This document shows positions 1 through 61,281 of a DNA stretch of 61,281 bases, piece after piece. Position numbers and translations under genes: made by a program. Below the pieces are notes generated by a model. It was not told where the DNA came from. It saw only the letters and a program-made list of their open reading frames with translations, and did not search any database. The stretch's first letter is position 1. Each line of letters opens with the position of its first letter. The stretch spans positions 1 through 61,281 of the forward strand of contig JAUQPG010000003.1 of assembly GCA_030550495.1 (NCBI GenBank), given 5' to 3'. The stretch comes from Candidatus Bipolaricaulota bacterium. GTDB taxonomy: Bacteria > Bipolaricaulota > Bipolaricaulia > RBG-16-55-9 > DRXL01.

Positions 1-490
1 ACGGCAAGGGCGTGAACGCGTACAAGACAAGCTGCCAATTGATAGAGAGCATCGCTGCCAGCGAGAACGAAACCATGATGATCGCATCGGCTAACGCCAA
101 GATCCCCATGCCGCACGCAAACTGCACGGCCTCGACATCGTTGGTCGCGTGGGCCATGAGATCGCCGGTCTTGGTATTGGCGAAGAAGTTTGCCGAGAGC
201 TTGACGAGATGCGCGTAGAGCCGGTCGCGCAGATCTCTGCGAATCATGCGCGACGCGCCAAAGATAAAATATCTCCAGAAGAAGCGAAAGATCGCAACGA
301 CGACCGCAATGCCCAAGATATACCCGGCATAGAGCGCAAGCTGGGCCGTACCCGCCTGGGCGAGCTGATCGATCGCCGCGCGAATGATCAAGGGCACAAC
401 AAGCTGGGCACCGTCAACGATAAAGAGCGCGAGCAATCCTAAGAGGATGCGCACTCTGTAGCGCCAGAGATACCGAAAGATCCCGCGCAT
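1..490 (-). CDS. ABC exporter, fused membrane/ATPase type (MsbA/MdlB-like); only the N-terminal membrane domain lies inside the window
   Basis: My own minus-strand translation from the ATG at 490..488 gives MRGIFRYLWRYRVRILLGLLALFIVDGAQLVVPLIIRAAIDQLAQ...FFANTKTGDLMAHATNDVEAVQ. This is the usual ABC-exporter TM-domain pattern. The frame stays open to base 1, so it is absent from the ORF track. Confidence 0.7.
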   Translation of the reverse strand, partial: MRGIFRYLWRYRVRILLGLLALFIVDGAQLVVPLIIRAAIDQLAQAGTAQLALYAGYILGIAVVVAIFRFFWRYFIFGASRMIRRDLRDRLYAHLVKLSANFFANTKTGDLMAHATNDVEAVQFACGMGILALADAIIMVSFSLAAMLSINWQLVLYAFTPLP

Positions 491-503
491 GGTAGTGAAA
501 GAG

Positions 504-532
504 ATTGTAGCGTGATAGTCATGGGGTTTCAA
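504..532 (-). promoter_or_regulatory. sigma70-type promoter for the ABC exporter gene
   Basis: On the minus strand: TTGAAA (532..527), 17-bp spacer, TACAAT (509..504), 13 nt before the ATG at 490. Confidence 0.45.
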
Positions 533-699
533 CCAGCCAGCTGTTTTCCCAAGCGCTCAAGGGTTTCTTGGCGCGCACGGATCTCTTTCTCCCAATAGGC
601 GATAAGCTGTTGAGGCAAGCTTGTGCTGATGCTCCGCGATGACACGTTCTAAAGCAGCAATGCGCTTGCGCAGCTTCTTGCGCCAGCCCACAACAGCTC

Positions 700-948
700 C
701 TACTCAGGCAAGTTCATGATGACTTGATCCCATTCTCGAAGGATATCCTTAGCAAGCCATGTGAAACGTTCGAGAGAGACTGCAAGATCAGCCTCCAAGT
801 CTTCATGCACTTCGCTTTCGGGATCAGTCTTTTTGAGTTGCTCGATAAGCTGAAGTGCTCTGCGACACTCTTCTTCAAATTCTCCTAGCAAAGACTCGAG
901 AAAGTCATTGGTGGGACTGAGCACTTTAGGCTTTGACTGCACAGCCAT
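700..948 (-). CDS. hypothetical small acidic helical protein (82 aa)
   Basis: ORF track entry only. I recognise no family. A TATAAT at 970..965 precedes it but has no good -35. Confidence 0.35.
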   Translation of the reverse strand: MAVQSKPKVLSPTNDFLESLLGEFEEECRRALQLIEQLKKTDPESEVHEDLEADLAVSLERFTWLAKDILREWDQVIMNLPE

Positions 949-986
949 TGTAGATCACCGTACTATTATACTGAACAGCTCTTAAA

Positions 987-2279
987 CTACACCAGCTCCA
1001 GAAAGAGCAGCTTGGGGTTCTCCAAGTAACTAATGATCTTCTTACAGAAGCGCGCCCCTACGTCCCCGTCTATGAGACGATGGTCGAACGAGAGCGACAC
1101 GTACATAATGTCGCGAATCACGATCTGGTCGTCCCTGACGACCGGACGCTTCTTGATCTCGTGGATCCCCAAGATTGCGACCTCGGGATAGTTAATGATG
1201 GGAGTAGCAAACAGCCCACCCAGAGCGCCCAAGCTCGTAATAGTGAAGGTGCCGCCTTGGAGATCTTGCAGGGCAATCTTACCCTCGCGCGCGGCTTTGG
1301 CCAGGCGCTCGATCTCGGCAGCGATCTCTAATATGCTCTTTCTGTCGGCATCTTTGATCACGGGGACGATCAGGCCGTTCTCAGTCGCCGTGGCGATCCC
1401 GATATTATAATATTTTTTAATGACGATCTCGCCCGTCGCTTCGTCTAATGACGCGTTGAGCATGGGCATCTCCTTGAGTGCGGCGACGCTCGCCTTCACG
1501 ATAAACGGCAAGTACGTGAGCTTGACGCCCTTCTGTTCAGCTAATGGCTTCATCTGCTCACGCAATTGAATGAGTTCGGTCATGTCGACTTCGTCGACGT
1601 ACGTGAAGTGCGCTGCTGTGCTCTTGGACTGACGCATGTGCTCAGCGATGCGCTTGCGAATTCCTCGCAAGGGGATGCGCTCCTCGCGTCGGTCGGTGAT
1701 GACGGCGCTCGGCGCGAACGCCGGAGCTGTAGGTTTCGGCGCGGGGGGAGGAGGCGGCGTCGGTTGTGGAGCAGTGCGTGCGGCCGCGAAGCGGCGCACA
1801 TCTTCATCGGTGACGCGCCCGCCGGGGCCAGTTCCTTGAATTTGCGATATATCGACACCAAGCTCGCGGGCGAGCTTGCGCGTCGCGGGGGTCGCGAGCA
1901 CCCGCTGCGCTGGAGCTGCTGTCGGAGGCGGCGGTGCCGTAACAGCCGTTGCCGCAGCTGTGGCAACAGGCTCCGGTTCAGGCTTCGGCTGGGGTGCGGC
2001 GACTGTGACGGGTTCACGCTTGGGTTCAGGCTTGGCTTCCCCGACTTCTTCAATAGTGACCAAGACCGCGCCGACCTTGACGACTTCGCCCTCCTGGGCG
2101 TGCAGCTTTAAAATCTTCCCAGCGCGTGGCGCGGGGATCTCGACCGTCGCTTTATCGGTCATCACTTCGACCATGGGCTGGTCTTCGCGCACGAAGTCTC
2201 CTTCTTTCACAAGCCATTTGACGATCTCGCCTTCGTGAATGCCTTCGCCGATATCGGGTAATTTAAATTCAAAGGGCAT
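987..2279 (-). CDS. dihydrolipoamide acyltransferase, E2 component of a 2-oxoacid (pyruvate or branched-chain) dehydrogenase complex
   Basis: N-terminal lipoyl domain (VEVMTDKATVEIPAP), Pro/Ala linkers, peripheral subunit-binding domain (ATPATRKLARELGVD), and a catalytic domain ending in SFDHRLIDG. GAAGGAG lies upstream of the ATG. Confidence 0.93.
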   Translation of the reverse strand: MPFEFKLPDIGEGIHEGEIVKWLVKEGDFVREDQPMVEVMTDKATVEIPAPRAGKILKLHAQEGEVVKVGAVLVTIEEVGEAKPEPKREPVTVAAPQPKPEPEPVATAAATAVTAPPPPTAAPAQRVLATPATRKLARELGVDISQIQGTGPGGRVTDEDVRRFAAARTAPQPTPPPPPAPKPTAPAFAPSAVITDRREERIPLRGIRKRIAEHMRQSKSTAAHFTYVDEVDMTELIQLREQMKPLAEQKGVKLTYLPFIVKASVAALKEMPMLNASLDEATGEIVIKKYYNIGIATATENGLIVPVIKDADRKSILEIAAEIERLAKAAREGKIALQDLQGGTFTITSLGALGGLFATPIINYPEVAILGIHEIKKRPVVRDDQIVIRDIMYVSLSFDHRLIDGDVGARFCKKIISYLENPKLLFLELV

Positions 2280-2313
2280 CGCGACACTCCTTCTCGCAAA
2301 GATATTGCTATAG

Positions 2314-2343
2314 ATTGTAAAGGGTCGGCGCGCGTTCTGCCAG
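2314..2343 (-). promoter_or_regulatory. possible promoter for the E2 gene
   Basis: On the minus strand: CTGGCA (2343..2338), 18-bp spacer, TACAAT (2319..2314), then a roughly 30-nt leader with GAAGGAG. Confidence 0.3.
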
Positions 2344-2354
2344 CCTTTCAGAAC

Positions 2355-3701
2355 CTAGCGAGCTGTGACGAGAACCAAGAGAGTCCCTTCGTCATGCTCC
2401 AAAGCTGTGAGGGCTTTACCCAAAATGGCACCGTCGCACGCTGCAGGGCCGGCACAGCGCATCGCATAGCCGGGCCTCGACGAGCTCGTCAACAGATCTC
2501 CCGGACGGATTGGGCCGTTCTCGGTCGTCCCCTTAACCGGCACACGCCCCAGCAGCGTCAACAGCACTCGGACTTCAGTCAGTTGACGCGCCCCCAAGAT
2601 CAAGCCCGGCTGCGTCGCGATCACTCCAGCAACGAGCGTGCTATACGGCGTGCGCGCCTTGCGATAGTGCTTGGGGTGCTCTGGGTCAATCTCCACGACG
2701 TCTCTTGGCTCGACCGGCTCGGAAACTAAGATATATTCAGCGACGTCAGCCCCGCCCGCGTAGAAAGAGCCATCGGTGTAGACATTGCCTGTAGTGCGTT
2801 CTATCCGGAAGAGCGCCGGTGTATTATTGCTCGGCGCGAAGGGCGTATCGGTAGACCATTCTGGCCCTGGCGGTGATCCCCCATAGTTGCGCATCCCATT
2901 GCTGGGCCCGCCGCTGGCGCCTGATGAGTCATTGATAACATTCCCAGAGCCTTCGTCAAAGTGATAGAGCGCAACGGTGTTCGCATCGGGGGTAAACGGC
3001 GCCGTTGGCGGCGTGAAGTTCCCCGTGTAGCGTCGGATATTCGAGATGCGTAGCTCATCCAGCCAGCCCCTATACGACGGATATGCCGGGCCGGCGTCGT
3101 GCTTCTCGGCGCCCAAAACTAGGAACGGATCGCTGTTGGGATAGCTTGTCGGGCGTCCGTCTCGGTAGCTGACGTCGCGGTTGCTCCCGACGTTGCCAGG
3201 GCCGCAGACATCTTGTTGCCCGTCTACGAAAATACAGAGCTGCCCATCGCTGTAGCGCCGTGTTACGGCAACGTGATGCCATTGCCCATTGGTGACAGGT
3301 ATATTCCCACAGATCGTATTCCCGTTGCTCCCGTAGCTGACGCCGAACGCGATCTTGCCGTTGTTGAGAGAGATGCCGAAGTCGCCGTAGTCGCCCGGCC
3401 CCCAGATGTCGCGATCTATAATAATATTCCCAGTTATCCAGCCGTCGTTGGTGTTGCACGTGACGCTGCCGGTGTTGTCACCGGGATTGGCTTTCATCCA
3501 AAATTCAATAGTGAAATCAGTCGCACCAACATCGGCGGGCTTGTGCGGGTCTATCTGAATCTTGACGCGATCGATGTCATTGACCCCGTTGCCGTAAAAG
3601 CGCAAAGAATAGCCCACCTGCGAGAGCACCTCCACAGGAGAAGAGGCTCTCAATACAATCACAAGACCAATCACTATGACAGCAAATAGAGATTTCTTCA
3701 T
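2355..3701 (-). CDS. secreted LamG-like (concanavalin A-type lectin/glucanase fold) protein with a 151-aa C-terminal module shared with the 8617..10833 product
   Basis: Signal peptide [21 protein letters not shown]. LamG_3-like pattern (LRFYGNG...[11 protein letters not shown]...WHHVAVT...LDELRISN). C-terminal module [11 protein letters not shown]...GGADVAEY...[12 protein letters not shown]...[26 protein letters not shown]. Confidence 0.85.
2358..2810. repeat. dispersed coding repeat, copy 1 (C-terminal module); partner at 8620..9072
   Basis: Shared DNA strings such as gatcaagcccggctgcgtcgcgatcac and gcgcgccttgcgatagtgcttggggtgctctgg. The spurious plus-strand ORFs 2394..2729 and 8620..8895 also translate similarly. 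Confidence 0.85.
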
Positions 3702-3716
3702 AACTTTTATTGCCCG

Positions 3717-3745
3717 ATTTTAGCTTACCAGCGCACGCCTATCAA
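3717..3745 (-). promoter_or_regulatory. sigma70-type promoter for the LamG-like gene
   Basis: On the minus strand: TTGATA (3745..3740), 17-bp spacer, TAAAAT (3722..3717), 15 nt before the ATG at 3701. Confidence 0.45.
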
Positions 3746-4233
3746 ATCGAGCCAAGCCACATCCCTACCGTCACCGCCGGCTGCAGCCAGTACCACTCTC
3801 CAAAAGTAAAATTGACCTGCACGTAGATCGGAAGCGAGAAGAACTCTAGATTGTGACCGACCAGGAGCTTGAGATACGCTTGAGTCCAGATTCCCTGATC
3901 TCTCCCAGCCGTATCCTCCCAGCGCGCCCAGCCCAGCCCCGCCCCCAAATACGAGCTCTCTATGTGAAATACCAACGCCCCGTCCAGATAGAGCACCCAA
4001 TCGTCGGCACGAAGATCAGCCAGCACCGTGCCCTCTACAAGCAGGCCGGCCCAGCCGGAAGCCAGTTGCCCTCGCACTGCCCCTCCAAGAAACGAAAAGC
4101 TCACCGGGGCTAGCCCCCAGTAAAGCCCCGTGCCCACGCGCATCTCCGCCCCCTGCGCGCTCACCCACAAGAGAAAAAGAGCCAGGGCGCAGCTAAGAGC
4201 CACGCCCCGGCTTGCTCCCTTCAGCATATACAC
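3742..4233 (-). CDS. small secreted Gly/aromatic-rich, beta-strand-rich protein (possible membrane beta-barrel), unknown family
   Basis: Signal peptide (SCALALFLLWVSAQGAEM) followed by alternating hydrophobic pattern. Its start codon directly abuts the stop of the giant gene at 4234. Confidence 0.6.
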   Translation of the reverse strand: MYMLKGASRGVALSCALALFLLWVSAQGAEMRVGTGLYWGLAPVSFSFLGGAVRGQLASGWAGLLVEGTVLADLRADDWVLYLDGALVFHIESSYLGAGLGWARWEDTAGRDQGIWTQAYLKLLVGHNLEFFSLPIYVQVNFTFGEWYWLQPAVTVGMWLGSI

Positions 4234-7200
4234 CTAGCGCAGGATGACGACCTTCTGCACGGCGCTGCGCTCGATCCTATCGCTGCCCTTGATCGTGAGC
4301 ACAGCCAAGTAAACGCCGTTAGCAAGGAGACTGCCGTCTTGCGCGCGTCCGTACCAGATCACGCGCTGCCCAGGCACAAACTCCGAGCGATAGAGCACGC
4401 GCCCCTGCAGATCGTAGATCTCTACGCGCACCGCTTCAATGCCCTCGCCTTGCACTATGAAGCGTATGCTAGAGCGATCCATGCGCTCCAGAGCGATGCG
4501 CGTCACCCGCAAGGGCACAGACGCCGACTCTGCTGGGATACGATATGTCTGCACAATCGGATCGAGTCGGTCGCCATCGCCGTTGAGATCTTGTCCGTAG
4601 CTCGACTCGTAGACCCAGAACGCGATCAGGCCGTCGTAGATATCGGGTTCACTGCCGACGCGAGCTGTATTGAAGACCTGGCGCAGCTCGCGGTCATAGT
4701 ATCGGATCACGGTATCGGTGCGGTCGCCGTCGCCGTTGAGATCAGTATTCAGAGAAGCTTCATCGGTCTGGAAGACTACGTAGCGCCCGAAGATCGCGGG
4801 CCAGCTCCCGACAGCTTCGGTCTCTTCGACACGTCCTGTGGCGATCTCGTAGAGCCGAATGACTGGCCTCTTCTGAGCGCGATCAGGCGTGACGAAGGCC
4901 ACGATCCCGTCATATATAGCAGGCTGAGCGCCCTCAAGGCCCGTATCGCGCAGCTCGTGTCGTGTCAGATCATAGATTTGAATGGTGTTCGCCGGGCCGA
5001 CAAACGCGATGAACTTTTCCCAGATAGCGGGATCGCGCCCGGTGCCGAGCACTCTCACGGAGTTGCCGTCCCAGAGCGCGATCTGATCGGTATGCTCAAA
5101 GACTACGAACGCCCCATAGATCCCCGGATGAGATGCGGCGAAGTCGGTGCGCGTGAGCGCGCCCGTCGCGATATTATAGAGCCCAAGCTTCCCTTCAGGA
5201 CTGACGAACGCGACCGTGTGCTCATAGAGATCGAGATCTCGTGGCGCGCAGGAGACGAAGACCCCGGTATTGGTGATCAGGCCCGTTTGGAGATCGCGGA
5301 CGCGCAGCACGCAGTCGTTCAGACTCTTATTTCTGTTAAGATCGAGCTTCGGGCCGCGACCGAAGTGCTGCTCTGGCGCGGGGAAGACCATGAGCGTGCC
5401 CCAGATCGGGGGATCGCCGCCCAAGGGCCCTTCTATCGTTGTACCTTGCTGGCCTGTATTGTTATTGGGGTTGGGATCAGCCGTATCGCTGGAGACCTCT
5501 GCAGTATTGGTGATCGTCCCTGGCACAGTCGGCGTGACGACAATCGTGATCGTCGCCGAAGCCCCAGCATTGAGAGTCCCGAGATTGCATGTGACGACGT
5601 TGCCCACAGGAGGATTACAGCTTCCTTGGCTAGGCACAGCCGAGACGAACGTCACTCCCGCAGGTAACGTATCGGTGACGACGACGTTCGTCGCCGGAGA
5701 TGGCCCAGCATTGGTCACCGTGATGGTATATGTCAAGTTATCGCCGACAAGCACAGGGTCAGGATTATCAGTCTTGGATATGCTGAGATCAGCAGTGGCG
5801 AGTGGCTGCTGCAGCAGCGCGAACTGATAGCGATCCACCCCTGAGCCTGGAGGCGATTCGATGGCTCCGCCCTGCTCGGTTGGAGGATTGGGGTAATTAC
5901 CGTCGTATGCATAGATTCCAGAGATCGTTGTGGGGACGTCATGGACAGTTTGTGGCGTGCAGACTTGGAGAACGCCGCCGTTGGTGACAAATGCTTCGGT
6001 GATCTGGAAGTAGGTGCGCTCGCTGTTAATATTGAAGCCTGTAGGGCCATAGTTGCCATTGGGATCAGAAACTGCTGATGTGTACGAGCCAGCACATGGG
6101 GCGTTCTGATCTATCTGAACGGTGAGCCCTGTTATGGGATTATTGAACGCATCGACGACGCGCACGTACCCGTACCAATCTTGCTGGATACGTGCGAGGG
6201 CGTTATCGGGGCTCCAGGTGTTATTGGCGTTGATCGTGCTGAGATCTTCTGCAAGGGGAGTGTCCAGAGCGAAGATGCCGAAGCCGCCGTTGGCACCGAT
6301 CGTGTTGTTCTCGATGTTATAGGGTTGCGAGAGCACGTCATCGTTGGCTGAAGCAGGGGAGTCATTAGCGCCGAAGTAGACGAGTGCGAGGATACCGTTA
6401 GCAGCGTTTTGAGTGATCGTATTATTCTGGATAGACGGTGAAGAACCGATGAGTAAGATGCCCTCACCGTTGTTGTTCGTGATCTGATTTTCGCCGATGA
6501 CCGTGCCGCCGTTGTCGCGCCGGATGAAGATGCCCTCGTTATTGTTATTTTGAATGGTGTTCTGCAAGATCCAGGTATTGGCCGGCCCAGGGGTCGGGGG
6601 GCCAATCTGGGCGTCAGGGCCGGGGTAGTCATTGAGTACTGCTATCCCTAAACCATTGTTGATGATAATGTTCCCAAAGATCTCATTATTATCTGTGCCA
6701 GGGCCAATGACTTGAATCCCATCGTAGTAGTGATACTGAATGGTGTTATTGGGGCCGATGGTATTCTGAGATGCACCGTTGTTGATGACGACCCCAGCGT
6801 TATCGTAGCCTTGGCGCGGGACGACGTCTGTGCCGCCCTGGATCGTGTTGTTTCTGACGATATTGCCCGTCGTACCCACGCCGGAGATGAGCACATTCTG
6901 GTACTGATTGTAGCGAATAGTGTTCCCTTCGACGATATTGTTTGTCGCGCCGCCATAGATTGAGACCCCGGCGTTGCCGTTGGGAGCAGCAGTCACCCCA
7001 TCAGGGGTTCCGATGTAGCTATTGGCTACTATATTGTTACTTGTGCCGACGTCGCGCAGGAGCACGCCCTCTTGCGCGTTGTTATATATATAGTTTGCTT
7101 GAGGTATTTCACCAGAATCTACACCAATACAGACGTTTTGAGGGCCGTTGCTGCCCGCGGGCGTGCGTTCGATAAGGATCCCTTGAGCAGCGTTGCTATA

Positions 7201-8541
7201 GATGGAGTTTCCTGAGATGGAGACGCTGCCGCCAGCCAAATTGCACAGATTGGGGTCAACGCCAGTGACCGCGCCGGCGATCTGAATCCCGACACCGTCT
7301 CCGGCAAGAAAGCCGTTATTGTTTATAGTATTTTGATATATGCGCACGCCTTGAGGCGCGGTGTCGGTAGCAAAATCTTCGATGACGGTGACCCCGTTGC
7401 CACCGTTGCCTGTTATAGAGTTACCGTAGATGGTAATATTGCTGCTTGCGCCAACGACGATGACCCCGGAGCTGATCCCATCCTGGCCGTTAGAAGTTAT
7501 GATGTTGGACTGAATATTGATATCGCTGCTATCGCGGACGCTGACCCCAGCTCCTCCATTGTTGTTGATCGTATTCAAGGAAATATCAACAGATCCTGTG
7601 GCATTGCCTATGAAGATACCCAAGCCGTTGTTGCTGATATCATTTAATTGGATTATGCTTCCCCCGACGTTCCCCTGGAGTGTGATCCCTCCTACGGGGT
7701 TGTTCGTGATTGTAGATATAAACACACCAACAAACGGGGCAAGCGAGAAGATCGCTGGGCCGCCGGTGTTGCCATCGAGCGCTGAGTTCTGAATCTGGAC
7801 AAGGCCAGAGCTTGCGGCAATGGAGATGCCCCCGTTGCTGTTATTGTTGATAATGCAGTTTTGAATCGTGACATTTTGTGGGGCCACGTAAATTCCTGTG
7901 CCGCCGTTGGTGCTCACCGTGCAGTTAGAGATTTGAGTCGTGCTGGCAGAACCGTAGAGCGAGATCCCTGCGCCCCCGTTGTTGGTCACCGTGACGTTCG
8001 TAATAGTTGTGACGTTTGCTGGGCTGTCCACGCCTATGCCGACGTTGGGATTACCCGTAACAGTAATGCCGTCGAGCGTAGCTGCGGCAGCACTCGTATT
8101 GATGACGACGGCCACACCCCCGGCCCCAGCATTGGTGATCGTGATCGGGCCTTGTATAGTTATCCCCGACGTATCAAGCACAATAGGGTACTGCTCCCCG
8201 TTGGCGTTGATAGTAATCCCGGTATTGAGGGCCCAAGCATCAATAGTCGTATTGGTCTCGTTGCCGATCCAGAGGCTCCCTAGATTAAGCGTGATCGTCG
8301 TGCCGTCGAGGCTGGCATCAAAGACGATAGTGTCCCCAGGGGCGCCATTGAAGTTAGCCACGAGAATAGCTTCGCGCAACGAGCAGTCATTATTCCCCGG
8401 AGGGGGACAATCCGTCCAAGGATCGTTAACCACGTCTGCGTTCGTGGTGACAGTGATCGTCCAGGGTTGGGCGATCGCGGGCAGGGTAGAGACAGAGAGA
8501 CCCAGAAGAACACTCCAAAGAAGGAGACCCACTCTTGCCAT
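4234..8541 (-). CDS. giant secreted surface protein: CSLREA N-terminal motif, long parallel beta-helix (PbH1-type) region, DUF11-type repeat domain, beta-propeller-like repeats with DxDGDxD loops, FlgD-Ig/T9SS-type C-terminal beta-sandwich
   Basis: The start is moved to the third ATG ([26 protein letters not shown]) because GGAGG lies 5 nt upstream of it. Motifs seen: [13 protein letters not shown]; many N-N-G-G-x-G-I coils; [41 protein letters not shown]. Repeated P-x-I-[YFW]-x-x-[FIV]-[VI]-[AV]-F units, [10 protein letters not shown] and [10 protein letters not shown] loops. The tail is [14 protein letters not shown]...[11 protein letters not shown]. Confidence 0.9.
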
Positions 8542-8571
8542 AAAAGCCTCCATCTCTTTTTTAAGCATTTT

Positions 8572-8600
8572 ATGTTAGCATTCTAATTATCGAAAGTCAA
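8572..8600 (-). promoter_or_regulatory. possible promoter for the giant surface-protein gene
   Basis: AT-rich gap. On the minus strand: TTGACT (8600..8595), 17-bp spacer, TAACAT (8577..8572), then a roughly 30-nt leader with GGAGG. Confidence 0.4.
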
Positions 8601-8616
8601 GAGTCTAAGATTTAAG

Positions 8617-10833
8617 CTAGTGGACAATAAGAAGCGCCTGAATGATTCCCGATTCACTATCCAATGCTGTGAGTGCCTTGCCCAAGAGAGCACCCTCGCA
8701 CTGCCGGGCATTCTCGCAGCGCATGGCGTACCCTATCTTAGACGAGCTTGTCAGCAGATCTCCAGGGCGGATCGGGCCATTCTCGGTCGTGGCCTTCGCC
8801 CACACCCGCCCCAGCAAGGCAAGCAACGCTTGCGACTCTCTGGCCTCCCGTGCGCCCAAGATCAAGCCCGGCTGCGTCGCGATCACCCCTGCTAGCAGCC
8901 GACTGTACGGCGCGCGCGCCTTGCGATAGTGCTTGGGGTGCTCTGGATCAATCTCGATCACATCCCCTAGCTCGACAGGCTCGGAGACTAGGACATACTC
9001 AGCGACGTCGGCCCCGCCTCCAAAGAACGTCCCATCAGCGTAGACATTGCCCGTCGCGCGCTCCACCCGAAAGAGCGCCGCTGTGTTGCATATTCCGGCG
9101 AAGAAACATTGCAAAAGAGCTTCGGCGGGCTTATTGTGCGGCGTGTAGGACGTATCGGTCGGGCCGCCTTGGTTAGGATCTGTCTCCCAAACCCAAATGA
9201 ACAGCCCCTGCATCCAAGAGAGATCGCGCACTACTGTAAAGAGAGCTTGATAGCAATCGGCTTGCTCTTGCAGATCTACAGGGCCTAGGGTCTGCCAATC
9301 CCACGGGGCCATGTTGGCGCCGTCTACACTGCGATAGCCCACTTCTGTAAAGATAATGGGCTTATTCCATTGCTGGCTCAACGCTTGAAGCTGAGCTAAC
9401 GGCGCCTGCCAGCCGGCAATCAGCTCTGCTATGGTGGGATTGGTCTTGTTCGTCAGAGGGTAATACGCATCAACGCCGATAAGATCGAGGGCATCCCAAA
9501 ACTGAATTGTCGTGTATTCAGTTGGGGGATTGGCAGCATAGACCAAAGGGCCGCTGTAGACGGCCCGCACGGCAGCAATAATCTGACGCCATTGGGCCTC
9601 GCGATGGGTCGTCCCCTGCAGCTCAGTCCCTACACAGAACTGATCAACGCCGTGGGCTTGGGCAAGCTGCGCATAGTGCACAATAAAGCTCTGATACGAC
9701 GCAAACCATGCAGCCCATGCAGCCTCATCGCTGCCGAAGTTGATATCCCCGCGCCAATGATTTGGGTCGCTATTGAGATCAACGTGGGGCTTGAGCATGA
9801 CTTTCAGGCCCAAGATCTTTGCTTTCTGAATAGCGTGAATGAGATCGGCATCAGTAGGGGTGCGGGAGTCAGTCAGACATTGAATCTGTGTCGACGAGAC
9901 GGTCTCTTGATAGCACGTCACGATGAGGCTGACCCATGTAGCTCCGGTAGCAGCGAGCTCTTCCAGGGCTTGATCGGCGGCGGGGCTGGAGTACTGATCG
10001 CGCCACCACGCCGCGAACGAGATCCCGCGTTGCCACTGGGCGGACTGCGTGCACGATTGCATCCATGCGTCAAGACCGCGGTGCTTGAGAATAGCGCTGA
10101 ATCCTAGGGCGTTGGCTTGGGGACAGAATTGCTCGAGCGTCATGCCCTCTTCAGTGTACTCTATCGCGAAGACGGCCTTGCCCGCTTGGATGAACGGCGT
10201 CATCTGATCGCACCAGCCGTACTTGAAACAGCTCTCGACTAAAGCCCACTCGAAGTACGGCAGAAGATCGGGCACTTGGTCGGGATCGTTCTTCAGCCCG
10301 ATGGAGAGCCCTCGGGCGTGTGCTTCGTTGGCAAGCCAAATGTTGTACGCGAGCTGATCTTGATAGGTCAAGGGGAAGCCCGTATTGTTCTGGTACCCGT
10401 CGAGATTGTCGGGATCAACACCGTCAAATCCCTTGGCTTTGCACAAGTCCAAGCGAGCGCGCATGATCGGCGCTAGGAGATCAATCCGGCGGATGTCGAG
10501 CCAGCGCTCGCCGGGCCAGCCCTCATAAGGATTCCCTAAGACTTCAGGAGGGAACTGATCGGCATCCGGACGCCACTCCTCCCACGCCCCAGCATTGATA
10601 TAACAGATCACTTTGCGCCCCTGGGCATGCAAAGCAGCCACGAGGCTCGCGTCGGTGTCGAACATATCAATATCGTAGACCTGAACGTCAAAAGACTGAT
10701 CTACGGGCAGACCTGTGAACTGAATTTGCCAAGTCGTTCCCGGTGCAGGCGTCCAAAACCCACTTTGAGCGAGCGAAGCGCCATGCGCTATCAGCCAGAT
10801 GAGTCCCAGCAGACTAAGGGCAATGATACGCAT
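8617..10833 (-). CDS. secreted two-domain glycosidase: GH114-type endo-alpha-1,4-polygalactosaminidase-like domain plus a clan GH-A-like TIM-barrel domain, ending in the shared 151-aa C-terminal module
   Basis: Signal peptide MRIIALSLLGLIWLIAHGASLAQ. The GH114 pattern is VICYINAGAWEEWRPD...GWPGERWLDIR...KGFDGVDPDNLDGYQN...GLSIGLKND...AVFAIEY. The second domain has VGTELQG and IIFTEVGY, candidate acid/base and nucleophile Glu motifs. The C-terminal module is FRVERATGNVY... Confidence 0.88.
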   Translation of the reverse strand: MRIIALSLLGLIWLIAHGASLAQSGFWTPAPGTTWQIQFTGLPVDQSFDVQVYDIDMFDTDASLVAALHAQGRKVICYINAGAWEEWRPDADQFPPEVLGNPYEGWPGERWLDIRRIDLLAPIMRARLDLCKAKGFDGVDPDNLDGYQNNTGFPLTYQDQLAYNIWLANEAHARGLSIGLKNDPDQVPDLLPYFEWALVESCFKYGWCDQMTPFIQAGKAVFAIEYTEEGMTLEQFCPQANALGFSAILKHRGLDAWMQSCTQSAQWQRGISFAAWWRDQYSSPAADQALEELAATGATWVSLIVTCYQETVSSTQIQCLTDSRTPTDADLIHAIQKAKILGLKVMLKPHVDLNSDPNHWRGDINFGSDEAAWAAWFASYQSFIVHYAQLAQAHGVDQFCVGTELQGTTHREAQWRQIIAAVRAVYSGPLVYAANPPTEYTTIQFWDALDLIGVDAYYPLTNKTNPTIAELIAGWQAPLAQLQALSQQWNKPIIFTEVGYRSVDGANMAPWDWQTLGPVDLQEQADCYQALFTVVRDLSWMQGLFIWVWETDPNQGGPTDTSYTPHNKPAEALLQCFFAGICNTAALFRVERATGNVYADGTFFGGGADVAEYVLVSEPVELGDVIEIDPEHPKHYRKARAPYSRLLAGVIATQPGLILGAREARESQALLALLGRVWAKATTENGPIRPGDLLTSSSKIGYAMRCENARQCEGALLGKALTALDSESGIIQALLIVH
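8620..9072. repeat. dispersed coding repeat, copy 2 (C-terminal module); partner at 2358..2810
   Basis: By my manual protein alignment, 107 of 151 positions are identical to copy 1. Blocks of near-identical DNA are present. Confidence 0.85.
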
Positions 10834-10852
10834 CGTTACCCCCTTCTCATAC

Positions 10853-11521
10853 TTATTCCAAGCCCACCATGAGCTGCACGATCCAGCCGTTGAAGTTTGC
10901 TGGCGGTCCCTTGAGGGCGCGACCCTCCTGATCCCATGCGCCGTTGTCGAACGTCAGCGTGTAGCCCGCCGAGAGCGTGAGCATGAGCGTAATGGGCTCG
11001 TCGAGCTTGAATGTGAGCAAGGGGAATCGCACGCCCAGCTGCGGGCTGACGGTGAAGAACCAACGTGTAAAGAAAGCCCCTGCAGGGCTGCTGAGGGCTT
11101 CAGCGAAGCTCGCAGGACGATGATCGAGCACCGTGAGGCTCGCGATCCCCACTCCTAGCGTAAGGTTGACAAACGACCCCAGGGGAAGCCGAGGGAGAGC
11201 ACGCTCCCCCGATCCCCCAAACCATGTCAAGGTCAGTTTCGTCAGCTTCTCGTCACTCTTGGCCACAGCATCGCCGTGCCAATTAGCGATATTGAGGTTC
11301 CACCCTCTCAACACGATCGTGTTCTGCCCGCCCCAGATAAAACAGCTCTCCGGCAGCGTAGGATAGCCTTGAGCCTCCAAGAGCTGATTGAGCTCAGACA
11401 TGTTCCAGAAAACCCAGCCGAATTGTAGTGTGCTCCAACCGCGCCGTTGTTCTTCCTGGCCTACCGCACCACACGCCCAGCCAACGACCACCAGAAAGAC
11501 AAACACAAGAACGCGCGCCAT
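10853..11521 (-). CDS. secreted beta-rich protein of unknown family (222 aa)
   Basis: Signal peptide MARVLVFVFLVVVGWACGAVGQ. It is tightly packed between the S9 peptidase (11-nt gap) and the glycosidase (19-nt gap). Confidence 0.6.
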   Translation of the reverse strand: MARVLVFVFLVVVGWACGAVGQEEQRRGWSTLQFGWVFWNMSELNQLLEAQGYPTLPESCFIWGGQNTIVLRGWNLNIANWHGDAVAKSDEKLTKLTLTWFGGSGERALPRLPLGSFVNLTLGVGIASLTVLDHRPASFAEALSSPAGAFFTRWFFTVSPQLGVRFPLLTFKLDEPITLMLTLSAGYTLTFDNGAWDQEGRALKGPPANFNGWIVQLMVGLE

Positions 11522-11532
11522 GTCAGACCTCC

Positions 11533-13512
11533 TTAGAGATTTTCGATCGGCACCGGCTCAACGGAGTCGGCGATTGCAAAGCCAAAGACTTTCGCGTAAA
11601 AGTACAGCTCGGCTTCGAGCGATCTTTTGATATTTTCGGCTTTGCGGAAGCCGTGCTGCTCCCCCTCAAATGCCATGTACGCCACGGGGATGCCCTTCCC
11701 GCGCAGCGCTTCGACCATCATTTCAGATTGACTTGGAGGAACTACTCTGTCTTCTAAGCCCTGGAAGAAGATCACCGGACAAGAAATCTGATCAGCGAAG
11801 TGAATGGGCGAGCGCGCATAGTACAGATCGCGCCGCTCGGGATACGGCCCAATGAGACTTCTATTGTAGCGTGACTCGAACTTGTGCGTGTCTGTATCTA
11901 ACGCTTCAAGATCGCTCACGCCGAAGTAGCTCGCCCCGGCTTTGAAGAACTTTCTGAAGGTGAGCGCGCAGAGCGTCGTGTACCCGCCGGCGCTGCCGCC
12001 GCGAATCGCGACGCGCTCGCCGTCTACTAGCCCACGATTCACTAAATACTTGGCAGCGTTGACGCAGTCGTCGACGTCGACGACACCCCACTGGCCCCTC
12101 AGTCGCTCTCTATATTCTCGGCCGTAGCCGGTGCTGCCCCCATAGTTGACGTCGACGACCGCGAAGCCGCGGCTCGTCCAGAACTGAATCTCTAATCTCA
12201 GTGTCGCCGTGGTAGCACTTGTTGGTCCGCCGTGGCTGAAGACTAAGAGCGGGGGCTTCTCGCCCGGCGGGGCTTGGAAGTCTTTGTTTTTCGGAGCGTA
12301 GAAGAACGCATAGGCGGTCTTGCCCCCTTCGGTAGGAAACTCGATGGGCTGCGCAACCGAGAGATACCCCTCGTCAATCTGAAGATCGCTAGAACGCCGC
12401 AGCACTTCAAATTTTTTCTCTTTGAGGTCGAGCCGGACAATCGAGAGCATCTCTGTGGGCGAGCCGCCGCGAAAGACCACACAGTGAGCATGAGCGCGCA
12501 CGTAGCTGATATCAGTGTAGGGCGTCTCGATGGGCTCGAGCTTCTTTGTCACTGTGTCCAGGCGCGCTAGGCGCCACATCCCGTTCTGAGTGTACGCGCA
12601 GACGAGCTCGCGCTCGGAGAGGAATGCATACGTCGACATGCCGAAGCCCCACTGGGGCTGGCCGAACTCGGCTTCGAGCTGGGTGAGGCCCTCACCCCCG
12701 CCCCCTCTCCCGTCTAGAACGGGAGAGGGGTGCCGCAGGCGAGGTGAGGGCCACTGCCAACGATAGATGTTCCACCAACCCGTTCTATCCGAGACAAAAT
12801 AGAGCGTGCCGTCGGGGGACCATTCGGGCTGGAAGATAGATTCCGTCGGGCCACCCGCGACCTTCTGGGCGTTTTTCACTGAGCCGTCACCAGCGATCTC
12901 CGCGACCCAGAGCTCCGTGCCGTCCCAGGGCATGTTGGGGTGATTCCATGTGAGCCACGCGAGCTTGGTGCCATCGGGACTTAATCTGGGCGAAGCGTAA
13001 AAGTCATTGCCGGAGACGAGCACGGTGCCACCATCGGGATCGCCGTCGAGCTTCACGCTCACAATAGTATTGACGGCTTCGCGCCCGGCAACAGTGTGAT
13101 CTTCGCGGACGCAGATCAAGCGATTTCGCCGAGCGTCAATAACAGCGTCAGCATAGCGCAATGCTTTCTCTGGGGTGATGGGCTGTGGGGCAGCACCGGG
13201 CTTCTGCACATAGAGTCGCTGATCTTTGAAGTTCGAGAAATAGACAGTGCCGTTATGGACGCAGAAATCGCCGCCGCCGTACTCGTGCACCGTTGTGCGG
13301 GCGTAGAACGGCGCGGGCGTGATGTCGCTCACCGTGCCGTCGGGAGATCTCTTGACGATGACATAGCGTCCAGCTTCGGCGGGGCGCGATTCGAGCCAGT
13401 AGATATCTTCTCCGTCGAGGACGACCTGCATCAGGCGCACCGCGCCGCGGGCGATTATGTCTGCGGTGATCGGCGACTTCCACGAACCGTAGGGGGCAAT
13501 CATAGGGGTCAT
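11533..13512 (-). CDS. S9-family serine peptidase (prolyl oligopeptidase / acylaminoacyl-peptidase type) with an N-terminal beta-propeller
   Basis: C-terminal alpha/beta hydrolase with GGSAGGYTT nucleophile elbow and EGEQHGF. A propeller region lies upstream. GGAGG precedes the ATG. Confidence 0.9.
12687..12752. repeat. REP-like nested palindrome, copy A, located inside the S9 peptidase reading frame
   Basis: Sequence: GGCCCTCACCCCCGCCCCCTCTCCCGTCTAGAACGGGAGAGGGGTGCCGCAGGCGAGGTGAGGGCC. Outer 10-bp stem and inner perfect 12-bp stem. It is 66 bp long and in frame. Confidence 0.85.
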
Positions 13513-13543
13513 TCCGTTGAGCCTCCTCTATCTTCGCAGTGTT

Positions 13544-13572
13544 ATTATACAAAAATCACGGGATCAGCTTAA
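13544..13572 (-). promoter_or_regulatory. possible promoter for the S9 peptidase gene
   Basis: On the minus strand: TTAAGC (13572..13567), 17-bp spacer, TATAAT (13549..13544), then a leader with GAGGAGG. Confidence 0.3.
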
Positions 13573-13698
13573 GACGTTTGAGATCTTCTATAGTCCAACC
13601 AGCATCCCCAATCATCGCTTTTAAAGTCTTAGGCGGGAAGGTCTGACCCGCATGAGGCGTTGCGCTGTAACGTTCTTGGCAGCAGGGGGAAGCTTCAT
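13556..13698 (-). pseudogene. hicA-like toxin remnant (internally deleted and frameshifted)
   Basis: The ATG at 13698 overlaps the hicB stop (ATGA) but that frame stops after 25 codons. Another frame without a start codon encodes ...YSATPHAGQTFPPKTLKAMIGDAGWTIEDLKRLKLIP, which resembles only the C-terminal third of HicA/YcfA proteins. Confidence 0.45.
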
Positions 13699-13995
13699 GC
13701 TGTAGCCGCTACGACCGGTTCAGTGAACACAGTGACAAATTCTGCTGGTCCTTCAGGGATTGGTTCATTATGTTTCTTAAGGTCCTCTAGGTAGACCTCG
13801 ACGGCCTCTTGGATGTTCTGCAGGGCTTCTTCTAGAGTGTAGCCCCACAAGCGGCAGCCTTTGAGAGCTGGCACGTAGACATGGTACGCCATCGTGCCGT
13901 CATCGAACGGATCTTCTTCGAGAACGACTTTGAAGACGTAGGTCTTTGCGACCGACCTTCGTAGAGATGACTTTACGAGGCTGTTTGCTAGGCAT
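13695..13995 (-). pseudogene. hicB-like (UPF0150) antitoxin, apparently frameshifted near its 5-prime end
   Basis: The track ORF 13695..13892 starts at MAYHVYVPALKGC. The conserved first strand (TYVFKVVLEEDPFDDGT) continues upstream in the same frame but has no start codon there. An ATG at 13995 sits behind a good promoter in a different frame and terminates after 31 codons. Confidence 0.55.
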
Positions 13996-14002
13996 AATAC
14001 GT

Positions 14003-14031
14003 ATTTTATGAAACTTGAGGACCAGGGGCAA
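14003..14031 (-). promoter_or_regulatory. promoter of the hicB cassette (leaderless geometry)
   Basis: On the minus strand: TTGCCC (14031..14026), 17-bp spacer, TAAAAT (14008..14003), 7 nt before the ATG at 13995. Confidence 0.4.
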
Positions 14032-14034
14032 GCT

Positions 14035-15483
14035 TTACGCTCGCGCTGGTTCCTTTCTCTTAGGCATGAGAATATGTATCGCCTTGCCCAGTGCAGCTTC
14101 GGCAGCCTCCATCAGCCCCTCCGGCAGCGTCGGATGCGGATGAATGCTTAAAGCTAGATCTTCCAACGTCGCCCCCATCTCGATTGCTAAGACGGCTTCA
14201 CTGATGAGCGTCGAGGCTTCAGGACCAACGATCTGCACGCCGAGCACGAGCTTGGTCTCCGCGTCAGCAATAATCTTAATAAACCCATCGGTCTCGCCCA
14301 GCGTCAGCGCCCGCCCCAGCGCCGCAAACGGGAATTTCCCAACTATCGTCTTATAGCCTGCTTGCTGGGCTTCAGCTTCGCTCAGCCCCGCGTAGGCGAT
14401 CTCCGGGTCGGTAAAGATCACCGCGGGCACGGTCTGCCAATCGGCCGCGCTCGCAAGCCCACAGATCGCCTCCGCCGCAACGATCCCCTCGTGAGACGCC
14501 TTGTGCGCCAAAAGCGGCGGCCCCGCAACGTCCCCAATCGCGTAGATATGCGGGACGCTCGTGCGCATCTGCTTGTCCGTCTTGAGAAAGCCCTTGGGAT
14601 CAGGCTGCAGACCCAATCTCTCTAAACCCAGCTCTGGCGGCGTGTTTGGCTTGCGCCCGACACTGACTAGAACTTTTTCGGCTTCAAGGCTCTTCTCGCC
14701 GTCAGGCGTCTGAATGACAAGCTGCGCCCCGTCCTTACTCTTCTTCAGCTCTTTCGCTTGGGACTTGAGATAGATGTCCATCTGTAGTTCTTTGGCTTTC
14801 CGAGCAACAAGGCGCGTCAGCTCTGGATCAGTTCCAGGCAAGAGGTTCTCCAACATCTCGACGACCGTGACCTTGCTGCCAAACTTGGCATAGACCATCC
14901 CCAGCTCCACCCCGATATAGCCACCCCCAATCACGATGAGCGATTGGGGAAGCTTTTTGAGCGCAAGCGCGCCGGTAGAGTCTATGACGACCTCGCCGTC
15001 GATCTCAAAGTCGGGGAGGGTCATGGGCACGGACCCCGTCGCAATGATACAATCTTTGAACTCAATCGTTTGATTGCCGTGCTCACCCTCGACCAAGCAC
15101 TTCTTCGGCGAGATGAATGTCGCCTTGCCCTTAATCACATTGACACCGTTGCCCTTACAGAGCTGCTCGACACCTCCCGTGAGCCTCTTGACGACGCTCT
15201 CTTTCCACGCCTGTAAGCGCTCGATATCGAGCTGAACGTCCTGCACAGAGATCCCAAACGTATCGGCACGCTTGATCTTCTCGTAGAGATACGACGCGTA
15301 GATCAGGGCTTTCGAGGGGATGCACCCAACGTTCAAGCACGTGCCGCCCAGCTCGTCTTTCTCGACAAGGGTGACGTCCTTGCCCAGCTGAGCTGCTCGA
15401 ATAGCCGCAACGTATCCACCCGGACCACCCCCTACGACTAAGACCTCGGTACCGATAGTGATCTCGCCCACGACCATAAACAA
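14035..15483 (-). CDS. lpdA: dihydrolipoyl dehydrogenase (E3)
   Basis: GGGPGGYVAAIRAAQLGK, redox-active GGTCLNVGCIPSKAL, and a C-terminal dimerisation domain with HPHPTLPE. The start may be the TTG at 15483 or the ATG at 15477. Confidence 0.95.
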   Translation of the reverse strand: MFMVVGEITIGTEVLVVGGGPGGYVAAIRAAQLGKDVTLVEKDELGGTCLNVGCIPSKALIYASYLYEKIKRADTFGISVQDVQLDIERLQAWKESVVKRLTGGVEQLCKGNGVNVIKGKATFISPKKCLVEGEHGNQTIEFKDCIIATGSVPMTLPDFEIDGEVVIDSTGALALKKLPQSLIVIGGGYIGVELGMVYAKFGSKVTVVEMLENLLPGTDPELTRLVARKAKELQMDIYLKSQAKELKKSKDGAQLVIQTPDGEKSLEAEKVLVSVGRKPNTPPELGLERLGLQPDPKGFLKTDKQMRTSVPHIYAIGDVAGPPLLAHKASHEGIVAAEAICGLASAADWQTVPAVIFTDPEIAYAGLSEAEAQQAGYKTIVGKFPFAALGRALTLGETDGFIKIIADAETKLVLGVQIVGPEASTLISEAVLAIEMGATLEDLALSIHPHPTLPEGLMEAAEAALGKAIHILMPKRKEPARA

Positions 15484-15537
15484 TCAACTCCCCTTGGAAT
15501 CACCATACGAACACACTTTGCTCATGCCGTCGGGGAT

Positions 15538-16509
15538 TCAAAAGCTCAACACCTTCTCTATGCCCTTCTTCACCCGTCCGGCATCGGGCAGATAGTACTG
15601 CTCCATCGTGAGATAGGGGATGTGCGTATCATAGCCCGTTACGCGCACCACCGGGGCTTGCAACTGCAAGAGCAAGCGCTCGTTAATTAGCGCTATGAGC
15701 TCCGACGCCAAACTACACGTGCGTGGAGCTTCCTGAACGATCACAGCGCGCCCGGTCTTGGCCACCGAAGTGAGCACAGTCTCTATGTCCAATGGCTTGA
15801 GCGTGCGCAGGTCAATCAGCTCAACGCTGATGCCCTCAAGCTGCTCGATTGCTTGCAGACAGACCCTCACCATCGCCCCCCAGGTGATCACCGTGACGTC
15901 GGTGCCCTCCCGCACAAGAGATGCCTTCCCAATAGGCACGGTGTAGTCGCCCTCGGGGACTTCTTGGCGAAACGCGCGATAGAGTCGCTTGGGCTCGAAG
16001 AAGATCACGGGATCGGGGTCGCGAATCGCTGAGATGAGCAACCCCTTAGCGTCGTAAGGATTCGACGGGATGACGACTTTCAAGCCAGGCGTGTGAACAT
16101 AATACGCTTCCGGGGCTTCGGAGTGATGCTCCAGAGCTCGGATACCGCCACCATAGGGCACTCGAATGACGATGGGCACGTGAAAGCGTCCGCGCGACCT
16201 CCAGCGGATGCGCGCCGCGTGCGAGATGATCTGATCGAACGCTGGGGCCATAAACCCATCAAACTGGATCTCCGCAACGGGCTTCAGCCCATTAATGGCC
16301 ATCCCAATCGCTGTACCCACGATCCCCGACTCGGCTAATGGCGTATCAATAGCGCGATCCGGCCCAAATTCTTGATAGAGCCCCTCGGTCGCGCGGAAGA
16401 CGCCGCCGTTGACGCCCACATCCTCCCCCATGACGATAACCGTTGGATCGCGGCGCATCTCCGTCTTCAGAGCGTCGTTGATCGCCTGAACAAGCGTCAT
16501 CTGCGGCAT
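15538..16509 (-). CDS. 2-oxoacid dehydrogenase E1 component, beta subunit (copy 2 of a tandem pair)
   Basis: Transketolase-like pyrimidine-binding and C-terminal domains. Collinear with the preceding gene and about three quarters or more identical to it by eye. Confidence 0.93.
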   Translation of the reverse strand: MPQMTLVQAINDALKTEMRRDPTVIVMGEDVGVNGGVFRATEGLYQEFGPDRAIDTPLAESGIVGTAIGMAINGLKPVAEIQFDGFMAPAFDQIISHAARIRWRSRGRFHVPIVIRVPYGGGIRALEHHSEAPEAYYVHTPGLKVVIPSNPYDAKGLLISAIRDPDPVIFFEPKRLYRAFRQEVPEGDYTVPIGKASLVREGTDVTVITWGAMVRVCLQAIEQLEGISVELIDLRTLKPLDIETVLTSVAKTGRAVIVQEAPRTCSLASELIALINERLLLQLQAPVVRVTGYDTHIPYLTMEQYYLPDAGRVKKGIEKVLSF

Positions 16510-16522
16510 AGGTATCCCTCTC

Positions 16523-17500
16523 TCAGTAGCTGAGCACTTTTTCTATCCCCTTCAGACAGCGCCCGACGTCGGGCAGATAATAGTCTTCTAGACGCGCCTG
16601 GGGAATGAACGTATCGAAGCCCGTCACGCGCACGATTGGCGCTTGCAAATACTCAAAAGCTTTGTCATTGACCAGGGCAGCAAGCTCTGCCCCAAACCCG
16701 CACGTTCGCGGCGCTTCATGCAGGATCACGACCCGCCCCGTCTTCTTCACCGACTCGATCACCGTCTCGACATCTAAGGGGACAATCGTGCGCAGATCGA
16801 TCACTTCGACGCTGACGTTCTGGGCAGCCATCTTCTCCGCAGCCCCCAGGGCAACCGGGATCATCGCGCCCCATGCGATGAGCGTCACGTGGGAGCCTTC
16901 ATGGGCGATGCGTGCCTTCCCGATGGGAACGATATAATCCCCTTCGGGGACCTCGGCACGGAACGCACGGTAAAGCCGTTTCGGCTCCAAATAGATAACG
17001 GGGTCGGGATCACGGATCGCCGCGATCAGAAGCCCTTTCGCATCATAGGGGTTTGACGGGATAACGACTTTTAAGCCCGGGGTATGGGCATAATACGCTT
17101 CAGGGCTCTCAGAATGGTACTCTGGGGCGCGAATACCCCCACCGTAGGGGGCACGGATCACGATGGGCACGTGAAACCGCCCGCGTGATCTCCAGCAAAT
17201 CCGCGCCGCGTGCGAGATGATCTGATCGAACGCGGGAGGTAGAAACCCATCGAATTGAATCTCCGCGACGGGCTTGAGCCCATTAATGGCCATCCCGATT
17301 GCTGTGCCGACGATCCCCGCTTCAGATAGAGGGGTATCAATCGAGCGATCCGGCCCAAATTCTTTATAGAGATTCTCTGTGACTCGGAAGACGCCGCCGT
17401 TGACGCCGACGTCCTCCCCCATCACGACCACCGTGGGGTCACGGCGCATCTCCGTCCTGAGCGCGTCGTTGATCGCCTGGACAATATTCAGTTGGGGCAT
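16523..17500 (-). CDS. 2-oxoacid dehydrogenase E1 component, beta subunit (copy 1 of a tandem pair)
   Basis: MPQLNIVQAINDALRTEMRRDPTVVVMGEDVG... Starts 2 nt after the E1 alpha stop. Confidence 0.93.
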   Translation of the reverse strand: MPQLNIVQAINDALRTEMRRDPTVVVMGEDVGVNGGVFRVTENLYKEFGPDRSIDTPLSEAGIVGTAIGMAINGLKPVAEIQFDGFLPPAFDQIISHAARICWRSRGRFHVPIVIRAPYGGGIRAPEYHSESPEAYYAHTPGLKVVIPSNPYDAKGLLIAAIRDPDPVIYLEPKRLYRAFRAEVPEGDYIVPIGKARIAHEGSHVTLIAWGAMIPVALGAAEKMAAQNVSVEVIDLRTIVPLDVETVIESVKKTGRVVILHEAPRTCGFGAELAALVNDKAFEYLQAPIVRVTGFDTFIPQARLEDYYLPDVGRCLKGIEKVLSY

Positions 17501-17502
17501 GG

Positions 17503-18612
17503 TTACTCGTGCGGCAGGTCGCCGCCGTGCTCAGCTAAGTAGTCTTTCAGCTCTTGGAGCTGTTCTTTGAGATTCCACGGCATCTCGGCGTACATGTACT
17601 TGAAGATATCTTCGACATCGCGCTTAGGGAGCGCTTCATATTGCGCAACGGCTTGCGCGATCTCGGCCTTAGCCTCCTCTAAGAGCTTCGCTTCGTCTTG
17701 TTCGCTCCAGAGCCCTTGCTTCTCCAAATAGAGTCTTAAGCGCTTGATCGGATCTTTCTGCTTCCACATCTCGACTTCTTCAGCAGGGCGGTAGCGCGTC
17801 CAGTCGTCAGCCGTCGTGTGATGCGTCAAGCGATACGTGACGGCCTCGATCAAGGTTGGGCCGCCGCCGGCGCGCGCCTTCTCCAGCGCGTCACGAGTCA
17901 CTTTATAGACCGCGAAGACATCGTTGCCATCGACTTGGACGCCTTCAAACCCATAGGCGAGAGCCTTCTGAGCGAGCGTCTCGGAAGCTGTTTGTCTAGT
18001 GCGCGGCACGGAGATCGCGTATTGATTATTTTGACAGAAGAAGACCACCGGGACCTTAAAGACTCCCGCGAAATTCAGCCCCTCGTGGAAGTCGCCCTCA
18101 GAGGTCGCGCCGTCGCCGAAGTAGACGATCGCACAAGATTTTTCGCCCTTGAGCTTAGCAGCCCAAGCCGCCCCGGTGGCGTGCAAGATCTGCGTGGCGA
18201 TGGGGACACAGATCATGAAATTTCTCATCCCCTCCGGGATGCGGTTGCCCTCTTCATTGCCGCCCCAATACGTAAAGAGCTGGAGCCAGCTCTGCCCGCG
18301 CATAGCGAGCACCGCGTGCTCACGATAGCTGGGGAAGACCCAGTCTTCAGGCTTGAGCGCATAGGCACTGCCCACTTGGGCTGCTTCTTGCCCAAGAAGA
18401 GGCGCATACGTGCCCAAGCGCCCTTGTCTCTGTAATGCCAAGGCGCGCTCGTCGAACGTGCGCGCCAGTACCATCCAGCGATAGAGGGCCTTAAAATCAT
18501 GGGGCTTCAATCCCAACTCGACGACGTCGTTGGGGTTGGCCATGCCGTCAGGCCCCAGAATCTGAATAAACGGGACGAGCGATTCACGCTGCAGAGTCAC
18601 TTTAGCTGCCAT
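17503..18612 (-). CDS. 2-oxoacid dehydrogenase E1 component, alpha subunit (thiamine diphosphate-dependent)
   Basis: TPP-binding region YFGDGATSEGDFHEGLNFA. AAGGAGGGAG precedes the ATG. Overlaps the lipA end by 11 nt. Confidence 0.93.
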   Translation of the reverse strand: MAAKVTLQRESLVPFIQILGPDGMANPNDVVELGLKPHDFKALYRWMVLARTFDERALALQRQGRLGTYAPLLGQEAAQVGSAYALKPEDWVFPSYREHAVLAMRGQSWLQLFTYWGGNEEGNRIPEGMRNFMICVPIATQILHATGAAWAAKLKGEKSCAIVYFGDGATSEGDFHEGLNFAGVFKVPVVFFCQNNQYAISVPRTRQTASETLAQKALAYGFEGVQVDGNDVFAVYKVTRDALEKARAGGGPTLIEAVTYRLTHHTTADDWTRYRPAEEVEMWKQKDPIKRLRLYLEKQGLWSEQDEAKLLEEAKAEIAQAVAQYEALPKRDVEDIFKYMYAEMPWNLKEQLQELKDYLAEHGGDLPHE

Positions 18613-19510
18613 GATTGAGTTCTCCCTCCTTAGACCGGAGCAAGCTCTTGACGAAAAACTCGCCAGCCCGATAGCTGCTGCGCACTAACGGCCCAGAGGC
18701 GACATAACGAAAGCCCATCGCTTCGCCGATCTCTTTCCACCGCGCGAACTTGTCAGGATGAACGTATTCGACGACTTCTATATGTCGCGGGCTGGGGCGC
18801 AGGTACTGCCCGATCGTTAGAATATCAACGCCGACGGCGCGCAGATCGCGCATCGTCTGAAGAATCTCTTCATCTGTCTCACCCAAGCCGACCATGATCG
18901 ACGATTTCGTATAGCGCGTCGGGTCGAGCTTTTTCACGTTCTCCAAGACCATCAGTGACTGACGATACGTCGCGCGGCGGTCACGGACTTTCGGGGTAAG
19001 CCGCTCAACAGTCTCTATATTATGGTCGATGACATCGGGCTGAGCCTCGACGACTTTCTTGAGAGCGTTTATATCGCCGCGAAAGTCGGGGATGAGCACC
19101 TCGACGAGCGCTGTTGGAGTCTTCTGTTTGATCGCTCTAATAGTTTTAGCAAAATGCTCCGCGCCACCGTCGGGGAGATCATCACGGGCGACGCTTGTTA
19201 AGACTACATAATCTAAGCCCCACTCGCTCACGACTTGGGCGACCTTCCACGGCTCTAAGGGGTCAAGATAGCCGTTGGGATGCCCGCTGGTGACGGCGCA
19301 GAAGCGACACCCGCGGGTGCAGAGATCGCCCATGAGCATCAGCGTAGCCGTGCCGCCGCCCCAGCATTCGTGAACATTGGGGCAGCGGGCTTCTTCGCAG
19401 ACGGTGTGCAAGCCGTATCTGCGTAGGGTTTCTTTGATCGCGATATAGTTCTGGCCCGCCGGTGGTCGGATCTTCAGCCATTCTGGCTTTACACGCGTTG
19501 TGACTGCGAT
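18602..19510 (-). CDS. lipA: lipoyl synthase; 5-prime end extended beyond the first canonical start (see findings)
   Basis: Radical-SAM CTRGCRFCAV plus the N-terminal cluster motif CEEARCPN. The conserved KPEWLKIRPPAGQNYIAIKETLRRYGL lies upstream of the TTG at 19411, in frame, with no ATG/GTG/TTG before it. The exact start is uncertain. Confidence 0.85.
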   Translation of the reverse strand: MAVTTRVKPEWLKIRPPAGQNYIAIKETLRRYGLHTVCEEARCPNVHECWGGGTATLMLMGDLCTRGCRFCAVTSGHPNGYLDPLEPWKVAQVVSEWGLDYVVLTSVARDDLPDGGAEHFAKTIRAIKQKTPTALVEVLIPDFRGDINALKKVVEAQPDVIDHNIETVERLTPKVRDRRATYRQSLMVLENVKKLDPTRYTKSSIMVGLGETDEEILQTMRDLRAVGVDILTIGQYLRPSPRHIEVVEYVHPDKFARWKEIGEAMGFRYVASGPLVRSSYRAGEFFVKSLLRSKEGELNHGS

Positions 19511-19545
19511 AGTGCCTCACTCCCTTGGACGCTCGAGTCTGAAGC

Positions 19546-19574
19546 ATTATAGGGAATGGGAGAGAGAGTTGCAA
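19546..19574 (-). promoter_or_regulatory. sigma70-type promoter of the lipA/E1/E3 operon
   Basis: On the minus strand: TTGCAA (19574..19569), 17-bp spacer, TATAAT (19551..19546). Confidence 0.5.
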
Positions 19575-19595
19575 CGGGCTCGTATAATACCCACG

Positions 19596-20264
19596 ATGAG
19601 TTTGTTACAGCTTTATAGGATGCTTTACGATGTCTACGGTCCGCAGCACTGGTGGCCGGCCAATTCGCCCTTTGAAGTGATCGTCGGCGCGATCTTGACG
19701 CAGTCGACGAATTGGCAGAACGTCGAGCGCGCTCTTGAGAATCTCAAACAGCACAATGCCCTCACGCCCGAGAGACTCTACAAGCTCTCTGAAGAGAAGC
19801 TCACGGAGCTGATCCGTCCCGCCGGGTACTTCCGTCAGAAAGCCAAAAAACTCAAAGCATTCGTTAAGCATCTGTACGCACAGCACGACGGCGATCTGCA
19901 CACGATGCTCGCGCAGCCCCTGAAAAAGCTTCGCGCTGAGCTGCTCTCGATCTGGGGCATCGGGCCAGAAACAGCTGACTCGATAATGCTCTACGCAGCC
20001 CAAAAACCCGTCTTCGTCGTGGACACGTACACGAAGCGCATCTTCTCGCGCCTAGGGTTAGTTGAACCAACGATTTCCTACGAAGAGTTGCAAGAGTTTT
20101 TTACGCAGAGATTGCCCAAGAGCGTGAAACTCTTCAACGAGTATCACGCGCTGCTCGTGCGCCATGGGAAAGAAGTTTGTCGTCCTAAACCCCGCTGCGG
20201 GCAGTGTGTGCTCGCACGAGATTGTCAGTTTTACCGACGGAGTTCTTCAGCCGTGGGCAGATAG
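19596..20264 (+). CDS. HhH-GPD superfamily DNA glycosylase (endonuclease III-related) with a 4Fe-4S loop
   Basis: The start is taken at MSLLQLYRMLYDVYGPQHWWPA. Motifs: FEVIVGAILTQSTNWQNV, WGIGPETADSI, and CRPKPRCGQCVLARDC. A TATAAT at 19583..19588 lies 7 nt before this ATG. Confidence 0.8.
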   Translation: MSLLQLYRMLYDVYGPQHWWPANSPFEVIVGAILTQSTNWQNVERALENLKQHNALTPERLYKLSEEKLTELIRPAGYFRQKAKKLKAFVKHLYAQHDGDLHTMLAQPLKKLRAELLSIWGIGPETADSIMLYAAQKPVFVVDTYTKRIFSRLGLVEPTISYEELQEFFTQRLPKSVKLFNEYHALLVRHGKEVCRPKPRCGQCVLARDCQFYRRSSSAVGR

Positions 20265-20788
20265 AACGCCGCGCCGTTGCGCGCCCGTAGCGTCTGATCT
20301 GCCGGCCCGCGCTCCTCAAACGCCAGATCCACCCCGAACTCGCTAGCGCCCTCCGTGTCCATGAGAGCCGCGTCTAGATCGTACTGCACATTGAGGGGGA
20401 TATAGACATTAAAGAGCTTGCGCAGCTCGTTCCCGCGCCGGTCGTAGACCGTCCCTTGGTAGATGACAAACTGTAACTTTGGGCTCCAGAAGCGATAGCC
20501 AAATGCGACGGCTACTTTGGCATAGTTGCCCTCGCTTGTCCTCACGTAGATGACTGTCCCCTGGATCTTGCCGGTGTCGCGATTGTGCTGATCCAGCTCG
20601 GTACGTGTCAACTCTAGCTTATCGTAAGCAGCGCGCTGCAGCATAGCAAAGGTGATCTCATCGAAGCTGACTTGGTCGGCGAGCAAGAGCGATTGCACCA
20701 ACGCGATCACGAGCGCCAGAGCGATCGCTGTCCCAAGCACGACCAACAAGCGTCCGTAGGTGAGGCCCTTGCGCCGTGGTCTCTCCAT
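20231..20788 (-). CDS. membrane-anchored hypothetical protein (185 aa)
   Basis: One N-terminal TM helix (LLVVLGTAIALALVIALV). Starts 3 nt after the upstream gene. Its 3-prime end overlaps the convergent glycosylase gene by 34 nt. Confidence 0.55.
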   Translation of the reverse strand: MERPRRKGLTYGRLLVVLGTAIALALVIALVQSLLLADQVSFDEITFAMLQRAAYDKLELTRTELDQHNRDTGKIQGTVIYVRTSEGNYAKVAVAFGYRFWSPKLQFVIYQGTVYDRRGNELRKLFNVYIPLNVQYDLDAALMDTEGASEFGVDLAFEERGPADQTLRARNGAAFYLPTAEELRR

Positions 20789-20791
20789 GAG

Positions 20792-21877
20792 CTACTTCTT
20801 CTCGATGCGCACAAATTTTTCGTTTACTTCTGTGACGACCCCGTCAATGCTCGCGTGATGTGCCACGCTCAAGAGATTAAAATCATTGATAGGGCCATCT
20901 AAGGGCTTCGCGATAGGATCGCCGATCTTCACTCTGTCCCCGACTTTTACAATGGGGATGCTGGGCTTGCCGCGCGGGCCGTCTTGATGCATAAAAATCT
21001 TGACGCGCGTGACTTTGTCGCGAATGTCCAAGACGTCGGCGGGCGTGGGGTGCCAGTCCAAATAGCGTTCAAGACCTAATTTCTTCATGGCTTCGGGAAG
21101 GGTGTCGTCCCATGTTGGAGCAGGCTGGCCCGGCAGTGGGCGCAAGCTCACCTGGTCCGCGACGTATTTAGCAGCTTCGATCACCAAGAAGCCGTTGGTC
21201 TTCTTGGTGACGGCGTGCTCGCCTACGTTGACTCTATCGCCCATGAGCGGGCCGCCGTCGAGCACCGCTAATTTATTGTAGCGTGTCGTGTCCACGCCGA
21301 TCATCGCCAAGATATCTATCAGATACGTGCCCACAGGGGCGAGCACTACAGTCTGCTTGGCGACTTCGCCGTAGACGTTTAAGTATTTTTCGGTGACGGG
21401 CTTGCTTTGAAAGAGCGCGCGGTACATATTGTAAACAGTCTCGACGTTGTTGACCGTCACTCCCACGTGCAAGGGGATCTTCCCCGGCGGCACTTCCAGG
21501 CCCGTCACGGCCTTGGTGAGCCATTTCTCCTCGCCCATCCCGTAGATGCTGGGCGTGTAGCGAATCTCGAACCCGTATCTTTCTCGTAACGGCTCCAAGA
21601 GCTTTTTGTCTTTCTCCTTGGCCCCGATGATGATCTGCTCAAACCCGAAGATCTTCTTCAACGCGGCGAAGACCTCCACGAACGCCTCGGCCTGGCTCAT
21701 CAAGAGAATCTTATCGGCTTCGTAGCCTGGTTCGCCCTCCTCCGCGTTGACGATCAAGATCTTCGTTGGGGTGAGATACTTAAAGTACGTGGGGAATCCG
21801 GCGCCGCCCGCGCCGATCAGCCCCATCTCGCGAAAGAGCTTGACTGCGTCCTCGCGTGTCTGGACTGTTGTGGCCAT
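20792..21877 (-). CDS. RnfC/NqrA-like protein (Complex1_51K-like GAGGAGFPT motif, SLBB-like region, C-terminal barrel-sandwich), cysteine-free
   Basis: GLIGAGGAGFPTYFK...ILIVNAEEGEPG. The C-terminal segment VKVGDRVKIGDPIAKP...ASIDGVVTEV is lipoyl/RnfC_N-like. There is no Cys anywhere in the 361 aa, so no Fe-S clusters. Confidence 0.7.
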   Translation of the reverse strand: MATTVQTREDAVKLFREMGLIGAGGAGFPTYFKYLTPTKILIVNAEEGEPGYEADKILLMSQAEAFVEVFAALKKIFGFEQIIIGAKEKDKKLLEPLRERYGFEIRYTPSIYGMGEEKWLTKAVTGLEVPPGKIPLHVGVTVNNVETVYNMYRALFQSKPVTEKYLNVYGEVAKQTVVLAPVGTYLIDILAMIGVDTTRYNKLAVLDGGPLMGDRVNVGEHAVTKKTNGFLVIEAAKYVADQVSLRPLPGQPAPTWDDTLPEAMKKLGLERYLDWHPTPADVLDIRDKVTRVKIFMHQDGPRGKPSIPIVKVGDRVKIGDPIAKPLDGPINDFNLLSVAHHASIDGVVTEVNEKFVRIEKK

Positions 21878-21912
21878 AGCGTGAGATCACCCTTCGTTCG
21901 TTCGATGTCTCT

Positions 21913-21941
21913 AGAATAAAAGAAACTGAGCACGATTTCAA
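21913..21941 (-). promoter_or_regulatory. possible promoter for the RnfC-like gene
   Basis: On the minus strand: TTGAAA (21941..21936), 17-bp spacer, TATTCT (21918..21913), then a leader with GAAGGGTGAT. Confidence 0.35.
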
Positions 21942-21944
21942 AAC

Positions 21945-22469
21945 TCAGCGCGGGATCTTCGCCAGCACGGCGCGCGCAGCAACGAGCGCCGCGCTCTTAG
22001 GAGCCTCCATGTCCATCTCTCCTAAGGGGACGCTCACGAAGATCGCGATAAAGAGCGCGCCATGCTGCCAGAAGAGCCCAACACCATCGGGTTCGGGAGC
22101 TAGTTCCACCGTGCGCCCGTCTAGCTCAACAGATTCTGTCTGAGCGCCTTGGAGCAGAAGCTCGCGCGCTTCGGAGATCTTCGTTGGGTCTTTGAACTTG
22201 AAGATCGTCAGCCCGACGCGCTCGATCTTGCCGCTCCAGGGGCCGCCGGGCGCGGGCGTGTAGAACGCATGAGACGAGTACTCTTCGCCGGGGAAGGCCG
22301 GCTCAATGCGCGCTTCCTTGGCGACTAAGATAAAGCCCTCAATCGCTTCAGGGATGAGCGTCTCAGGAGCCGGCCCGGCGGGCGGGCTCGACCCCATCAC
22401 AAAGAACAGCCCTACGGCGACCACCGCTGCAAGAACCACAAAGACCCATACGATCGGATTGTTCATCAT
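21945..22469 (-). CDS. membrane-anchored hypothetical protein (174 aa) co-transcribed with nfeD-stomatin
   Basis: N-terminal TM helix. AAGGAGG lies upstream. The ATG overlaps the stomatin stop. Confidence 0.55.
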   Translation of the reverse strand: MMNNPIVWVFVVLAAVVAVGLFFVMGSSPPAGPAPETLIPEAIEGFILVAKEARIEPAFPGEEYSSHAFYTPAPGGPWSGKIERVGLTIFKFKDPTKISEARELLLQGAQTESVELDGRTVELAPEPDGVGLFWQHGALFIAIFVSVPLGEMDMEAPKSAALVAARAVLAKIPR

Positions 22470-23344
22470 GCCTCCTTCTTTTCTTGCTTGAACGCTTGTG
22501 CTGCGTAATCTCTCAAGGGCTCGAGGAAGCGCTCAAACTCCATGGGAAAGACAAACTTTGTCGCGGGGCTGGCACCCAGGGCTTTCAGCGCTTCAAGATA
22601 CTGCAAGCTCAGGGTCTTGACATCTACGCCCTTGGCGACATCATAGATCTTCTGCAGCGCCAGCGCAAAGCCTTCAGCTCGCAGAATCGCCGCTTGGCGA
22701 TCTCCTTCAGCTTTCAAGATAGCTGCTTGCTTTTCGCCCTCAGCGACCTTGATCGCCGCCTCGCGCTTGCCGTCAGCCTCAGTCACCATAGCGCGGCGCG
22801 AACGCTCCGCTGACATCTGTCGCGTCATCGCGTCTTGCACGTCTTTAGGGGGCAGAATCTCTTTGATCTCTACGCTCGTCACCTTCACACCCCACCGGTC
22901 TGTTACTTCATCGAGCTTGGTGCGCAAGACTTGGTTGATCTGTTCGCGGCGCGCCAAGACGTCATCTAAGGGGATATCGCCGATCACGGCGCGCAGGGTC
23001 GTCATAGCGATACCCGTCGCCGCCCCGGCGAAGTCCGCTACTTGAATAACGCTATTGATGGGATCGAAGATCTTCCAATAGATCAGAAAGTCGACGGAGA
23101 TCGGCGCGTTATCGCGGGTGATGCACGTCTGGGGCGGCACGTCGAGAAAGCGCTCGCGGAGATCGACCCATACGGGTCGATCAATGAACGGGATGAGCAA
23201 GACGAAGCCCGGCCCACGCGGCTGTGGCAGCGCCCGCCCCAGCCGAAAGACGACTAATCGTTGATACTCCGGCACGATCTTGATGGCCATCGCGGCCAGA
23301 AGCAGTACAACACCAATAATAATCAGCCAAATGATCACTTCCAT
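22466..23344 (-). CDS. SPFH/band-7 (stomatin-like) protein
   Basis: The start is moved to MEVIIWLIIIGVVLLLAAMAIKIVPEYQR, with GGAG upstream. The preceding 83 codons of the track ORF overlap nfeD and look non-coding. The rest is a typical SPFH domain plus a coiled-coil tail. Confidence 0.9.
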   Translation of the reverse strand: MEVIIWLIIIGVVLLLAAMAIKIVPEYQRLVVFRLGRALPQPRGPGFVLLIPFIDRPVWVDLRERFLDVPPQTCITRDNAPISVDFLIYWKIFDPINSVIQVADFAGAATGIAMTTLRAVIGDIPLDDVLARREQINQVLRTKLDEVTDRWGVKVTSVEIKEILPPKDVQDAMTRQMSAERSRRAMVTEADGKREAAIKVAEGEKQAAILKAEGDRQAAILRAEGFALALQKIYDVAKGVDVKTLSLQYLEALKALGASPATKFVFPMEFERFLEPLRDYAAQAFKQEKKEA

Positions 23345-23348
23345 GACC

Positions 23349-24659
23349 TCACTCTCCTTTTTTCGGTGATGGTTCTGCGACGACGCGCAGCCGCAACCCA
23401 CGCGCTTCGACCACACGCACACGCACTCCCTCAGGGATCGGACCTTCGACAGCCTCGGCAGACCATTCTTCTCCCCGGACGTAGACCGTGCCGTAGGGGT
23501 TGAGCGCGGTCTTGGCGATCCCGATCTCGCCGACCAAGTGCCCAAGCTGCGCTGGAGGCACACGATGAGCCCGCCATCCTCCACGCACAGCAATCACAAA
23601 GAACCCAACAAGCACAGCTGTCATCGCTCCGATAGCCCATGGACTTACAGCTAAGGTCGGCGCTGCAGCCTCAGGCAGCCGGAACGGCCGAAAGAGCAAG
23701 AGAGACCCTAACACGAACGCGATCGCACCTACAATTGAGAGCGCATAGCCTTGGACGTTCAAATCTATGACGACAAGAGCCAAGCCCAGCACTAAAAGCG
23801 CCAAGCCGCCCCAGTTCAAGGGCAAGCTTCCCAGCGCGACAAAAGCTAACAATACTAAAATAGCCCCGAGAGTGCCGACAATGGGCTCCCCCGCGTAGAA
23901 CGCCGCGATCAGCGCATAGATTCCTAGCGTCAGCAAGATATACGCAATCGTGGGATCTGCAAGCTGATGGAGAAGCTGCTCCGGCAGGCTCATACCCCGA
24001 CGTATGAGCTGCGCTTGGTGCGTGTACAGTGTATGAGTCTCATCTCCAAGTTGTACTGTCTGCCCGTCGAGCTGCCGGAGCAGATCGTCGAGATCAGCAG
24101 CGATGAAGTCGATGACACCCTGCTGGAGGGCTTCTTCAGCAGTAATCGACGCGCTCTTGCGCACCGCGTCTTCAGCCCACTGGACGTTACGGCCTCGCTG
24201 GGATGCAATAGCGCGAATGTACGCAGCCGCATCGTTGACAGCTTTTTCGGCCATAGTTGGGTCCATCTCGCCGCCGATGGCTACGGGATGGGCCGCCCCG
24301 ATGTTGGTCATCGGGGCCATGGCAGCTTTATGCGCAGCTAAAGTTATGAAGACCCCGGCCGAGGCCGCCCGCGCCCCTTTGGGAGTCACATAGACGACGA
24401 CGGGCACAGAAGCGTTGAGTATCCCTTGGACGATCTCACGCATCGCTGTATCTAACCCGCCGGGGGTGTTCAGCTCAATAATAAGGGCTTGGGCCTTGAG
24501 GGCTTTAGCTTCTTCGAGACCGCCCACAACATAACGAGCTATTACAGGGTCGATCACCCCGCTGACAGTGAGAACAACGATCTCCTGGGCGAGGCCGACT
24601 GCCCCACTCAGGGAAAGCCCTAAGATCAGAAGCCCTGTAAGCCAACTAGTGGCAAGCAT
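23349..24659 (-). CDS. NfeD-family membrane-bound ClpP-class serine protease
   Basis: IELNTPGGLDTAM...ARAASAGVFITLAAHKAAMAP, membrane helices and a C-terminal OB-fold NfeD domain. The start is taken at MLATSWLTGLL (signal-like), 10 nt after a TATAAT. Confidence 0.88.
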   Translation of the reverse strand: MLATSWLTGLLILGLSLSGAVGLAQEIVVLTVSGVIDPVIARYVVGGLEEAKALKAQALIIELNTPGGLDTAMREIVQGILNASVPVVVYVTPKGARAASAGVFITLAAHKAAMAPMTNIGAAHPVAIGGEMDPTMAEKAVNDAAAYIRAIASQRGRNVQWAEDAVRKSASITAEEALQQGVIDFIAADLDDLLRQLDGQTVQLGDETHTLYTHQAQLIRRGMSLPEQLLHQLADPTIAYILLTLGIYALIAAFYAGEPIVGTLGAILVLLAFVALGSLPLNWGGLALLVLGLALVVIDLNVQGYALSIVGAIAFVLGSLLLFRPFRLPEAAAPTLAVSPWAIGAMTAVLVGFFVIAVRGGWRAHRVPPAQLGHLVGEIGIAKTALNPYGTVYVRGEEWSAEAVEGPIPEGVRVRVVEARGLRLRVVAEPSPKKGE

Positions 24660-24669
24660 CGCACCAATC

Positions 24670-24698
24670 ATTATATGTTCGGCGGCCGTCGCGAGCAA
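24670..24698 (-). promoter_or_regulatory. possible promoter of the nfeD-stomatin operon (leaderless geometry)
   Basis: On the minus strand: TTGCTC (24698..24693), 17-bp spacer, TATAAT (24675..24670), 10 nt before the ATG at 24659. Confidence 0.4.
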
Positions 24699-24769
24699 AA
24701 GAGGCTCTCTTTGTACGTGCGCGATTTGTTTAGTAAAATCTTTCTACAATCCCACGGGGGTTCAACCGG

Positions 24770-26077
24770 ATGGAACGCTACCTAGCATTAATCGTTTTCG
24801 TTTTGGCCTACGCGCTTTTTGTCTTTCTCCCCAAGCGTCGTTCGTGGGTCGCTGCTGCCGGGGCGCTCACGTTGATGCTCACGGGAGTGGTCTCTCCAGC
24901 GTTAGTCTTCTTCGGCGAGGGAGGCAAAGAATCGCTTATCAGCTGGAACGTGATGGGGATCTTCGTGGGCACGCTCATTCTCGCTGACTTATTTATCTGG
25001 TCGCGTGTGCCCCATTATGTTGCCGAGAGATTAGTGAACAGATCGCGCAGCGTCTGCTGGGCCATGGTCAAAGTCTGTGCATTTTCAGGGTTTCTCTCGA
25101 TCTTCGCCGAGAACGTCGCTGTCGTGTTAATTGTCGCGCCCATTGCATTCGCGCTCGCGGAAAAGCTCAAGACCAGCCCCGTCCCGTTGATCATCGGAGT
25201 GACGATCTCGTCGAATCTCCAGGGGACAGCGACGCTCATCGGCGACCCCGCGAGTATGATATTTGCCGAGTACGCTGATGCGTCGTTCAACGACTTCTTC
25301 TGGTACAAGGGCCAGGGGCTTGGGGTCTTCTTTGCTATTGAATTGGGGTTTCTCACATCACTGCCCGTCTTGTATTGGGCGTTTCGTCCTCTCAATCAGA
25401 AAGTTGAACTGGTCGCCGAAGAGAGAGTGATTAGTTGGGGGCCGACGGTATTTTTGGCCACGATGATGCTGGCTCTGGCGACAGCGTCGTCGCTGCAAGC
25501 GCATGATCTTTTGGGAGCTCTTTGTATGGTCTGGGGGCTGGCTGGGCTGATCTGGTACGAGCTTCTAGGACGCAACGACCGCGAGCGCTTCCCCGATACG
25601 CCTTGGCAGATCTTGAAGAGACTCGACTGGGACTCAGCGCTCTTCTTGATGGGGGTCTTTACGCTCGTCGGAGCTCTTGTCGAGAAGGGCTGGATCGATC
25701 TCTTTGCTGAGTGGCTCAAGTCGGTGATTGGGGCGAATCTGCTCGTCTCATATATCGTAATTATCTTTCTCTCGATGCTCGTGTCAGCGTTCGTAGATAA
25801 CATTCCGTACTTGATGGCGATGATCCCTTTAGTGATGAAGCTCGCGGCCCCCGGGGCGGGGCAAGAGGCGTTGCTCTTCGGGCTGCTCATAGCGGCGAGC
25901 TTGGGGGGGAATATTACGCCCATTGGAGCGTCGGCGAACATTGTTGGGGCGGGGCAGCTGCGCCAGCGTGGGTATATTCTGGGCTTTCGCGAGTTCGGGA
26001 GAATCGGACTGCCGTTCACGCTCGCCGCGACGATCCCCGCCGCGATCTTTCTGTATCTGCTGTGGGTGATCTTCTAA
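24770..26077 (+). CDS. ArsB/NhaD-superfamily (SLC13-like) ion permease
   Basis: Polytopic membrane protein of about 12 TM helices with the duplicated half-architecture typical of this superfamily. Confidence 0.75.
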   Translation: MERYLALIVFVLAYALFVFLPKRRSWVAAAGALTLMLTGVVSPALVFFGEGGKESLISWNVMGIFVGTLILADLFIWSRVPHYVAERLVNRSRSVCWAMVKVCAFSGFLSIFAENVAVVLIVAPIAFALAEKLKTSPVPLIIGVTISSNLQGTATLIGDPASMIFAEYADASFNDFFWYKGQGLGVFFAIELGFLTSLPVLYWAFRPLNQKVELVAEERVISWGPTVFLATMMLALATASSLQAHDLLGALCMVWGLAGLIWYELLGRNDRERFPDTPWQILKRLDWDSALFLMGVFTLVGALVEKGWIDLFAEWLKSVIGANLLVSYIVIIFLSMLVSAFVDNIPYLMAMIPLVMKLAAPGAGQEALLFGLLIAASLGGNITPIGASANIVGAGQLRQRGYILGFREFGRIGLPFTLAATIPAAIFLYLLWVIF

Positions 26078-26103
26078 GACGCTTTGGATAGAATAACAGA
26101 GCT

Positions 26104-26757
26104 ATGAACACCCCATCGCTTGGCCGGCAGATCTGGCACCATATCTATTCGCGAATGCTGACGGGCGTCGTCTTCGTCGTGCCCCTCATATTGACTATCT
26201 GGGTCTTGCAGTTGCTCTATAATCTCCTGGACGGCCCGCTGCGCTCGCTGCTCAATGCGATGCTCCGATATACGTTACGATGGGAGCTGCCCCCAGGCGT
26301 TGGACTAGTGCTAACGCTTCTAGCGCTCTATGTGACTGGGATCTTGGCAACGAATATGGTAGGACGTCGGCTCTTGGAGTTCTGGGAATCGCTGCTCCAG
26401 AAGATGCCTATCGTCAACAGCATCTACAATGCTGCGCGACAGGTGGTGCGCACGCTCTCCCAGCCCCAAGAGAAGTCATTCCAGCGCGTCGTGCTAGTCG
26501 AGTTCCCCTCTAGAGGCTTGTGGACTATAGCGTTCCAAGTGGGCATGATCCAAACAAGCGACGGGCGCGAATGGGTGCGAGTCTATGTGCCGACGACGCC
26601 GAACCCAACATCGGGCTATTTGCAATTTCTTCCTAAAGAAAATGTGGTGTTTACTTCAATCCCGGTGGACGAGGCGCTCAAGATGGTCGTCTCCGGAGGG
26701 ATTCTCGCGCCGGAACGTTTAGACGTAGGGCTATCCAAGATTGATCAGGGCTCGTAA
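26104..26757 (+). CDS. DUF502-family membrane protein
   Basis: Two N-terminal TM helices, then PIVNSIYNAARQV...FQRVVLVEFPSRGLWTIAF...VPTTPNPTSGYL, the pattern I associate with DUF502. Confidence 0.75.
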   Translation: MNTPSLGRQIWHHIYSRMLTGVVFVVPLILTIWVLQLLYNLLDGPLRSLLNAMLRYTLRWELPPGVGLVLTLLALYVTGILATNMVGRRLLEFWESLLQKMPIVNSIYNAARQVVRTLSQPQEKSFQRVVLVEFPSRGLWTIAFQVGMIQTSDGREWVRVYVPTTPNPTSGYLQFLPKENVVFTSIPVDEALKMVVSGGILAPERLDVGLSKIDQGS

Positions 26758-26804
26758 CTGAGATGATGGCGCACCATCGTTCCGTGTGGTAAGCTCGAGA
26801 GACT

Positions 26805-27737
26805 ATGAGTTTGATCGAAAGCCTCGCACGCACCCCATCCCAGGCATATCTTGTCGTCGGTACGACGGCACCAGAGTTTGCCAAAAAGTTCGCGCAGCAC
26901 CTCTTCTGCCCAAAAGAATGCGAACACTGCTCACACTGCACGAAACTTAATCACGGCACCCACCCCGATTTCACGTGGGTCAGCAAGTCGGGCAAACGCA
27001 TCAGTATCGACCAAGTCCGCGATCTCCAGCAGAAAGCGTTGTATCCTCCCGTCGAAGCCTCAAAAAAGATCTATGTCATCGAGAGCGTCGAAGATCTCAG
27101 TCTTGAAGCTGCCAATAGTCTCTTAAAAATCCTCGAAGACCCGCCAAGATATTTGATCTTTATTCTGCTTGCCAAGAGCACGAATATCTTGCCGACGATC
27201 CTGTCGCGCTGTCAGATTGTGAAGCTGCCCACGCCCCCACGGGCTCAGCTCGAACAGATCTTGGCCGAGCGCGGCCTCAGCCCCCAAGAGATTGAGTATC
27301 TCCTGAGCGTCACTCACGGGGCAATGCCTGATGAAACATTACTCAACACCGTGAAAGATTTCTTTGCCAAACGCCCACAGCTCCAAAAACAACTCTCAGA
27401 GCTCTCTGATAATGAGCTCTGGGAGTCTCTCACTGAGAAGAATCTCTTCGTGCGCCACGAAGTCACTGGAGAACTTCTGGGACGATTAGAACACTACTCT
27501 AGTGCCCAAGTGCTCGCTCTTGCTGCAGCGCTGAGCAAGGGTGACCACGATGTAATTGAGTTCTTTATTCAAGAAGCCCTCTATTGGTATCGCGGCCGAC
27601 TCACAGTGAATAATACCCACGCTGTATACGCCTTGGAGACAGCTCTCTGGAAGCTCCAGCGCAATGCGAATATGCAATTGCTCTTGGAGTCCCTGCTCTT
27701 CACACTGCGACAGGGGCTGCGCGAAGCGTCTGCATAA
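26805..27737 (+). CDS. holB: DNA polymerase III delta-prime subunit
   Basis: Cys-rich zinc module CPKECEHCSHCTKLNHGTHPDF, then KIYVIESVEDLSLEAANSLLKILEDPP...LSRCQIVKL. Confidence 0.85.
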   Translation: MSLIESLARTPSQAYLVVGTTAPEFAKKFAQHLFCPKECEHCSHCTKLNHGTHPDFTWVSKSGKRISIDQVRDLQQKALYPPVEASKKIYVIESVEDLSLEAANSLLKILEDPPRYLIFILLAKSTNILPTILSRCQIVKLPTPPRAQLEQILAERGLSPQEIEYLLSVTHGAMPDETLLNTVKDFFAKRPQLQKQLSELSDNELWESLTEKNLFVRHEVTGELLGRLEHYSSAQVLALAAALSKGDHDVIEFFIQEALYWYRGRLTVNNTHAVYALETALWKLQRNANMQLLLESLLFTLRQGLREASA

Positions 27738-28857
27738 TGCAGCGCTTCAGCTCCTCCAGCCCTGTCCCCTCCTGCGCGGAGATCACCACAGCGTTGGGGA
27801 TCGTTGAGAGCGCCAGCTCGAGGCGCTGCTGATCCTCGAGAGTCTGTAACTTATCAGCTTTGTTGAGCACGTTGATCATGGGTGGACGATTCCCGCCCTT
27901 GAAGATATCGTTGAGCACCTCGACGATCGTGCGCCAGTGGTCAAAGAGATTGGGATTGGAGACATCAAGGACGTTTATCAGCAAATCAGCGTCTCTAGCA
28001 GCCTCGAGCGTCGAAGCGAACGCTGGGATGAGCTCGTGGGGGAGCTTCTTGATAAACCCAACGGTGTCCGTAACGACAACAAGGCGTCCATCGCCCAGAT
28101 AGAGCTTGCGCGTGAGGGGATCGAGGGTGGCAAAGAGCTTGTCCTCGACAAACGCCTCTGCTCCTGTGAGAGCACGTAGAAGCGTCGATTTCCCAGTGTT
28201 GGTGTACCCAATGAGGGCAATCTCTGGGATCTTGCGGCGCTCGCGGAGCTTCCGGCGCACGGCGCGCTCTTTTTCGGCTTTTATGAGCTGCTCTTTGATC
28301 GCGTGCATGCGCTGACGGATCGCGTGGCGTTCTTGAGCAAGTCGAGTTTCACCGGGGCCGCGCGTGCCGATCCCCGCTCCAGGCTGCCCCAGCGCCTCTG
28401 CCCATCCACGCAGTCTTGGCAAAAGATACTCTAACTGTGCCAGCTCGACTTGGAGCTTCGCTTCTTTGGAGCGCGCCCGCTGCGCAAAGATATTCATAAT
28501 CAGTTGCGCGCGATCTATGATCTTCTTCTGAATCCTCTCTTCGAGGTTGCGCGCTTGCGCCGGCGTGAGCGCGTCATTGAAGACAACGAGATCAGCCCTT
28601 GATTTAGCAGCGAGTTCCTTGAGTTCGTCAGCTTTGCCCTTCCCAATAAAAAAAGCTGGATCGGGTTTGTCACGCTTTTGTAAGACCGTCCGTAGGACTT
28701 CTAGACCCGCTGTCCGCGCGAGCTCCATCAGCTCTTCGATGGACTCGCGCTCCTGCCAGTCCGCCCCTTGCCCCAGATCCAACCCCACTAAGATCGCACG
28801 CTCCCCAGCAAAGACCCGCGCTCGCTCCCCTAACCGGTCCTCTATGAGCTGATTCAT
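27700..28857 (-). CDS. hflX: GTPase HflX
   Basis: HflX N-terminal domain, G1 motif GYTNTGKSTLL, DTVGFI, and NKADK. The 3-prime end overlaps convergent holB by 38 nt. Confidence 0.92.
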   Translation of the reverse strand: MNQLIEDRLGERARVFAGERAILVGLDLGQGADWQERESIEELMELARTAGLEVLRTVLQKRDKPDPAFFIGKGKADELKELAAKSRADLVVFNDALTPAQARNLEERIQKKIIDRAQLIMNIFAQRARSKEAKLQVELAQLEYLLPRLRGWAEALGQPGAGIGTRGPGETRLAQERHAIRQRMHAIKEQLIKAEKERAVRRKLRERRKIPEIALIGYTNTGKSTLLRALTGAEAFVEDKLFATLDPLTRKLYLGDGRLVVVTDTVGFIKKLPHELIPAFASTLEAARDADLLINVLDVSNPNLFDHWRTIVEVLNDIFKGGNRPPMINVLNKADKLQTLEDQQRLELALSTIPNAVVISAQEGTGLEELKRCIMQTLRAAPVAV

Positions 28858-30146
28858 CGAGCCTCTGTGCCAACAACCTCCTTCTCTTCAAGGGTCTCCT
28901 CTATTATAGCAGCTCCGAGGCGATGGAGCTCGCCCGCCAGGTCCCGATACCCACGTCGAATATGCTCGTCTCGATCGATAATCACCGTGGCACCGTCTGC
29001 GACTAAGCCGGCCAGGGTCAACGCCGCCCCGGCGCGCACGTCGTTCACACAGACCTGCGTTCCCACAAGCCCTCTTACCCCCTCCAGATAGGCCGTCGCC
29101 CCCTCCAGCCGGATCTGCGCCCCCATGCGAGCGAGTTCTGCAGCGTGCGCAAACCGACTCTCCCACACCGTCTCTTTGATGACGCTTGATCCACGAGCGA
29201 CGCTGAGCAGGGCCATCATCTGGGGCTGCAAGTCCGTAGGGAACCCTGGATAGGGCCGAGCCTCGACACGCCCTCCCGCAAAGCTCCCCGGCCCATCGCT
29301 GATGACGCGCACGCTCTCCACATGCTCCTGCACCGTGAGGCCTAGCTCGTCGAGCTTGCTCAACAAGGCTTCCAAGTGCAGGGGCTGACACCGGCGCACG
29401 GTCACGTCTCCCCCGGCGATTGCCCCGGCAATGAGAAACGTCCCAGCATTGATGCGATCGGGAATAACAGTGTGCACCGTCCCGGAGAGGGTCTTCGCCC
29501 CTTCGATGTGGAGTCGCCCCGGCTCGATCATAATCCCTGCGCCCATCTTGATGAGCAAGCGCGCGAGGTCATGGACTTCGGGGTCTTGGGCGGGATTGCT
29601 GATGACTGTTCTTCCCGGAATGAGCGCCGCGGTCATCATGATCTGTTCCGTCGCTCCCACGGACGGATAATCCAAGTGAATCTCTGCAGAGCGGAGCTGC
29701 CCCGCCGCGGCGCACCAGAATCCCCCGCGCGATTCGATCTGCGCCCCTAGAGCTCTCAAGCCCTTCAGATGGAGATCGACGGGGCGAACCCCTATAGGGC
29801 AGCCGCCCGGCAAGGGTAGCTGACTATACCCCAACCGCACCATCAACGGCCCTAAGAGCAAGAACGATGCTCGAAGCTTGCGCACCAACGAGTCCGGAGG
29901 GATACCAACAAGCTCGCGCCCAGTGCGAATGCTATAGACCCCAGGATCAAGAGCAGAGACGCGCTTGCCCACGCTCTCGAGGAGCGCGATCATGGTGCGT
30001 ACATCCCCTACATCAGGGACGTTCTCTAGGATGACTTCGTCGTCAGTGAGCACCGTCGCGGCGAGGAGGGGCAAGGCCGCATTCTTTGCCCCGTCCACCG
30101 TGACTTCGCCAAAGAGCCGCCGACCTCCGTAGACGGTGAGCTTCAT
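28854..30146 (-). CDS. murA: UDP-N-acetylglucosamine 1-carboxyvinyltransferase
   Basis: Full-length match to the MurA pattern (VDGAKNAALPLLAA...GGCPIGVRPVDLH...). Confidence 0.95.
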   Translation of the reverse strand: MKLTVYGGRRLFGEVTVDGAKNAALPLLAATVLTDDEVILENVPDVGDVRTMIALLESVGKRVSALDPGVYSIRTGRELVGIPPDSLVRKLRASFLLLGPLMVRLGYSQLPLPGGCPIGVRPVDLHLKGLRALGAQIESRGGFWCAAAGQLRSAEIHLDYPSVGATEQIMMTAALIPGRTVISNPAQDPEVHDLARLLIKMGAGIMIEPGRLHIEGAKTLSGTVHTVIPDRINAGTFLIAGAIAGGDVTVRRCQPLHLEALLSKLDELGLTVQEHVESVRVISDGPGSFAGGRVEARPYPGFPTDLQPQMMALLSVARGSSVIKETVWESRFAHAAELARMGAQIRLEGATAYLEGVRGLVGTQVCVNDVRAGAALTLAGLVADGATVIIDRDEHIRRGYRDLAGELHRLGAAIIEETLEEKEVVGTEAR

Positions 30147-31042
30147 GGTGGCAAGAGCGCCAGGGGGTTGAGCGGCCGGCCATATTGGAGAATTTCAAAG
30201 TGCAGATGCGGGCCGGTCGAGTTCCCCGTATTCCCCGAGCGCCCAATCACTTGACCTCCTTCGACGAATTGTCCGCGATAGACCCCAATCTCCGACAGAT
30301 GCCCGTAGAGCGTGCGGTAGCCGTTGCTGTGCTGTAAGACAATATAGAGCCCATAGCCGCTGTGGCGTCCGGCCGCGAGCACCTTGCCGGCACACGCCGC
30401 GTAGACGTCCGTCCCCTCAGGGACCTCGATATCGATCCCTTCATGAAAGTCGGGCTCCCCGCTGATGGGATGGATTCTCGGTCCAAACCCCGATGAGAGC
30501 ACGCCGCGCACCGGCCAGGCAAAGAAGCTCTTCTTCCCTCCGGCCATCTGGAAGTACGTCCATGCTGGCGATCGCGCAGCTCCTGGGATGAAGAACTCCT
30601 CACCTGGGTAGATATACTCGCGCCCTTCGAGGCGATTAGCACGCACTATCTCAGAGAGCGCTACCCCATAGGTGCGCGCAATGTCTGTGAGGGTTTGGCC
30701 GCGCTTAACCGAGTGTAAGATCCCGTTCCTGACAATCTTTAAGACTATCCCCGGTTCAAGGGCATGGAGATCATCCAGGGCGCTGACGTTGCTGCCCACA
30801 AGGGCTTCTACCGAGACACCAAAGCGAGCTGCGATCTGCTCAAGCGTTTCCCCCGGCTGCACCTCATATTCGACGAGATCGGGAGCTGGCACCAGAGAGA
30901 GGACTTCATCATCGAGAGTGGGACCACCTTGAGCGTGGAAGCTCTGAGATCGAAGCAGTAAAGGGCTTTGATGCGCCCACCACGCCCACAGGAGCACCCC
31001 TAGCCCCCCTAGGATCGCGACGATCTTGACCGATCTATTCAT
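30143..31042 (-). CDS. LysM-domain M23 family peptidoglycan metalloendopeptidase
   Basis: Two LysM repeats (YEVQPGETLEQIAARFGV; HSVKRGQTLTDIARTYGV) and M23 motifs HEGIDI and GNSTGPHLHFE. The start is taken at MNRSVKIVAIL to avoid a long overlap with rho. Confidence 0.9.
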   Translation of the reverse strand: MNRSVKIVAILGGLGVLLWAWWAHQSPLLLRSQSFHAQGGPTLDDEVLSLVPAPDLVEYEVQPGETLEQIAARFGVSVEALVGSNVSALDDLHALEPGIVLKIVRNGILHSVKRGQTLTDIARTYGVALSEIVRANRLEGREYIYPGEEFFIPGAARSPAWTYFQMAGGKKSFFAWPVRGVLSSGFGPRIHPISGEPDFHEGIDIEVPEGTDVYAACAGKVLAAGRHSGYGLYIVLQHSNGYRTLYGHLSEIGVYRGQFVEGGQVIGRSGNTGNSTGPHLHFEILQYGRPLNPLALLPP

Positions 31043-32342
31043 TGCGCATGAGCTCCAAGAACTGCTCGTTGTTCTTTGTCTGCTCCATACGAGAGAGAAT
31101 CCATTCGAGCGCTTTCTGCTTATCATTCATATCGCTGATCATCTTGCGCAGGACCCAGACGCGCCGCAGCACCTTCTCTGGGAGCAAGAGCTCTTCTTTG
31201 CGGGTGCCTGAAACCTCCAGATCGATTGCGGGGAAGATGCGCTTGTTTGCGAGCGTTCTGTCGAGCACAAGCTCCATGTTGCCCGTGCCCTTGAACTCCT
31301 CAAAGACGACCTGGTCGAGCCGCGAGCCCGTGTCGATGAGCGCTGTCCCGATGATCGTCAAGCTGCCCCCGTCTTTGATATTGCGCGCGGCCCCAAAGAA
31401 CTCCTTGGGCTTATACAGCGCGGTGGGGTCCATGCCACCCGAGAGCAGCTTGCCGCTGGGAGCGATCGCCAAGTTATACGCGCGCGCTAAGCGCGTGATC
31501 GAGTCCATCAAGATCACAACATCGCGCCCCATCTCAACCAATCTCTTGGCCTTGGCGATGACCAGCTCCGAGATGCGACAGTGAATCTCAGGCTTCTGGT
31601 CGAACGTCGCCGCCACGACTTCACCCATCGTGATCGACTCTCGAAAGTCTGTGACTTCCTCAGGGCGCTCGTCGACCAACAACACAATCAAATAGACTTC
31701 AGGATGGTTGGCCGCGATCCCGTGAGCAATGTGTTTTAAGAGCGTGGTCTTGCCGGCCTTGGGCGGCGAGACGATCAGCCCGCGCTGGCCCTTCCCAATG
31801 GGGGCAAATAAGTCAATAATGCGCGTAGAGAACTCATTGGGATCATGTTCGAGCTTGAGCTGCTCCCGCGGGTGATAGGGAATGAGATCTTCAAACGCTT
31901 GGCGGTTGCGGACGACCTCAGGATCTTCATAGTTAATCGCTTCGATCTTCAGCAGCGCAAAGTACTTCTCCTCTTCTTTGGGGGGGCGGACGATGCCACT
32001 GACGATATCCCCGTCTTTCAACCCGAACCGCTTGATCTGCGACGGAGAAACATAGATATCGTGGGACCCTGGCAAGCACGAGCTATCGCGCAGAAATCCG
32101 TAGCCGTCAGGGAGAATCTCCAGCACCCCGTCTTTGAAATGCAGCCCTTGCTGTTCTGCTTGGGCCTTCAAGATAGCGAAGACGAGATCTTCTTTTTTGA
32201 TGCGACCGCGCCCATTGATGCCGAAGCGCTCGGCTAACGCGCGCAACTCTGACATGTCCTTGGATTTGAGCTCCGTAATATCGAGTAATTCGCCCGTAGG
32301 CTTCTCTTCTCTCTCTACATCGGCCATGGTGTTGGCGGGCAC
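31035..32342 (-). CDS. rho: transcription termination factor Rho
   Basis: Rho N-terminal and CSD-like RNA-binding domains, Walker A PPKAGKT, and a full-length pattern. Confidence 0.96.
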   Translation of the reverse strand: MPANTMADVEREEKPTGELLDITELKSKDMSELRALAERFGINGRGRIKKEDLVFAILKAQAEQQGLHFKDGVLEILPDGYGFLRDSSCLPGSHDIYVSPSQIKRFGLKDGDIVSGIVRPPKEEEKYFALLKIEAINYEDPEVVRNRQAFEDLIPYHPREQLKLEHDPNEFSTRIIDLFAPIGKGQRGLIVSPPKAGKTTLLKHIAHGIAANHPEVYLIVLLVDERPEEVTDFRESITMGEVVAATFDQKPEIHCRISELVIAKAKRLVEMGRDVVILMDSITRLARAYNLAIAPSGKLLSGGMDPTALYKPKEFFGAARNIKDGGSLTIIGTALIDTGSRLDQVVFEEFKGTGNMELVLDRTLANKRIFPAIDLEVSGTRKEELLLPEKVLRRVWVLRKMISDMNDKQKALEWILSRMEQTKNNEQFLELMRNE

Positions 32343-32516
32343 CTCCTGATAGGGAAACTCTCTTGGAAATTCCTCTCATTGAGCTTCGTTGTGCGTACTA
32401 CTTCTGTCATCTGGGCAGCGTCGGGCCTCCCTTCTTCATTTATGGGAAGGAGGAATCACTACGACAAGCTGTCACAGAGCAGAAGAGAGAGTAGCGCATT
32501 TGGATTTGGTAAATAT

Positions 32517-32545
32517 ATTATAGCACGTGCCATCTCACTTGGCAA
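32517..32545 (-). promoter_or_regulatory. sigma70-type promoter for rho, with an extended -10
   Basis: On the minus strand: TTGCCA (32545..32540, overlapping the glyA stop), 17-bp spacer, TGcTATAAT (32525..32517). It predicts a leader of about 170 nt. Confidence 0.5.
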
Positions 32546-33800
32546 GTCCCATCTCCACCAACGCCTCGTAGAGAGGGAAGCGCTCACAGAGCTGGCGGAC
32601 CCGCTCACGCGCTCTCGCTTGCACGGTTTGTGAGCGCTCCTGCAGCACCTGCGCGATAATCCCAGCGATCTCTGTCATTTCCCTTGGTCCCATCCCCCGC
32701 GTGGTCACCGCTGGGGTGCCTAGGCGGATTCCACTGGTGACCGTAGGCTTTTGCGGATCGAAGGGGATGGCGTTCTTATTCACCGTCACCCCGACTTCTT
32801 CGAGGAGTCGCTCGGCTTCGGCTCCGGTCAACCCGTGAGGGCGCACGTCCACCAAGAGCAAGTGCGTATCAGTACCCCCCGATACTATGCGAAAGCCCTC
32901 GTTGGCGAGAGCTTGCGCGAGCACCCGGGCATTCTCGACGATCCTGCGCTGATACTCCCGAAACTCCGGGCGCAGGGCCTCACCGAACGCCACGGCCTTG
33001 GCCGCGATCACGTGCATGAGCGGCCCCCCTTGACTGCCGGGAAAGACCGACTTGTCAATGAGCTCGGCAAATTCTTTCCGGCAGAGTATGGCGCCGCCGC
33101 GCGGCCCGCGCAAGGTCTTGTGTGTCGTGGTCGTGACGAAGTCTGCCCACGGGATAGGTGACGGATGTACCCCGCCCGCGATCAGCCCCGCTATATGAGC
33201 TATGTCGGCCATCAGATACGCCCCGACTTCGTCGGCGATCTCACGGAATCTCCGAAAATCTATAACTCTCGGATAGGCGCTCGCCCCACAGACGATCAAT
33301 TTGGGCCTATGCTCGAGAGCCAGCCGTCGCACTGCGTCATAATCGATCTGTTCAGTTTCGCGCGAGACCCCATAATAGACGGCTTTATAGAGCTTACCCG
33401 AGACGCTCACCGGATGCCCATGAGAGAGATGCCCCCCGTGCGCCAATGACATGCTCAAGATAGTATCCCCCGGCTGGAGCACGGCGAAGTAGACAGCCAT
33501 GTTGGCTTGGGTGCCGGAGTGAGGCTGGACGTTGGCGTGCTCTGCACCAAAGAGCTTCTTGAGACGTTCGCGGGCTAACTCTTCGACGACGTCAACCCAT
33601 TGACAACCGCCGTAGTAGCGCTTCTTGGGGTAGCCTTCGGCGTATTTGTTCGTCAGGACAGACCCCTGAGCTTCGAGCACCGCGCGCGAGCAGAAATTTT
33701 CTGACGCGATCAATTCTATCGAGAAGCGCTGGCGCTCTAGTTCTTTTTGGATCGCCTGATAGACTTCAGGATCTACACGAGCAAGTTCGCTCTCACTCAT
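32535..33800 (-). CDS. glyA: serine hydroxymethyltransferase
   Basis: Full-length SHMT pattern including [14 protein letters not shown]. Confidence 0.96.
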
Positions 33801-34243
33801 AGTTGAGCACTTTCCTCCTGGGCATGGATCTTCGCGAGGCGACGCGCATGGCGCCCTCCGGCAAAGGGCTCATTCAACCAGACGGTGACGATCTCCGCAG
33901 CGAGCCCTGGGCCAACCACACGGCCTCCAAGACAGAGAATATTCGCATCGTTGTCGCGACGACTCATCTTGGCTGAATACACGTCACTACAGTTCGCCGC
34001 ACGAATCCCTCTCACTTTATTTGCGGCTATAGCCATGCCGATCCCCGTCCCACAGATCAAGATCCCGCGCTCGCATTCCCCCGATGCCACCGCATGAGCG
34101 ACCGCAAACGCGATGTCGGGATAGTCTACCGACTCCGTCGTGAAGACGCCAAAATCCCGTACCGTATGGCCTTGCAACGCGCTCTGTAACAAGGCCTCCT
34201 TCAGGGCGACACCGTTGTGATCAGAGCCGATGGCGATGGTCAT
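33797..34243 (-). CDS. rpiB: ribose-5-phosphate isomerase B
   Basis: [16 protein letters not shown]...[17 protein letters not shown]. Confidence 0.9.
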
Positions 34244-34905
34244 TCCGTCACGCGCGTGAAGACTGAACGGACTATATCTCCGTACATCTTTAAGCGTGAG
34301 GCCAAACCGCGAGAGAACCCAAATTTCTCCTCTTTCATCACATGGGTCACTCCGTCAAGCTCCACAAACGCTTGGCTCCAGCCCTCCTTGAGGGCAAGCT
34401 TTGTCAAGGCGATCTCCACACCAAAATCTAATTGGTGCACCTTACGCCGGAGCTTCTTCCATAACGCTTTGCTCAAGACTCGTTGCCCCGACAGATATGG
34501 GGCTATCGTTTGGGCAAGATCCGTATTGAGCCGCCCCCCGCGAAAGACCCCCACGACCATATCGCGCTTGTCTTCACAATAAACGCGAATCATGCGCTCG
34601 ATATGATCCGGGCGCAGCCCCACTAAATCAGCATCCAAAAAGAGCAGCGTCTCATATTGGGCTTTCTGGACCCCAAGGTCGAGGGCGACGGATTTGCCAC
34701 GGTTGACGGGCAGCGAGAAGACTCTGACGCCAAACGACCGCGCGACTTCAGCCGTCCCGTCGGTCGAGCCGTCGTCTACAACGATGATCTCTCTGACCGA
34801 AGGCGCATGCAAGAGCGGCCAGAGCACGGCGCTGATCCGTTCGGCTTCGTTATACGCCGGAACGATAGCCGATACGCATACGGCGCTGCTGTGAGATTCG
34901 CTCAT
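34240..34905 (-). CDS. family 2 glycosyltransferase
   Basis: SAIVPAYNEAERI...VVDDGSTDGT...LFLDADL. The start is placed at MSESHSS because a TTGACT-17-TACAAT promoter ends 7 nt upstream of that ATG. Confidence 0.8.
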   Translation of the reverse strand: MSESHSSAVCVSAIVPAYNEAERISAVLWPLLHAPSVREIIVVDDGSTDGTAEVARSFGVRVFSLPVNRGKSVALDLGVQKAQYETLLFLDADLVGLRPDHIERMIRVYCEDKRDMVVGVFRGGRLNTDLAQTIAPYLSGQRVLSKALWKKLRRKVHQLDFGVEIALTKLALKEGWSQAFVELDGVTHVMKEEKFGFSRGLASRLKMYGDIVRSVFTRVTE

Positions 34906-34912
34906 CGAGAAG

Positions 34913-34941
34913 ATTGTACGCATCCGCGCACGCAAAGTCAA
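34913..34941 (-). promoter_or_regulatory. sigma70-type promoter of the GT2-rpiB-glyA operon (leaderless geometry)
   Basis: On the minus strand: TTGACT (34941..34936), 17-bp spacer, TACAAT (34918..34913), 7 nt before the ATG at 34905, with no Shine-Dalgarno. Confidence 0.55.
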
Positions 34942-34978
34942 ATGGCCCCCCTTCTTGCGCGGATGAAGGTTTTCGTCT

Positions 34979-35809
34979 ATGCTCTTAATCACTATGCTGA
35001 AGGACGCAAGGATCGCCATCATCGGGCTGGGCAAGATCGGCGGTGCCTTAGCCAGTAGCTTGGTGCGCACTAGAATTGTCTCCAGAGAGCGTCTCGTTGG
35101 TACGACAGGGCATCGTGACAGCGCCCTCGAAGCCGCCAAACGCTACGGCATCAGAACCCTCACTGACAACGTCCGGGCCATCGCCGACGCGCAGATTATT
35201 ATCTTGGCTGTCAAGCCCCAAACTATGAAAAGAGTCCTGCTCGAGATTCGCGATGCAGTGCGTGACGATCAGATGATTATCACGCTGGCTGCGGCCCGCA
35301 CGACGCGCTTCATCGAAGAGCACTTACAGAAAAATATCCCGGTTGTGCGGGCCATGCCCAACACCCCGTGCTTGGTCAACGCCGGGATGACCGTGCTCTG
35401 CCCAGGACGCTACGCCTCCAAAGAGCATATCGAGCTGGCTAGAGAGATCTTCGCTGCGGTGGGCTTGGTCGCAGTGATTGATAACGAAGACTTGATGGAC
35501 GCGGTGACGGCGCTGTCAGGGAGCGGGCCGGCTTATGCGTATATTATGATCGAGGCCTTAGCTGAGGGCGGGGTCAAAGTTGGGCTGCCGCGGTCGCTCT
35601 CGACGATGTTAGCCGCGCAGTCTCTGCTTGGAGCAGCGAAGATGGTCTTAGAAACAGGCGAGCACCCGGCCAAGCTTAAAGACGAAGTGACCACGCCCGC
35701 AGGTGTCACGATTGACGGGATCATGGCGCTGGAAGACGGCGGGATTCGCGTCACCCTGATTAAGACCGTCGATAGGGCGACGAAGAAAGCCAAAGAGCTA
35801 TTGCAATGA
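34979..35809 (+). CDS. proC: pyrroline-5-carboxylate reductase
   Basis: RIAIIGLGKIGGAL Rossmann motif and the C-terminal P5CR dimerisation pattern (SGSGPAY...TTPAGVTI). Confidence 0.92.
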   Translation: MLLITMLKDARIAIIGLGKIGGALASSLVRTRIVSRERLVGTTGHRDSALEAAKRYGIRTLTDNVRAIADAQIIILAVKPQTMKRVLLEIRDAVRDDQMIITLAAARTTRFIEEHLQKNIPVVRAMPNTPCLVNAGMTVLCPGRYASKEHIELAREIFAAVGLVAVIDNEDLMDAVTALSGSGPAYAYIMIEALAEGGVKVGLPRSLSTMLAAQSLLGAAKMVLETGEHPAKLKDEVTTPAGVTIDGIMALEDGGIRVTLIKTVDRATKKAKELLQ

Positions 35810-35847
35810 AAGAGTTTGAGGGCTTCGTGAGAGGGAGGCCAGGGATA

Positions 35848-35877
35848 TTGACAAGGAGAGGCCTTTTGTGCTATAAT
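35848..35877 (+). promoter_or_regulatory. near-consensus sigma70 promoter firing into a gene-free gap
   Basis: TTGACA (35848..35853), 18-bp spacer, TGcTATAAT (35869..35877). No ORF with a usable start follows it. Confidence 0.6.
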
Positions 35878-35883
35878 AAGAAT

Positions 35884-36166
35884 AAACTCAAGGAGGTTGA
35901 ACCTTCTCAAAAGATAGAGAAGGGCAAGAGGAGAAGAGCTTGGCCTGCGGCTCGCGCCGCACTACGAGGGCCGCTGGGGAAAAATCCCGCCGAGGCTGCA
36001 GGCAAAACCCTGGACAACCCCCGGAGGGCGTCACGCCCAGCCAAGCTCTTCGCTCTTTAGGAGGTGTGCGAGGAGTCTCAAGTAATACCCAGCCCTTCCC
36101 CCCGTCATAATAAAAAAACCCCTTTCCCGCAGGTTGTTTAAAGAAAGCACTTGAGAATCCCTCGCA
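35884..36166 (+). ncRNA. candidate structured non-coding RNA of unassigned family
   Basis: It lies downstream of the strong promoter. A perfect 12-bp long-range helix pairs GAAGAGCTTGGC (35933..35944) with GCCAAGCTCTTC (36040..36051). A second 8+6-bp helix pairs 36068..36083 with 36149..36165. Local GC hairpins sit inside both. The ends are not defined. Confidence 0.3.
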
Positions 36167-36261
36167 CTTGTGGACATCCCCTCTCACCTTGAGCTTACCT
36201 TAGTCTTGGTCTCTTTAACAGAGCAAGAACCTGTATCACCAAGGATGGTGATCTTGATCAC

Positions 36262-37626
36262 CTACAGGGGCGCAAAGCGGGCGATAAAGTGTCGCAGCGG
36301 CCCTTCCCCAAAGATCAGCTTTACTCCACGGATCGCATCCCGCTGATCTCGTATTGTCTGGAGAGTTTCGACGACGTGATCGAGATGCTCTTGGGTGTAG
36401 ACGCGCCGGGGAATCGCTAAGCGCACGAGTTCGAGCTTGGGGTAGATCTCCTGGCCCGTCTTCTCATCGCGCTTGGCAAACATGGTGCTGCCGATCTCAA
36501 CGGCCCGCACCCCGCCCTCGCGATAGAGCGCGATCACCAACGCTTGCGCAGGAAATTCTCTCTGGGGGATATGGGGCAGAAATCGCAATGCATCAATATA
36601 GACAGCGTGCCCACCGATGGGCTCAACGATCGGAATCTTTTCGGCCTTGAGGCGTTCGCCCAGATAGCGTGCCTGCCCAATTCTATCGCGCAAATACTCT
36701 TCATCGAGAGCTTCGTACAGGCCGACAGCGATAGCTTCCAAGTCGCGCCCAGCAAGCCCCCCGTAAGTCGGAAACCCCTCGAAGAGGATGAGCTTCTGCA
36801 CGCAGCGCCAGTATAAGTCTTCGTCGTTCATCGCCAAGAGACCACCGATATTCGTGATCGCGTCCTTCTTAGCTGAGAAGGTCATGCCGTCAGCCAACGA
36901 GAAGATTTCGCGAGCTATCTCGATGGGCTTCTTGTGAGAGAAACCGGGCTCGCGCTCTTTGATGAAGAAACAGTTCTCGGCGAAGCGACAGGCGTCGAGA
37001 AAGAACGGGATTTTATGAGCTCTTGCGATCTCGCTAACGGCGCGAATATTGTTCAGTGAGACGGGTTGGCCGCCCCCAGAGTTGTTCGTGATCGTGAGCA
37101 TAATCACGGGGATGCACTCGCGCCCGTGCTTTCGGATAAGAGCTTCGAGAGCCTCGACGTCCATATTGCCCTTGAAAGGGTGCTCTTTAGTCGGGTCATA
37201 GGCGTCTTCGATGACGAGATCGACGGGCTGGCCACCGGCAGCTAAGACGTTCGCGCGCGTCGTGTCAAAGTGCATATTGTTGGGGACGATGTCGCCGGGC
37301 TTGACGAGCGTCGAGAAGAGAATATGCTCGGCGGCGCGCCCTTGATGCGTGGGCATAAAGTACTGAAAGCCGAAGATATCTTTGACGGCTTTCTCGAGGC
37401 GATAGAAGCTTTGGGCGCCGGCGTAGGACTCGTCGCCCTGCATCAATGCCCCCCACTGGGCGTGGCTCATCGCGCCTGTGCCCGAATCCGTCAATAAGTC
37501 AATATAGATATCTTCGGCACGGAGTCGAAAGACGTTGTAGTCGGCTTCTTTGAGCTTCTGTTCACGCTCAACGCGCGAGAGGAGCCTAATGGGTTCGACG
37601 ACCTTGATCTTGTACGGTTTAAACAC
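36262..37626 (-). CDS. beta-eliminating lyase (tryptophanase / tyrosine phenol-lyase family), PLP-dependent
   Basis: [16 protein letters not shown]...THQGRAAE...[12 protein letters not shown]...[10 protein letters not shown]. The start is moved to the GTG at 37626 because GAGGAGG lies 6 nt upstream of it and inside the track ORF. Confidence 0.92.
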
Positions 37627-37660
37627 TGCGGGCCTCCTCAATCTCGAGCATCTGAATTCT

Positions 37661-38182
37661 CTAGAAGACTTTCGTGTCTTTGCGCGCTTTCGGCCCTTCT
37701 TTCTTCAGTCGCTCGTATTCTTTCAGCAGCATCAGGCGCTTCGTCTGGCTGAGATAATCAATGAAGAGCACTCCGTCTAAGTGATCGATCTCGTGTTGGA
37801 GGACCCGCGCCGCGAGTCCGTCGCGCTCTAAGAGAATCTCTTTTCCATCGGGGTCGAGCGCCCGCACGGTGACTTTCGCTGGGCGGGGGAACTCAGCTTC
37901 AATCCCAGGGATGCTCAGGCACCCTTCGACCCAGACTTCCGTCTCATCGCTCTTTTTTATAATTTCTGGGTTGATGAGCGCGTAGAAGTCGTCTTCGACG
38001 TCGATAGTGATGATGCGTTTGAGCACGCCCACTTGTGGCGCAGCCAAACCATAGCCCTTGGCCAAGACCATCGTCTCGATCATCTGATCAGCAAGACGCT
38101 TGATTTCGTCGTCAATGGCTGAGATCTCTTGCGCGCGTCGGCGCAGGATCGGGTCTGGGTACTTTCGGATTCTCAGAGCCAT
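37661..38182 (-). CDS. def: peptide deformylase
   Basis: [18 protein letters not shown], and QHEIDHLDG. The start is taken at [11 protein letters not shown]. Confidence 0.93.
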
Positions 38183-38192
38183 ACGGGTTATT

Positions 38193-38221
38193 ATTATAAG
38201 AGTATGATTAGCGTTTAGCCA
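38193..38221 (-). promoter_or_regulatory. possible promoter for def (leaderless geometry)
   Basis: On the minus strand: TGGCTA (38221..38216), 17-bp spacer, TATAAT (38198..38193), 10 nt before the ATG at 38182. Confidence 0.35.
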
Positions 38222-38432
38222 GTGCACGTGATACGAACGCCATACTCATGGAGTGCTCCTGCTGACAGCTGTTCCGGCCCCATCCTCGAGCCTACTCCAA
38301 GAAGCGTTAACAGATTCAAAGCTGCTCGCAGTTAAAGCCCAGCTGGAGCGCCGTGGGTTTGGCATTAAGGCAGAGGATGGTACAGCGGAGGCACACAGTC
38401 CCTATCTATCCCCGTGCAAATCACCCCCTAGG

Positions 38433-38449
38433 AGCTATAATTTATAGCT
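38433..38449 (+). promoter_or_regulatory. -10 element embedded in a 17-bp palindrome upstream of the 38466 gene
   Basis: AGCTATAA-T-TTATAGCT (8-bp arms). TATAAT at 38436..38441, AGGAG at 38451..38455, ATG at 38466. Confidence 0.3.
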
Positions 38450-38465
38450 AAGGAGATGAATTTAT

Positions 38466-39497
38466 ATGATGAAGTACATGCTGCTAGTAACAGCTGTCAT
38501 GGGACTTCTAGGCCTGGGTATACTCACACCCAGGGGAGAGGAGATAGTCAGCCAAGAGCGGCCTTTCGTCGTGCGGGTGCCCCGAGATTTTCCCACTATC
38601 CAGCAAGCCATTGATGCGGTGGTCGAAGGCGGGACGGTGCTCATCGGGCCGGGTTTGTACAAAGAGAACTTGACGATCACCAAGAGCGTGCGCCTCGTGG
38701 GCGCAGGACAAGAGCGCGTGCAGATCCAAGGCAGATTTGAAGGCTCCGATTCTAAGATCATCTCCTTCTTCTCCAGATCCATCCTGCAGATCTATATTCA
38801 GGACCTCACCATCGGTGATCCGACCTTTCCCATCGAGCAGGTTTTACCTCCTACTCCACCAATTCCAGAACCCTCATCAGTTACAGGGCTGTGGATACTA
38901 TTCGCACCGATGCAAATGGTCCTCAAGCGTGTAACAATCGGGGGATTACCCTCAGGGATGCTAGGTAGCTCAAGATATTATGACCAAGGGGTTGCTTTGT
39001 CTTCTCAGATCGTCTTAGAGGAAGTAAATGTTGTGCGTAATTTGATAGGGCTTTTTTTATCCGGACCACTCACAGTGATCCGCTCCAAGATCGAGGAGAA
39101 TATAGCGGGCATCATTATGGATGGACAACTCACTATTGCTCAGAGTTCTGTGAGCAAGAATCGGTTTTTTGGCATTAGTCTCTCCCACCCTAGCAACCCT
39201 TATGGGGTGCAAGAGTTCATGGGGTACATAGTGGAAAATGAATTCAAGCAGAACGGTGTGGGCATTTCTCTAGCAAGCAGGGGAGTAGGGGACTGGATTG
39301 TGATAGGGAATAACCGTTTTGTTCAGAACGAACGGTATGGAGTAGTTATTCAAGATCCTGCTTGCCCTATCGATTCAGAGCCACCTTCAGATAAGAGTGC
39401 TCCAATTCATATCTTTGGGGGGAACAACGAGTTTCACAACAACGGCCAAGATCTCTGCCCTCCCGACTACCCCTGGCCGCCAGGGTTCCGGAAGTAG
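38466..39497 (+). CDS. secreted right-handed parallel beta-helix (pectin-lyase fold / NosD-like) protein
   Basis: Signal peptide MMKYMLLVTAVMGLLGLGIL. N-terminal cap VPRDFPTIQQAIDAVVEGGTVLIGPGLYKENLTI. PbH1-like coils follow. Confidence 0.8.
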   Translation: MMKYMLLVTAVMGLLGLGILTPRGEEIVSQERPFVVRVPRDFPTIQQAIDAVVEGGTVLIGPGLYKENLTITKSVRLVGAGQERVQIQGRFEGSDSKIISFFSRSILQIYIQDLTIGDPTFPIEQVLPPTPPIPEPSSVTGLWILFAPMQMVLKRVTIGGLPSGMLGSSRYYDQGVALSSQIVLEEVNVVRNLIGLFLSGPLTVIRSKIEENIAGIIMDGQLTIAQSSVSKNRFFGISLSHPSNPYGVQEFMGYIVENEFKQNGVGISLASRGVGDWIVIGNNRFVQNERYGVVIQDPACPIDSEPPSDKSAPIHIFGGNNEFHNNGQDLCPPDYPWPPGFRK

Positions 39498-39515
39498 CAG
39501 TGCCCTCAAACGCGA

Positions 39516-41252
39516 TCAGTGGCTTGGTGCAGCCTGCAACTCTGCTTTCAGAGTGTTTAAGAAAGCATCCAGCCCTTGGGCGTACGAAAGTTCGCGCTTG
39601 GCTCCGTCACAGCGCCTCTTCAGCTCTATAGTTTTATTTGTAATGCTGCGCGAGCCGATCACCAGGCGATAGGGAATCCCCATCAGATCAGCGTCGTTAA
39701 ATTTCACCCCGGCGCTCTCTGAACGATCATCGTAGAGCACCTCGAAGCCCGCGGCGCACAAGAGCGCGTAGAGCTTATCAGCGAGCTCAGTTTGCTCAGA
39801 GCGATCCGTATTGAGCACAAGCAGTGCGATTTGAAACGGCGCGATCTCTTCCGGCCAGATGATGCCCTTCTCGTCGTGATGGGCTTCGACGATAGCAGCC
39901 ATCAGCCGCCCAAGGCCAATGCCGTAGCAGCCCATGACGAGAAATTTTTCGCTGCCGTCTTGGGTGAGGATCTTCGCGCCCATCGCTTCGCTGTAGCGCG
40001 TGCCCAGCTTAAAAATATGCCCTAGCTCGATGGCGTTTTTAAGACTTAAAGGGCTATGACAGTTCGGGCAGGGATCGCCCTCGCGGACGAGCGCAATGTC
40101 GGCAATAATATCTGTAGTGAAATCGCGCCCGTAGTTGACGTTTCTCAGATGGAAGCCCTCTTTATTTGCGCCGGAGACGAGATTTCTCTCGCGGGTGACT
40201 GAATCGTCAGCGATGATCTTCACAGCGCTTTGCTTGGGCAACCCCATAGGGGACGCATACCCCGGCACGGCGCCGATAGAACGAATTTCAGCTTCCGTTG
40301 CGGGGCGCAGCGTGCGCGCTTGCGTAACGTTCGCGAGCTTGGTCTCGCTGACCTCGAGATCGCCGCGAATGAGCGCGAAGATAAAATCTGTCTCGTTCGC
40401 GATGTAGAAGACGGCTTTGGCCGTGCGATCTGGAGTAATCTGGAGAAATTCCGCAAGAGCCTGAATGCTCTCGCATCCCGGAGTAGAGACTTCTTCGAGC
40501 GGGAGCATCGGCTCTGTCGGGTTGACTGGGGCTTTGAATCTTTTGGCGATCTGGCGATTGGCTGCATAGCGACAGCTTTCACATAGCGCGACTTGGTCTT
40601 CGCCAACATCGCTGAGCAGCATGAATTCGTGCGAATCTCTTCCGCCGATCAGCCCTGGATCGCCCTGAGCGATCACGGGATCAAGCCCACAACGCTTGAA
40701 GATCCTTTCATACGCTTGGCGGATCTTCGGGTAGAAAGAATCTAAGTCTTCGTCGGAGCTATGAAAGCTATACGCGTCTTTCATGGTGAACTCTCGAACT
40801 CGGATGAGGCCGCCGCGTGGGCGCGGCTCGTCGCGAAACTTCGTCTGAATCTGATAGAGAACTAATGGAACTTGACGGTACGATCTGATCTCACGACGCA
40901 CAATATCTGTGACGGCCTCTTCGTGCGTTATCGCTAAAACAAGCTCGCGCTCAGCGCGGTCTTTGAAGCGCACGAGCTCTAGGCCGTACTGATACCAGCG
41001 TCCAGACTCTTGCCAGAGCTCTGCTGGTTGCACGATGGGCATGGAGATCTCTTGGCCGCCGATGGCGTCCATCTCTTCTCGGATAATTTTTTCGATCTTC
41101 AGTCGAACTCGCTGTCCCAATGGCAGTAGTGTGTAGATGCCCGCTGCCAGAGGGCGAATGAACCCGGCGCGAACTAAGAGTTTATGACTGATAAGCTCAG
41201 CTTCTTTTGGGGCATGGTGTAGTGTCGGGATGAGCGCGTGCGAGAATCGCAT
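39516..41252 (-). CDS. proS: prolyl-tRNA synthetase (bacterial type with editing domain)
   Basis: The start is taken at MRFSHALIPTLHHAPKEAELISHKLLVRAGFIR. Class II motifs and the INS editing domain are present. Confidence 0.95.
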   Translation of the reverse strand: MRFSHALIPTLHHAPKEAELISHKLLVRAGFIRPLAAGIYTLLPLGQRVRLKIEKIIREEMDAIGGQEISMPIVQPAELWQESGRWYQYGLELVRFKDRAERELVLAITHEEAVTDIVRREIRSYRQVPLVLYQIQTKFRDEPRPRGGLIRVREFTMKDAYSFHSSDEDLDSFYPKIRQAYERIFKRCGLDPVIAQGDPGLIGGRDSHEFMLLSDVGEDQVALCESCRYAANRQIAKRFKAPVNPTEPMLPLEEVSTPGCESIQALAEFLQITPDRTAKAVFYIANETDFIFALIRGDLEVSETKLANVTQARTLRPATEAEIRSIGAVPGYASPMGLPKQSAVKIIADDSVTRERNLVSGANKEGFHLRNVNYGRDFTTDIIADIALVREGDPCPNCHSPLSLKNAIELGHIFKLGTRYSEAMGAKILTQDGSEKFLVMGCYGIGLGRLMAAIVEAHHDEKGIIWPEEIAPFQIALLVLNTDRSEQTELADKLYALLCAAGFEVLYDDRSESAGVKFNDADLMGIPYRLVIGSRSITNKTIELKRRCDGAKRELSYAQGLDAFLNTLKAELQAAPSH

Positions 41253-41260
41253 ACACAGTT

Positions 41261-41623
41261 CTAGAGAGAAGAGACTCGACCATTGCTCCGCGCGTAGCGC
41301 CGCAAGATGCGCCACGTCTGCGCAAACGATCTATTCCGTAACAGTTTTTGGATGAGCCAGCTATGCTGCAGACGTCGCAGCGCGACGCGCTTTTGGGGGA
41401 CGTCCATCACCAGCAACGCCAAGAGAAAGAAGACGAACCCGGGCATGACCGGCAAGATCGAGCCGAGCACACCCAAGATAAAAAAGACCAGCGCGATCCC
41501 GTTGCGTACGAGGCTGCGCACTGAGAGGGGCACTAGTCCCCACAGGCGCTTGAGCATCAGCACCGACGCAACGAACGAGAGCGTCCCGATCAGCGCATTG
41601 AACAGCGTCCAGAGAACTTGCAT
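41261..41623 (-). CDS. small membrane protein, possibly PGPGW/YbaN-like
   Basis: Three predicted TM segments. The segment ILPVMPGFVFFLLALLV resembles the PGPG-type motif. Weak assignment. Confidence 0.45.
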   Translation of the reverse strand: MQVLWTLFNALIGTLSFVASVLMLKRLWGLVPLSVRSLVRNGIALVFFILGVLGSILPVMPGFVFFLLALLVMDVPQKRVALRRLQHSWLIQKLLRNRSFAQTWRILRRYARSNGRVSSL

Positions 41624-41779
41624 ATCAAGTCTTCGTCACCCAAGCCTTCCCTGTCATGATTATGCGCTCTATGAGATGCCAGACGAGGCCGCCCAAGCCA
41701 ACGCCCCAAGGTCACAGGTATAGCGAGCCAGCCAAGAATCGCTAATCGTATTGCTTGTCGCATGTCTTGCCAAAAACTT

Positions 41780-42856
41780 CTAGTGGGAATCACACTTGTA
41801 CTCCATCGCGACCTTGACTAGCTCATCGACGAGCTGCTCTTCCGGCACGCGCTTGTAGGGCTTGCCATCGATATAGATCGTCCCGGACTTCTCGTGGCCT
41901 ACTAGCCCAATATTGGAGTGCAACGCCTCCCCAGGTCCATTGACGACACAGCCGATCAGCGAGATCTTTATGGGCTTGTCGACGTGCTCCAAACGTTTCT
42001 GCACCTCAGCAACGATTTTTTCTAAGTCGATCCCGATCCGCCCACACGTCGGACACGACGTGTACTGAATCCCGCGCCAGCGGATGTGAAGCGCTGCTAA
42101 GATATCATACGCGACTTTAACTTCGCGCACGGGGTCACCCGTGAGCGAGCAGCGCAGCGTGTCCCCAATGCCCTCCAATAAGAGCGCCCCGATCCCCAGC
42201 GCCGACCGCGCGACCCCAGCATCTCCCAAGCCAGCTTCTGTCACTCCCAAGTGCAATGGGTATTTAATTTGCTTCGCGATCAGTCTGTACGATTCGATCA
42301 TCACCCGCACGTCGGTCGATTTCAGCGAGACGACTATGTCTGAGAAATTATTGTCTTCTAAGATCTCGATCTCGCGCAGGGCTGCCTCGACCATCGCTTC
42401 GGGGGTTGCGCCCTCGTATTTGACCAAGAGATCTTTGGGCAGCGATCCCGAATTGACCCCGATGCGAATGGGGATACCGCGATCTTTGGCAGCCTTGACG
42501 ACCTGCTCGATCTTCGCCCGGTCCGTGATGTTCCCCGGATTGAGACGCAGCTTGTCCACGCCCTGGTCGATGGCTTTGAGTGCTAAGCGATGATCGAAGT
42601 GAATATCCGCGACTAAGGGGATGCTGATGCGCTTCTTGATCTCAGCGAGCTGATTGGCTGCGTCCATATTCAAGACGGCGACGCGCACGATCTCGCACCC
42701 GGCTTGCTCTAATCTCTTGATCTGTCTCACGGTAGCTTCGACATCTCGCGTGTCGGTCGTGGTCATCGACTGCACGCGAATAGGATGAGTGCCGCCCAGC
42801 GTAAGCGGGCCGACTCGCACTTCTTTTGCCACTCGACGCTGAATCGGAGGGATCAT
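41780..42856 (-). CDS. ispG: 4-hydroxy-3-methylbut-2-en-1-yl diphosphate synthase
   Basis: Full-length GcpE pattern, including the C-terminal CPTCGR and GCVVNGPGE cluster ligands. Confidence 0.95.
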   Translation of the reverse strand: MIPPIQRRVAKEVRVGPLTLGGTHPIRVQSMTTTDTRDVEATVRQIKRLEQAGCEIVRVAVLNMDAANQLAEIKKRISIPLVADIHFDHRLALKAIDQGVDKLRLNPGNITDRAKIEQVVKAAKDRGIPIRIGVNSGSLPKDLLVKYEGATPEAMVEAALREIEILEDNNFSDIVVSLKSTDVRVMIESYRLIAKQIKYPLHLGVTEAGLGDAGVARSALGIGALLLEGIGDTLRCSLTGDPVREVKVAYDILAALHIRWRGIQYTSCPTCGRIGIDLEKIVAEVQKRLEHVDKPIKISLIGCVVNGPGEALHSNIGLVGHEKSGTIYIDGKPYKRVPEEQLVDELVKVAMEYKCDSH

Positions 42857-43278
42857 AGCAAATCCTTCAATAGATCGATGCGCCGGAGCATCCCCACGAA
42901 GACGCCATCCTTGTTGACGACCGGCAGCGACTTGACGTTTTTGCGAATCATCAAGTCTGCCGCCGTGAGGTCGTCCTCATCTTCTTCGATCGTGATGACC
43001 TCAGGAGTCATGTAGAACTCGATGCGGTCGTGCTCGATCTCGCGCAGCTTCTGCGACAAGTGATTCATATCTGTAATCCCGTAGAGCACTTCAAAATATC
43101 CGGGCAGTGCTCCCTCTATGATATCGCGCTCGGAGATGATCCCTACGATGCGGCCTTCTTCGTTGACGACCGGGACGCTGCTGAGCCCGCTGCGATAAAA
43201 GAGCTCGATCAGCTCCCGCACGGTCATACTTGGCTCTGCGGCCGTCAAGTCCTTTGTCATGATCTCTTTGACCTTCAT
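42853..43278 (-). CDS. CBS-domain pair protein
   Basis: Two CBS repeats (VKEIMTKDL...SVPVVNEEGRIVGIISERDI; ...LPVVNKDGVFVGMLRRIDL). Confidence 0.85.
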   Translation of the reverse strand: MKVKEIMTKDLTAAEPSMTVRELIELFYRSGLSSVPVVNEEGRIVGIISERDIIEGALPGYFEVLYGITDMNHLSQKLREIEHDRIEFYMTPEVITIEEDEDDLTAADLMIRKNVKSLPVVNKDGVFVGMLRRIDLLKDLL

Positions 43279-44219
43279 AGCTGTTCTATATGGATCTTAG
43301 GGAGCACGCGCTCGATGGCCATGCGGTCGGTCACGACGAGTTCCTCGCTTTCAGCGCTGGCAGTAGCAGCCGCCATGCCGAAGCGCGTCGCTTCGAGCAG
43401 CGAAGCCCCTTGCACCATAGCGCTGAGGGTGCCAGCAATGAGCGCATCTTCTGCCCCGAGGAGATTTTTGAACTGCACGTCGCGGGCTTCGAGGTCCCAC
43501 GCGCCTTCCCGAGTGATCAACAGATCATGAGTGATATGATGGGAGACCAAGACGGCTTCTATGCCCTGCGCGACCCACTCTCTCCCGACCTCTACAATCT
43601 CTTGAGAGGTCTTGAGGGAAGCCCCAGCGACATCGGTGCCCTGACGCGTATCGGGCTTGACCAGCCACGGCTTTTCAGGGAGCGCGTGCATGAGCGCCTT
43701 CCCTGCAGCGTTGACGATCACCGGCACGTGGCGTTGCTGCGCCAGGTGCGTTAGTTCTTGGTAGAACGTCTCCGGGACTCCAGGGGGCAGGCTGCCTCCA
43801 AGAAAGACATAGCGAGCTCGACTGACTGCCCGTTTATATTGAGTCAGAAAGCGTTTGATGGCTTCTGGAGGGATAGGCGGCCCCTGCTCTGTAATTTGAA
43901 TGGGTCTTTGCTCGTGCCCGCGCTCTAGGAGCGTCACGTTGGTGCGGGTCTCGCCCTCGACCCAAATAAAACTCGTTGTGATGCCCTCGTCGCGGACGCG
44001 ACGCTCGACAGCGCGCCCTGTCTCCCCTGCGATGAACCCCATCGCGATATTCTCTATCCCCATGCGCGCGAGGAAGATCGAGACGTTGATGCCCTTGCCC
44101 CCAGCTGTCAGATATGACCGGGTTGCGCGCATGACCGGCAGCTCGCCGTCGTCGAGAGCGAGTCTCTCAATCCAATAGATCTTGTCAATCGCTGGGTTGG
44201 GGGTGACGGTGATGATCAT
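43275..44219 (-). CDS. PfkB-family sugar-phosphate kinase (1-phosphofructokinase / tagatose-6-phosphate kinase type)
   Basis: ITVTPNPAIDK...GGKGINVS... and C-terminal GAEDALIAG. Confidence 0.88.
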   Translation of the reverse strand: MIITVTPNPAIDKIYWIERLALDDGELPVMRATRSYLTAGGKGINVSIFLARMGIENIAMGFIAGETGRAVERRVRDEGITTSFIWVEGETRTNVTLLERGHEQRPIQITEQGPPIPPEAIKRFLTQYKRAVSRARYVFLGGSLPPGVPETFYQELTHLAQQRHVPVIVNAAGKALMHALPEKPWLVKPDTRQGTDVAGASLKTSQEIVEVGREWVAQGIEAVLVSHHITHDLLITREGAWDLEARDVQFKNLLGAEDALIAGTLSAMVQGASLLEATRFGMAAATASAESEELVVTDRMAIERVLPKIHIEQL

Positions 44220-45556
44220 ACGAGAACGCCTGGGCGCACGAGCTGGCCCGCAAGGCCCGCTACAGAGCCGTGGGTGATCTTGACATGCACCAGCTCTCCA
44301 ATCAGATCTGAAGCCCCCTCGAAGACGACCGTTCTATGATCGCGCGTCTTGCCCATTACAAGCCCCGGAGTGCGTGCCGGGCCTTCCACCAAGACCTCGA
44401 CTGTTTGCCCCACGCGCTTTCTGTTCTCTTCGTCGGTAATTTGCTTTTGCAACGTCAGGAGAATCTCGAGCCGCCGTTGCTTCTCCTCGTCTGGGACGGC
44501 GTCGCGATACTTATAGTATGCGATCGTTCCGGGTCTTGGGGAGTATTTGAAGATGAACGCGCCACCGAAGCGCGCTTGCTTGACTAAATCTACCGTCTCT
44601 TGGAAATCTTCTTTGGTCTCGGTGGGGAAGCCCACGATAATATCTGTTGTGACATTGACGCCGCGCTCGCGTAGCTTGCTGACAAGCTCCAAGAAGCGTT
44701 CTTTCGTATAGCCGCGGCGCATCTCCGCTAAGACTCTATTGCTTCCCGACTGCACCGCCATGTGCACGTGCTCGCAGATATTGTTCTCTTCGCCAAGCAC
44801 AGCGATGACGTCGTCAGTGATATCTTGGGGATGCGAGCTGGTGAAGCGAATCCTGGGGATGGGGATCTCGGTAAGCGCGCGCAAGAGATTCGCGAAGTTG
44901 ATAGTTGGATCTTTGAGATCCTTGCCATAGGAGTCGACGTTTTGTCCAAGCAGTTGGACTTCTTTGTAGCCCTGGGCAGCGAGCTCGCTCACTTCGGAGA
45001 TAATATCGCCGGGGAGGCGGCTGCGCAGCAGCCCCGTCGTGTACGGGACGATGCAGAACGAGCAGAAGTTCGAGCAGCCTTCGGTGATCGTGACTTTGGC
45101 TTGGAAGCGACTTGCGCGCAAGAACGGCAGGTCTTCTATCTTGTCTGGGATCTTGTCGACGGCCAGGATCCAGGTGGGCTTGCCTAAAGCGCGCCGCGCG
45201 CGGGCCTGCTCGATCAATTCTGGAATCTGAGAGATATTGGAGCTTCCAAAGACGAAGTCGATCGCGGGGCTTTGGCGGAAGAGTTTTTCTTTCAGGGCTT
45301 GTGCGACGCAGCCGCCCACGCCTAGCAAGAGATTGGGATTTTTTTCTTTGAGCTGGGCGATGACACCGGCTTCAGATATGATCTTATGGACGGGCTTTTC
45401 CCGCACCATGCACGTGTTAAAGAGCACGACATCGGCGTGGGCGGGGTCATCAGCGGGGAGATACCCCGCGCGGACGAGCACCCCGGCCATGCCTTCAGAT
45501 TTGTGCTCATTCATCTGGCAGCCCCACGTATAGATGTAGAAGCGCTTCGTGCTCAT
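44216..45556 (-). CDS. miaB: tRNA-i6A37 methylthiotransferase
   Basis: MTTase N-terminal domain (YIYTWGCQMNEHKSE), radical-SAM CSNFCSFCIVP, and a TRAM domain. Confidence 0.93.
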   Translation of the reverse strand: MSTKRFYIYTWGCQMNEHKSEGMAGVLVRAGYLPADDPAHADVVLFNTCMVREKPVHKIISEAGVIAQLKEKNPNLLLGVGGCVAQALKEKLFRQSPAIDFVFGSSNISQIPELIEQARARRALGKPTWILAVDKIPDKIEDLPFLRASRFQAKVTITEGCSNFCSFCIVPYTTGLLRSRLPGDIISEVSELAAQGYKEVQLLGQNVDSYGKDLKDPTINFANLLRALTEIPIPRIRFTSSHPQDITDDVIAVLGEENNICEHVHMAVQSGSNRVLAEMRRGYTKERFLELVSKLRERGVNVTTDIIVGFPTETKEDFQETVDLVKQARFGGAFIFKYSPRPGTIAYYKYRDAVPDEEKQRRLEILLTLQKQITDEENRKRVGQTVEVLVEGPARTPGLVMGKTRDHRTVVFEGASDLIGELVHVKITHGSVAGLAGQLVRPGVLV

Positions 45557-45565
45557 AGCTAGTTC

Positions 45566-45594
45566 ACTATAGCAAAGAAAGGTGAGCGGCTCAA
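45566..45594 (-). promoter_or_regulatory. sigma70-type promoter of the miaB operon (leaderless geometry, extended -10)
   Basis: On the minus strand: TTGAGC (45594..45589), 17-bp spacer, TGcTATAGT (45574..45566), 9 nt before the ATG at 45556. Confidence 0.5.
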
Positions 45595-45625
45595 GCGCTC
45601 CCCAGTTACCCCCTGCATCAGAGGG

Positions 45626-45656
45626 TTGTCAGACGTGGGGTTCTCCGTGCTATAAT
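45626..45656 (+). promoter_or_regulatory. promoter of the substrate-binding-protein gene (extended -10)
   Basis: TTGTCA (45626..45631), long 19-bp spacer, TGcTATAAT (45648..45656). It shares the string GTGCTATAATAAG with the 35848 promoter. Confidence 0.5.
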
Positions 45657-45779
45657 AAGCCATATGAGGGTCACGCAGAAAGGAGGTTGGTCACGGGGGT
45701 AAGAGAGCTCTGAGGGCGCCTCATGCTCTCAAGATTCTCAGAATTACTATATTACTATCTAGCAAGGGAGGTTGCAACT

Positions 45780-47192
45780 ATGAGATATTATGTTCGCTTA
45801 CTAGGTGTCGTGGTGGCAGCGTTGGTGTTGCTGGGGCCGCTCACTGCGCAGACACAGCAGCCTATCAGGATCGGAGTAGTGACGGGCTTGGAGATCGCCA
45901 ACGGCCGAGATACGCTCCGCGGGGCGCAGCTTGCTGTAGAAGAGATCAACGCTGCTGGCGGCGTGATGGGCCGCAAGATCGAGCTGGTTGTAGGAGATAT
46001 AAAGACTGAGGGCGATGGGGAGCTCGCGCGCCGCGTCTATCAAGATATCGCTTCTAAAGTCGATGCGATTGTGGGGTTCTTCCGCTCCGAGGCCGTGCTC
46101 GGCATACTCCCTGACATCCCGCGTATGAAGAAGCCCCTCCTCATCACCGGGGCGACTTCTTTAGCCACGGATAGGATCCCCACAGACTACGCCAACTATA
46201 AATACGTCTTCCGCCCCATGCTCAATACGTTCTCGCTGGTGGGGGACACGCTGCGCTTCGCTGGCGACTATCTGTATGGCCTGGTCGAGCGAGGCATCTT
46301 GCCCAATCGTAAGATCTTCCTAGTGGGGGAAGATCTGAGCTCGGCGAACTTGTACATGGCGCTGCTGGGGCCACGCCTGGGCGATCTGGGGTTCGACGTC
46401 GTCAACGCTAAGAGACTCGCTGTGGGTACGAAAGATCTTACGCCCTTGATGACCGAGCTCAAGAGCTCCGGCGCCTCAATTGTCATCACGTTCTTCTCTG
46501 ATCCAGGCCTGGCAGCTGTTTTCACGAAGACTTGGGCCGAGACCAAGACCAAGGTCGCGGTCTTCGGGATCAACGTCTTGCTGCAAGACGACGTGAGCGT
46601 CCGGGAGCTCAAGGGCGCGGGCACGGGCTATGTCATCGCCGACTTCTCCGCCGACGCCCCCGTCACACCAAAGACCAAGGCGTACTTTGCTGCGTTCCAG
46701 AAGAAGTATGGCGTGCGCCCCATCTACACCGCGGGGATCACCTACGACGCAATCTATATCTTAGCTGAAGCCATCAAGAAGACCGGGGGCAAGACCGACG
46801 CTGACTCGCTCGTCCAAGCGTTGGAGTCTTTTGACAAATATGACAACGCATACATTGGCGCGGGCGGGCCCTACTGGTTCTACCCCGTGGCAGGCTTCAA
46901 TCGCACCGAGCCAATAACCCTCAAGACCGAAGCCGGTGAGCTCAAGTTCGCCAATTGTCTGTCGGCGGGGATCACCGAGCTGTGCTTTAAGAACCCGCAC
47001 GACGTGGGCTGGGGCTTCAGCAGGCTGAAAGACAAGCCCACGATCTTCGATGGATTGCGTGCGGTCTGGACGCAGATCGGTCCCCTGGCTGCCGATGGCA
47101 CGTTTGATCGCCAGCTCCTCTATCCAGGGGAGTTCTCGGCTAAGCCTGAGGATCCGCTGAGCATCTATCAGTTGCCGCCGCACATGAGATAA
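45780..47192 (+). CDS. ABC transporter substrate-binding protein, LivK/Peripla_BP_6 type (orphan, with no adjacent permease)
   Basis: The start is taken at MRYYVRLLGVVVAALVLLGPLTAQ, with GGGAGG 8 nt upstream. Type I periplasmic-binding fold pattern (IRIGVVTGL...GRKIELVVGD). Confidence 0.88.
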   Translation: MRYYVRLLGVVVAALVLLGPLTAQTQQPIRIGVVTGLEIANGRDTLRGAQLAVEEINAAGGVMGRKIELVVGDIKTEGDGELARRVYQDIASKVDAIVGFFRSEAVLGILPDIPRMKKPLLITGATSLATDRIPTDYANYKYVFRPMLNTFSLVGDTLRFAGDYLYGLVERGILPNRKIFLVGEDLSSANLYMALLGPRLGDLGFDVVNAKRLAVGTKDLTPLMTELKSSGASIVITFFSDPGLAAVFTKTWAETKTKVAVFGINVLLQDDVSVRELKGAGTGYVIADFSADAPVTPKTKAYFAAFQKKYGVRPIYTAGITYDAIYILAEAIKKTGGKTDADSLVQALESFDKYDNAYIGAGGPYWFYPVAGFNRTEPITLKTEAGELKFANCLSAGITELCFKNPHDVGWGFSRLKDKPTIFDGLRAVWTQIGPLAADGTFDRQLLYPGEFSAKPEDPLSIYQLPPHMR

Positions 47193-47200
47193 TCTTCAAT

Positions 47201-47255
47201 GGCCCTCACCCCCCTTCTCCTCCCCGTGAGGGAAAGGAACAGCGGGGGTGAGGGC
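47201..47255. repeat. REP-like nested palindrome, copy B
   Basis: GGCCCTCACCCCCC...GGGGGTGAGGGC with a degenerate inner arm. It uses the same outer arms as copies A and D. Confidence 0.75.
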
Positions 47256-47262
47256 TTTTTTT
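47202..47262 (+). terminator. intrinsic terminator formed by REP copy B
   Basis: A perfect 12-bp GC-rich stem pairs GCCCTCACCCCC with GGGGGTGAGGGC and is followed directly by TTTTTTT (47256..47262). It lies 9 nt after the stop codon at 47192. Confidence 0.8.
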
Positions 47263-47333
47263 GTGACTTGCGCACGGGAGGCGGTTTCTATTAAGATTCT
47301 GAGGGGCGTTGTCCCCCAAAGGGAGGTTTGTCT

Positions 47334-48488
47334 ATGGACTTTGAACTGAGCGAGGAGCACAAACTCATCCGTAAGACAGCTCGGAAGTTCGCCGAAGAAG
47401 TAATCCGTCCCGCCGCCAAACACTACGACGAGACGTGCGAGTACCCCTATGAGATCGTCGAAGAAGCCAAGAAATTAGATCTGATTGCCCCAGCGATCCC
47501 CGAAAAGTACGGTGGGGCGGGGCTGGACTTCCTCGCCGCGGCGATCGTGATCGAAGAATTATTCCGTGGCGATCCAGGGATTGGCCTAGCCATCACGGCT
47601 CGGATCTTTGGCAGCGATATGATCCTAGAGTTCGGCACGGAAGAGCAGAGACAGAAATATCTCGTCCCAGTAGCTAAGGGCGACTGGGTCTGCGGCGCAG
47701 CGATCACCGAACCCGAAGCGGGCAGCGACGTCGCGTCTATAAAGACGCGTGCGGAGAAGAAGGGCAACAAATACGTGCTGAACGGGACGAAGATGTTCAT
47801 CACCAACGGTTCGATTGCAAACTTTTTGATCGTCTTTGCTCGAACGAATCCCAATCCCCCGGAGCGCCATGGGGGCATCACGGCGTTCATTGTCGAGCGC
47901 GATCGTCCCGGCTTCAAAGCCACGCCCATTCATAATAAGATGGGCATCCGCGCGTCAGACCTCGCCGAGATCACTCTTGATAACGTTGAAGTCCCTGAAG
48001 AGAACATTGTTGGGCAAGTCGACATGGCCTTCTATCACTTGATGACGTTCTTCTCGCGCGGGCGCACAGCTGTCGCGGCGCAGGGCGTCGGGATTGCCCA
48101 GGGGGCATTCGATGAGGCGTTGAAATACTCCCAAGAGCGCGTGCAGTTTGGTCGGCCTATCTGTGAGTTCCAAGCGATTCAGTTTAAGCTCGCGGAGATG
48201 GCCACAGAGATCGAAGCCGCTCGTCTGTTAACCTACCAAGCCGCGTGGGAGATCAGCAAGGGCGGCAATCCCGCGAAGCTCGCCTCGATGGCCAAATTGT
48301 ATGCGGGCAAAGTCGCCCGTGAAGTTGCTAACGAAGCCCTGCAGATTCACGGCGGCTACGGGTTCATCAAGGAGTACGATGTCGAGCGGTTCTATCGCGA
48401 CGCGAAGATCACCGAACTCTACGAAGGGACAAGCGAGATTCAGAAATTAATTATCGCGCGGGCGCTCTTGGGGAAGATCCCAGGGTAG
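47334..48488 (+). CDS. acyl-CoA dehydrogenase
   Basis: The start is taken at the ATG at 47334 (MDFELSEEHKLIRK), with GGGAGG upstream. Full ACAD pattern with C-terminal YEGTSEIQ. Confidence 0.93.
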   Translation: MDFELSEEHKLIRKTARKFAEEVIRPAAKHYDETCEYPYEIVEEAKKLDLIAPAIPEKYGGAGLDFLAAAIVIEELFRGDPGIGLAITARIFGSDMILEFGTEEQRQKYLVPVAKGDWVCGAAITEPEAGSDVASIKTRAEKKGNKYVLNGTKMFITNGSIANFLIVFARTNPNPPERHGGITAFIVERDRPGFKATPIHNKMGIRASDLAEITLDNVEVPEENIVGQVDMAFYHLMTFFSRGRTAVAAQGVGIAQGAFDEALKYSQERVQFGRPICEFQAIQFKLAEMATEIEAARLLTYQAAWEISKGGNPAKLASMAKLYAGKVAREVANEALQIHGGYGFIKEYDVERFYRDAKITELYEGTSEIQKLIIARALLGKIPG

Positions 48489-48549
48489 AAGGCTTCGCCT
48501 GAACTATTTGTCTGTCTTGGCCAGCCGGTGACTCAGCCGCTGGGAAAAT

Positions 48550-49464
48550 ATGAATGTTATCTTTGTCGGCACGGCGCCACTGGGGATTCCCACGCTGCGC
48601 GCGCTCGCGCAAAAACACACAGTGCTTGCGGTCTTCACCCAGCCGGATCGCCCTGCGGGGCGGGGGCTCACACTAACTCCTCCCCCGATCAAGAGAGTCG
48701 CTCTGGAGTTGAGCTTGCCCGTCTACCAGCCGGAGAAGATCAACCGCGAAGTCGAGCTTATCAAGGCCCTAAATCCCGACGTGATCGTCGTCGTGGCGTT
48801 TGGGCAATTTCTTTCCAAAAGGCTCTTAGCGATCCCAAAGTTCGGGTGCATTAATCTCCATGCGTCGCTTCTGCCCAAGTATCGCGGGGCTGCGCCCATT
48901 CAGTGGGCGATCATCAACGGCGAGACCGAGACGGGCTTGACGACGTTTCTCTTGAACGAAGAGATGGACGCCGGAGATATTCTGCTCCAAGAGAGAGTTC
49001 CTATCAGCGACGAAGACACGGCGGGGACGCTGCACGACAAATTAGCTGAGCTAGGGCCTGATCTGGTATTGCGCACCCTTGAAGGGCTTGAGCAGGGCAC
49101 GCTCACCCCGCGCCCGCAAGATCCCTCCCAGGCGACGTTCGCCCCCAAGATTGACGGCACGATGGGCCAGATAGACTGGAGCCAGCCCGCGCGCAAGCTC
49201 TTCAATCTCATTCGGGGGCTCAACCCCTCTCCAGGGGCGTATACGTTCTGGGAGGGGCAACGCCTCAAGCTCTACGCCAGTCGCGTGGTACCGAGTAGTT
49301 CGATCTTCCCCCCAGGCTGCGTGATCGACGCGGAGCGCCTTCTCGTGCGCTGCGGGGAAGATGCGCTCGAGTTACTAGAAGTCCAGCCCGCGGGCAAGCG
49401 CCGCATGAGCGCGAGAGATTTCGTCAACGGCTACAAGATTCGGATGGGAATGAGATTTGGATGA
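48550..49464 (+). CDS. fmt: methionyl-tRNA formyltransferase
   Basis: MNVIFVGT...QPDRPAGRG...HASLLPKYRGAAPIQWAI and the C-terminal Fmt domain. Confidence 0.93.
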   Translation: MNVIFVGTAPLGIPTLRALAQKHTVLAVFTQPDRPAGRGLTLTPPPIKRVALELSLPVYQPEKINREVELIKALNPDVIVVVAFGQFLSKRLLAIPKFGCINLHASLLPKYRGAAPIQWAIINGETETGLTTFLLNEEMDAGDILLQERVPISDEDTAGTLHDKLAELGPDLVLRTLEGLEQGTLTPRPQDPSQATFAPKIDGTMGQIDWSQPARKLFNLIRGLNPSPGAYTFWEGQRLKLYASRVVPSSSIFPPGCVIDAERLLVRCGEDALELLEVQPAGKRRMSARDFVNGYKIRMGMRFG

Positions 49465-50594
49465 GCACAAGGGTTATCGTGCTTGGCGTAGGCATGGTGG
49501 GGCGAGCTATTGCGCTCGATCTCGCCCAACGCTATGACGTCACGGCAGTAGATAGAGACGCCCATCGGCTCGCGCAGCTCGCAAAAGAAGCTCCCATCCA
49601 AACTGTCACCGCAGATCTCTCTCACGTCGAAACTGTCAAGAAGCTCGTGGCTGATTATGATCTCGTGATCGGAGCCATGCCGGGATTCTTGGGCTTCCCA
49701 ACGCTCAAGGCCGTCATCGAGAGCGCGAAAGATATCGTTGATATCTCGTTCTTCGCCGAAGACCCGTTTCAGCTCGACGCGCTCGCCAAAGACAAGAACG
49801 TTACGGCCGTGATCGACTGTGGCGTCGCCCCCGGCATGGGCAATATTCTCTTGGGGTATCATAACGCGAGAATGCAAGTCGAGCGTTACGAATGTTTGGT
49901 CGGCGGGCTGCCCGTGAGGCGCAGCTGGCCTTACCAATACAAAGCCCCATTTTCGCCCCTAGACGTCATCGAGGAGTACACGCGCCCGGCGCGCTTGGTC
50001 ATAGACGGCAAACTCATAACGCGCGAGGCGCTCTCCGACCCAGAGTATATTGAATTTGACGAGATCGGCACGCTGGAGGCGTTCAACACCGATGGGCTGC
50101 GCACGCTCTTACAAACAATGAGAATCCCAAACATGCGCGAGAAGACGCTGCGCTATCCAGGGCACATCGAATATATCAAAGTGTTGCGCGAGACGGGGTT
50201 CTTCAGCAAAGAGCCCATCGAGATCAACGGCATGAAGATCCGCCCCCTAGACGTGACAGCGAAGCTGCTCTTCCCCAAGTGGCGGCTTGAGCCCGACGAA
50301 CCAGAGTTCACGATCATGCGAGTCACTATTGAGGGCATCGAGAACGGCAAGCGCAAAGAGTACGTCTATGAGCTTGTCGATCGCTTCGATCCCAAGACGA
50401 AGATATCTTCGATGGCGCGCACGACAGGCTATACCTGCACGGCCGTAGCGACGCTCATACTCGAAGGGATTTTCACGCAGAAGGGGATCATCCCGCCAGA
50501 GTATATCGGGGCCGATGAGCGGTGCTTTCAAGCTGTGCTGGAGTATCAACGGGAGAGAAATATTCGCTACAAGCGTAGCGAAAGAGTTCTCTAA
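49461..50594 (+). CDS. saccharopine dehydrogenase-family NAD(P)-binding oxidoreductase
   Basis: N-terminal VIVLGVGMVGRAIALDL Rossmann motif and the Sacchrp_dh C-terminal pattern. Start overlaps the fmt stop. Confidence 0.75.
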   Translation: MSTRVIVLGVGMVGRAIALDLAQRYDVTAVDRDAHRLAQLAKEAPIQTVTADLSHVETVKKLVADYDLVIGAMPGFLGFPTLKAVIESAKDIVDISFFAEDPFQLDALAKDKNVTAVIDCGVAPGMGNILLGYHNARMQVERYECLVGGLPVRRSWPYQYKAPFSPLDVIEEYTRPARLVIDGKLITREALSDPEYIEFDEIGTLEAFNTDGLRTLLQTMRIPNMREKTLRYPGHIEYIKVLRETGFFSKEPIEINGMKIRPLDVTAKLLFPKWRLEPDEPEFTIMRVTIEGIENGKRKEYVYELVDRFDPKTKISSMARTTGYTCTAVATLILEGIFTQKGIIPPEYIGADERCFQAVLEYQRERNIRYKRSERVL

Positions 50595-51004
50595 GACGAA
50601 CGTGGATATAACCCCCACAGCCCGCTGGGCTCTTGCCGGCGCTCCATCACGATTCTTTCGAGCTTTCTGATGTAGATCTCGTTGGTCTCATGTACGGTCG
50701 CCTTGGATAAGTGCCCGCCCACGGTTGAGCCGTCTTCTAAGCCCAGGACAGCATGGCAGTGAATGTGCGACTTGCCCTCACGTAGCGAGAAATTCCCCTG
50801 AAGCGACAGAAGCTCCGCCGGCCCAGCGACTTTGTGCTCTTTGTACTCCTTCCCAGTCCAGTATGCAAGTGTCACGTCGCGCAACATCCCGACTCCGCAG
50901 ACGATCGCTCCGGCTGTCAGCCCAAGCGAGCCGAGCGACTCAAAAAAGTCCTCCCCCGGCTGCAATCGGACTATAATATCTTGCCCGGATTCGGCGACGA
51001 ACAT
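50591..51004 (-). CDS. PPC (DUF296) domain protein
   Basis: LQPGEDFFESL...GAIVCGVGMLRDVTL...LSLQGNFS...HIHCHAVL, a pattern typical of PPC/DUF296. Confidence 0.75.
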   Translation of the reverse strand: MFVAESGQDIIVRLQPGEDFFESLGSLGLTAGAIVCGVGMLRDVTLAYWTGKEYKEHKVAGPAELLSLQGNFSLREGKSHIHCHAVLGLEDGSTVGGHLSKATVHETNEIYIRKLERIVMERRQEPSGLWGLYPRSS

Positions 51005-51006
51005 AC

Positions 51007-51675
51007 TTACTTGTCACTCCAGAAGTACCCGTTCATAAACCCAATTCTCGTTAAGGGCCAAACCCTCAAGAACGGCTCCCCGATAAAGTCTTTCTCCGGG
51101 AACGGCCCCCAGTAGCGACTGTCATAGCTATTATGAGTGTTGTCCCCGAGCACGAAATAGTACCCTTCGGGCACATCCCAGCTCTCCTGCCCCGCCGACG
51201 AGTAGCAACTCCTCCGGGGATTGGGATGGCCAGGATGGTTGAATGCGTCATCTGTGAGGGGCTGGCCATTCACATACGCTGTGCAGTCCCTGATCTGCAC
51301 CGTTGCCGGCCCAATCGCAATCAGTCTCTTCACCAAGCGATCGCACTTGCCCATATCGCACCGCCAGAAGACGATGATATCCCCCGGCTTGGGCCTGCGA
51401 AAGTGATACGTCAGCATATCGACGAAGAAGCTGTCGCCGGGCATGATCGTGGGCTCCATCGAGCCCGTGGGCACGTAGACCCGCGCAACGGCATAGTTGA
51501 CCGTGACGATCGTGATGAGCACGGCCAGCCCCAGGGTCCCTACCCAGTCGAGCACCCAGTCGATCCCGGATGTCGTAGGCACGCCCAGACTATTGAGCAA
51601 TCGCGAGAGCCAGGGCTTGCGCCCCACAGGATCTTCTTTCACGTCCACAGAGCTGGGGGTGTTGGGATCGAACAT
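51007..51675 (-). CDS. lepB: signal peptidase I
   Basis: VPTGSMEPTI, VKRLIAIGP, and VLGDNTHNSYDSRYWG. The start is taken at MFDPNTPSS to remove the overlap with the MFS gene. Confidence 0.9.
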   Translation of the reverse strand: MFDPNTPSSVDVKEDPVGRKPWLSRLLNSLGVPTTSGIDWVLDWVGTLGLAVLITIVTVNYAVARVYVPTGSMEPTIMPGDSFFVDMLTYHFRRPKPGDIIVFWRCDMGKCDRLVKRLIAIGPATVQIRDCTAYVNGQPLTDDAFNHPGHPNPRRSCYSSAGQESWDVPEGYYFVLGDNTHNSYDSRYWGPFPEKDFIGEPFLRVWPLTRIGFMNGYFWSDK

Positions 51676-51679
51676 AGCT

Positions 51680-52795
51680 TTAGCATAGCAAGCTCGAAGA
51701 TGCCCTGCAAGCGCGAGCCCGCACCAGGCTGATGTGCCGATAGAGAAACGCGATGAACGCCAAAGCCGCACCGACGTAAATCAAGGCGTAATACCCACCG
51801 ATGGATACGATAGCTGCCCCAAGCGCCGGCCCAACCACCATGGAGATATTAAGCACGGATGTGAAGATCGCTGAGGCTGCACCGGGATTGGGGCTTCCCT
51901 CTGTCGCTGCTCTGAGACCCCCCACGTAGAGCGTCGCCCATGAGATGCCCAAGAGTATCTGCGTCGGCAGAATCCACCAGAAATTCGGGGCGAGCGCGAA
52001 TGTCACAAACGTTACACTCGACAGAAACAACCCCAAGCGTAGCAGCCCCGTGCTCCACCCTCGGTCTGTCAAGAAGTACATCACGAGAAACTGCGTTCCA
52101 CTGTTTATAGCCGAGGTGACGCCGATCCAAAAGTAATCTGCTCCAAGCTTCTGCAAAAAAAGCGGCCAGAAGGCCCAGATCATATGGGCCCCAATGTGTC
52201 GGATCAATACAGAGACAAATGTTGAGCGATGGCGCACGAAGACTTCCCACAGCGATGCGGGCTTTTCGTTACTGTTAGGATCAGGCGGGCGCACCCCAAA
52301 CCGCAGCGCTAACAGATACGCGACAAAAAATAACAGAGACGCTGCGACGAACGTCCCGCGAATCGTAAAATACGTCGCAATCGCCCCTGAGAGTAATGAC
52401 CCGGCGGTCCAGCCCAACGACCCGAACGCCGAGAACCGCCCCAAGCGCTCTTTCGATGCTTGCACATGGGAGATGAGCGCTGCCGGATAGACTCCCAGCG
52501 CCAAGCCGTTGAGCACGCGGAAGAACACGAGCGATCCAAAATCGGAGGCGAAGATCTGTAACAGAGTCGAGATCGCGGAAGCCAACAACCCATAGACGAT
52601 GAAGGCGCGCGTCCCATAGCGATCCGCGGCGTGCCCGCAGATCAAATTCGTGATGACGACCGCCAAGCTCGCGATCGCTGCCAGCAGCCCAACCCCGACA
52701 TCATCAGCGCCAAGCTGATGGGCGTAGAGTGGGATGAACGTCCCGGCAATCGTTGCTGCAGTTGTCGCGAGAAAATTAGCGAGACGGGCCCTCAT
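51680..52795 (-). CDS. MFS transporter
   Basis: Twelve-TM pattern with GHAADRYGTR-type loop 2-3 motif. Confidence 0.85.
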   Translation of the reverse strand: MRARLANFLATTAATIAGTFIPLYAHQLGADDVGVGLLAAIASLAVVITNLICGHAADRYGTRAFIVYGLLASAISTLLQIFASDFGSLVFFRVLNGLALGVYPAALISHVQASKERLGRFSAFGSLGWTAGSLLSGAIATYFTIRGTFVAASLLFFVAYLLALRFGVRPPDPNSNEKPASLWEVFVRHRSTFVSVLIRHIGAHMIWAFWPLFLQKLGADYFWIGVTSAINSGTQFLVMYFLTDRGWSTGLLRLGLFLSSVTFVTFALAPNFWWILPTQILLGISWATLYVGGLRAATEGSPNPGAASAIFTSVLNISMVVGPALGAAIVSIGGYYALIYVGAALAFIAFLYRHISLVRARACRASSSLLC

Positions 52796-52842
52796 AGGCG
52801 TCCCGCCCTTGATAGACTCATAGGAGCAGCATCACCAAAAAA

Positions 52843-52871
52843 ATTATGCCAGAGACTTCATCGAAGCGCAA
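52843..52871 (-). promoter_or_regulatory. possible promoter for the MFS-lepB unit
   Basis: On the minus strand: TTGCGC (52871..52866), 17-bp spacer, TGgCATAAT (52851..52843). It sits back to back with the aapJ promoter. Confidence 0.3.
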
Positions 52872-52872
52872 C

Positions 52873-52901
52873 TTGGCAACTCTGGGCAATCTGATTATAA
52901 T
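52873..52901 (+). promoter_or_regulatory. sigma70-type promoter of the amino-acid ABC transporter operon
   Basis: TTGGCA (52873..52878), 17-bp spacer, TATAAT (52896..52901). It predicts a leader of about 85 nt. Confidence 0.55.
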
Positions 52902-52992
52902 TTTACTGAAAGGAGGTGAGAATCGCTTCATATTCGATAGCCTCATATTCGTTCATTACTTACATTACTTAAAACTCAGAGGAGGGGTTCAC

Positions 52993-54030
52993 ATGCGCAA
53001 GAAGATTCTTGCTGTCAGTTTGGTGATTCTATTGGTGCTGCCATTGCTCTCTAGCAGCCAGGGGCAACCGGCGACCACGCTAGGGAAGGTGCAAGCTCGC
53101 GGCAAGCTCATCTGCGGCGTCAACAACGCTGTACCGGGCTTCGGCTTCGTCGACCCACAGGGAAACTATAGCGGCTTCGACATAGATTACTGCAAAGCCC
53201 TCGCCACAGCGATCTTCAATGATCCAAACAAAGTCGAATACCGGCCGGTGACGGCGGCTTCTCGATTCCCCGCACTGCAATCGGGCGAGATTGACGTGCT
53301 CATCCGCAATACGACGTGGACGATCGACCGCGACGTGGGCTTGCCCTTCAATTTTGCGCCCACGACGTTCTACGACGGCCAGGGCTTCATGGTGCGAAAG
53401 ACGTCGCGCATCAACACGCTCAAAGACCTCAACGGCGCCACAATCTGCGTGCTGCAAGGCACGACGACCGAGCAGAACTTAGCCGATATGGCGCGGCGCT
53501 TGGGAATCACCATCAAGCCCTTGGTCTTCAGCGACGTCAACGCCCGCGACAAAGCTTACGATGAAGGGCGCTGCGACGCCATGACCGCTGACGCATCAGG
53601 GTTGGCCGCCGCGCGCATTAAGCTCTCCAAGCCCGATGACCATAAGATCCTCCCAGAGCTGATCTCGAAAGAGCCGTTAGGCCCTGTGGTGCGCCACGGC
53701 GACGACCAATGGTTCGATATCGTCAAGTGGACGGTCTTCTGCACCATGGAGGCCGAAGAGCTGGAGGTCTCGTCAAAGAACGTCGCGCAGTTGAAGACCA
53801 GCCAAGACCCGAGAATCCGACGGCTCTTGGGGCTTGAAGGCGACTTCGGCAAGAAGCTCGGCCTGGATAACGCCTGGTGTGCTAACGTCATCGAGAAGGT
53901 CGGCAACTACGGCGAGATCTATGATCGCAACGTCAAGCCGCTAGGCCTGGAGCGCATCGCTGACGGGAAGCCCTCTCCGAATGCTCTCTGGAATGATGGC
54001 GGCTTGATCTACGCGCCACCGTTCCGGTAA
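52993..54030 (+). CDS. aapJ: general L-amino-acid ABC transporter, substrate-binding protein
   Basis: The start is taken at MRKKILAVSLVILLVLPLLSS, with GGAGG upstream. SBP_bac_3 pattern and operon context with two long permeases. Confidence 0.8.
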   Translation: MRKKILAVSLVILLVLPLLSSSQGQPATTLGKVQARGKLICGVNNAVPGFGFVDPQGNYSGFDIDYCKALATAIFNDPNKVEYRPVTAASRFPALQSGEIDVLIRNTTWTIDRDVGLPFNFAPTTFYDGQGFMVRKTSRINTLKDLNGATICVLQGTTTEQNLADMARRLGITIKPLVFSDVNARDKAYDEGRCDAMTADASGLAAARIKLSKPDDHKILPELISKEPLGPVVRHGDDQWFDIVKWTVFCTMEAEELEVSSKNVAQLKTSQDPRIRRLLGLEGDFGKKLGLDNAWCANVIEKVGNYGEIYDRNVKPLGLERIADGKPSPNALWNDGGLIYAPPFR

Positions 54031-54041
54031 AAGCTTCTCGT

Positions 54042-54100
54042 CCCCTCACCCCAAACTCCCCTCTCCTTTGTGAGGGAGAGGGGATAAGGGTAAGGGGGGG
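54042..54100. repeat. REP-like nested palindrome, copy C
   Basis: A perfect inner 10-bp stem pairs TCCCCTCTCC with GGAGAGGGGA. An outer stem pairs 54042..54051 with 54088..54097 and has one mismatch. It ends in a G8 run that doubles as the aapQ ribosome-binding region. Confidence 0.7.
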
Positions 54101-54105
54101 GTTCT

Positions 54106-55275
54106 ATGAGCACCGTCTTTGCTCGCATCCCGCTCTGGCGAGACGTGCGCGTCCTGCGCATCGGTGCCCAGGTGCTCTTCGTCCTCTTCATCGTTCTCAT
54201 AGCGAACTGGTTCTACACGAATTTACAGATCAACCTGGAGCGCACAGGGATTCGCTTCGGCTTTGATTTTCTTTGGACGACCGCGGGCTTTGGCATCTCG
54301 GAGGGACTACCCTTCGAGCCGACCGATAGCTACGGCTACGCATTCTGGGTGGGGATCGTCAACACTCTACGAGTGATCGGGCTTGGGATTCTCCTAGCGA
54401 CCCTGTTAGGGCTTATTGCTGGGATTGCTCGATTGTCCAGCAACTGGCTGGTGCGCCAGATCGCTAGTGTATATATTGAGACGATCCGCAATACCCCCTT
54501 GGTCGTCCAACTCTTTTTTTGGTACACGGCCATCTTCCTCAAACTTCCCAGAGTAGACGAGAGTATTGTGCTGCCCGGACCGATCTATCTCAGCCAGCGA
54601 GGCTTAGCTCTCCCAAAGCCATACGCGACCGAAACGTTTTCCCTATGGGGCTATGGGCTCTTAGTGAGTTTGCTCGTGGCCCTTGCGGTGTACGTAGGGC
54701 GCCGTATATATCTGGAGCGGGCGCAGCGGCCTGGGTTTGCGGGGCTGTGGGCTTTTGGGGTCTTCGTGCTGGGTGCTTTTGTGGGTTGGCTTGTGCTCCC
54801 TGGCGCGCCCATCGCCTGGGAGATGCCGACGCTGGGGCGATTTAACCTTGAGGGAGGGTGGCAGCTCAGCCCGGAGTTCGCTGCGTTGCTTGCCGGGCTG
54901 GTCGTCTACACCGGGGCGTTCATCGCTGAGATCGTGCGCGGGGGGATCTTAGCTGTGCCCAAGGGCCAGACTGAAGCTGCCCGTGCTTTGGGGCTAAGAC
55001 CCCTTCAAGTGCTACGGCTCGTGGTCATTCCCCAGGCCCTGCGTGTCATCGTCCCACCGCTTACCAGTCAGTATCTCAATCTCGCAAAGAATTCGAGTCT
55101 GGCTGTAGCTATCGGTTATCCTGATCTCTTCAACGTCGCCAATACGATCATTAACCAGAGCGGGCGTGCGATCGAAATGGTCTTGTTAATCATGATCAGC
55201 TATCTAACGATGAGTTTGCTGACCTCGGCGTTCATGAACTGGTACAATCGTCGCGTCAGATTGATAGAACGTTGA
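54106..55275 (+). CDS. aapQ: amino-acid ABC transporter permease (long AapQ/BztB type)
   Basis: N-terminal extension plus a BPD_transp_1 core with EAARALGL. Confidence 0.85.
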   Translation: MSTVFARIPLWRDVRVLRIGAQVLFVLFIVLIANWFYTNLQINLERTGIRFGFDFLWTTAGFGISEGLPFEPTDSYGYAFWVGIVNTLRVIGLGILLATLLGLIAGIARLSSNWLVRQIASVYIETIRNTPLVVQLFFWYTAIFLKLPRVDESIVLPGPIYLSQRGLALPKPYATETFSLWGYGLLVSLLVALAVYVGRRIYLERAQRPGFAGLWAFGVFVLGAFVGWLVLPGAPIAWEMPTLGRFNLEGGWQLSPEFAALLAGLVVYTGAFIAEIVRGGILAVPKGQTEAARALGLRPLQVLRLVVIPQALRVIVPPLTSQYLNLAKNSSLAVAIGYPDLFNVANTIINQSGRAIEMVLLIMISYLTMSLLTSAFMNWYNRRVRLIER

Positions 55276-55279
55276 GACT

Positions 55280-56509
55280 ATGCGTCTTATCTTTCGATGG
55301 CTTCGAGAGAATCTCTTTAGCACGTGGTACAACACGCTGCTGACAGTGCTGGTGATCTGGTTTTTGTGGGTGGCGTTCAGCGGGCTGTTTCAGTGGGCGG
55401 TGAGAGATGCCGTTTGGTCTGGCGGGGCGGCGGCGTGCCAGCAGGCGCGGCAGCTCGCGCAAGCTGAAGGTCGTTCTTGGGGGGCGTGCTGGACGGTTAT
55501 TCCCGAAAATTTAAAGCTCTTTCTAGCGGGAACGTATCCTGCGGGGGAGCTGTGGCGTATCTGGGTCTGCGTGTATATAAGCGCTGCTATGCTAGGGCTA
55601 AGCGCCGGGGTATGGCGCGGCTTGGTGCGCGATGTCGTTGTAGCCCTTGGAGCTGCTGCGCTAGTCTTGCTTGTCTTGCCGTTCAGTTGGACGGAGCGCT
55701 TATGGATGTTTGGGATTGTGCTTGCGCTCGTGGTGCCGCTGGGGTTGAGGTGGGTGGCGCGCTCACGCATCCCTAGGGTTCGCTGGATTCTTGGGGGAGG
55801 GTGGCTGGCTTTGCCTATACTGGTCGTCTGGTTGATCGGCGGAGGAGGCCCTCTCCCAAAAGTCGAGTCCACTCAATGGGGCGGCTTGATGCTGACGGTG
55901 CTGCTAGCGGTCATCGGGATTGTTGCGTCATTTCCCTTGGGAGTGCTGCTGGCGCTGGGGCGCCAGAGCACATTGCCCATCGTGCGCTGGTTCAGTATTC
56001 TCTATATTGAGATCGTGCGTGGCGTGCCGCTGATCACGGTGATCTTTATGGCGAGTCTTATGCTCCCGCTCTTCCTGCCAGGTCATCTCAGAATAGACCA
56101 AGCCTTGCGCGCGATGATTGCGTTCACACTCTTTACGGCAGCGTACATTGCTGAGAACGTGCGCGGGGGGTTACAGTCTATCTCGCGCGGCCAGATCGAA
56201 GCCGCGCAAGCTCTGGGGCTGAGCCATTGGCTCACGACGCTCTTTATCGTACTGCCTCAGGCATTGCGCGCAGTCATTCCTGCCAACGTCGGCCAGTTCA
56301 TCAGCCTCTTTAAAGATACTTCTCTAGTCTTCGTCGCCGCGCTGCTCGATCTCTTTAACATAGGGCGCAGCATTCTCGCAAATCCGCAATGGCTTGGTAC
56401 CGACCGTGAAGTCCTACTCTTTGTGGCGTTCGTCTACTGGGTCTTCACCTACGCGATGGCGCACCTAAGCCGGAGGCTCGAAACGATTTTAGGCGTGGGA
56501 GAACGATAA
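55280..56509 (+). CDS. aapM: amino-acid ABC transporter permease (long AapM/BztC type)
   Basis: N-terminal extension plus a BPD_transp_1 core with EAAQALGLS. Confidence 0.85.
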
Positions 56510-57249
56510 TGAGTGAAGAGATTATTATCTGTCGGGATGTGCACAAATGGTTCGGGGACTTTCACGTCTTACGCGGCGTGACCACAACGGTACGCAAGGG
56601 CGAAGTCGTGGTCATCTGCGGGCCATCGGGGTCGGGGAAGTCTACGTTCATTCGTACGCTCAATCGTCTCGAGGAGCACCAGCGCGGGCAGATCATCATT
56701 GATGGGATCGAACTCACTCACGACATCAAAAACATTGAAGCGATCCGGCGCGAGATCGGCATGGTCTTCCAGTCGTTCAATCTCTTCCCCCATCTGACGG
56801 TCTTACAGAACGTGACGCTAGCGCCGATCTGGGTGCGCAAGATGAAGCGTTCCGAAGCTGAAGATTTAGCGATGCAGCTTCTGGCACGAGTGGGGATTGC
56901 CGAGCAAGCGCACAAATACCCGGCGCAGCTTTCCGGAGGACAGCAGCAGAGAGTTGCGATTGCGCGAGCGTTAGCAATGCAGCCGAAGATCATGCTCTTT
57001 GACGAGCCGACCAGCGCCCTCGACCCGGAGATGATCAAAGAAGTTCTGGATGTGATGCGAGAGCTGGCGCGCTCCGGGATGACAATGATTGTGATCACCC
57101 ACGAGATGGGGTTTGCCCGCGAGGTTGCGGACCGTATTATCTTCTTCGATCAGGGGCGCATTGTTGAAGAGAATACTCCTGATGAGTTCTTCAAAAATCC
57201 ACAACACGAGCGCACCAAGCTCTTCTTGTCACAGATCTTGCACCATTAA
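56509..57249 (+). CDS. aapP: amino-acid ABC transporter ATP-binding protein
   Basis: Walker [10 protein letters not shown], signature [15 protein letters not shown], and Walker [12 protein letters not shown]. Confidence 0.93.
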
Positions 57250-57277
57250 GCTCCTGTCTCCCCTTCACGCGTCAGCG

Positions 57278-60200
57278 TCACTTGCACTGGATCTGTGGCC
57301 CCGTGCCCACGATGTTTGGGTTATTGCCCGATACTGTCGTCCCGATGCACGTCACCACGGAAGCTAGGTCTGCCATGATCCCCGCAGCTTTGTTGTTTTG
57401 CACCCGGCTATTGACTAAGACCGCTGTGGAGAGACTGAGCGCGAGCCCGTCTTTCGCGTTCTCCGAGATCGTCCCGTTGAAGACGCTGATCGCAGAGCGA
57501 TTGCTGGCGTCGATGCCGCGTGCGCCGTTCTGTGTGATCTGGGCGTCACGCACGCTGAGCGTCGAGAGCACAAGCTGAATCCCCTCGGCGACGTTGCTCG
57601 TGACGCTCGCTCCGACGATCGCGACCGTCGCGCGCTCCTGAGCGCCTATGCCGCGCCCTTTGTTCCCCTGCACCAAGCCGCCACGAACCACCAGCGAGCC
57701 TTGCACAAGCACAATCCCATCATTACTGTTATTGACGACCCTCGTGTCCACAAGCGCCAGCGTCGACCGATCAGCAGCGTCGATACCCTTAAGCTTATTG
57801 TTTGATATCTCACTAGCAACAGCGTCACCAGAAGAGTTCCGCAGCTTTAAGCCATCTGCGCCATTCTTGGTCAGGACCGAGCCAAAGAGCGCCACCGTCG
57901 ACGTCTGGGCATTGATTCCCTCACCGCCGTTGTCGCTCATCCGACACTCGCTCAGACTGCTGGAGCTTGTGTCTAGGCGAACCCCGTCGCTTGAGTGATT
58001 GACGAAAGTCGTCTTAGTTGCGGTGAGCACCGAGTCTTTGAGATCAGCGCCGCGAATCCCATTAGAGCTCACTTCGCTCTCGGTGAGATCGGCTGCCGAG
58101 AGATTCAGTAACAAACCGTTCTGGCCGTTCTTGGTTACCGTCGTCGTCGAGATCGCCATAGACGAAGAGTCCCCAGAGATGCCGTCGCCCTTGTTCTCCG
58201 AGACGAGACTCTTATTGCGCAAGTCCATCGCGCTGTTCTTGAGTTCAATGCCATCTTCGGGATGGCCAGAGACTTGAGTGCTTGAGATATTGAGCCCTGA
58301 CTTTTCAGCATAAATGCCGCGCTTGCCGTTGTTGAGCACTTTGCTGTCACTGATGACCCCCGAAGAATTTTGAAAATTCAAGCCATCGTCGCCATTGGTC
58401 GCGACGGTGCTTGCGCCCATGGTAAGCGTCGAGTTAGTTGCTGCCAGGCCGCGCTTCTTGTTATCTAAGATGCGGCTATTTTGGATCTCCGCACTCGAAT
58501 CGATCTGGGTGATCCCATCGTCGGGATGGTTCTGCACCAAGCTATTTGCCATGGTGAGCGTTGACTTCTCGATCTCGTGAATCCCTTTGGCGCCGTTGTC
58601 AGTGATTTGGCTATCGCTGATACTCGCGGAAGAGTTCTTCATCTCGATGCCGTGACTGCCGTTGCTCGCGACTTTTGTGCTGGCCATGGTGAGCTTGGAG
58701 TTCTCCATGCCGACACCGCGCTGCCTATTGTTTCGAATCTCGCTCTGTCGCACGTCAGCTGCGCTGTTTTGTATGAAAATTCCATCGTCGGGATGATTCT
58801 GAACCAGGCTAGCTGTCATCGTCACCGTAGACTGCTCGATCTCGTTGATTCCTTTCGCAGATTTGTCTATCGTCCCGTTGTCAGTGATGCGACTGTTAGT
58901 AATAACGGCTGTCGAAGACGCTTTCATGTCAATCCCATGACTACCATTGCTAAGGACACGGCTTCCTGTCAGAGTCAACGTGCTGCCTTCGAGCGCGATG
59001 CCGCGCTTGCTATTATTTTTGATCTCGCTCTGCGAGACCGTCGCTGTGCTGTTCTGGACAAACAGCCCATCGTCGGGATGTCCAGAGACCACCGAAGCGT
59101 CCGTCAGCAAAAGCGTGGATTTTTCTAGCTCGTTGATGCCCTTGGCGCCGTTGTCGCTGATCTGGCTGGACGCGATCTCAGCCGTCGAAGCCGCGCGCAG
59201 CTCGATCCCATGGCTCTTGTTGCTGAGCACTTTGCCATTTGTCATCGTGAGCTTAGCGCTCTCGAGGCCGACGCCACGCTTATTATTATTCTTGATCTCG
59301 CTCTGGCGCACCTCAGCGGAGCTGTTCTGCACAAAGAGCCCGTCATCTGGATGTCCAGAGACAACAGAGTTATTGCTCAGCTTCAGGGTTGATTTTTCAA
59401 GAGCGTTGACGCCCTTGGCCCCGTTGTCGCTGATGACAGTTGCTGAGAGATCCGCTTGCGATTGGGTCATGGTCAAACCATAGCCGGGATGCTTCGCTAT
59501 GGTGCTTTGCGTCATGGTAAGCGTCGACGCCTGGAGAGCGACGCCATCGCCCTGATTGTCGCGGATCTCCGTACGCGTCACCGTCACCGCTGCGCCCTTG
59601 GAGAAGAGCATCCCGCCCTTAGGATGGCCGGTAACTAAGCTCGCTTCGATCTGCAGCGTCCCGCCTTCGGCGCTGATACCTACGCCCTTGTTATTGGCGA
59701 TTTGAGTCTCCTCGATCTCCCCCCGCGCTTGATTGGTGAAGAGAACGCCGGTGCCGCCGTTATTCGCGACGACTGTCTTCTTTATAGTGAGCTGCCCTCG
59801 GTCTATGCCAATCCCCATCCCGCCGTTCTCTGTAATCTTGAGATTCTCGACCTGAACCGAGCCGCTGAAGATCATGATCCCATCAGCGCTGTTCTTTGTG
59901 ATGACGAGATCCTTGAGCACAATATCTGTGCTTCCGTTGATCTCGATACCGCGCGCCCCGCCGATAAGCGTGATCCCCATGTGCACCGTCCACTTACGCG
60001 CGTTCCGGAACGATAAGACATTCTGGGTGCTTTGTGCCGCCTTGATCGTCACGGTGCCGGGCTGCTCTGGCTGGATTATGACACGATCCCTATTTTGTAC
60101 AACGACGTTCTCTTCATAGACGCCGGGCAATATCACAATCACGTCGCCCTCGTTCGAGAGCGAAACAGCTTGCTGAATGGTCGAGCAGAACGTTGGGACA

Positions 60201-60295
60201 ATTTTGGGATTGGCTGTGCGGCACGTCTCCTGCTGCGCGACAGCAGACAAAGAAAGAACAGTCAGCCCGAGCACTGCTAGAAACACTTTCTTCAT
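57278..60295 (-). CDS. large secreted parallel beta-helix repeat protein built from roughly 90-aa super-repeats
   Basis: Signal peptide MKKVFLAVLGLTVLSLSAVAQ, with AAGGAGG upstream. N-terminal cap TIQQAVSLSNEGDVIVILPGVYEEN. This is followed by about 40 coils of the N-x-G-x-G-I type, organised in eight or more super-repeats. Confidence 0.88.
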   Translation of the reverse strand: MKKVFLAVLGLTVLSLSAVAQQETCRTANPKIVPTFCSTIQQAVSLSNEGDVIVILPGVYEENVVVQNRDRVIIQPEQPGTVTIKAAQSTQNVLSFRNARKWTVHMGITLIGGARGIEINGSTDIVLKDLVITKNSADGIMIFSGSVQVENLKITENGGMGIGIDRGQLTIKKTVVANNGGTGVLFTNQARGEIEETQIANNKGVGISAEGGTLQIEASLVTGHPKGGMLFSKGAAVTVTRTEIRDNQGDGVALQASTLTMTQSTIAKHPGYGLTMTQSQADLSATVISDNGAKGVNALEKSTLKLSNNSVVSGHPDDGLFVQNSSAEVRQSEIKNNNKRGVGLESAKLTMTNGKVLSNKSHGIELRAASTAEIASSQISDNGAKGINELEKSTLLLTDASVVSGHPDDGLFVQNSTATVSQSEIKNNSKRGIALEGSTLTLTGSRVLSNGSHGIDMKASSTAVITNSRITDNGTIDKSAKGINEIEQSTVTMTASLVQNHPDDGIFIQNSAADVRQSEIRNNRQRGVGMENSKLTMASTKVASNGSHGIEMKNSSASISDSQITDNGAKGIHEIEKSTLTMANSLVQNHPDDGITQIDSSAEIQNSRILDNKKRGLAATNSTLTMGASTVATNGDDGLNFQNSSGVISDSKVLNNGKRGIYAEKSGLNISSTQVSGHPEDGIELKNSAMDLRNKSLVSENKGDGISGDSSSMAISTTTVTKNGQNGLLLNLSAADLTESEVSSNGIRGADLKDSVLTATKTTFVNHSSDGVRLDTSSSSLSECRMSDNGGEGINAQTSTVALFGSVLTKNGADGLKLRNSSGDAVASEISNNKLKGIDAADRSTLALVDTRVVNNSNDGIVLVQGSLVVRGGLVQGNKGRGIGAQERATVAIVGASVTSNVAEGIQLVLSTLSVRDAQITQNGARGIDASNRSAISVFNGTISENAKDGLALSLSTAVLVNSRVQNNKAAGIMADLASVVTCIGTTVSGNNPNIVGTGPQIQCK
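58340..59434. repeat. tandem coding repeats, four units of about 267 to 282 bp
   Basis: Units start at residues 288, 379, 470 and 564 (ISDNGAKG / ITDNG...). Units 1 and 2 are identical at 63 of 91 residues by my count. Antisense track ORFs in this span repeat themselves, showing similarity at the DNA level. Confidence 0.85.
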
Positions 60296-60328
60296 GATCT
60301 CCTCCTTGGCTCTTTTCTTCAGCCAACT

Positions 60329-60358
60329 ATACTACTTTGGGGATTACGACGCCGTCAA
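60329..60358 (-). promoter_or_regulatory. possible promoter for the large beta-helix gene
   Basis: On the minus strand: TTGACG (60358..60353), 18-bp spacer, TAGTAT (60334..60329), then a leader with AAGGAGG. Confidence 0.3.
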
Positions 60359-60359
60359 G

Positions 60360-60389
60360 TTGCAGAGCCTTCGCGTACTCGAGTATGCT
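60360..60389 (+). promoter_or_regulatory. possible promoter for nth (leaderless geometry)
   Basis: TTGCAG (60360..60365), 18-bp spacer, TATGCT (60384..60389), 7 nt before the ATG at 60397. Confidence 0.35.
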
Positions 60390-60396
60390 AGAAGCT

Positions 60397-61104
60397 ATGA
60401 CCGCGCGCGAAAAAATCTTGCAGATCGCCCAACGCCTCGAAAAGCACTTTGGGAAACTGAGATGGCTCAGCCACGGCGACCCCCTCGATGTTCTCATTTT
60501 GACGATCCTCTCCCAAAACACCAACGATCAGAACCGAGATCGCGCCTACGAGTCTCTGAAGAGAAGATTCCCAACATATGAGAGCATCGTGCGCGCGCCC
60601 ACCGAAAAAGTCGCTGAAGCGATCAAGGTCGGCGGGCTGCACCAGCAGAAAGCCAAGCGTATCCAAGAGATTTTAAAGCGCCTCAAACAAGAGCGCGGCG
60701 CTTACGACCTCAGCTATCTGAAGGACTTGAGCACCGACGAAGCTGTGAAAGAACTCTTGAAATTTCATGGCGTGGGGAAGAAGACCGCCGGCGTCGTGCT
60801 CACGTTCAGTCTCAATAAGCCGTACTTTCCCGTAGATACCCACATTCACCGAATCACTCAAAGACTTGGGCTTGTGCAGAAGAACCAAGACCCGCACGAT
60901 ATCATGAACGCACTTGTCCCGGACAGACTGAAATATCAGCTGCACCTACACTTAATATGGCACGGGCGGCAGACGTGCAAAGCTCGAAAGCCCCTGTGCG
61001 ACCAGTGCGTTATCGCTGATCTGTGCCCCTATCCGAAGGCCCTCACCCCCGACCCCTCTCCCGTAGCTCACCTACGGGAGAAGGGTGCCCGTAGGGCGGG
61101 GTGA
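60397..61104 (+). CDS. nth: endonuclease III
   Basis: LILTILSQNTNDQN, HhH-GPD FHGVGKKTAGVVL, PVDTHIHR, and the 4Fe-4S loop CKARKPLCDQCVIADLC. The last 21 or so codons are encoded by REP copy D. Confidence 0.88.
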   Translation: MTAREKILQIAQRLEKHFGKLRWLSHGDPLDVLILTILSQNTNDQNRDRAYESLKRRFPTYESIVRAPTEKVAEAIKVGGLHQQKAKRIQEILKRLKQERGAYDLSYLKDLSTDEAVKELLKFHGVGKKTAGVVLTFSLNKPYFPVDTHIHRITQRLGLVQKNQDPHDIMNALVPDRLKYQLHLHLIWHGRQTCKARKPLCDQCVIADLCPYPKALTPDPSPVAHLREKGARRAG

Positions 61105-61109
61105 GGGCC
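61038..61109. repeat. REP-like nested palindrome, copy D
   Basis: Sequence: GGCCCTCACCCCCGACCCCTCTCCCGTAGCTCACCTACGGGAGAAGGGTGCCCGTAGGGCGGGGTGAGGGCC. It has a 12-bp outer stem, an inner stem with one mismatch and a small third hairpin. It is closely similar to copy A. Confidence 0.85.
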
Positions 61110-61281
61110 GGTCATGCTCCTGACGCAACAACTGCAGCACTTCTTGAAAATCCTCTGGCAGCGGCGCTTCCACGAGCACTATTTGCCCTGTCGTCGGGTG
61201 AGCAAACTCTATCGCTGCCGCGTGCAGGAGCATCCGTGACACTCCAAGCTCGCGACGAAGCTTTTCGTTCAGCTCAGTATT
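61072..61281 (-). CDS. RluA-family pseudouridine synthase, C-terminal end only (runs off the window edge)
   Basis: My own minus-strand translation gives ...LGVSRMLLHAAAIEFAHPTTGQIVLVEAPLPEDFQEVLQLLRQEHDRPSPRPTGTLLP, ending at the TAG at 61074..61072. The LHA...F.HP.TG...PLP pattern is typical of the RluA/RluD C-terminus. Confidence 0.7.
   Translation of the reverse strand, partial: NTELNEKLRRELGVSRMLLHAAAIEFAHPTTGQIVLVEAPLPEDFQEVLQLLRQEHDRPSPRPTGTLLP

Follow-up and report, generated by a model that had tools for sequence, protein, structure and literature searches.

The C-terminal module shared by two otherwise unrelated secreted proteins of this bacterium is a compact, divergent ('mini-G2') branch of the Peptidase_G2 superfamily that current Pfam and NCBIfam models miss. 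Peptidase_G2 is itself an already known kind of domain; what is new is a compact subfamily that these databases do not see despite its more than 30,000 clusters, the systematic use of a G2-type domain on enzymes and lectins that are cellular, chromosomally encoded and exported by Sec, and signs that the domain recombines as a cassette. It seems, in other words, that ordinary exoenzymes of bacteria have taken over a device of phage assembly. On balance we lean slightly towards a mechanism in which the module, once recruited onto Sec-exported cellular proteins, folds, trimerises and cleaves itself outside the cell. Literature searches on Peptidase_G2 and on Bipolaricaulota exoproteins turned up no paper on the module.

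Both carrier genes lie on the minus strand of the window, by which we mean the whole 61,281-nt stretch of DNA analysed. The module is defined here as about 156 aa, a length that counts in the whole of a conserved strand preceding the predicted cut. The features of the two carriers are as follows (A1 is the family alignment introduced below, and a slash marks a putative cut):

2355..3701, minus strand: carrier 1, a LamG protein of 448 aa (ORF listing)
3621..3701, minus strand: Sec-type signal-peptide-like N-terminus of carrier 1 (read from sequence)
3039..3536, minus strand: LamG/concanavalin-like passenger domain of carrier 1, residues 56-221 (PF13385, E 1.5e-11)
2358..2825, minus strand: module copy 1, LamG protein residues 293-448 (BLASTP, tblastn, alignment A1, AF2, hhalign)
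2736..2750, minus strand: ADVAE motif of copy 1, A318-D319-V-A-E322, with the predicted scissile bond A318/D319 and the D..E pair (translation)
8617..10833, minus strand: carrier 2, a GH114+GH113 glycosidase of 738 aa (ORF listing)
10768..10833, minus strand: Sec-type signal-peptide-like N-terminus of carrier 2, MRIIALSLLGLIWLIAHGASLA/Q (read from sequence)
9130..10734, minus strand: GH114 (residues 34-257) and GH113 (residues 278-568) passengers of carrier 2
8620..9087, minus strand: module copy 2, GH114+GH113 protein residues 583-738 (BLASTP, tblastn, alignment A1)
8998..9012, minus strand: ADVAE motif of copy 2, A608-D609-V-A-E612, with the predicted scissile bond A608/D609 and the D..E pair (translation)

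The two glycosidase domains are unambiguous at the Pfam level (GH114, PF03537, 1.2e-90; GH113, PF22612, 1.3e-81). A preliminary description of this DNA had counted 107 identical residues over the last 151 codons of the two genes, and our recount gives the same number. BLASTP of one carrier against the other aligns the C-termini alone (113/158 identical, 72%, E 4e-73); outside them it returned noise and nothing significant, in agreement with the claim that the N-terminal parts are unrelated. Searching the module over the 61-kb window with tblastn recovered these two copies and no third. Copy 1 consists of the conserved pre-cleavage strand followed by a 130-aa G2-like beta domain. At the DNA level the two copies are 71.7% identical over 453 nt, with identities of 79%, 83% and 53% at the first, second and third codon positions respectively, which indicates that purifying selection is acting on the module protein.

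The module had been likened to the Peptidase_G2-type intramolecular chaperone (IMC) autocleavage domain of phage appendage proteins, with Pfam scans against Peptidase_G2 and Peptidase_S74 proposed as a check. Scanned as single sequences, both window modules failed to match these or any other Pfam or NCBIfam model at E <= 10, and single-sequence scans against PHROGs and the PDB gave noise (best eS28 at E 0.69 and phrog_5279 at E 0.31). It is at the level of profile and fold that the assignment finds its support. A homologue search with the module returned 95 proteins, mostly fragments from Bipolaricaulota/Acetothermia metagenome bins. The near homologues among them carry GH113, subtilase, galactose-oxidase E-set or NIDO-like domains in their N-terminal parts, and more distant ones are 255-aa proteins with an Mtd_N tail-fibre N-terminus. 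A family alignment of 44 module sequences (A1) served for profile, hhalign and AF2 analyses. With the A1 profile, hmmsearch of the PDB recovered PBCV-1 P22 (8h2i_cU, E 5e-7) and the C-terminal fragment of phi29 gp12 (3gqh_A, E 0.004). When A1 was compared by hhalign with an alignment of nine canonical G2 domains (A4, drawn from the genomes of phages phi29, Nf, SPbetaL3, phi105, two Staphylococcus phages, Cobetia Carin1, P-SSP10 and S-SM2), the match had 97.2% probability (E 2.9e-11, 146 columns) and ran from the pre-cleavage strand through the last strand, spanning the entire module. Traces of the relationship are visible to Pfam itself: relatives scanned individually reach 17.2 and 17.6 bits against PF11962, for which the gathering threshold is 25 bits, and sub-threshold matches, graded by E only, occur in 16 of the 44 A1 members (best E 5.7e-5) and in 7/60 close cluster representatives (best E 1.9e-7).

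The module resembles Peptidase_G2 (PF11962; MEROPS G2; 3GQH, 3GQK, 3SUC) in its C-terminal position, its beta-rich fold and its order of motifs, namely a pre-cleavage strand, [small]-D-x-A-E, xGVIS, PGxxLG, LLGxxxV and a hydrophobic last strand. It differs in falling below the Pfam threshold, in having invariant PGDLL, PGYAM and GKAL motifs of its own and, chiefly, in lacking a roughly 50-residue insert that canonical G2 domains carry between GVIS..VLG and LLGQIxVR. The alternative assignment to Peptidase_S74 finds no support, PF13884 giving no match at E <= 10 and the predicted structure being almost all beta. Peptidase_S74/CIMCD domains (endosialidase, K5 lyase, T5 pb1) and the MYRF ICA domain share with the module the concept of a C-terminal, trimerising, self-cutting intramolecular chaperone, but their fold is unrelated, their chemistry is that of a Ser-Lys dyad and no sequence match is found.

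The AF2 model built on A1 (pLDDT 91.3, pTM 0.82) leads to the same family. A Foldseek search of the PDB with this model ranks premature gp12 first (3SUC, E 6e-4, TMq 0.66) and 3gqh_A third. Superposition on the gp12 C-terminal domain gives an RMSD of 8-10 A, a high value attributable to the absence of the canonical G2 insert from the module. The remaining PDB matches are trimeric capsid cement or decoration proteins (Pam3, BB1, Sf11, HFTV1, XM1 and TW1; TM 0.43-0.60). With beta-tulip proteins of this type (lambda gpD, P74-26 gp87, TW1 gp56, XM1 gp53) the module shares a fold class in which trimers are usual, but the similarity stays at the level of fold: these proteins bind capsids, have no D-x-A-E and undergo no cleavage. 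Against BFVD there were 78 matches at E <= 1e-3, the top ones at TMq 0.75-0.79 and 25-30% identity, and among the 78 are entries annotated as preneck appendage, tail fibre or Mtd_N-domain protein. The compact subfamily of the window module also takes in short phage tail-fibre proteins with Mtd_N (PF18454), as well as Caudovirales proteins in BFVD that are uncharacterised (29-34% identity, TMq 0.72-0.79, motif Y-A-D-V-A-E); they differ in having a fibre or collagen-like stalk as passenger, in lacking a signal peptide and in residing on viral contigs.

Across the 44 sequences of A1, positions D27, A29 and E30 are invariant and make up an A-D-x-A-E motif; G67, P73, G93, G109, L112, G119, G136 and K137 are invariant as well. 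The same Asp, Ala and Glu are unchanged in 30 genome-derived carriers, and they align with D692, A694 and E695 of phi29 gp12, residue 1 (D) of the 3gqh_A chain falling on D27 and residue 4 (E) on E30. The translation of phi29 gene 12 reads N-T-W-S691-D692-F-A-E695 at this point, so the crystallised gp12 fragment begins at the residue aligned with the invariant Asp of the module. We take S691/D692...E695 of gp12 to be a cleavage site with a catalytic Asp and Glu, as in Xiang et al. 2009 and MEROPS; the catalytic role of D692 and E695 is reportedly a result of the 2009 work of Xiang and colleagues. Aligning the motif with S691/D692-F-A-E695 predicts cleavage of the module at GGA/DVAEY. A simple regular expression, which makes the counts approximate, picked up D-x-A-E in 200/225 of the domain copies carried by the 144 closest cluster representatives; where a protein has two copies, the passenger-proximal one retains it in 78 of 81 cases (again approximate), and the last copy has no D-x-A-E detectable by this approximate expression in 22/144. 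C124 and C130 are nearly invariant within the close clade, a pattern that an extracytoplasmic disulfide would fit.

The family is very large. An exhaustive profile search recovered 32,363 cluster representatives (50% identity) at 1e-3, 26,681 at 1e-10 and 13,869 at 1e-30. A pattern-seeded scan of GTDB species genomes, started from an alignment (A2) narrower than A1, gave 154 confirmed sites as a lower bound; its best matches are in Bipolaricaulota, Acetothermia and 'Fraserbacteria' bins, and further ones are in CPR phyla, Elusimicrobiota, Omnitrophota, Planctomycetota, Bacteroidota and some archaea. The suggestion that the module might be a lineage-specific tag does not survive this distribution, which crosses phyla and extends to phages. 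Several bins hold at least 2-4 carriers each. In the 33 closest loci the module is present as a single copy at the extreme C-terminus with 0-2 residues after it, the exception being the frameshifted L028, and most complete carriers begin with a signal-peptide-like sequence. Elsewhere the architecture varies: 77 of the 144 closest representatives have the module as a tandem pair, and in giant proteins of CPR it is internal, with 300-580 residues following. Passengers in the carriers and the 60 close cluster representatives comprise proteases (Peptidase_S8 (6+6), C10, M12B, M6, C39-like), glycosidases (GH113, GH114, GH9) and a mixed remainder (GSDH, LamG, PQQ propellers, H_lectin, NIDO, galactose-oxidase-like, CBM96 and beta-helix domains).

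How might such a module work outside a phage? In the mechanism we slightly favour, the signal peptide would carry an unfolded precursor through the membrane via Sec, and the C-terminal module would fold outside, probably as a trimer, as in its phage relatives; a disulfide may link the two conserved Cys residues in the Bipolaricaulota clade. The bond directly before the Asp of A-D-x-A-E would then be cut by this invariant Asp and the invariant Glu, at A318/D319 in the LamG protein and A608/D609 in the glycosidase. A 130-residue (~14 kDa) C-terminal fragment would leave the mature lectin or enzyme, which would retain a conserved tail of ~21 residues, FR(I/V)ER.TGNVY.DG.F..GGA. Loss of the domain has a parallel in phi29, where mature virions lack the IMC domain of gp12 (PMC9863714). 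The setting nevertheless differs from that of gp12, a cytoplasmically assembled trimeric beta-helix tail spike, in that the module sits on Sec-exported globular proteins and would have to act outside the cell. The LamG, GH114+GH113, S8, GSDH and other passengers are globular enzymes or lectins, not trimeric beta-helical or fibrous proteins, and so there is no obvious client for a trimerising chaperone, which counts against the mechanism. The missing insert and the scores below the Pfam cutoff count against it too. The phi29 gp12 fragment was reportedly also crystallised with ATP (3GQK). ATP would be unavailable extracellularly, a point against a gp12-like mechanism there, and where modules are internal or in tandem in other lineages cleavage would fragment the protein, which again speaks against it.

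These same points lend weight to the foremost alternative, namely that the G2-homologous domain is kept, not cut, and that D-x-A-E is structural. The domain would then be a trimerising or surface-attachment knob that holds three enzyme copies together or tethers them to the cell envelope or S-layer. Passengers of this kind need no folding helper, a retained knob could do without extracellular ATP, and internal and tandem copies in CPR and other lineages are readily accommodated. The likeness of the model to trimeric capsid cement and decoration proteins fits as well, as do the structural homology of 3SUC to the beta-tulip protein gp87 described in a review (PMC7602432) and weak PF23982 (XM1_gp53) matches among the relatives. 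The module occurs on exoproteins of at least 20 kinds, and a MAG may hold 2-4 or more carriers, which is also typical of anchoring domains. We nonetheless consider retention rather unlikely. First, D-x-A-E is strictly conserved exactly at the position of gp12 cleavage. Second, no envelope-binding motif and no recurrent partner gene was found in 34 loci. Third, the module changes more quickly than its passengers: amino acid identity between orthologues is 85-92% in the passenger but 68-76% in the module, and such lower constraint is expected of a disposable pro-domain. DNA identity falls from ~82% to ~72% across the passenger/module boundary. This drop is modest, so faster protein evolution of the module accounts for most of the difference; a swap of whole module cassettes between orthologous carriers was considered and rejected on the small size of the drop.

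A single C-terminal domain recurring on diverse exoproteins is also what one would classically expect of anchoring or sorting domains, a point against self-cleavage. The module could be a C-terminal signal for sorting or secretion that a dedicated machine for export or attachment recognises, as are the T9SS C-terminal domain, PEP-CTERM and LPXTG. A paralogous C-terminal family on signal-peptide proteins inside single genomes is what such a signal would look like, but we judge this improbable. At 156 aa and with a catalytic-type motif the module is far larger than known sorting tags, and it matches no Pfam or NCBIfam sorting domain (T9SS CTD, PEP-CTERM, LPXTG, SLH and similar). The family is found in phages, giant viruses, CPR, archaea and many phyla, often internally, and no gene family, whether partner or processing enzyme, recurs beside carriers across contexts in the 34 loci, where the only recurrence is orthologous synteny.

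Self-cleavage after export remains the mechanism towards which we lean, and the genomic surroundings place it in a cellular setting. The carriers lie within a block of ~11 kb of exported-protein genes, which is itself set inside a 2-oxoacid dehydrogenase operon, between genes of the complex:

17503..18612, minus strand: E1 alpha of the 2-oxoacid dehydrogenase
16523..17500 and 15538..16509, minus strand: two E1 beta genes of the 2-oxoacid dehydrogenase
14035..15483, minus strand: E3 of the 2-oxoacid dehydrogenase, on the same side as the E1 genes
11533..13512, minus strand: S9 peptidase
10853..11521, minus strand: 222-aa signal-peptide protein preceding the GH114+GH113 carrier
4234..8568, minus strand: 1444-aa beta-helix/DUF11 protein
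3742..4233, minus strand: 163-aa signal-peptide protein preceding the LamG carrier
987..2279, minus strand: E2 of the 2-oxoacid dehydrogenase, on the opposite side of the block

All genes listed are on the minus strand. The products of 3742..4233 and 10853..11521, each encoded just ahead of a carrier, were compared as a possible paralogous pair of partners and are unrelated. The synteny is common to several bins and MAGs, with amino acid identities of 78% for the 1444-aa protein, 85% for the GH passenger and 87% for the S9 peptidase (all against locus L008), 92% for the LamG passenger (against L011) and 85-86% for E2 (against L002 and L001). On the strength of this shared synteny, the window comes from the chromosome of a Bipolaricaulota-type bacterium with relatives among hot-spring MAGs. 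Among the neighbours of the carriers we saw no phage gene, which bears out the earlier observation that the region holds none. To the idea that the two genes are leftover prophage or tailocin receptor-binding proteins (depolymerase-type tail spikes) we give very little credence: among characterised proteins the module is closest to phage tail proteins, and GH domains are known in phage depolymerases, but both proteins have Sec-type N-termini and no N-terminal virion-attachment domain, they are encoded next to 2-oxoacid dehydrogenase E1/E2/E3, an S9 peptidase and other housekeeping genes, synteny is retained across several MAGs, and the module has no tblastn match in 50,697 phage genomes.

If the domain does cleave itself outside the cell, it would be the first phi29-type (G2) chaperone to serve ordinary cellular secreted enzymes, and would parallel the adoption of an S74-type domain by eukaryotic MYRF, a precedent for a cell taking over a phage IMC domain (PMC8326128). 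Self-cleavage would also explain the maturation or display of much of the exoenzyme set in a poorly understood phylum, and put a name to a domain in more than 30,000 protein clusters missed by Pfam and NCBIfam models. A small, ATP-independent, self-removing C-terminal tag would, moreover, be a useful part for protein engineering; a retained domain would instead constitute a new surface-display or oligomerisation domain. More broadly, and more tentatively, Bipolaricaulota and several other largely uncultured phyla may mature their exoproteins with a general C-terminal cassette, a mini-G2 domain that comes from phages, trimerises and cleaves itself, though we would hesitate to put this above a conjecture. 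Proteases, glycosidases and lectins would, on that proposal, be assembled or tethered after Sec export and then released autocatalytically, and the cassette would spread between genes by recombination, amounting to a new kind of exoprotein processing system.

The module shows signs of behaving as a recombining cassette. Near-identical DNA strings quoted in the preliminary description are both present at both sites (2598/8860 and 2652/8914), and two blocks are fully identical between the copies:

2652..2684: 33-nt block identical to 8914-8946, candidate short gene-conversion tract
2593..2624: 32-nt block identical to 8855-8886, candidate short gene-conversion tract

Given the background divergence, one identical run this long has a P of about 0.001-0.005 (20,000 simulations), and two such runs occurred 0 times in 20,000 simulations, codon-column shuffle included. 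In relatives the same 33- and 32-nt blocks have at least 3-4 mismatches each. This excess of identical runs, taken with the mismatches in relatives, points to short intragenomic gene-conversion tracts, the simplest reading for copies 6.26 kb apart in the same orientation. In related bins of the same hot-spring series, the module of the LamG carrier in L011 and that of the GH114 carrier in L008 are 93% identical, which suggests conversion in that lineage too; taken with the window's identical blocks, this argues that paralogous modules are homogenised now and then. A GH113-module gene in L002 is immediately upstream of E2, and the three genes found between the two in the window are missing there, an arrangement that a module-to-module deletion would produce.

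The two copies of the C-terminal Peptidase_G2-like module in the window share two perfectly identical DNA blocks, one of 32 nt (2593-2624 / 8855-8886) and one of 33 nt (2652-2684 / 8914-8946), outside which these paralogous modules are only ~72% identical at the DNA level. Such perfect identity exceeds chance expectation, and the equivalent blocks in relatives are not identical; the two blocks are likely to be short gene-conversion tracts. In two related hot-spring bins (L011:4001-4459 and L008:4001-4459), sequence comparison reveals modules 93% identical on unlike passengers (LamG and GH114 respectively), whereas modules on orthologous passengers elsewhere are only 68-76% identical; this suggests that the modules undergo concerted evolution or cassette exchange.

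The modules are carried within an ~11-kb block of exported-protein genes (2355-13512) that is flanked by the E3/E1 and E2 genes of a 2-oxoacid dehydrogenase set (987-18612), with block and dehydrogenase genes all on the minus strand. Features in this region, besides the two carriers, are as follows.

3742-4233, minus strand: 163-aa signal-peptide protein, directly preceding the LamG carrier gene
4234-8568, minus strand: 1444-aa beta-helix/NosD/DUF11 protein
10853-11521, minus strand: 222-aa signal-peptide protein, directly preceding the GH114+GH113 carrier gene
15538-16509 and 16523-17500, minus strand: two adjacent E1-beta-type genes within the 2-oxoacid dehydrogenase set

In one relative (L002:213-3018), the next gene upstream of E2 is a GH113-module gene, and the beta-helix, 163-aa and LamG-carrier genes that the window has are absent between them, an arrangement that deletion via recombination between two modules would produce.

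The 163-aa and 222-aa proteins are unrelated to each other, and neither has a match in Pfam. The former is kept next to the LamG carrier in L011 (65% identity), and a homologue of the latter (38% identity) precedes a different carrier, LamG-GSDH-module, in L001. The C-terminal ~75 aa of the 1444-aa protein weakly resemble FlgD_ig/CHU_C (E 0.006-0.01). By tblastn, this domain is also present in L005 and recurs near the N-terminus of the L018 and L027 module carriers; it is a second small domain shuffled among these exoproteins.

Two tandem modules occur in over half of the cluster representatives closest to the window modules (P0096-P0239). In giant CPR/Patescibacteria proteins (>1800 aa; among L035-L080) the module, with the motif GGADLAEYY, is internal, being followed by 300-580 residues. 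Several relatives (P0002, P0005, P0008, P0010 and P0013) contain low-complexity inserts of 20-60 residues (for example ...GEGRGEVEPGE... and ...PLPSEGEGSRGVRGLGKGAGGLG...), which occupy the same loop as the ~50-residue insert of canonical G2 and look like translated repeat elements tolerated there.

Two further Pfam families, PF16465 (DUF5046) and PF23982 (XM1 gp53 minor capsid protein), may both be related to the module superfamily. In one archaeal carrier (L070, Aenigmatarchaeota), the cleavage-motif region, at residues 105-151 of the excerpt scanned, reaches the DUF5046 gathering score (25 bits), and PF23982 gives weak matches in some members of the module family.
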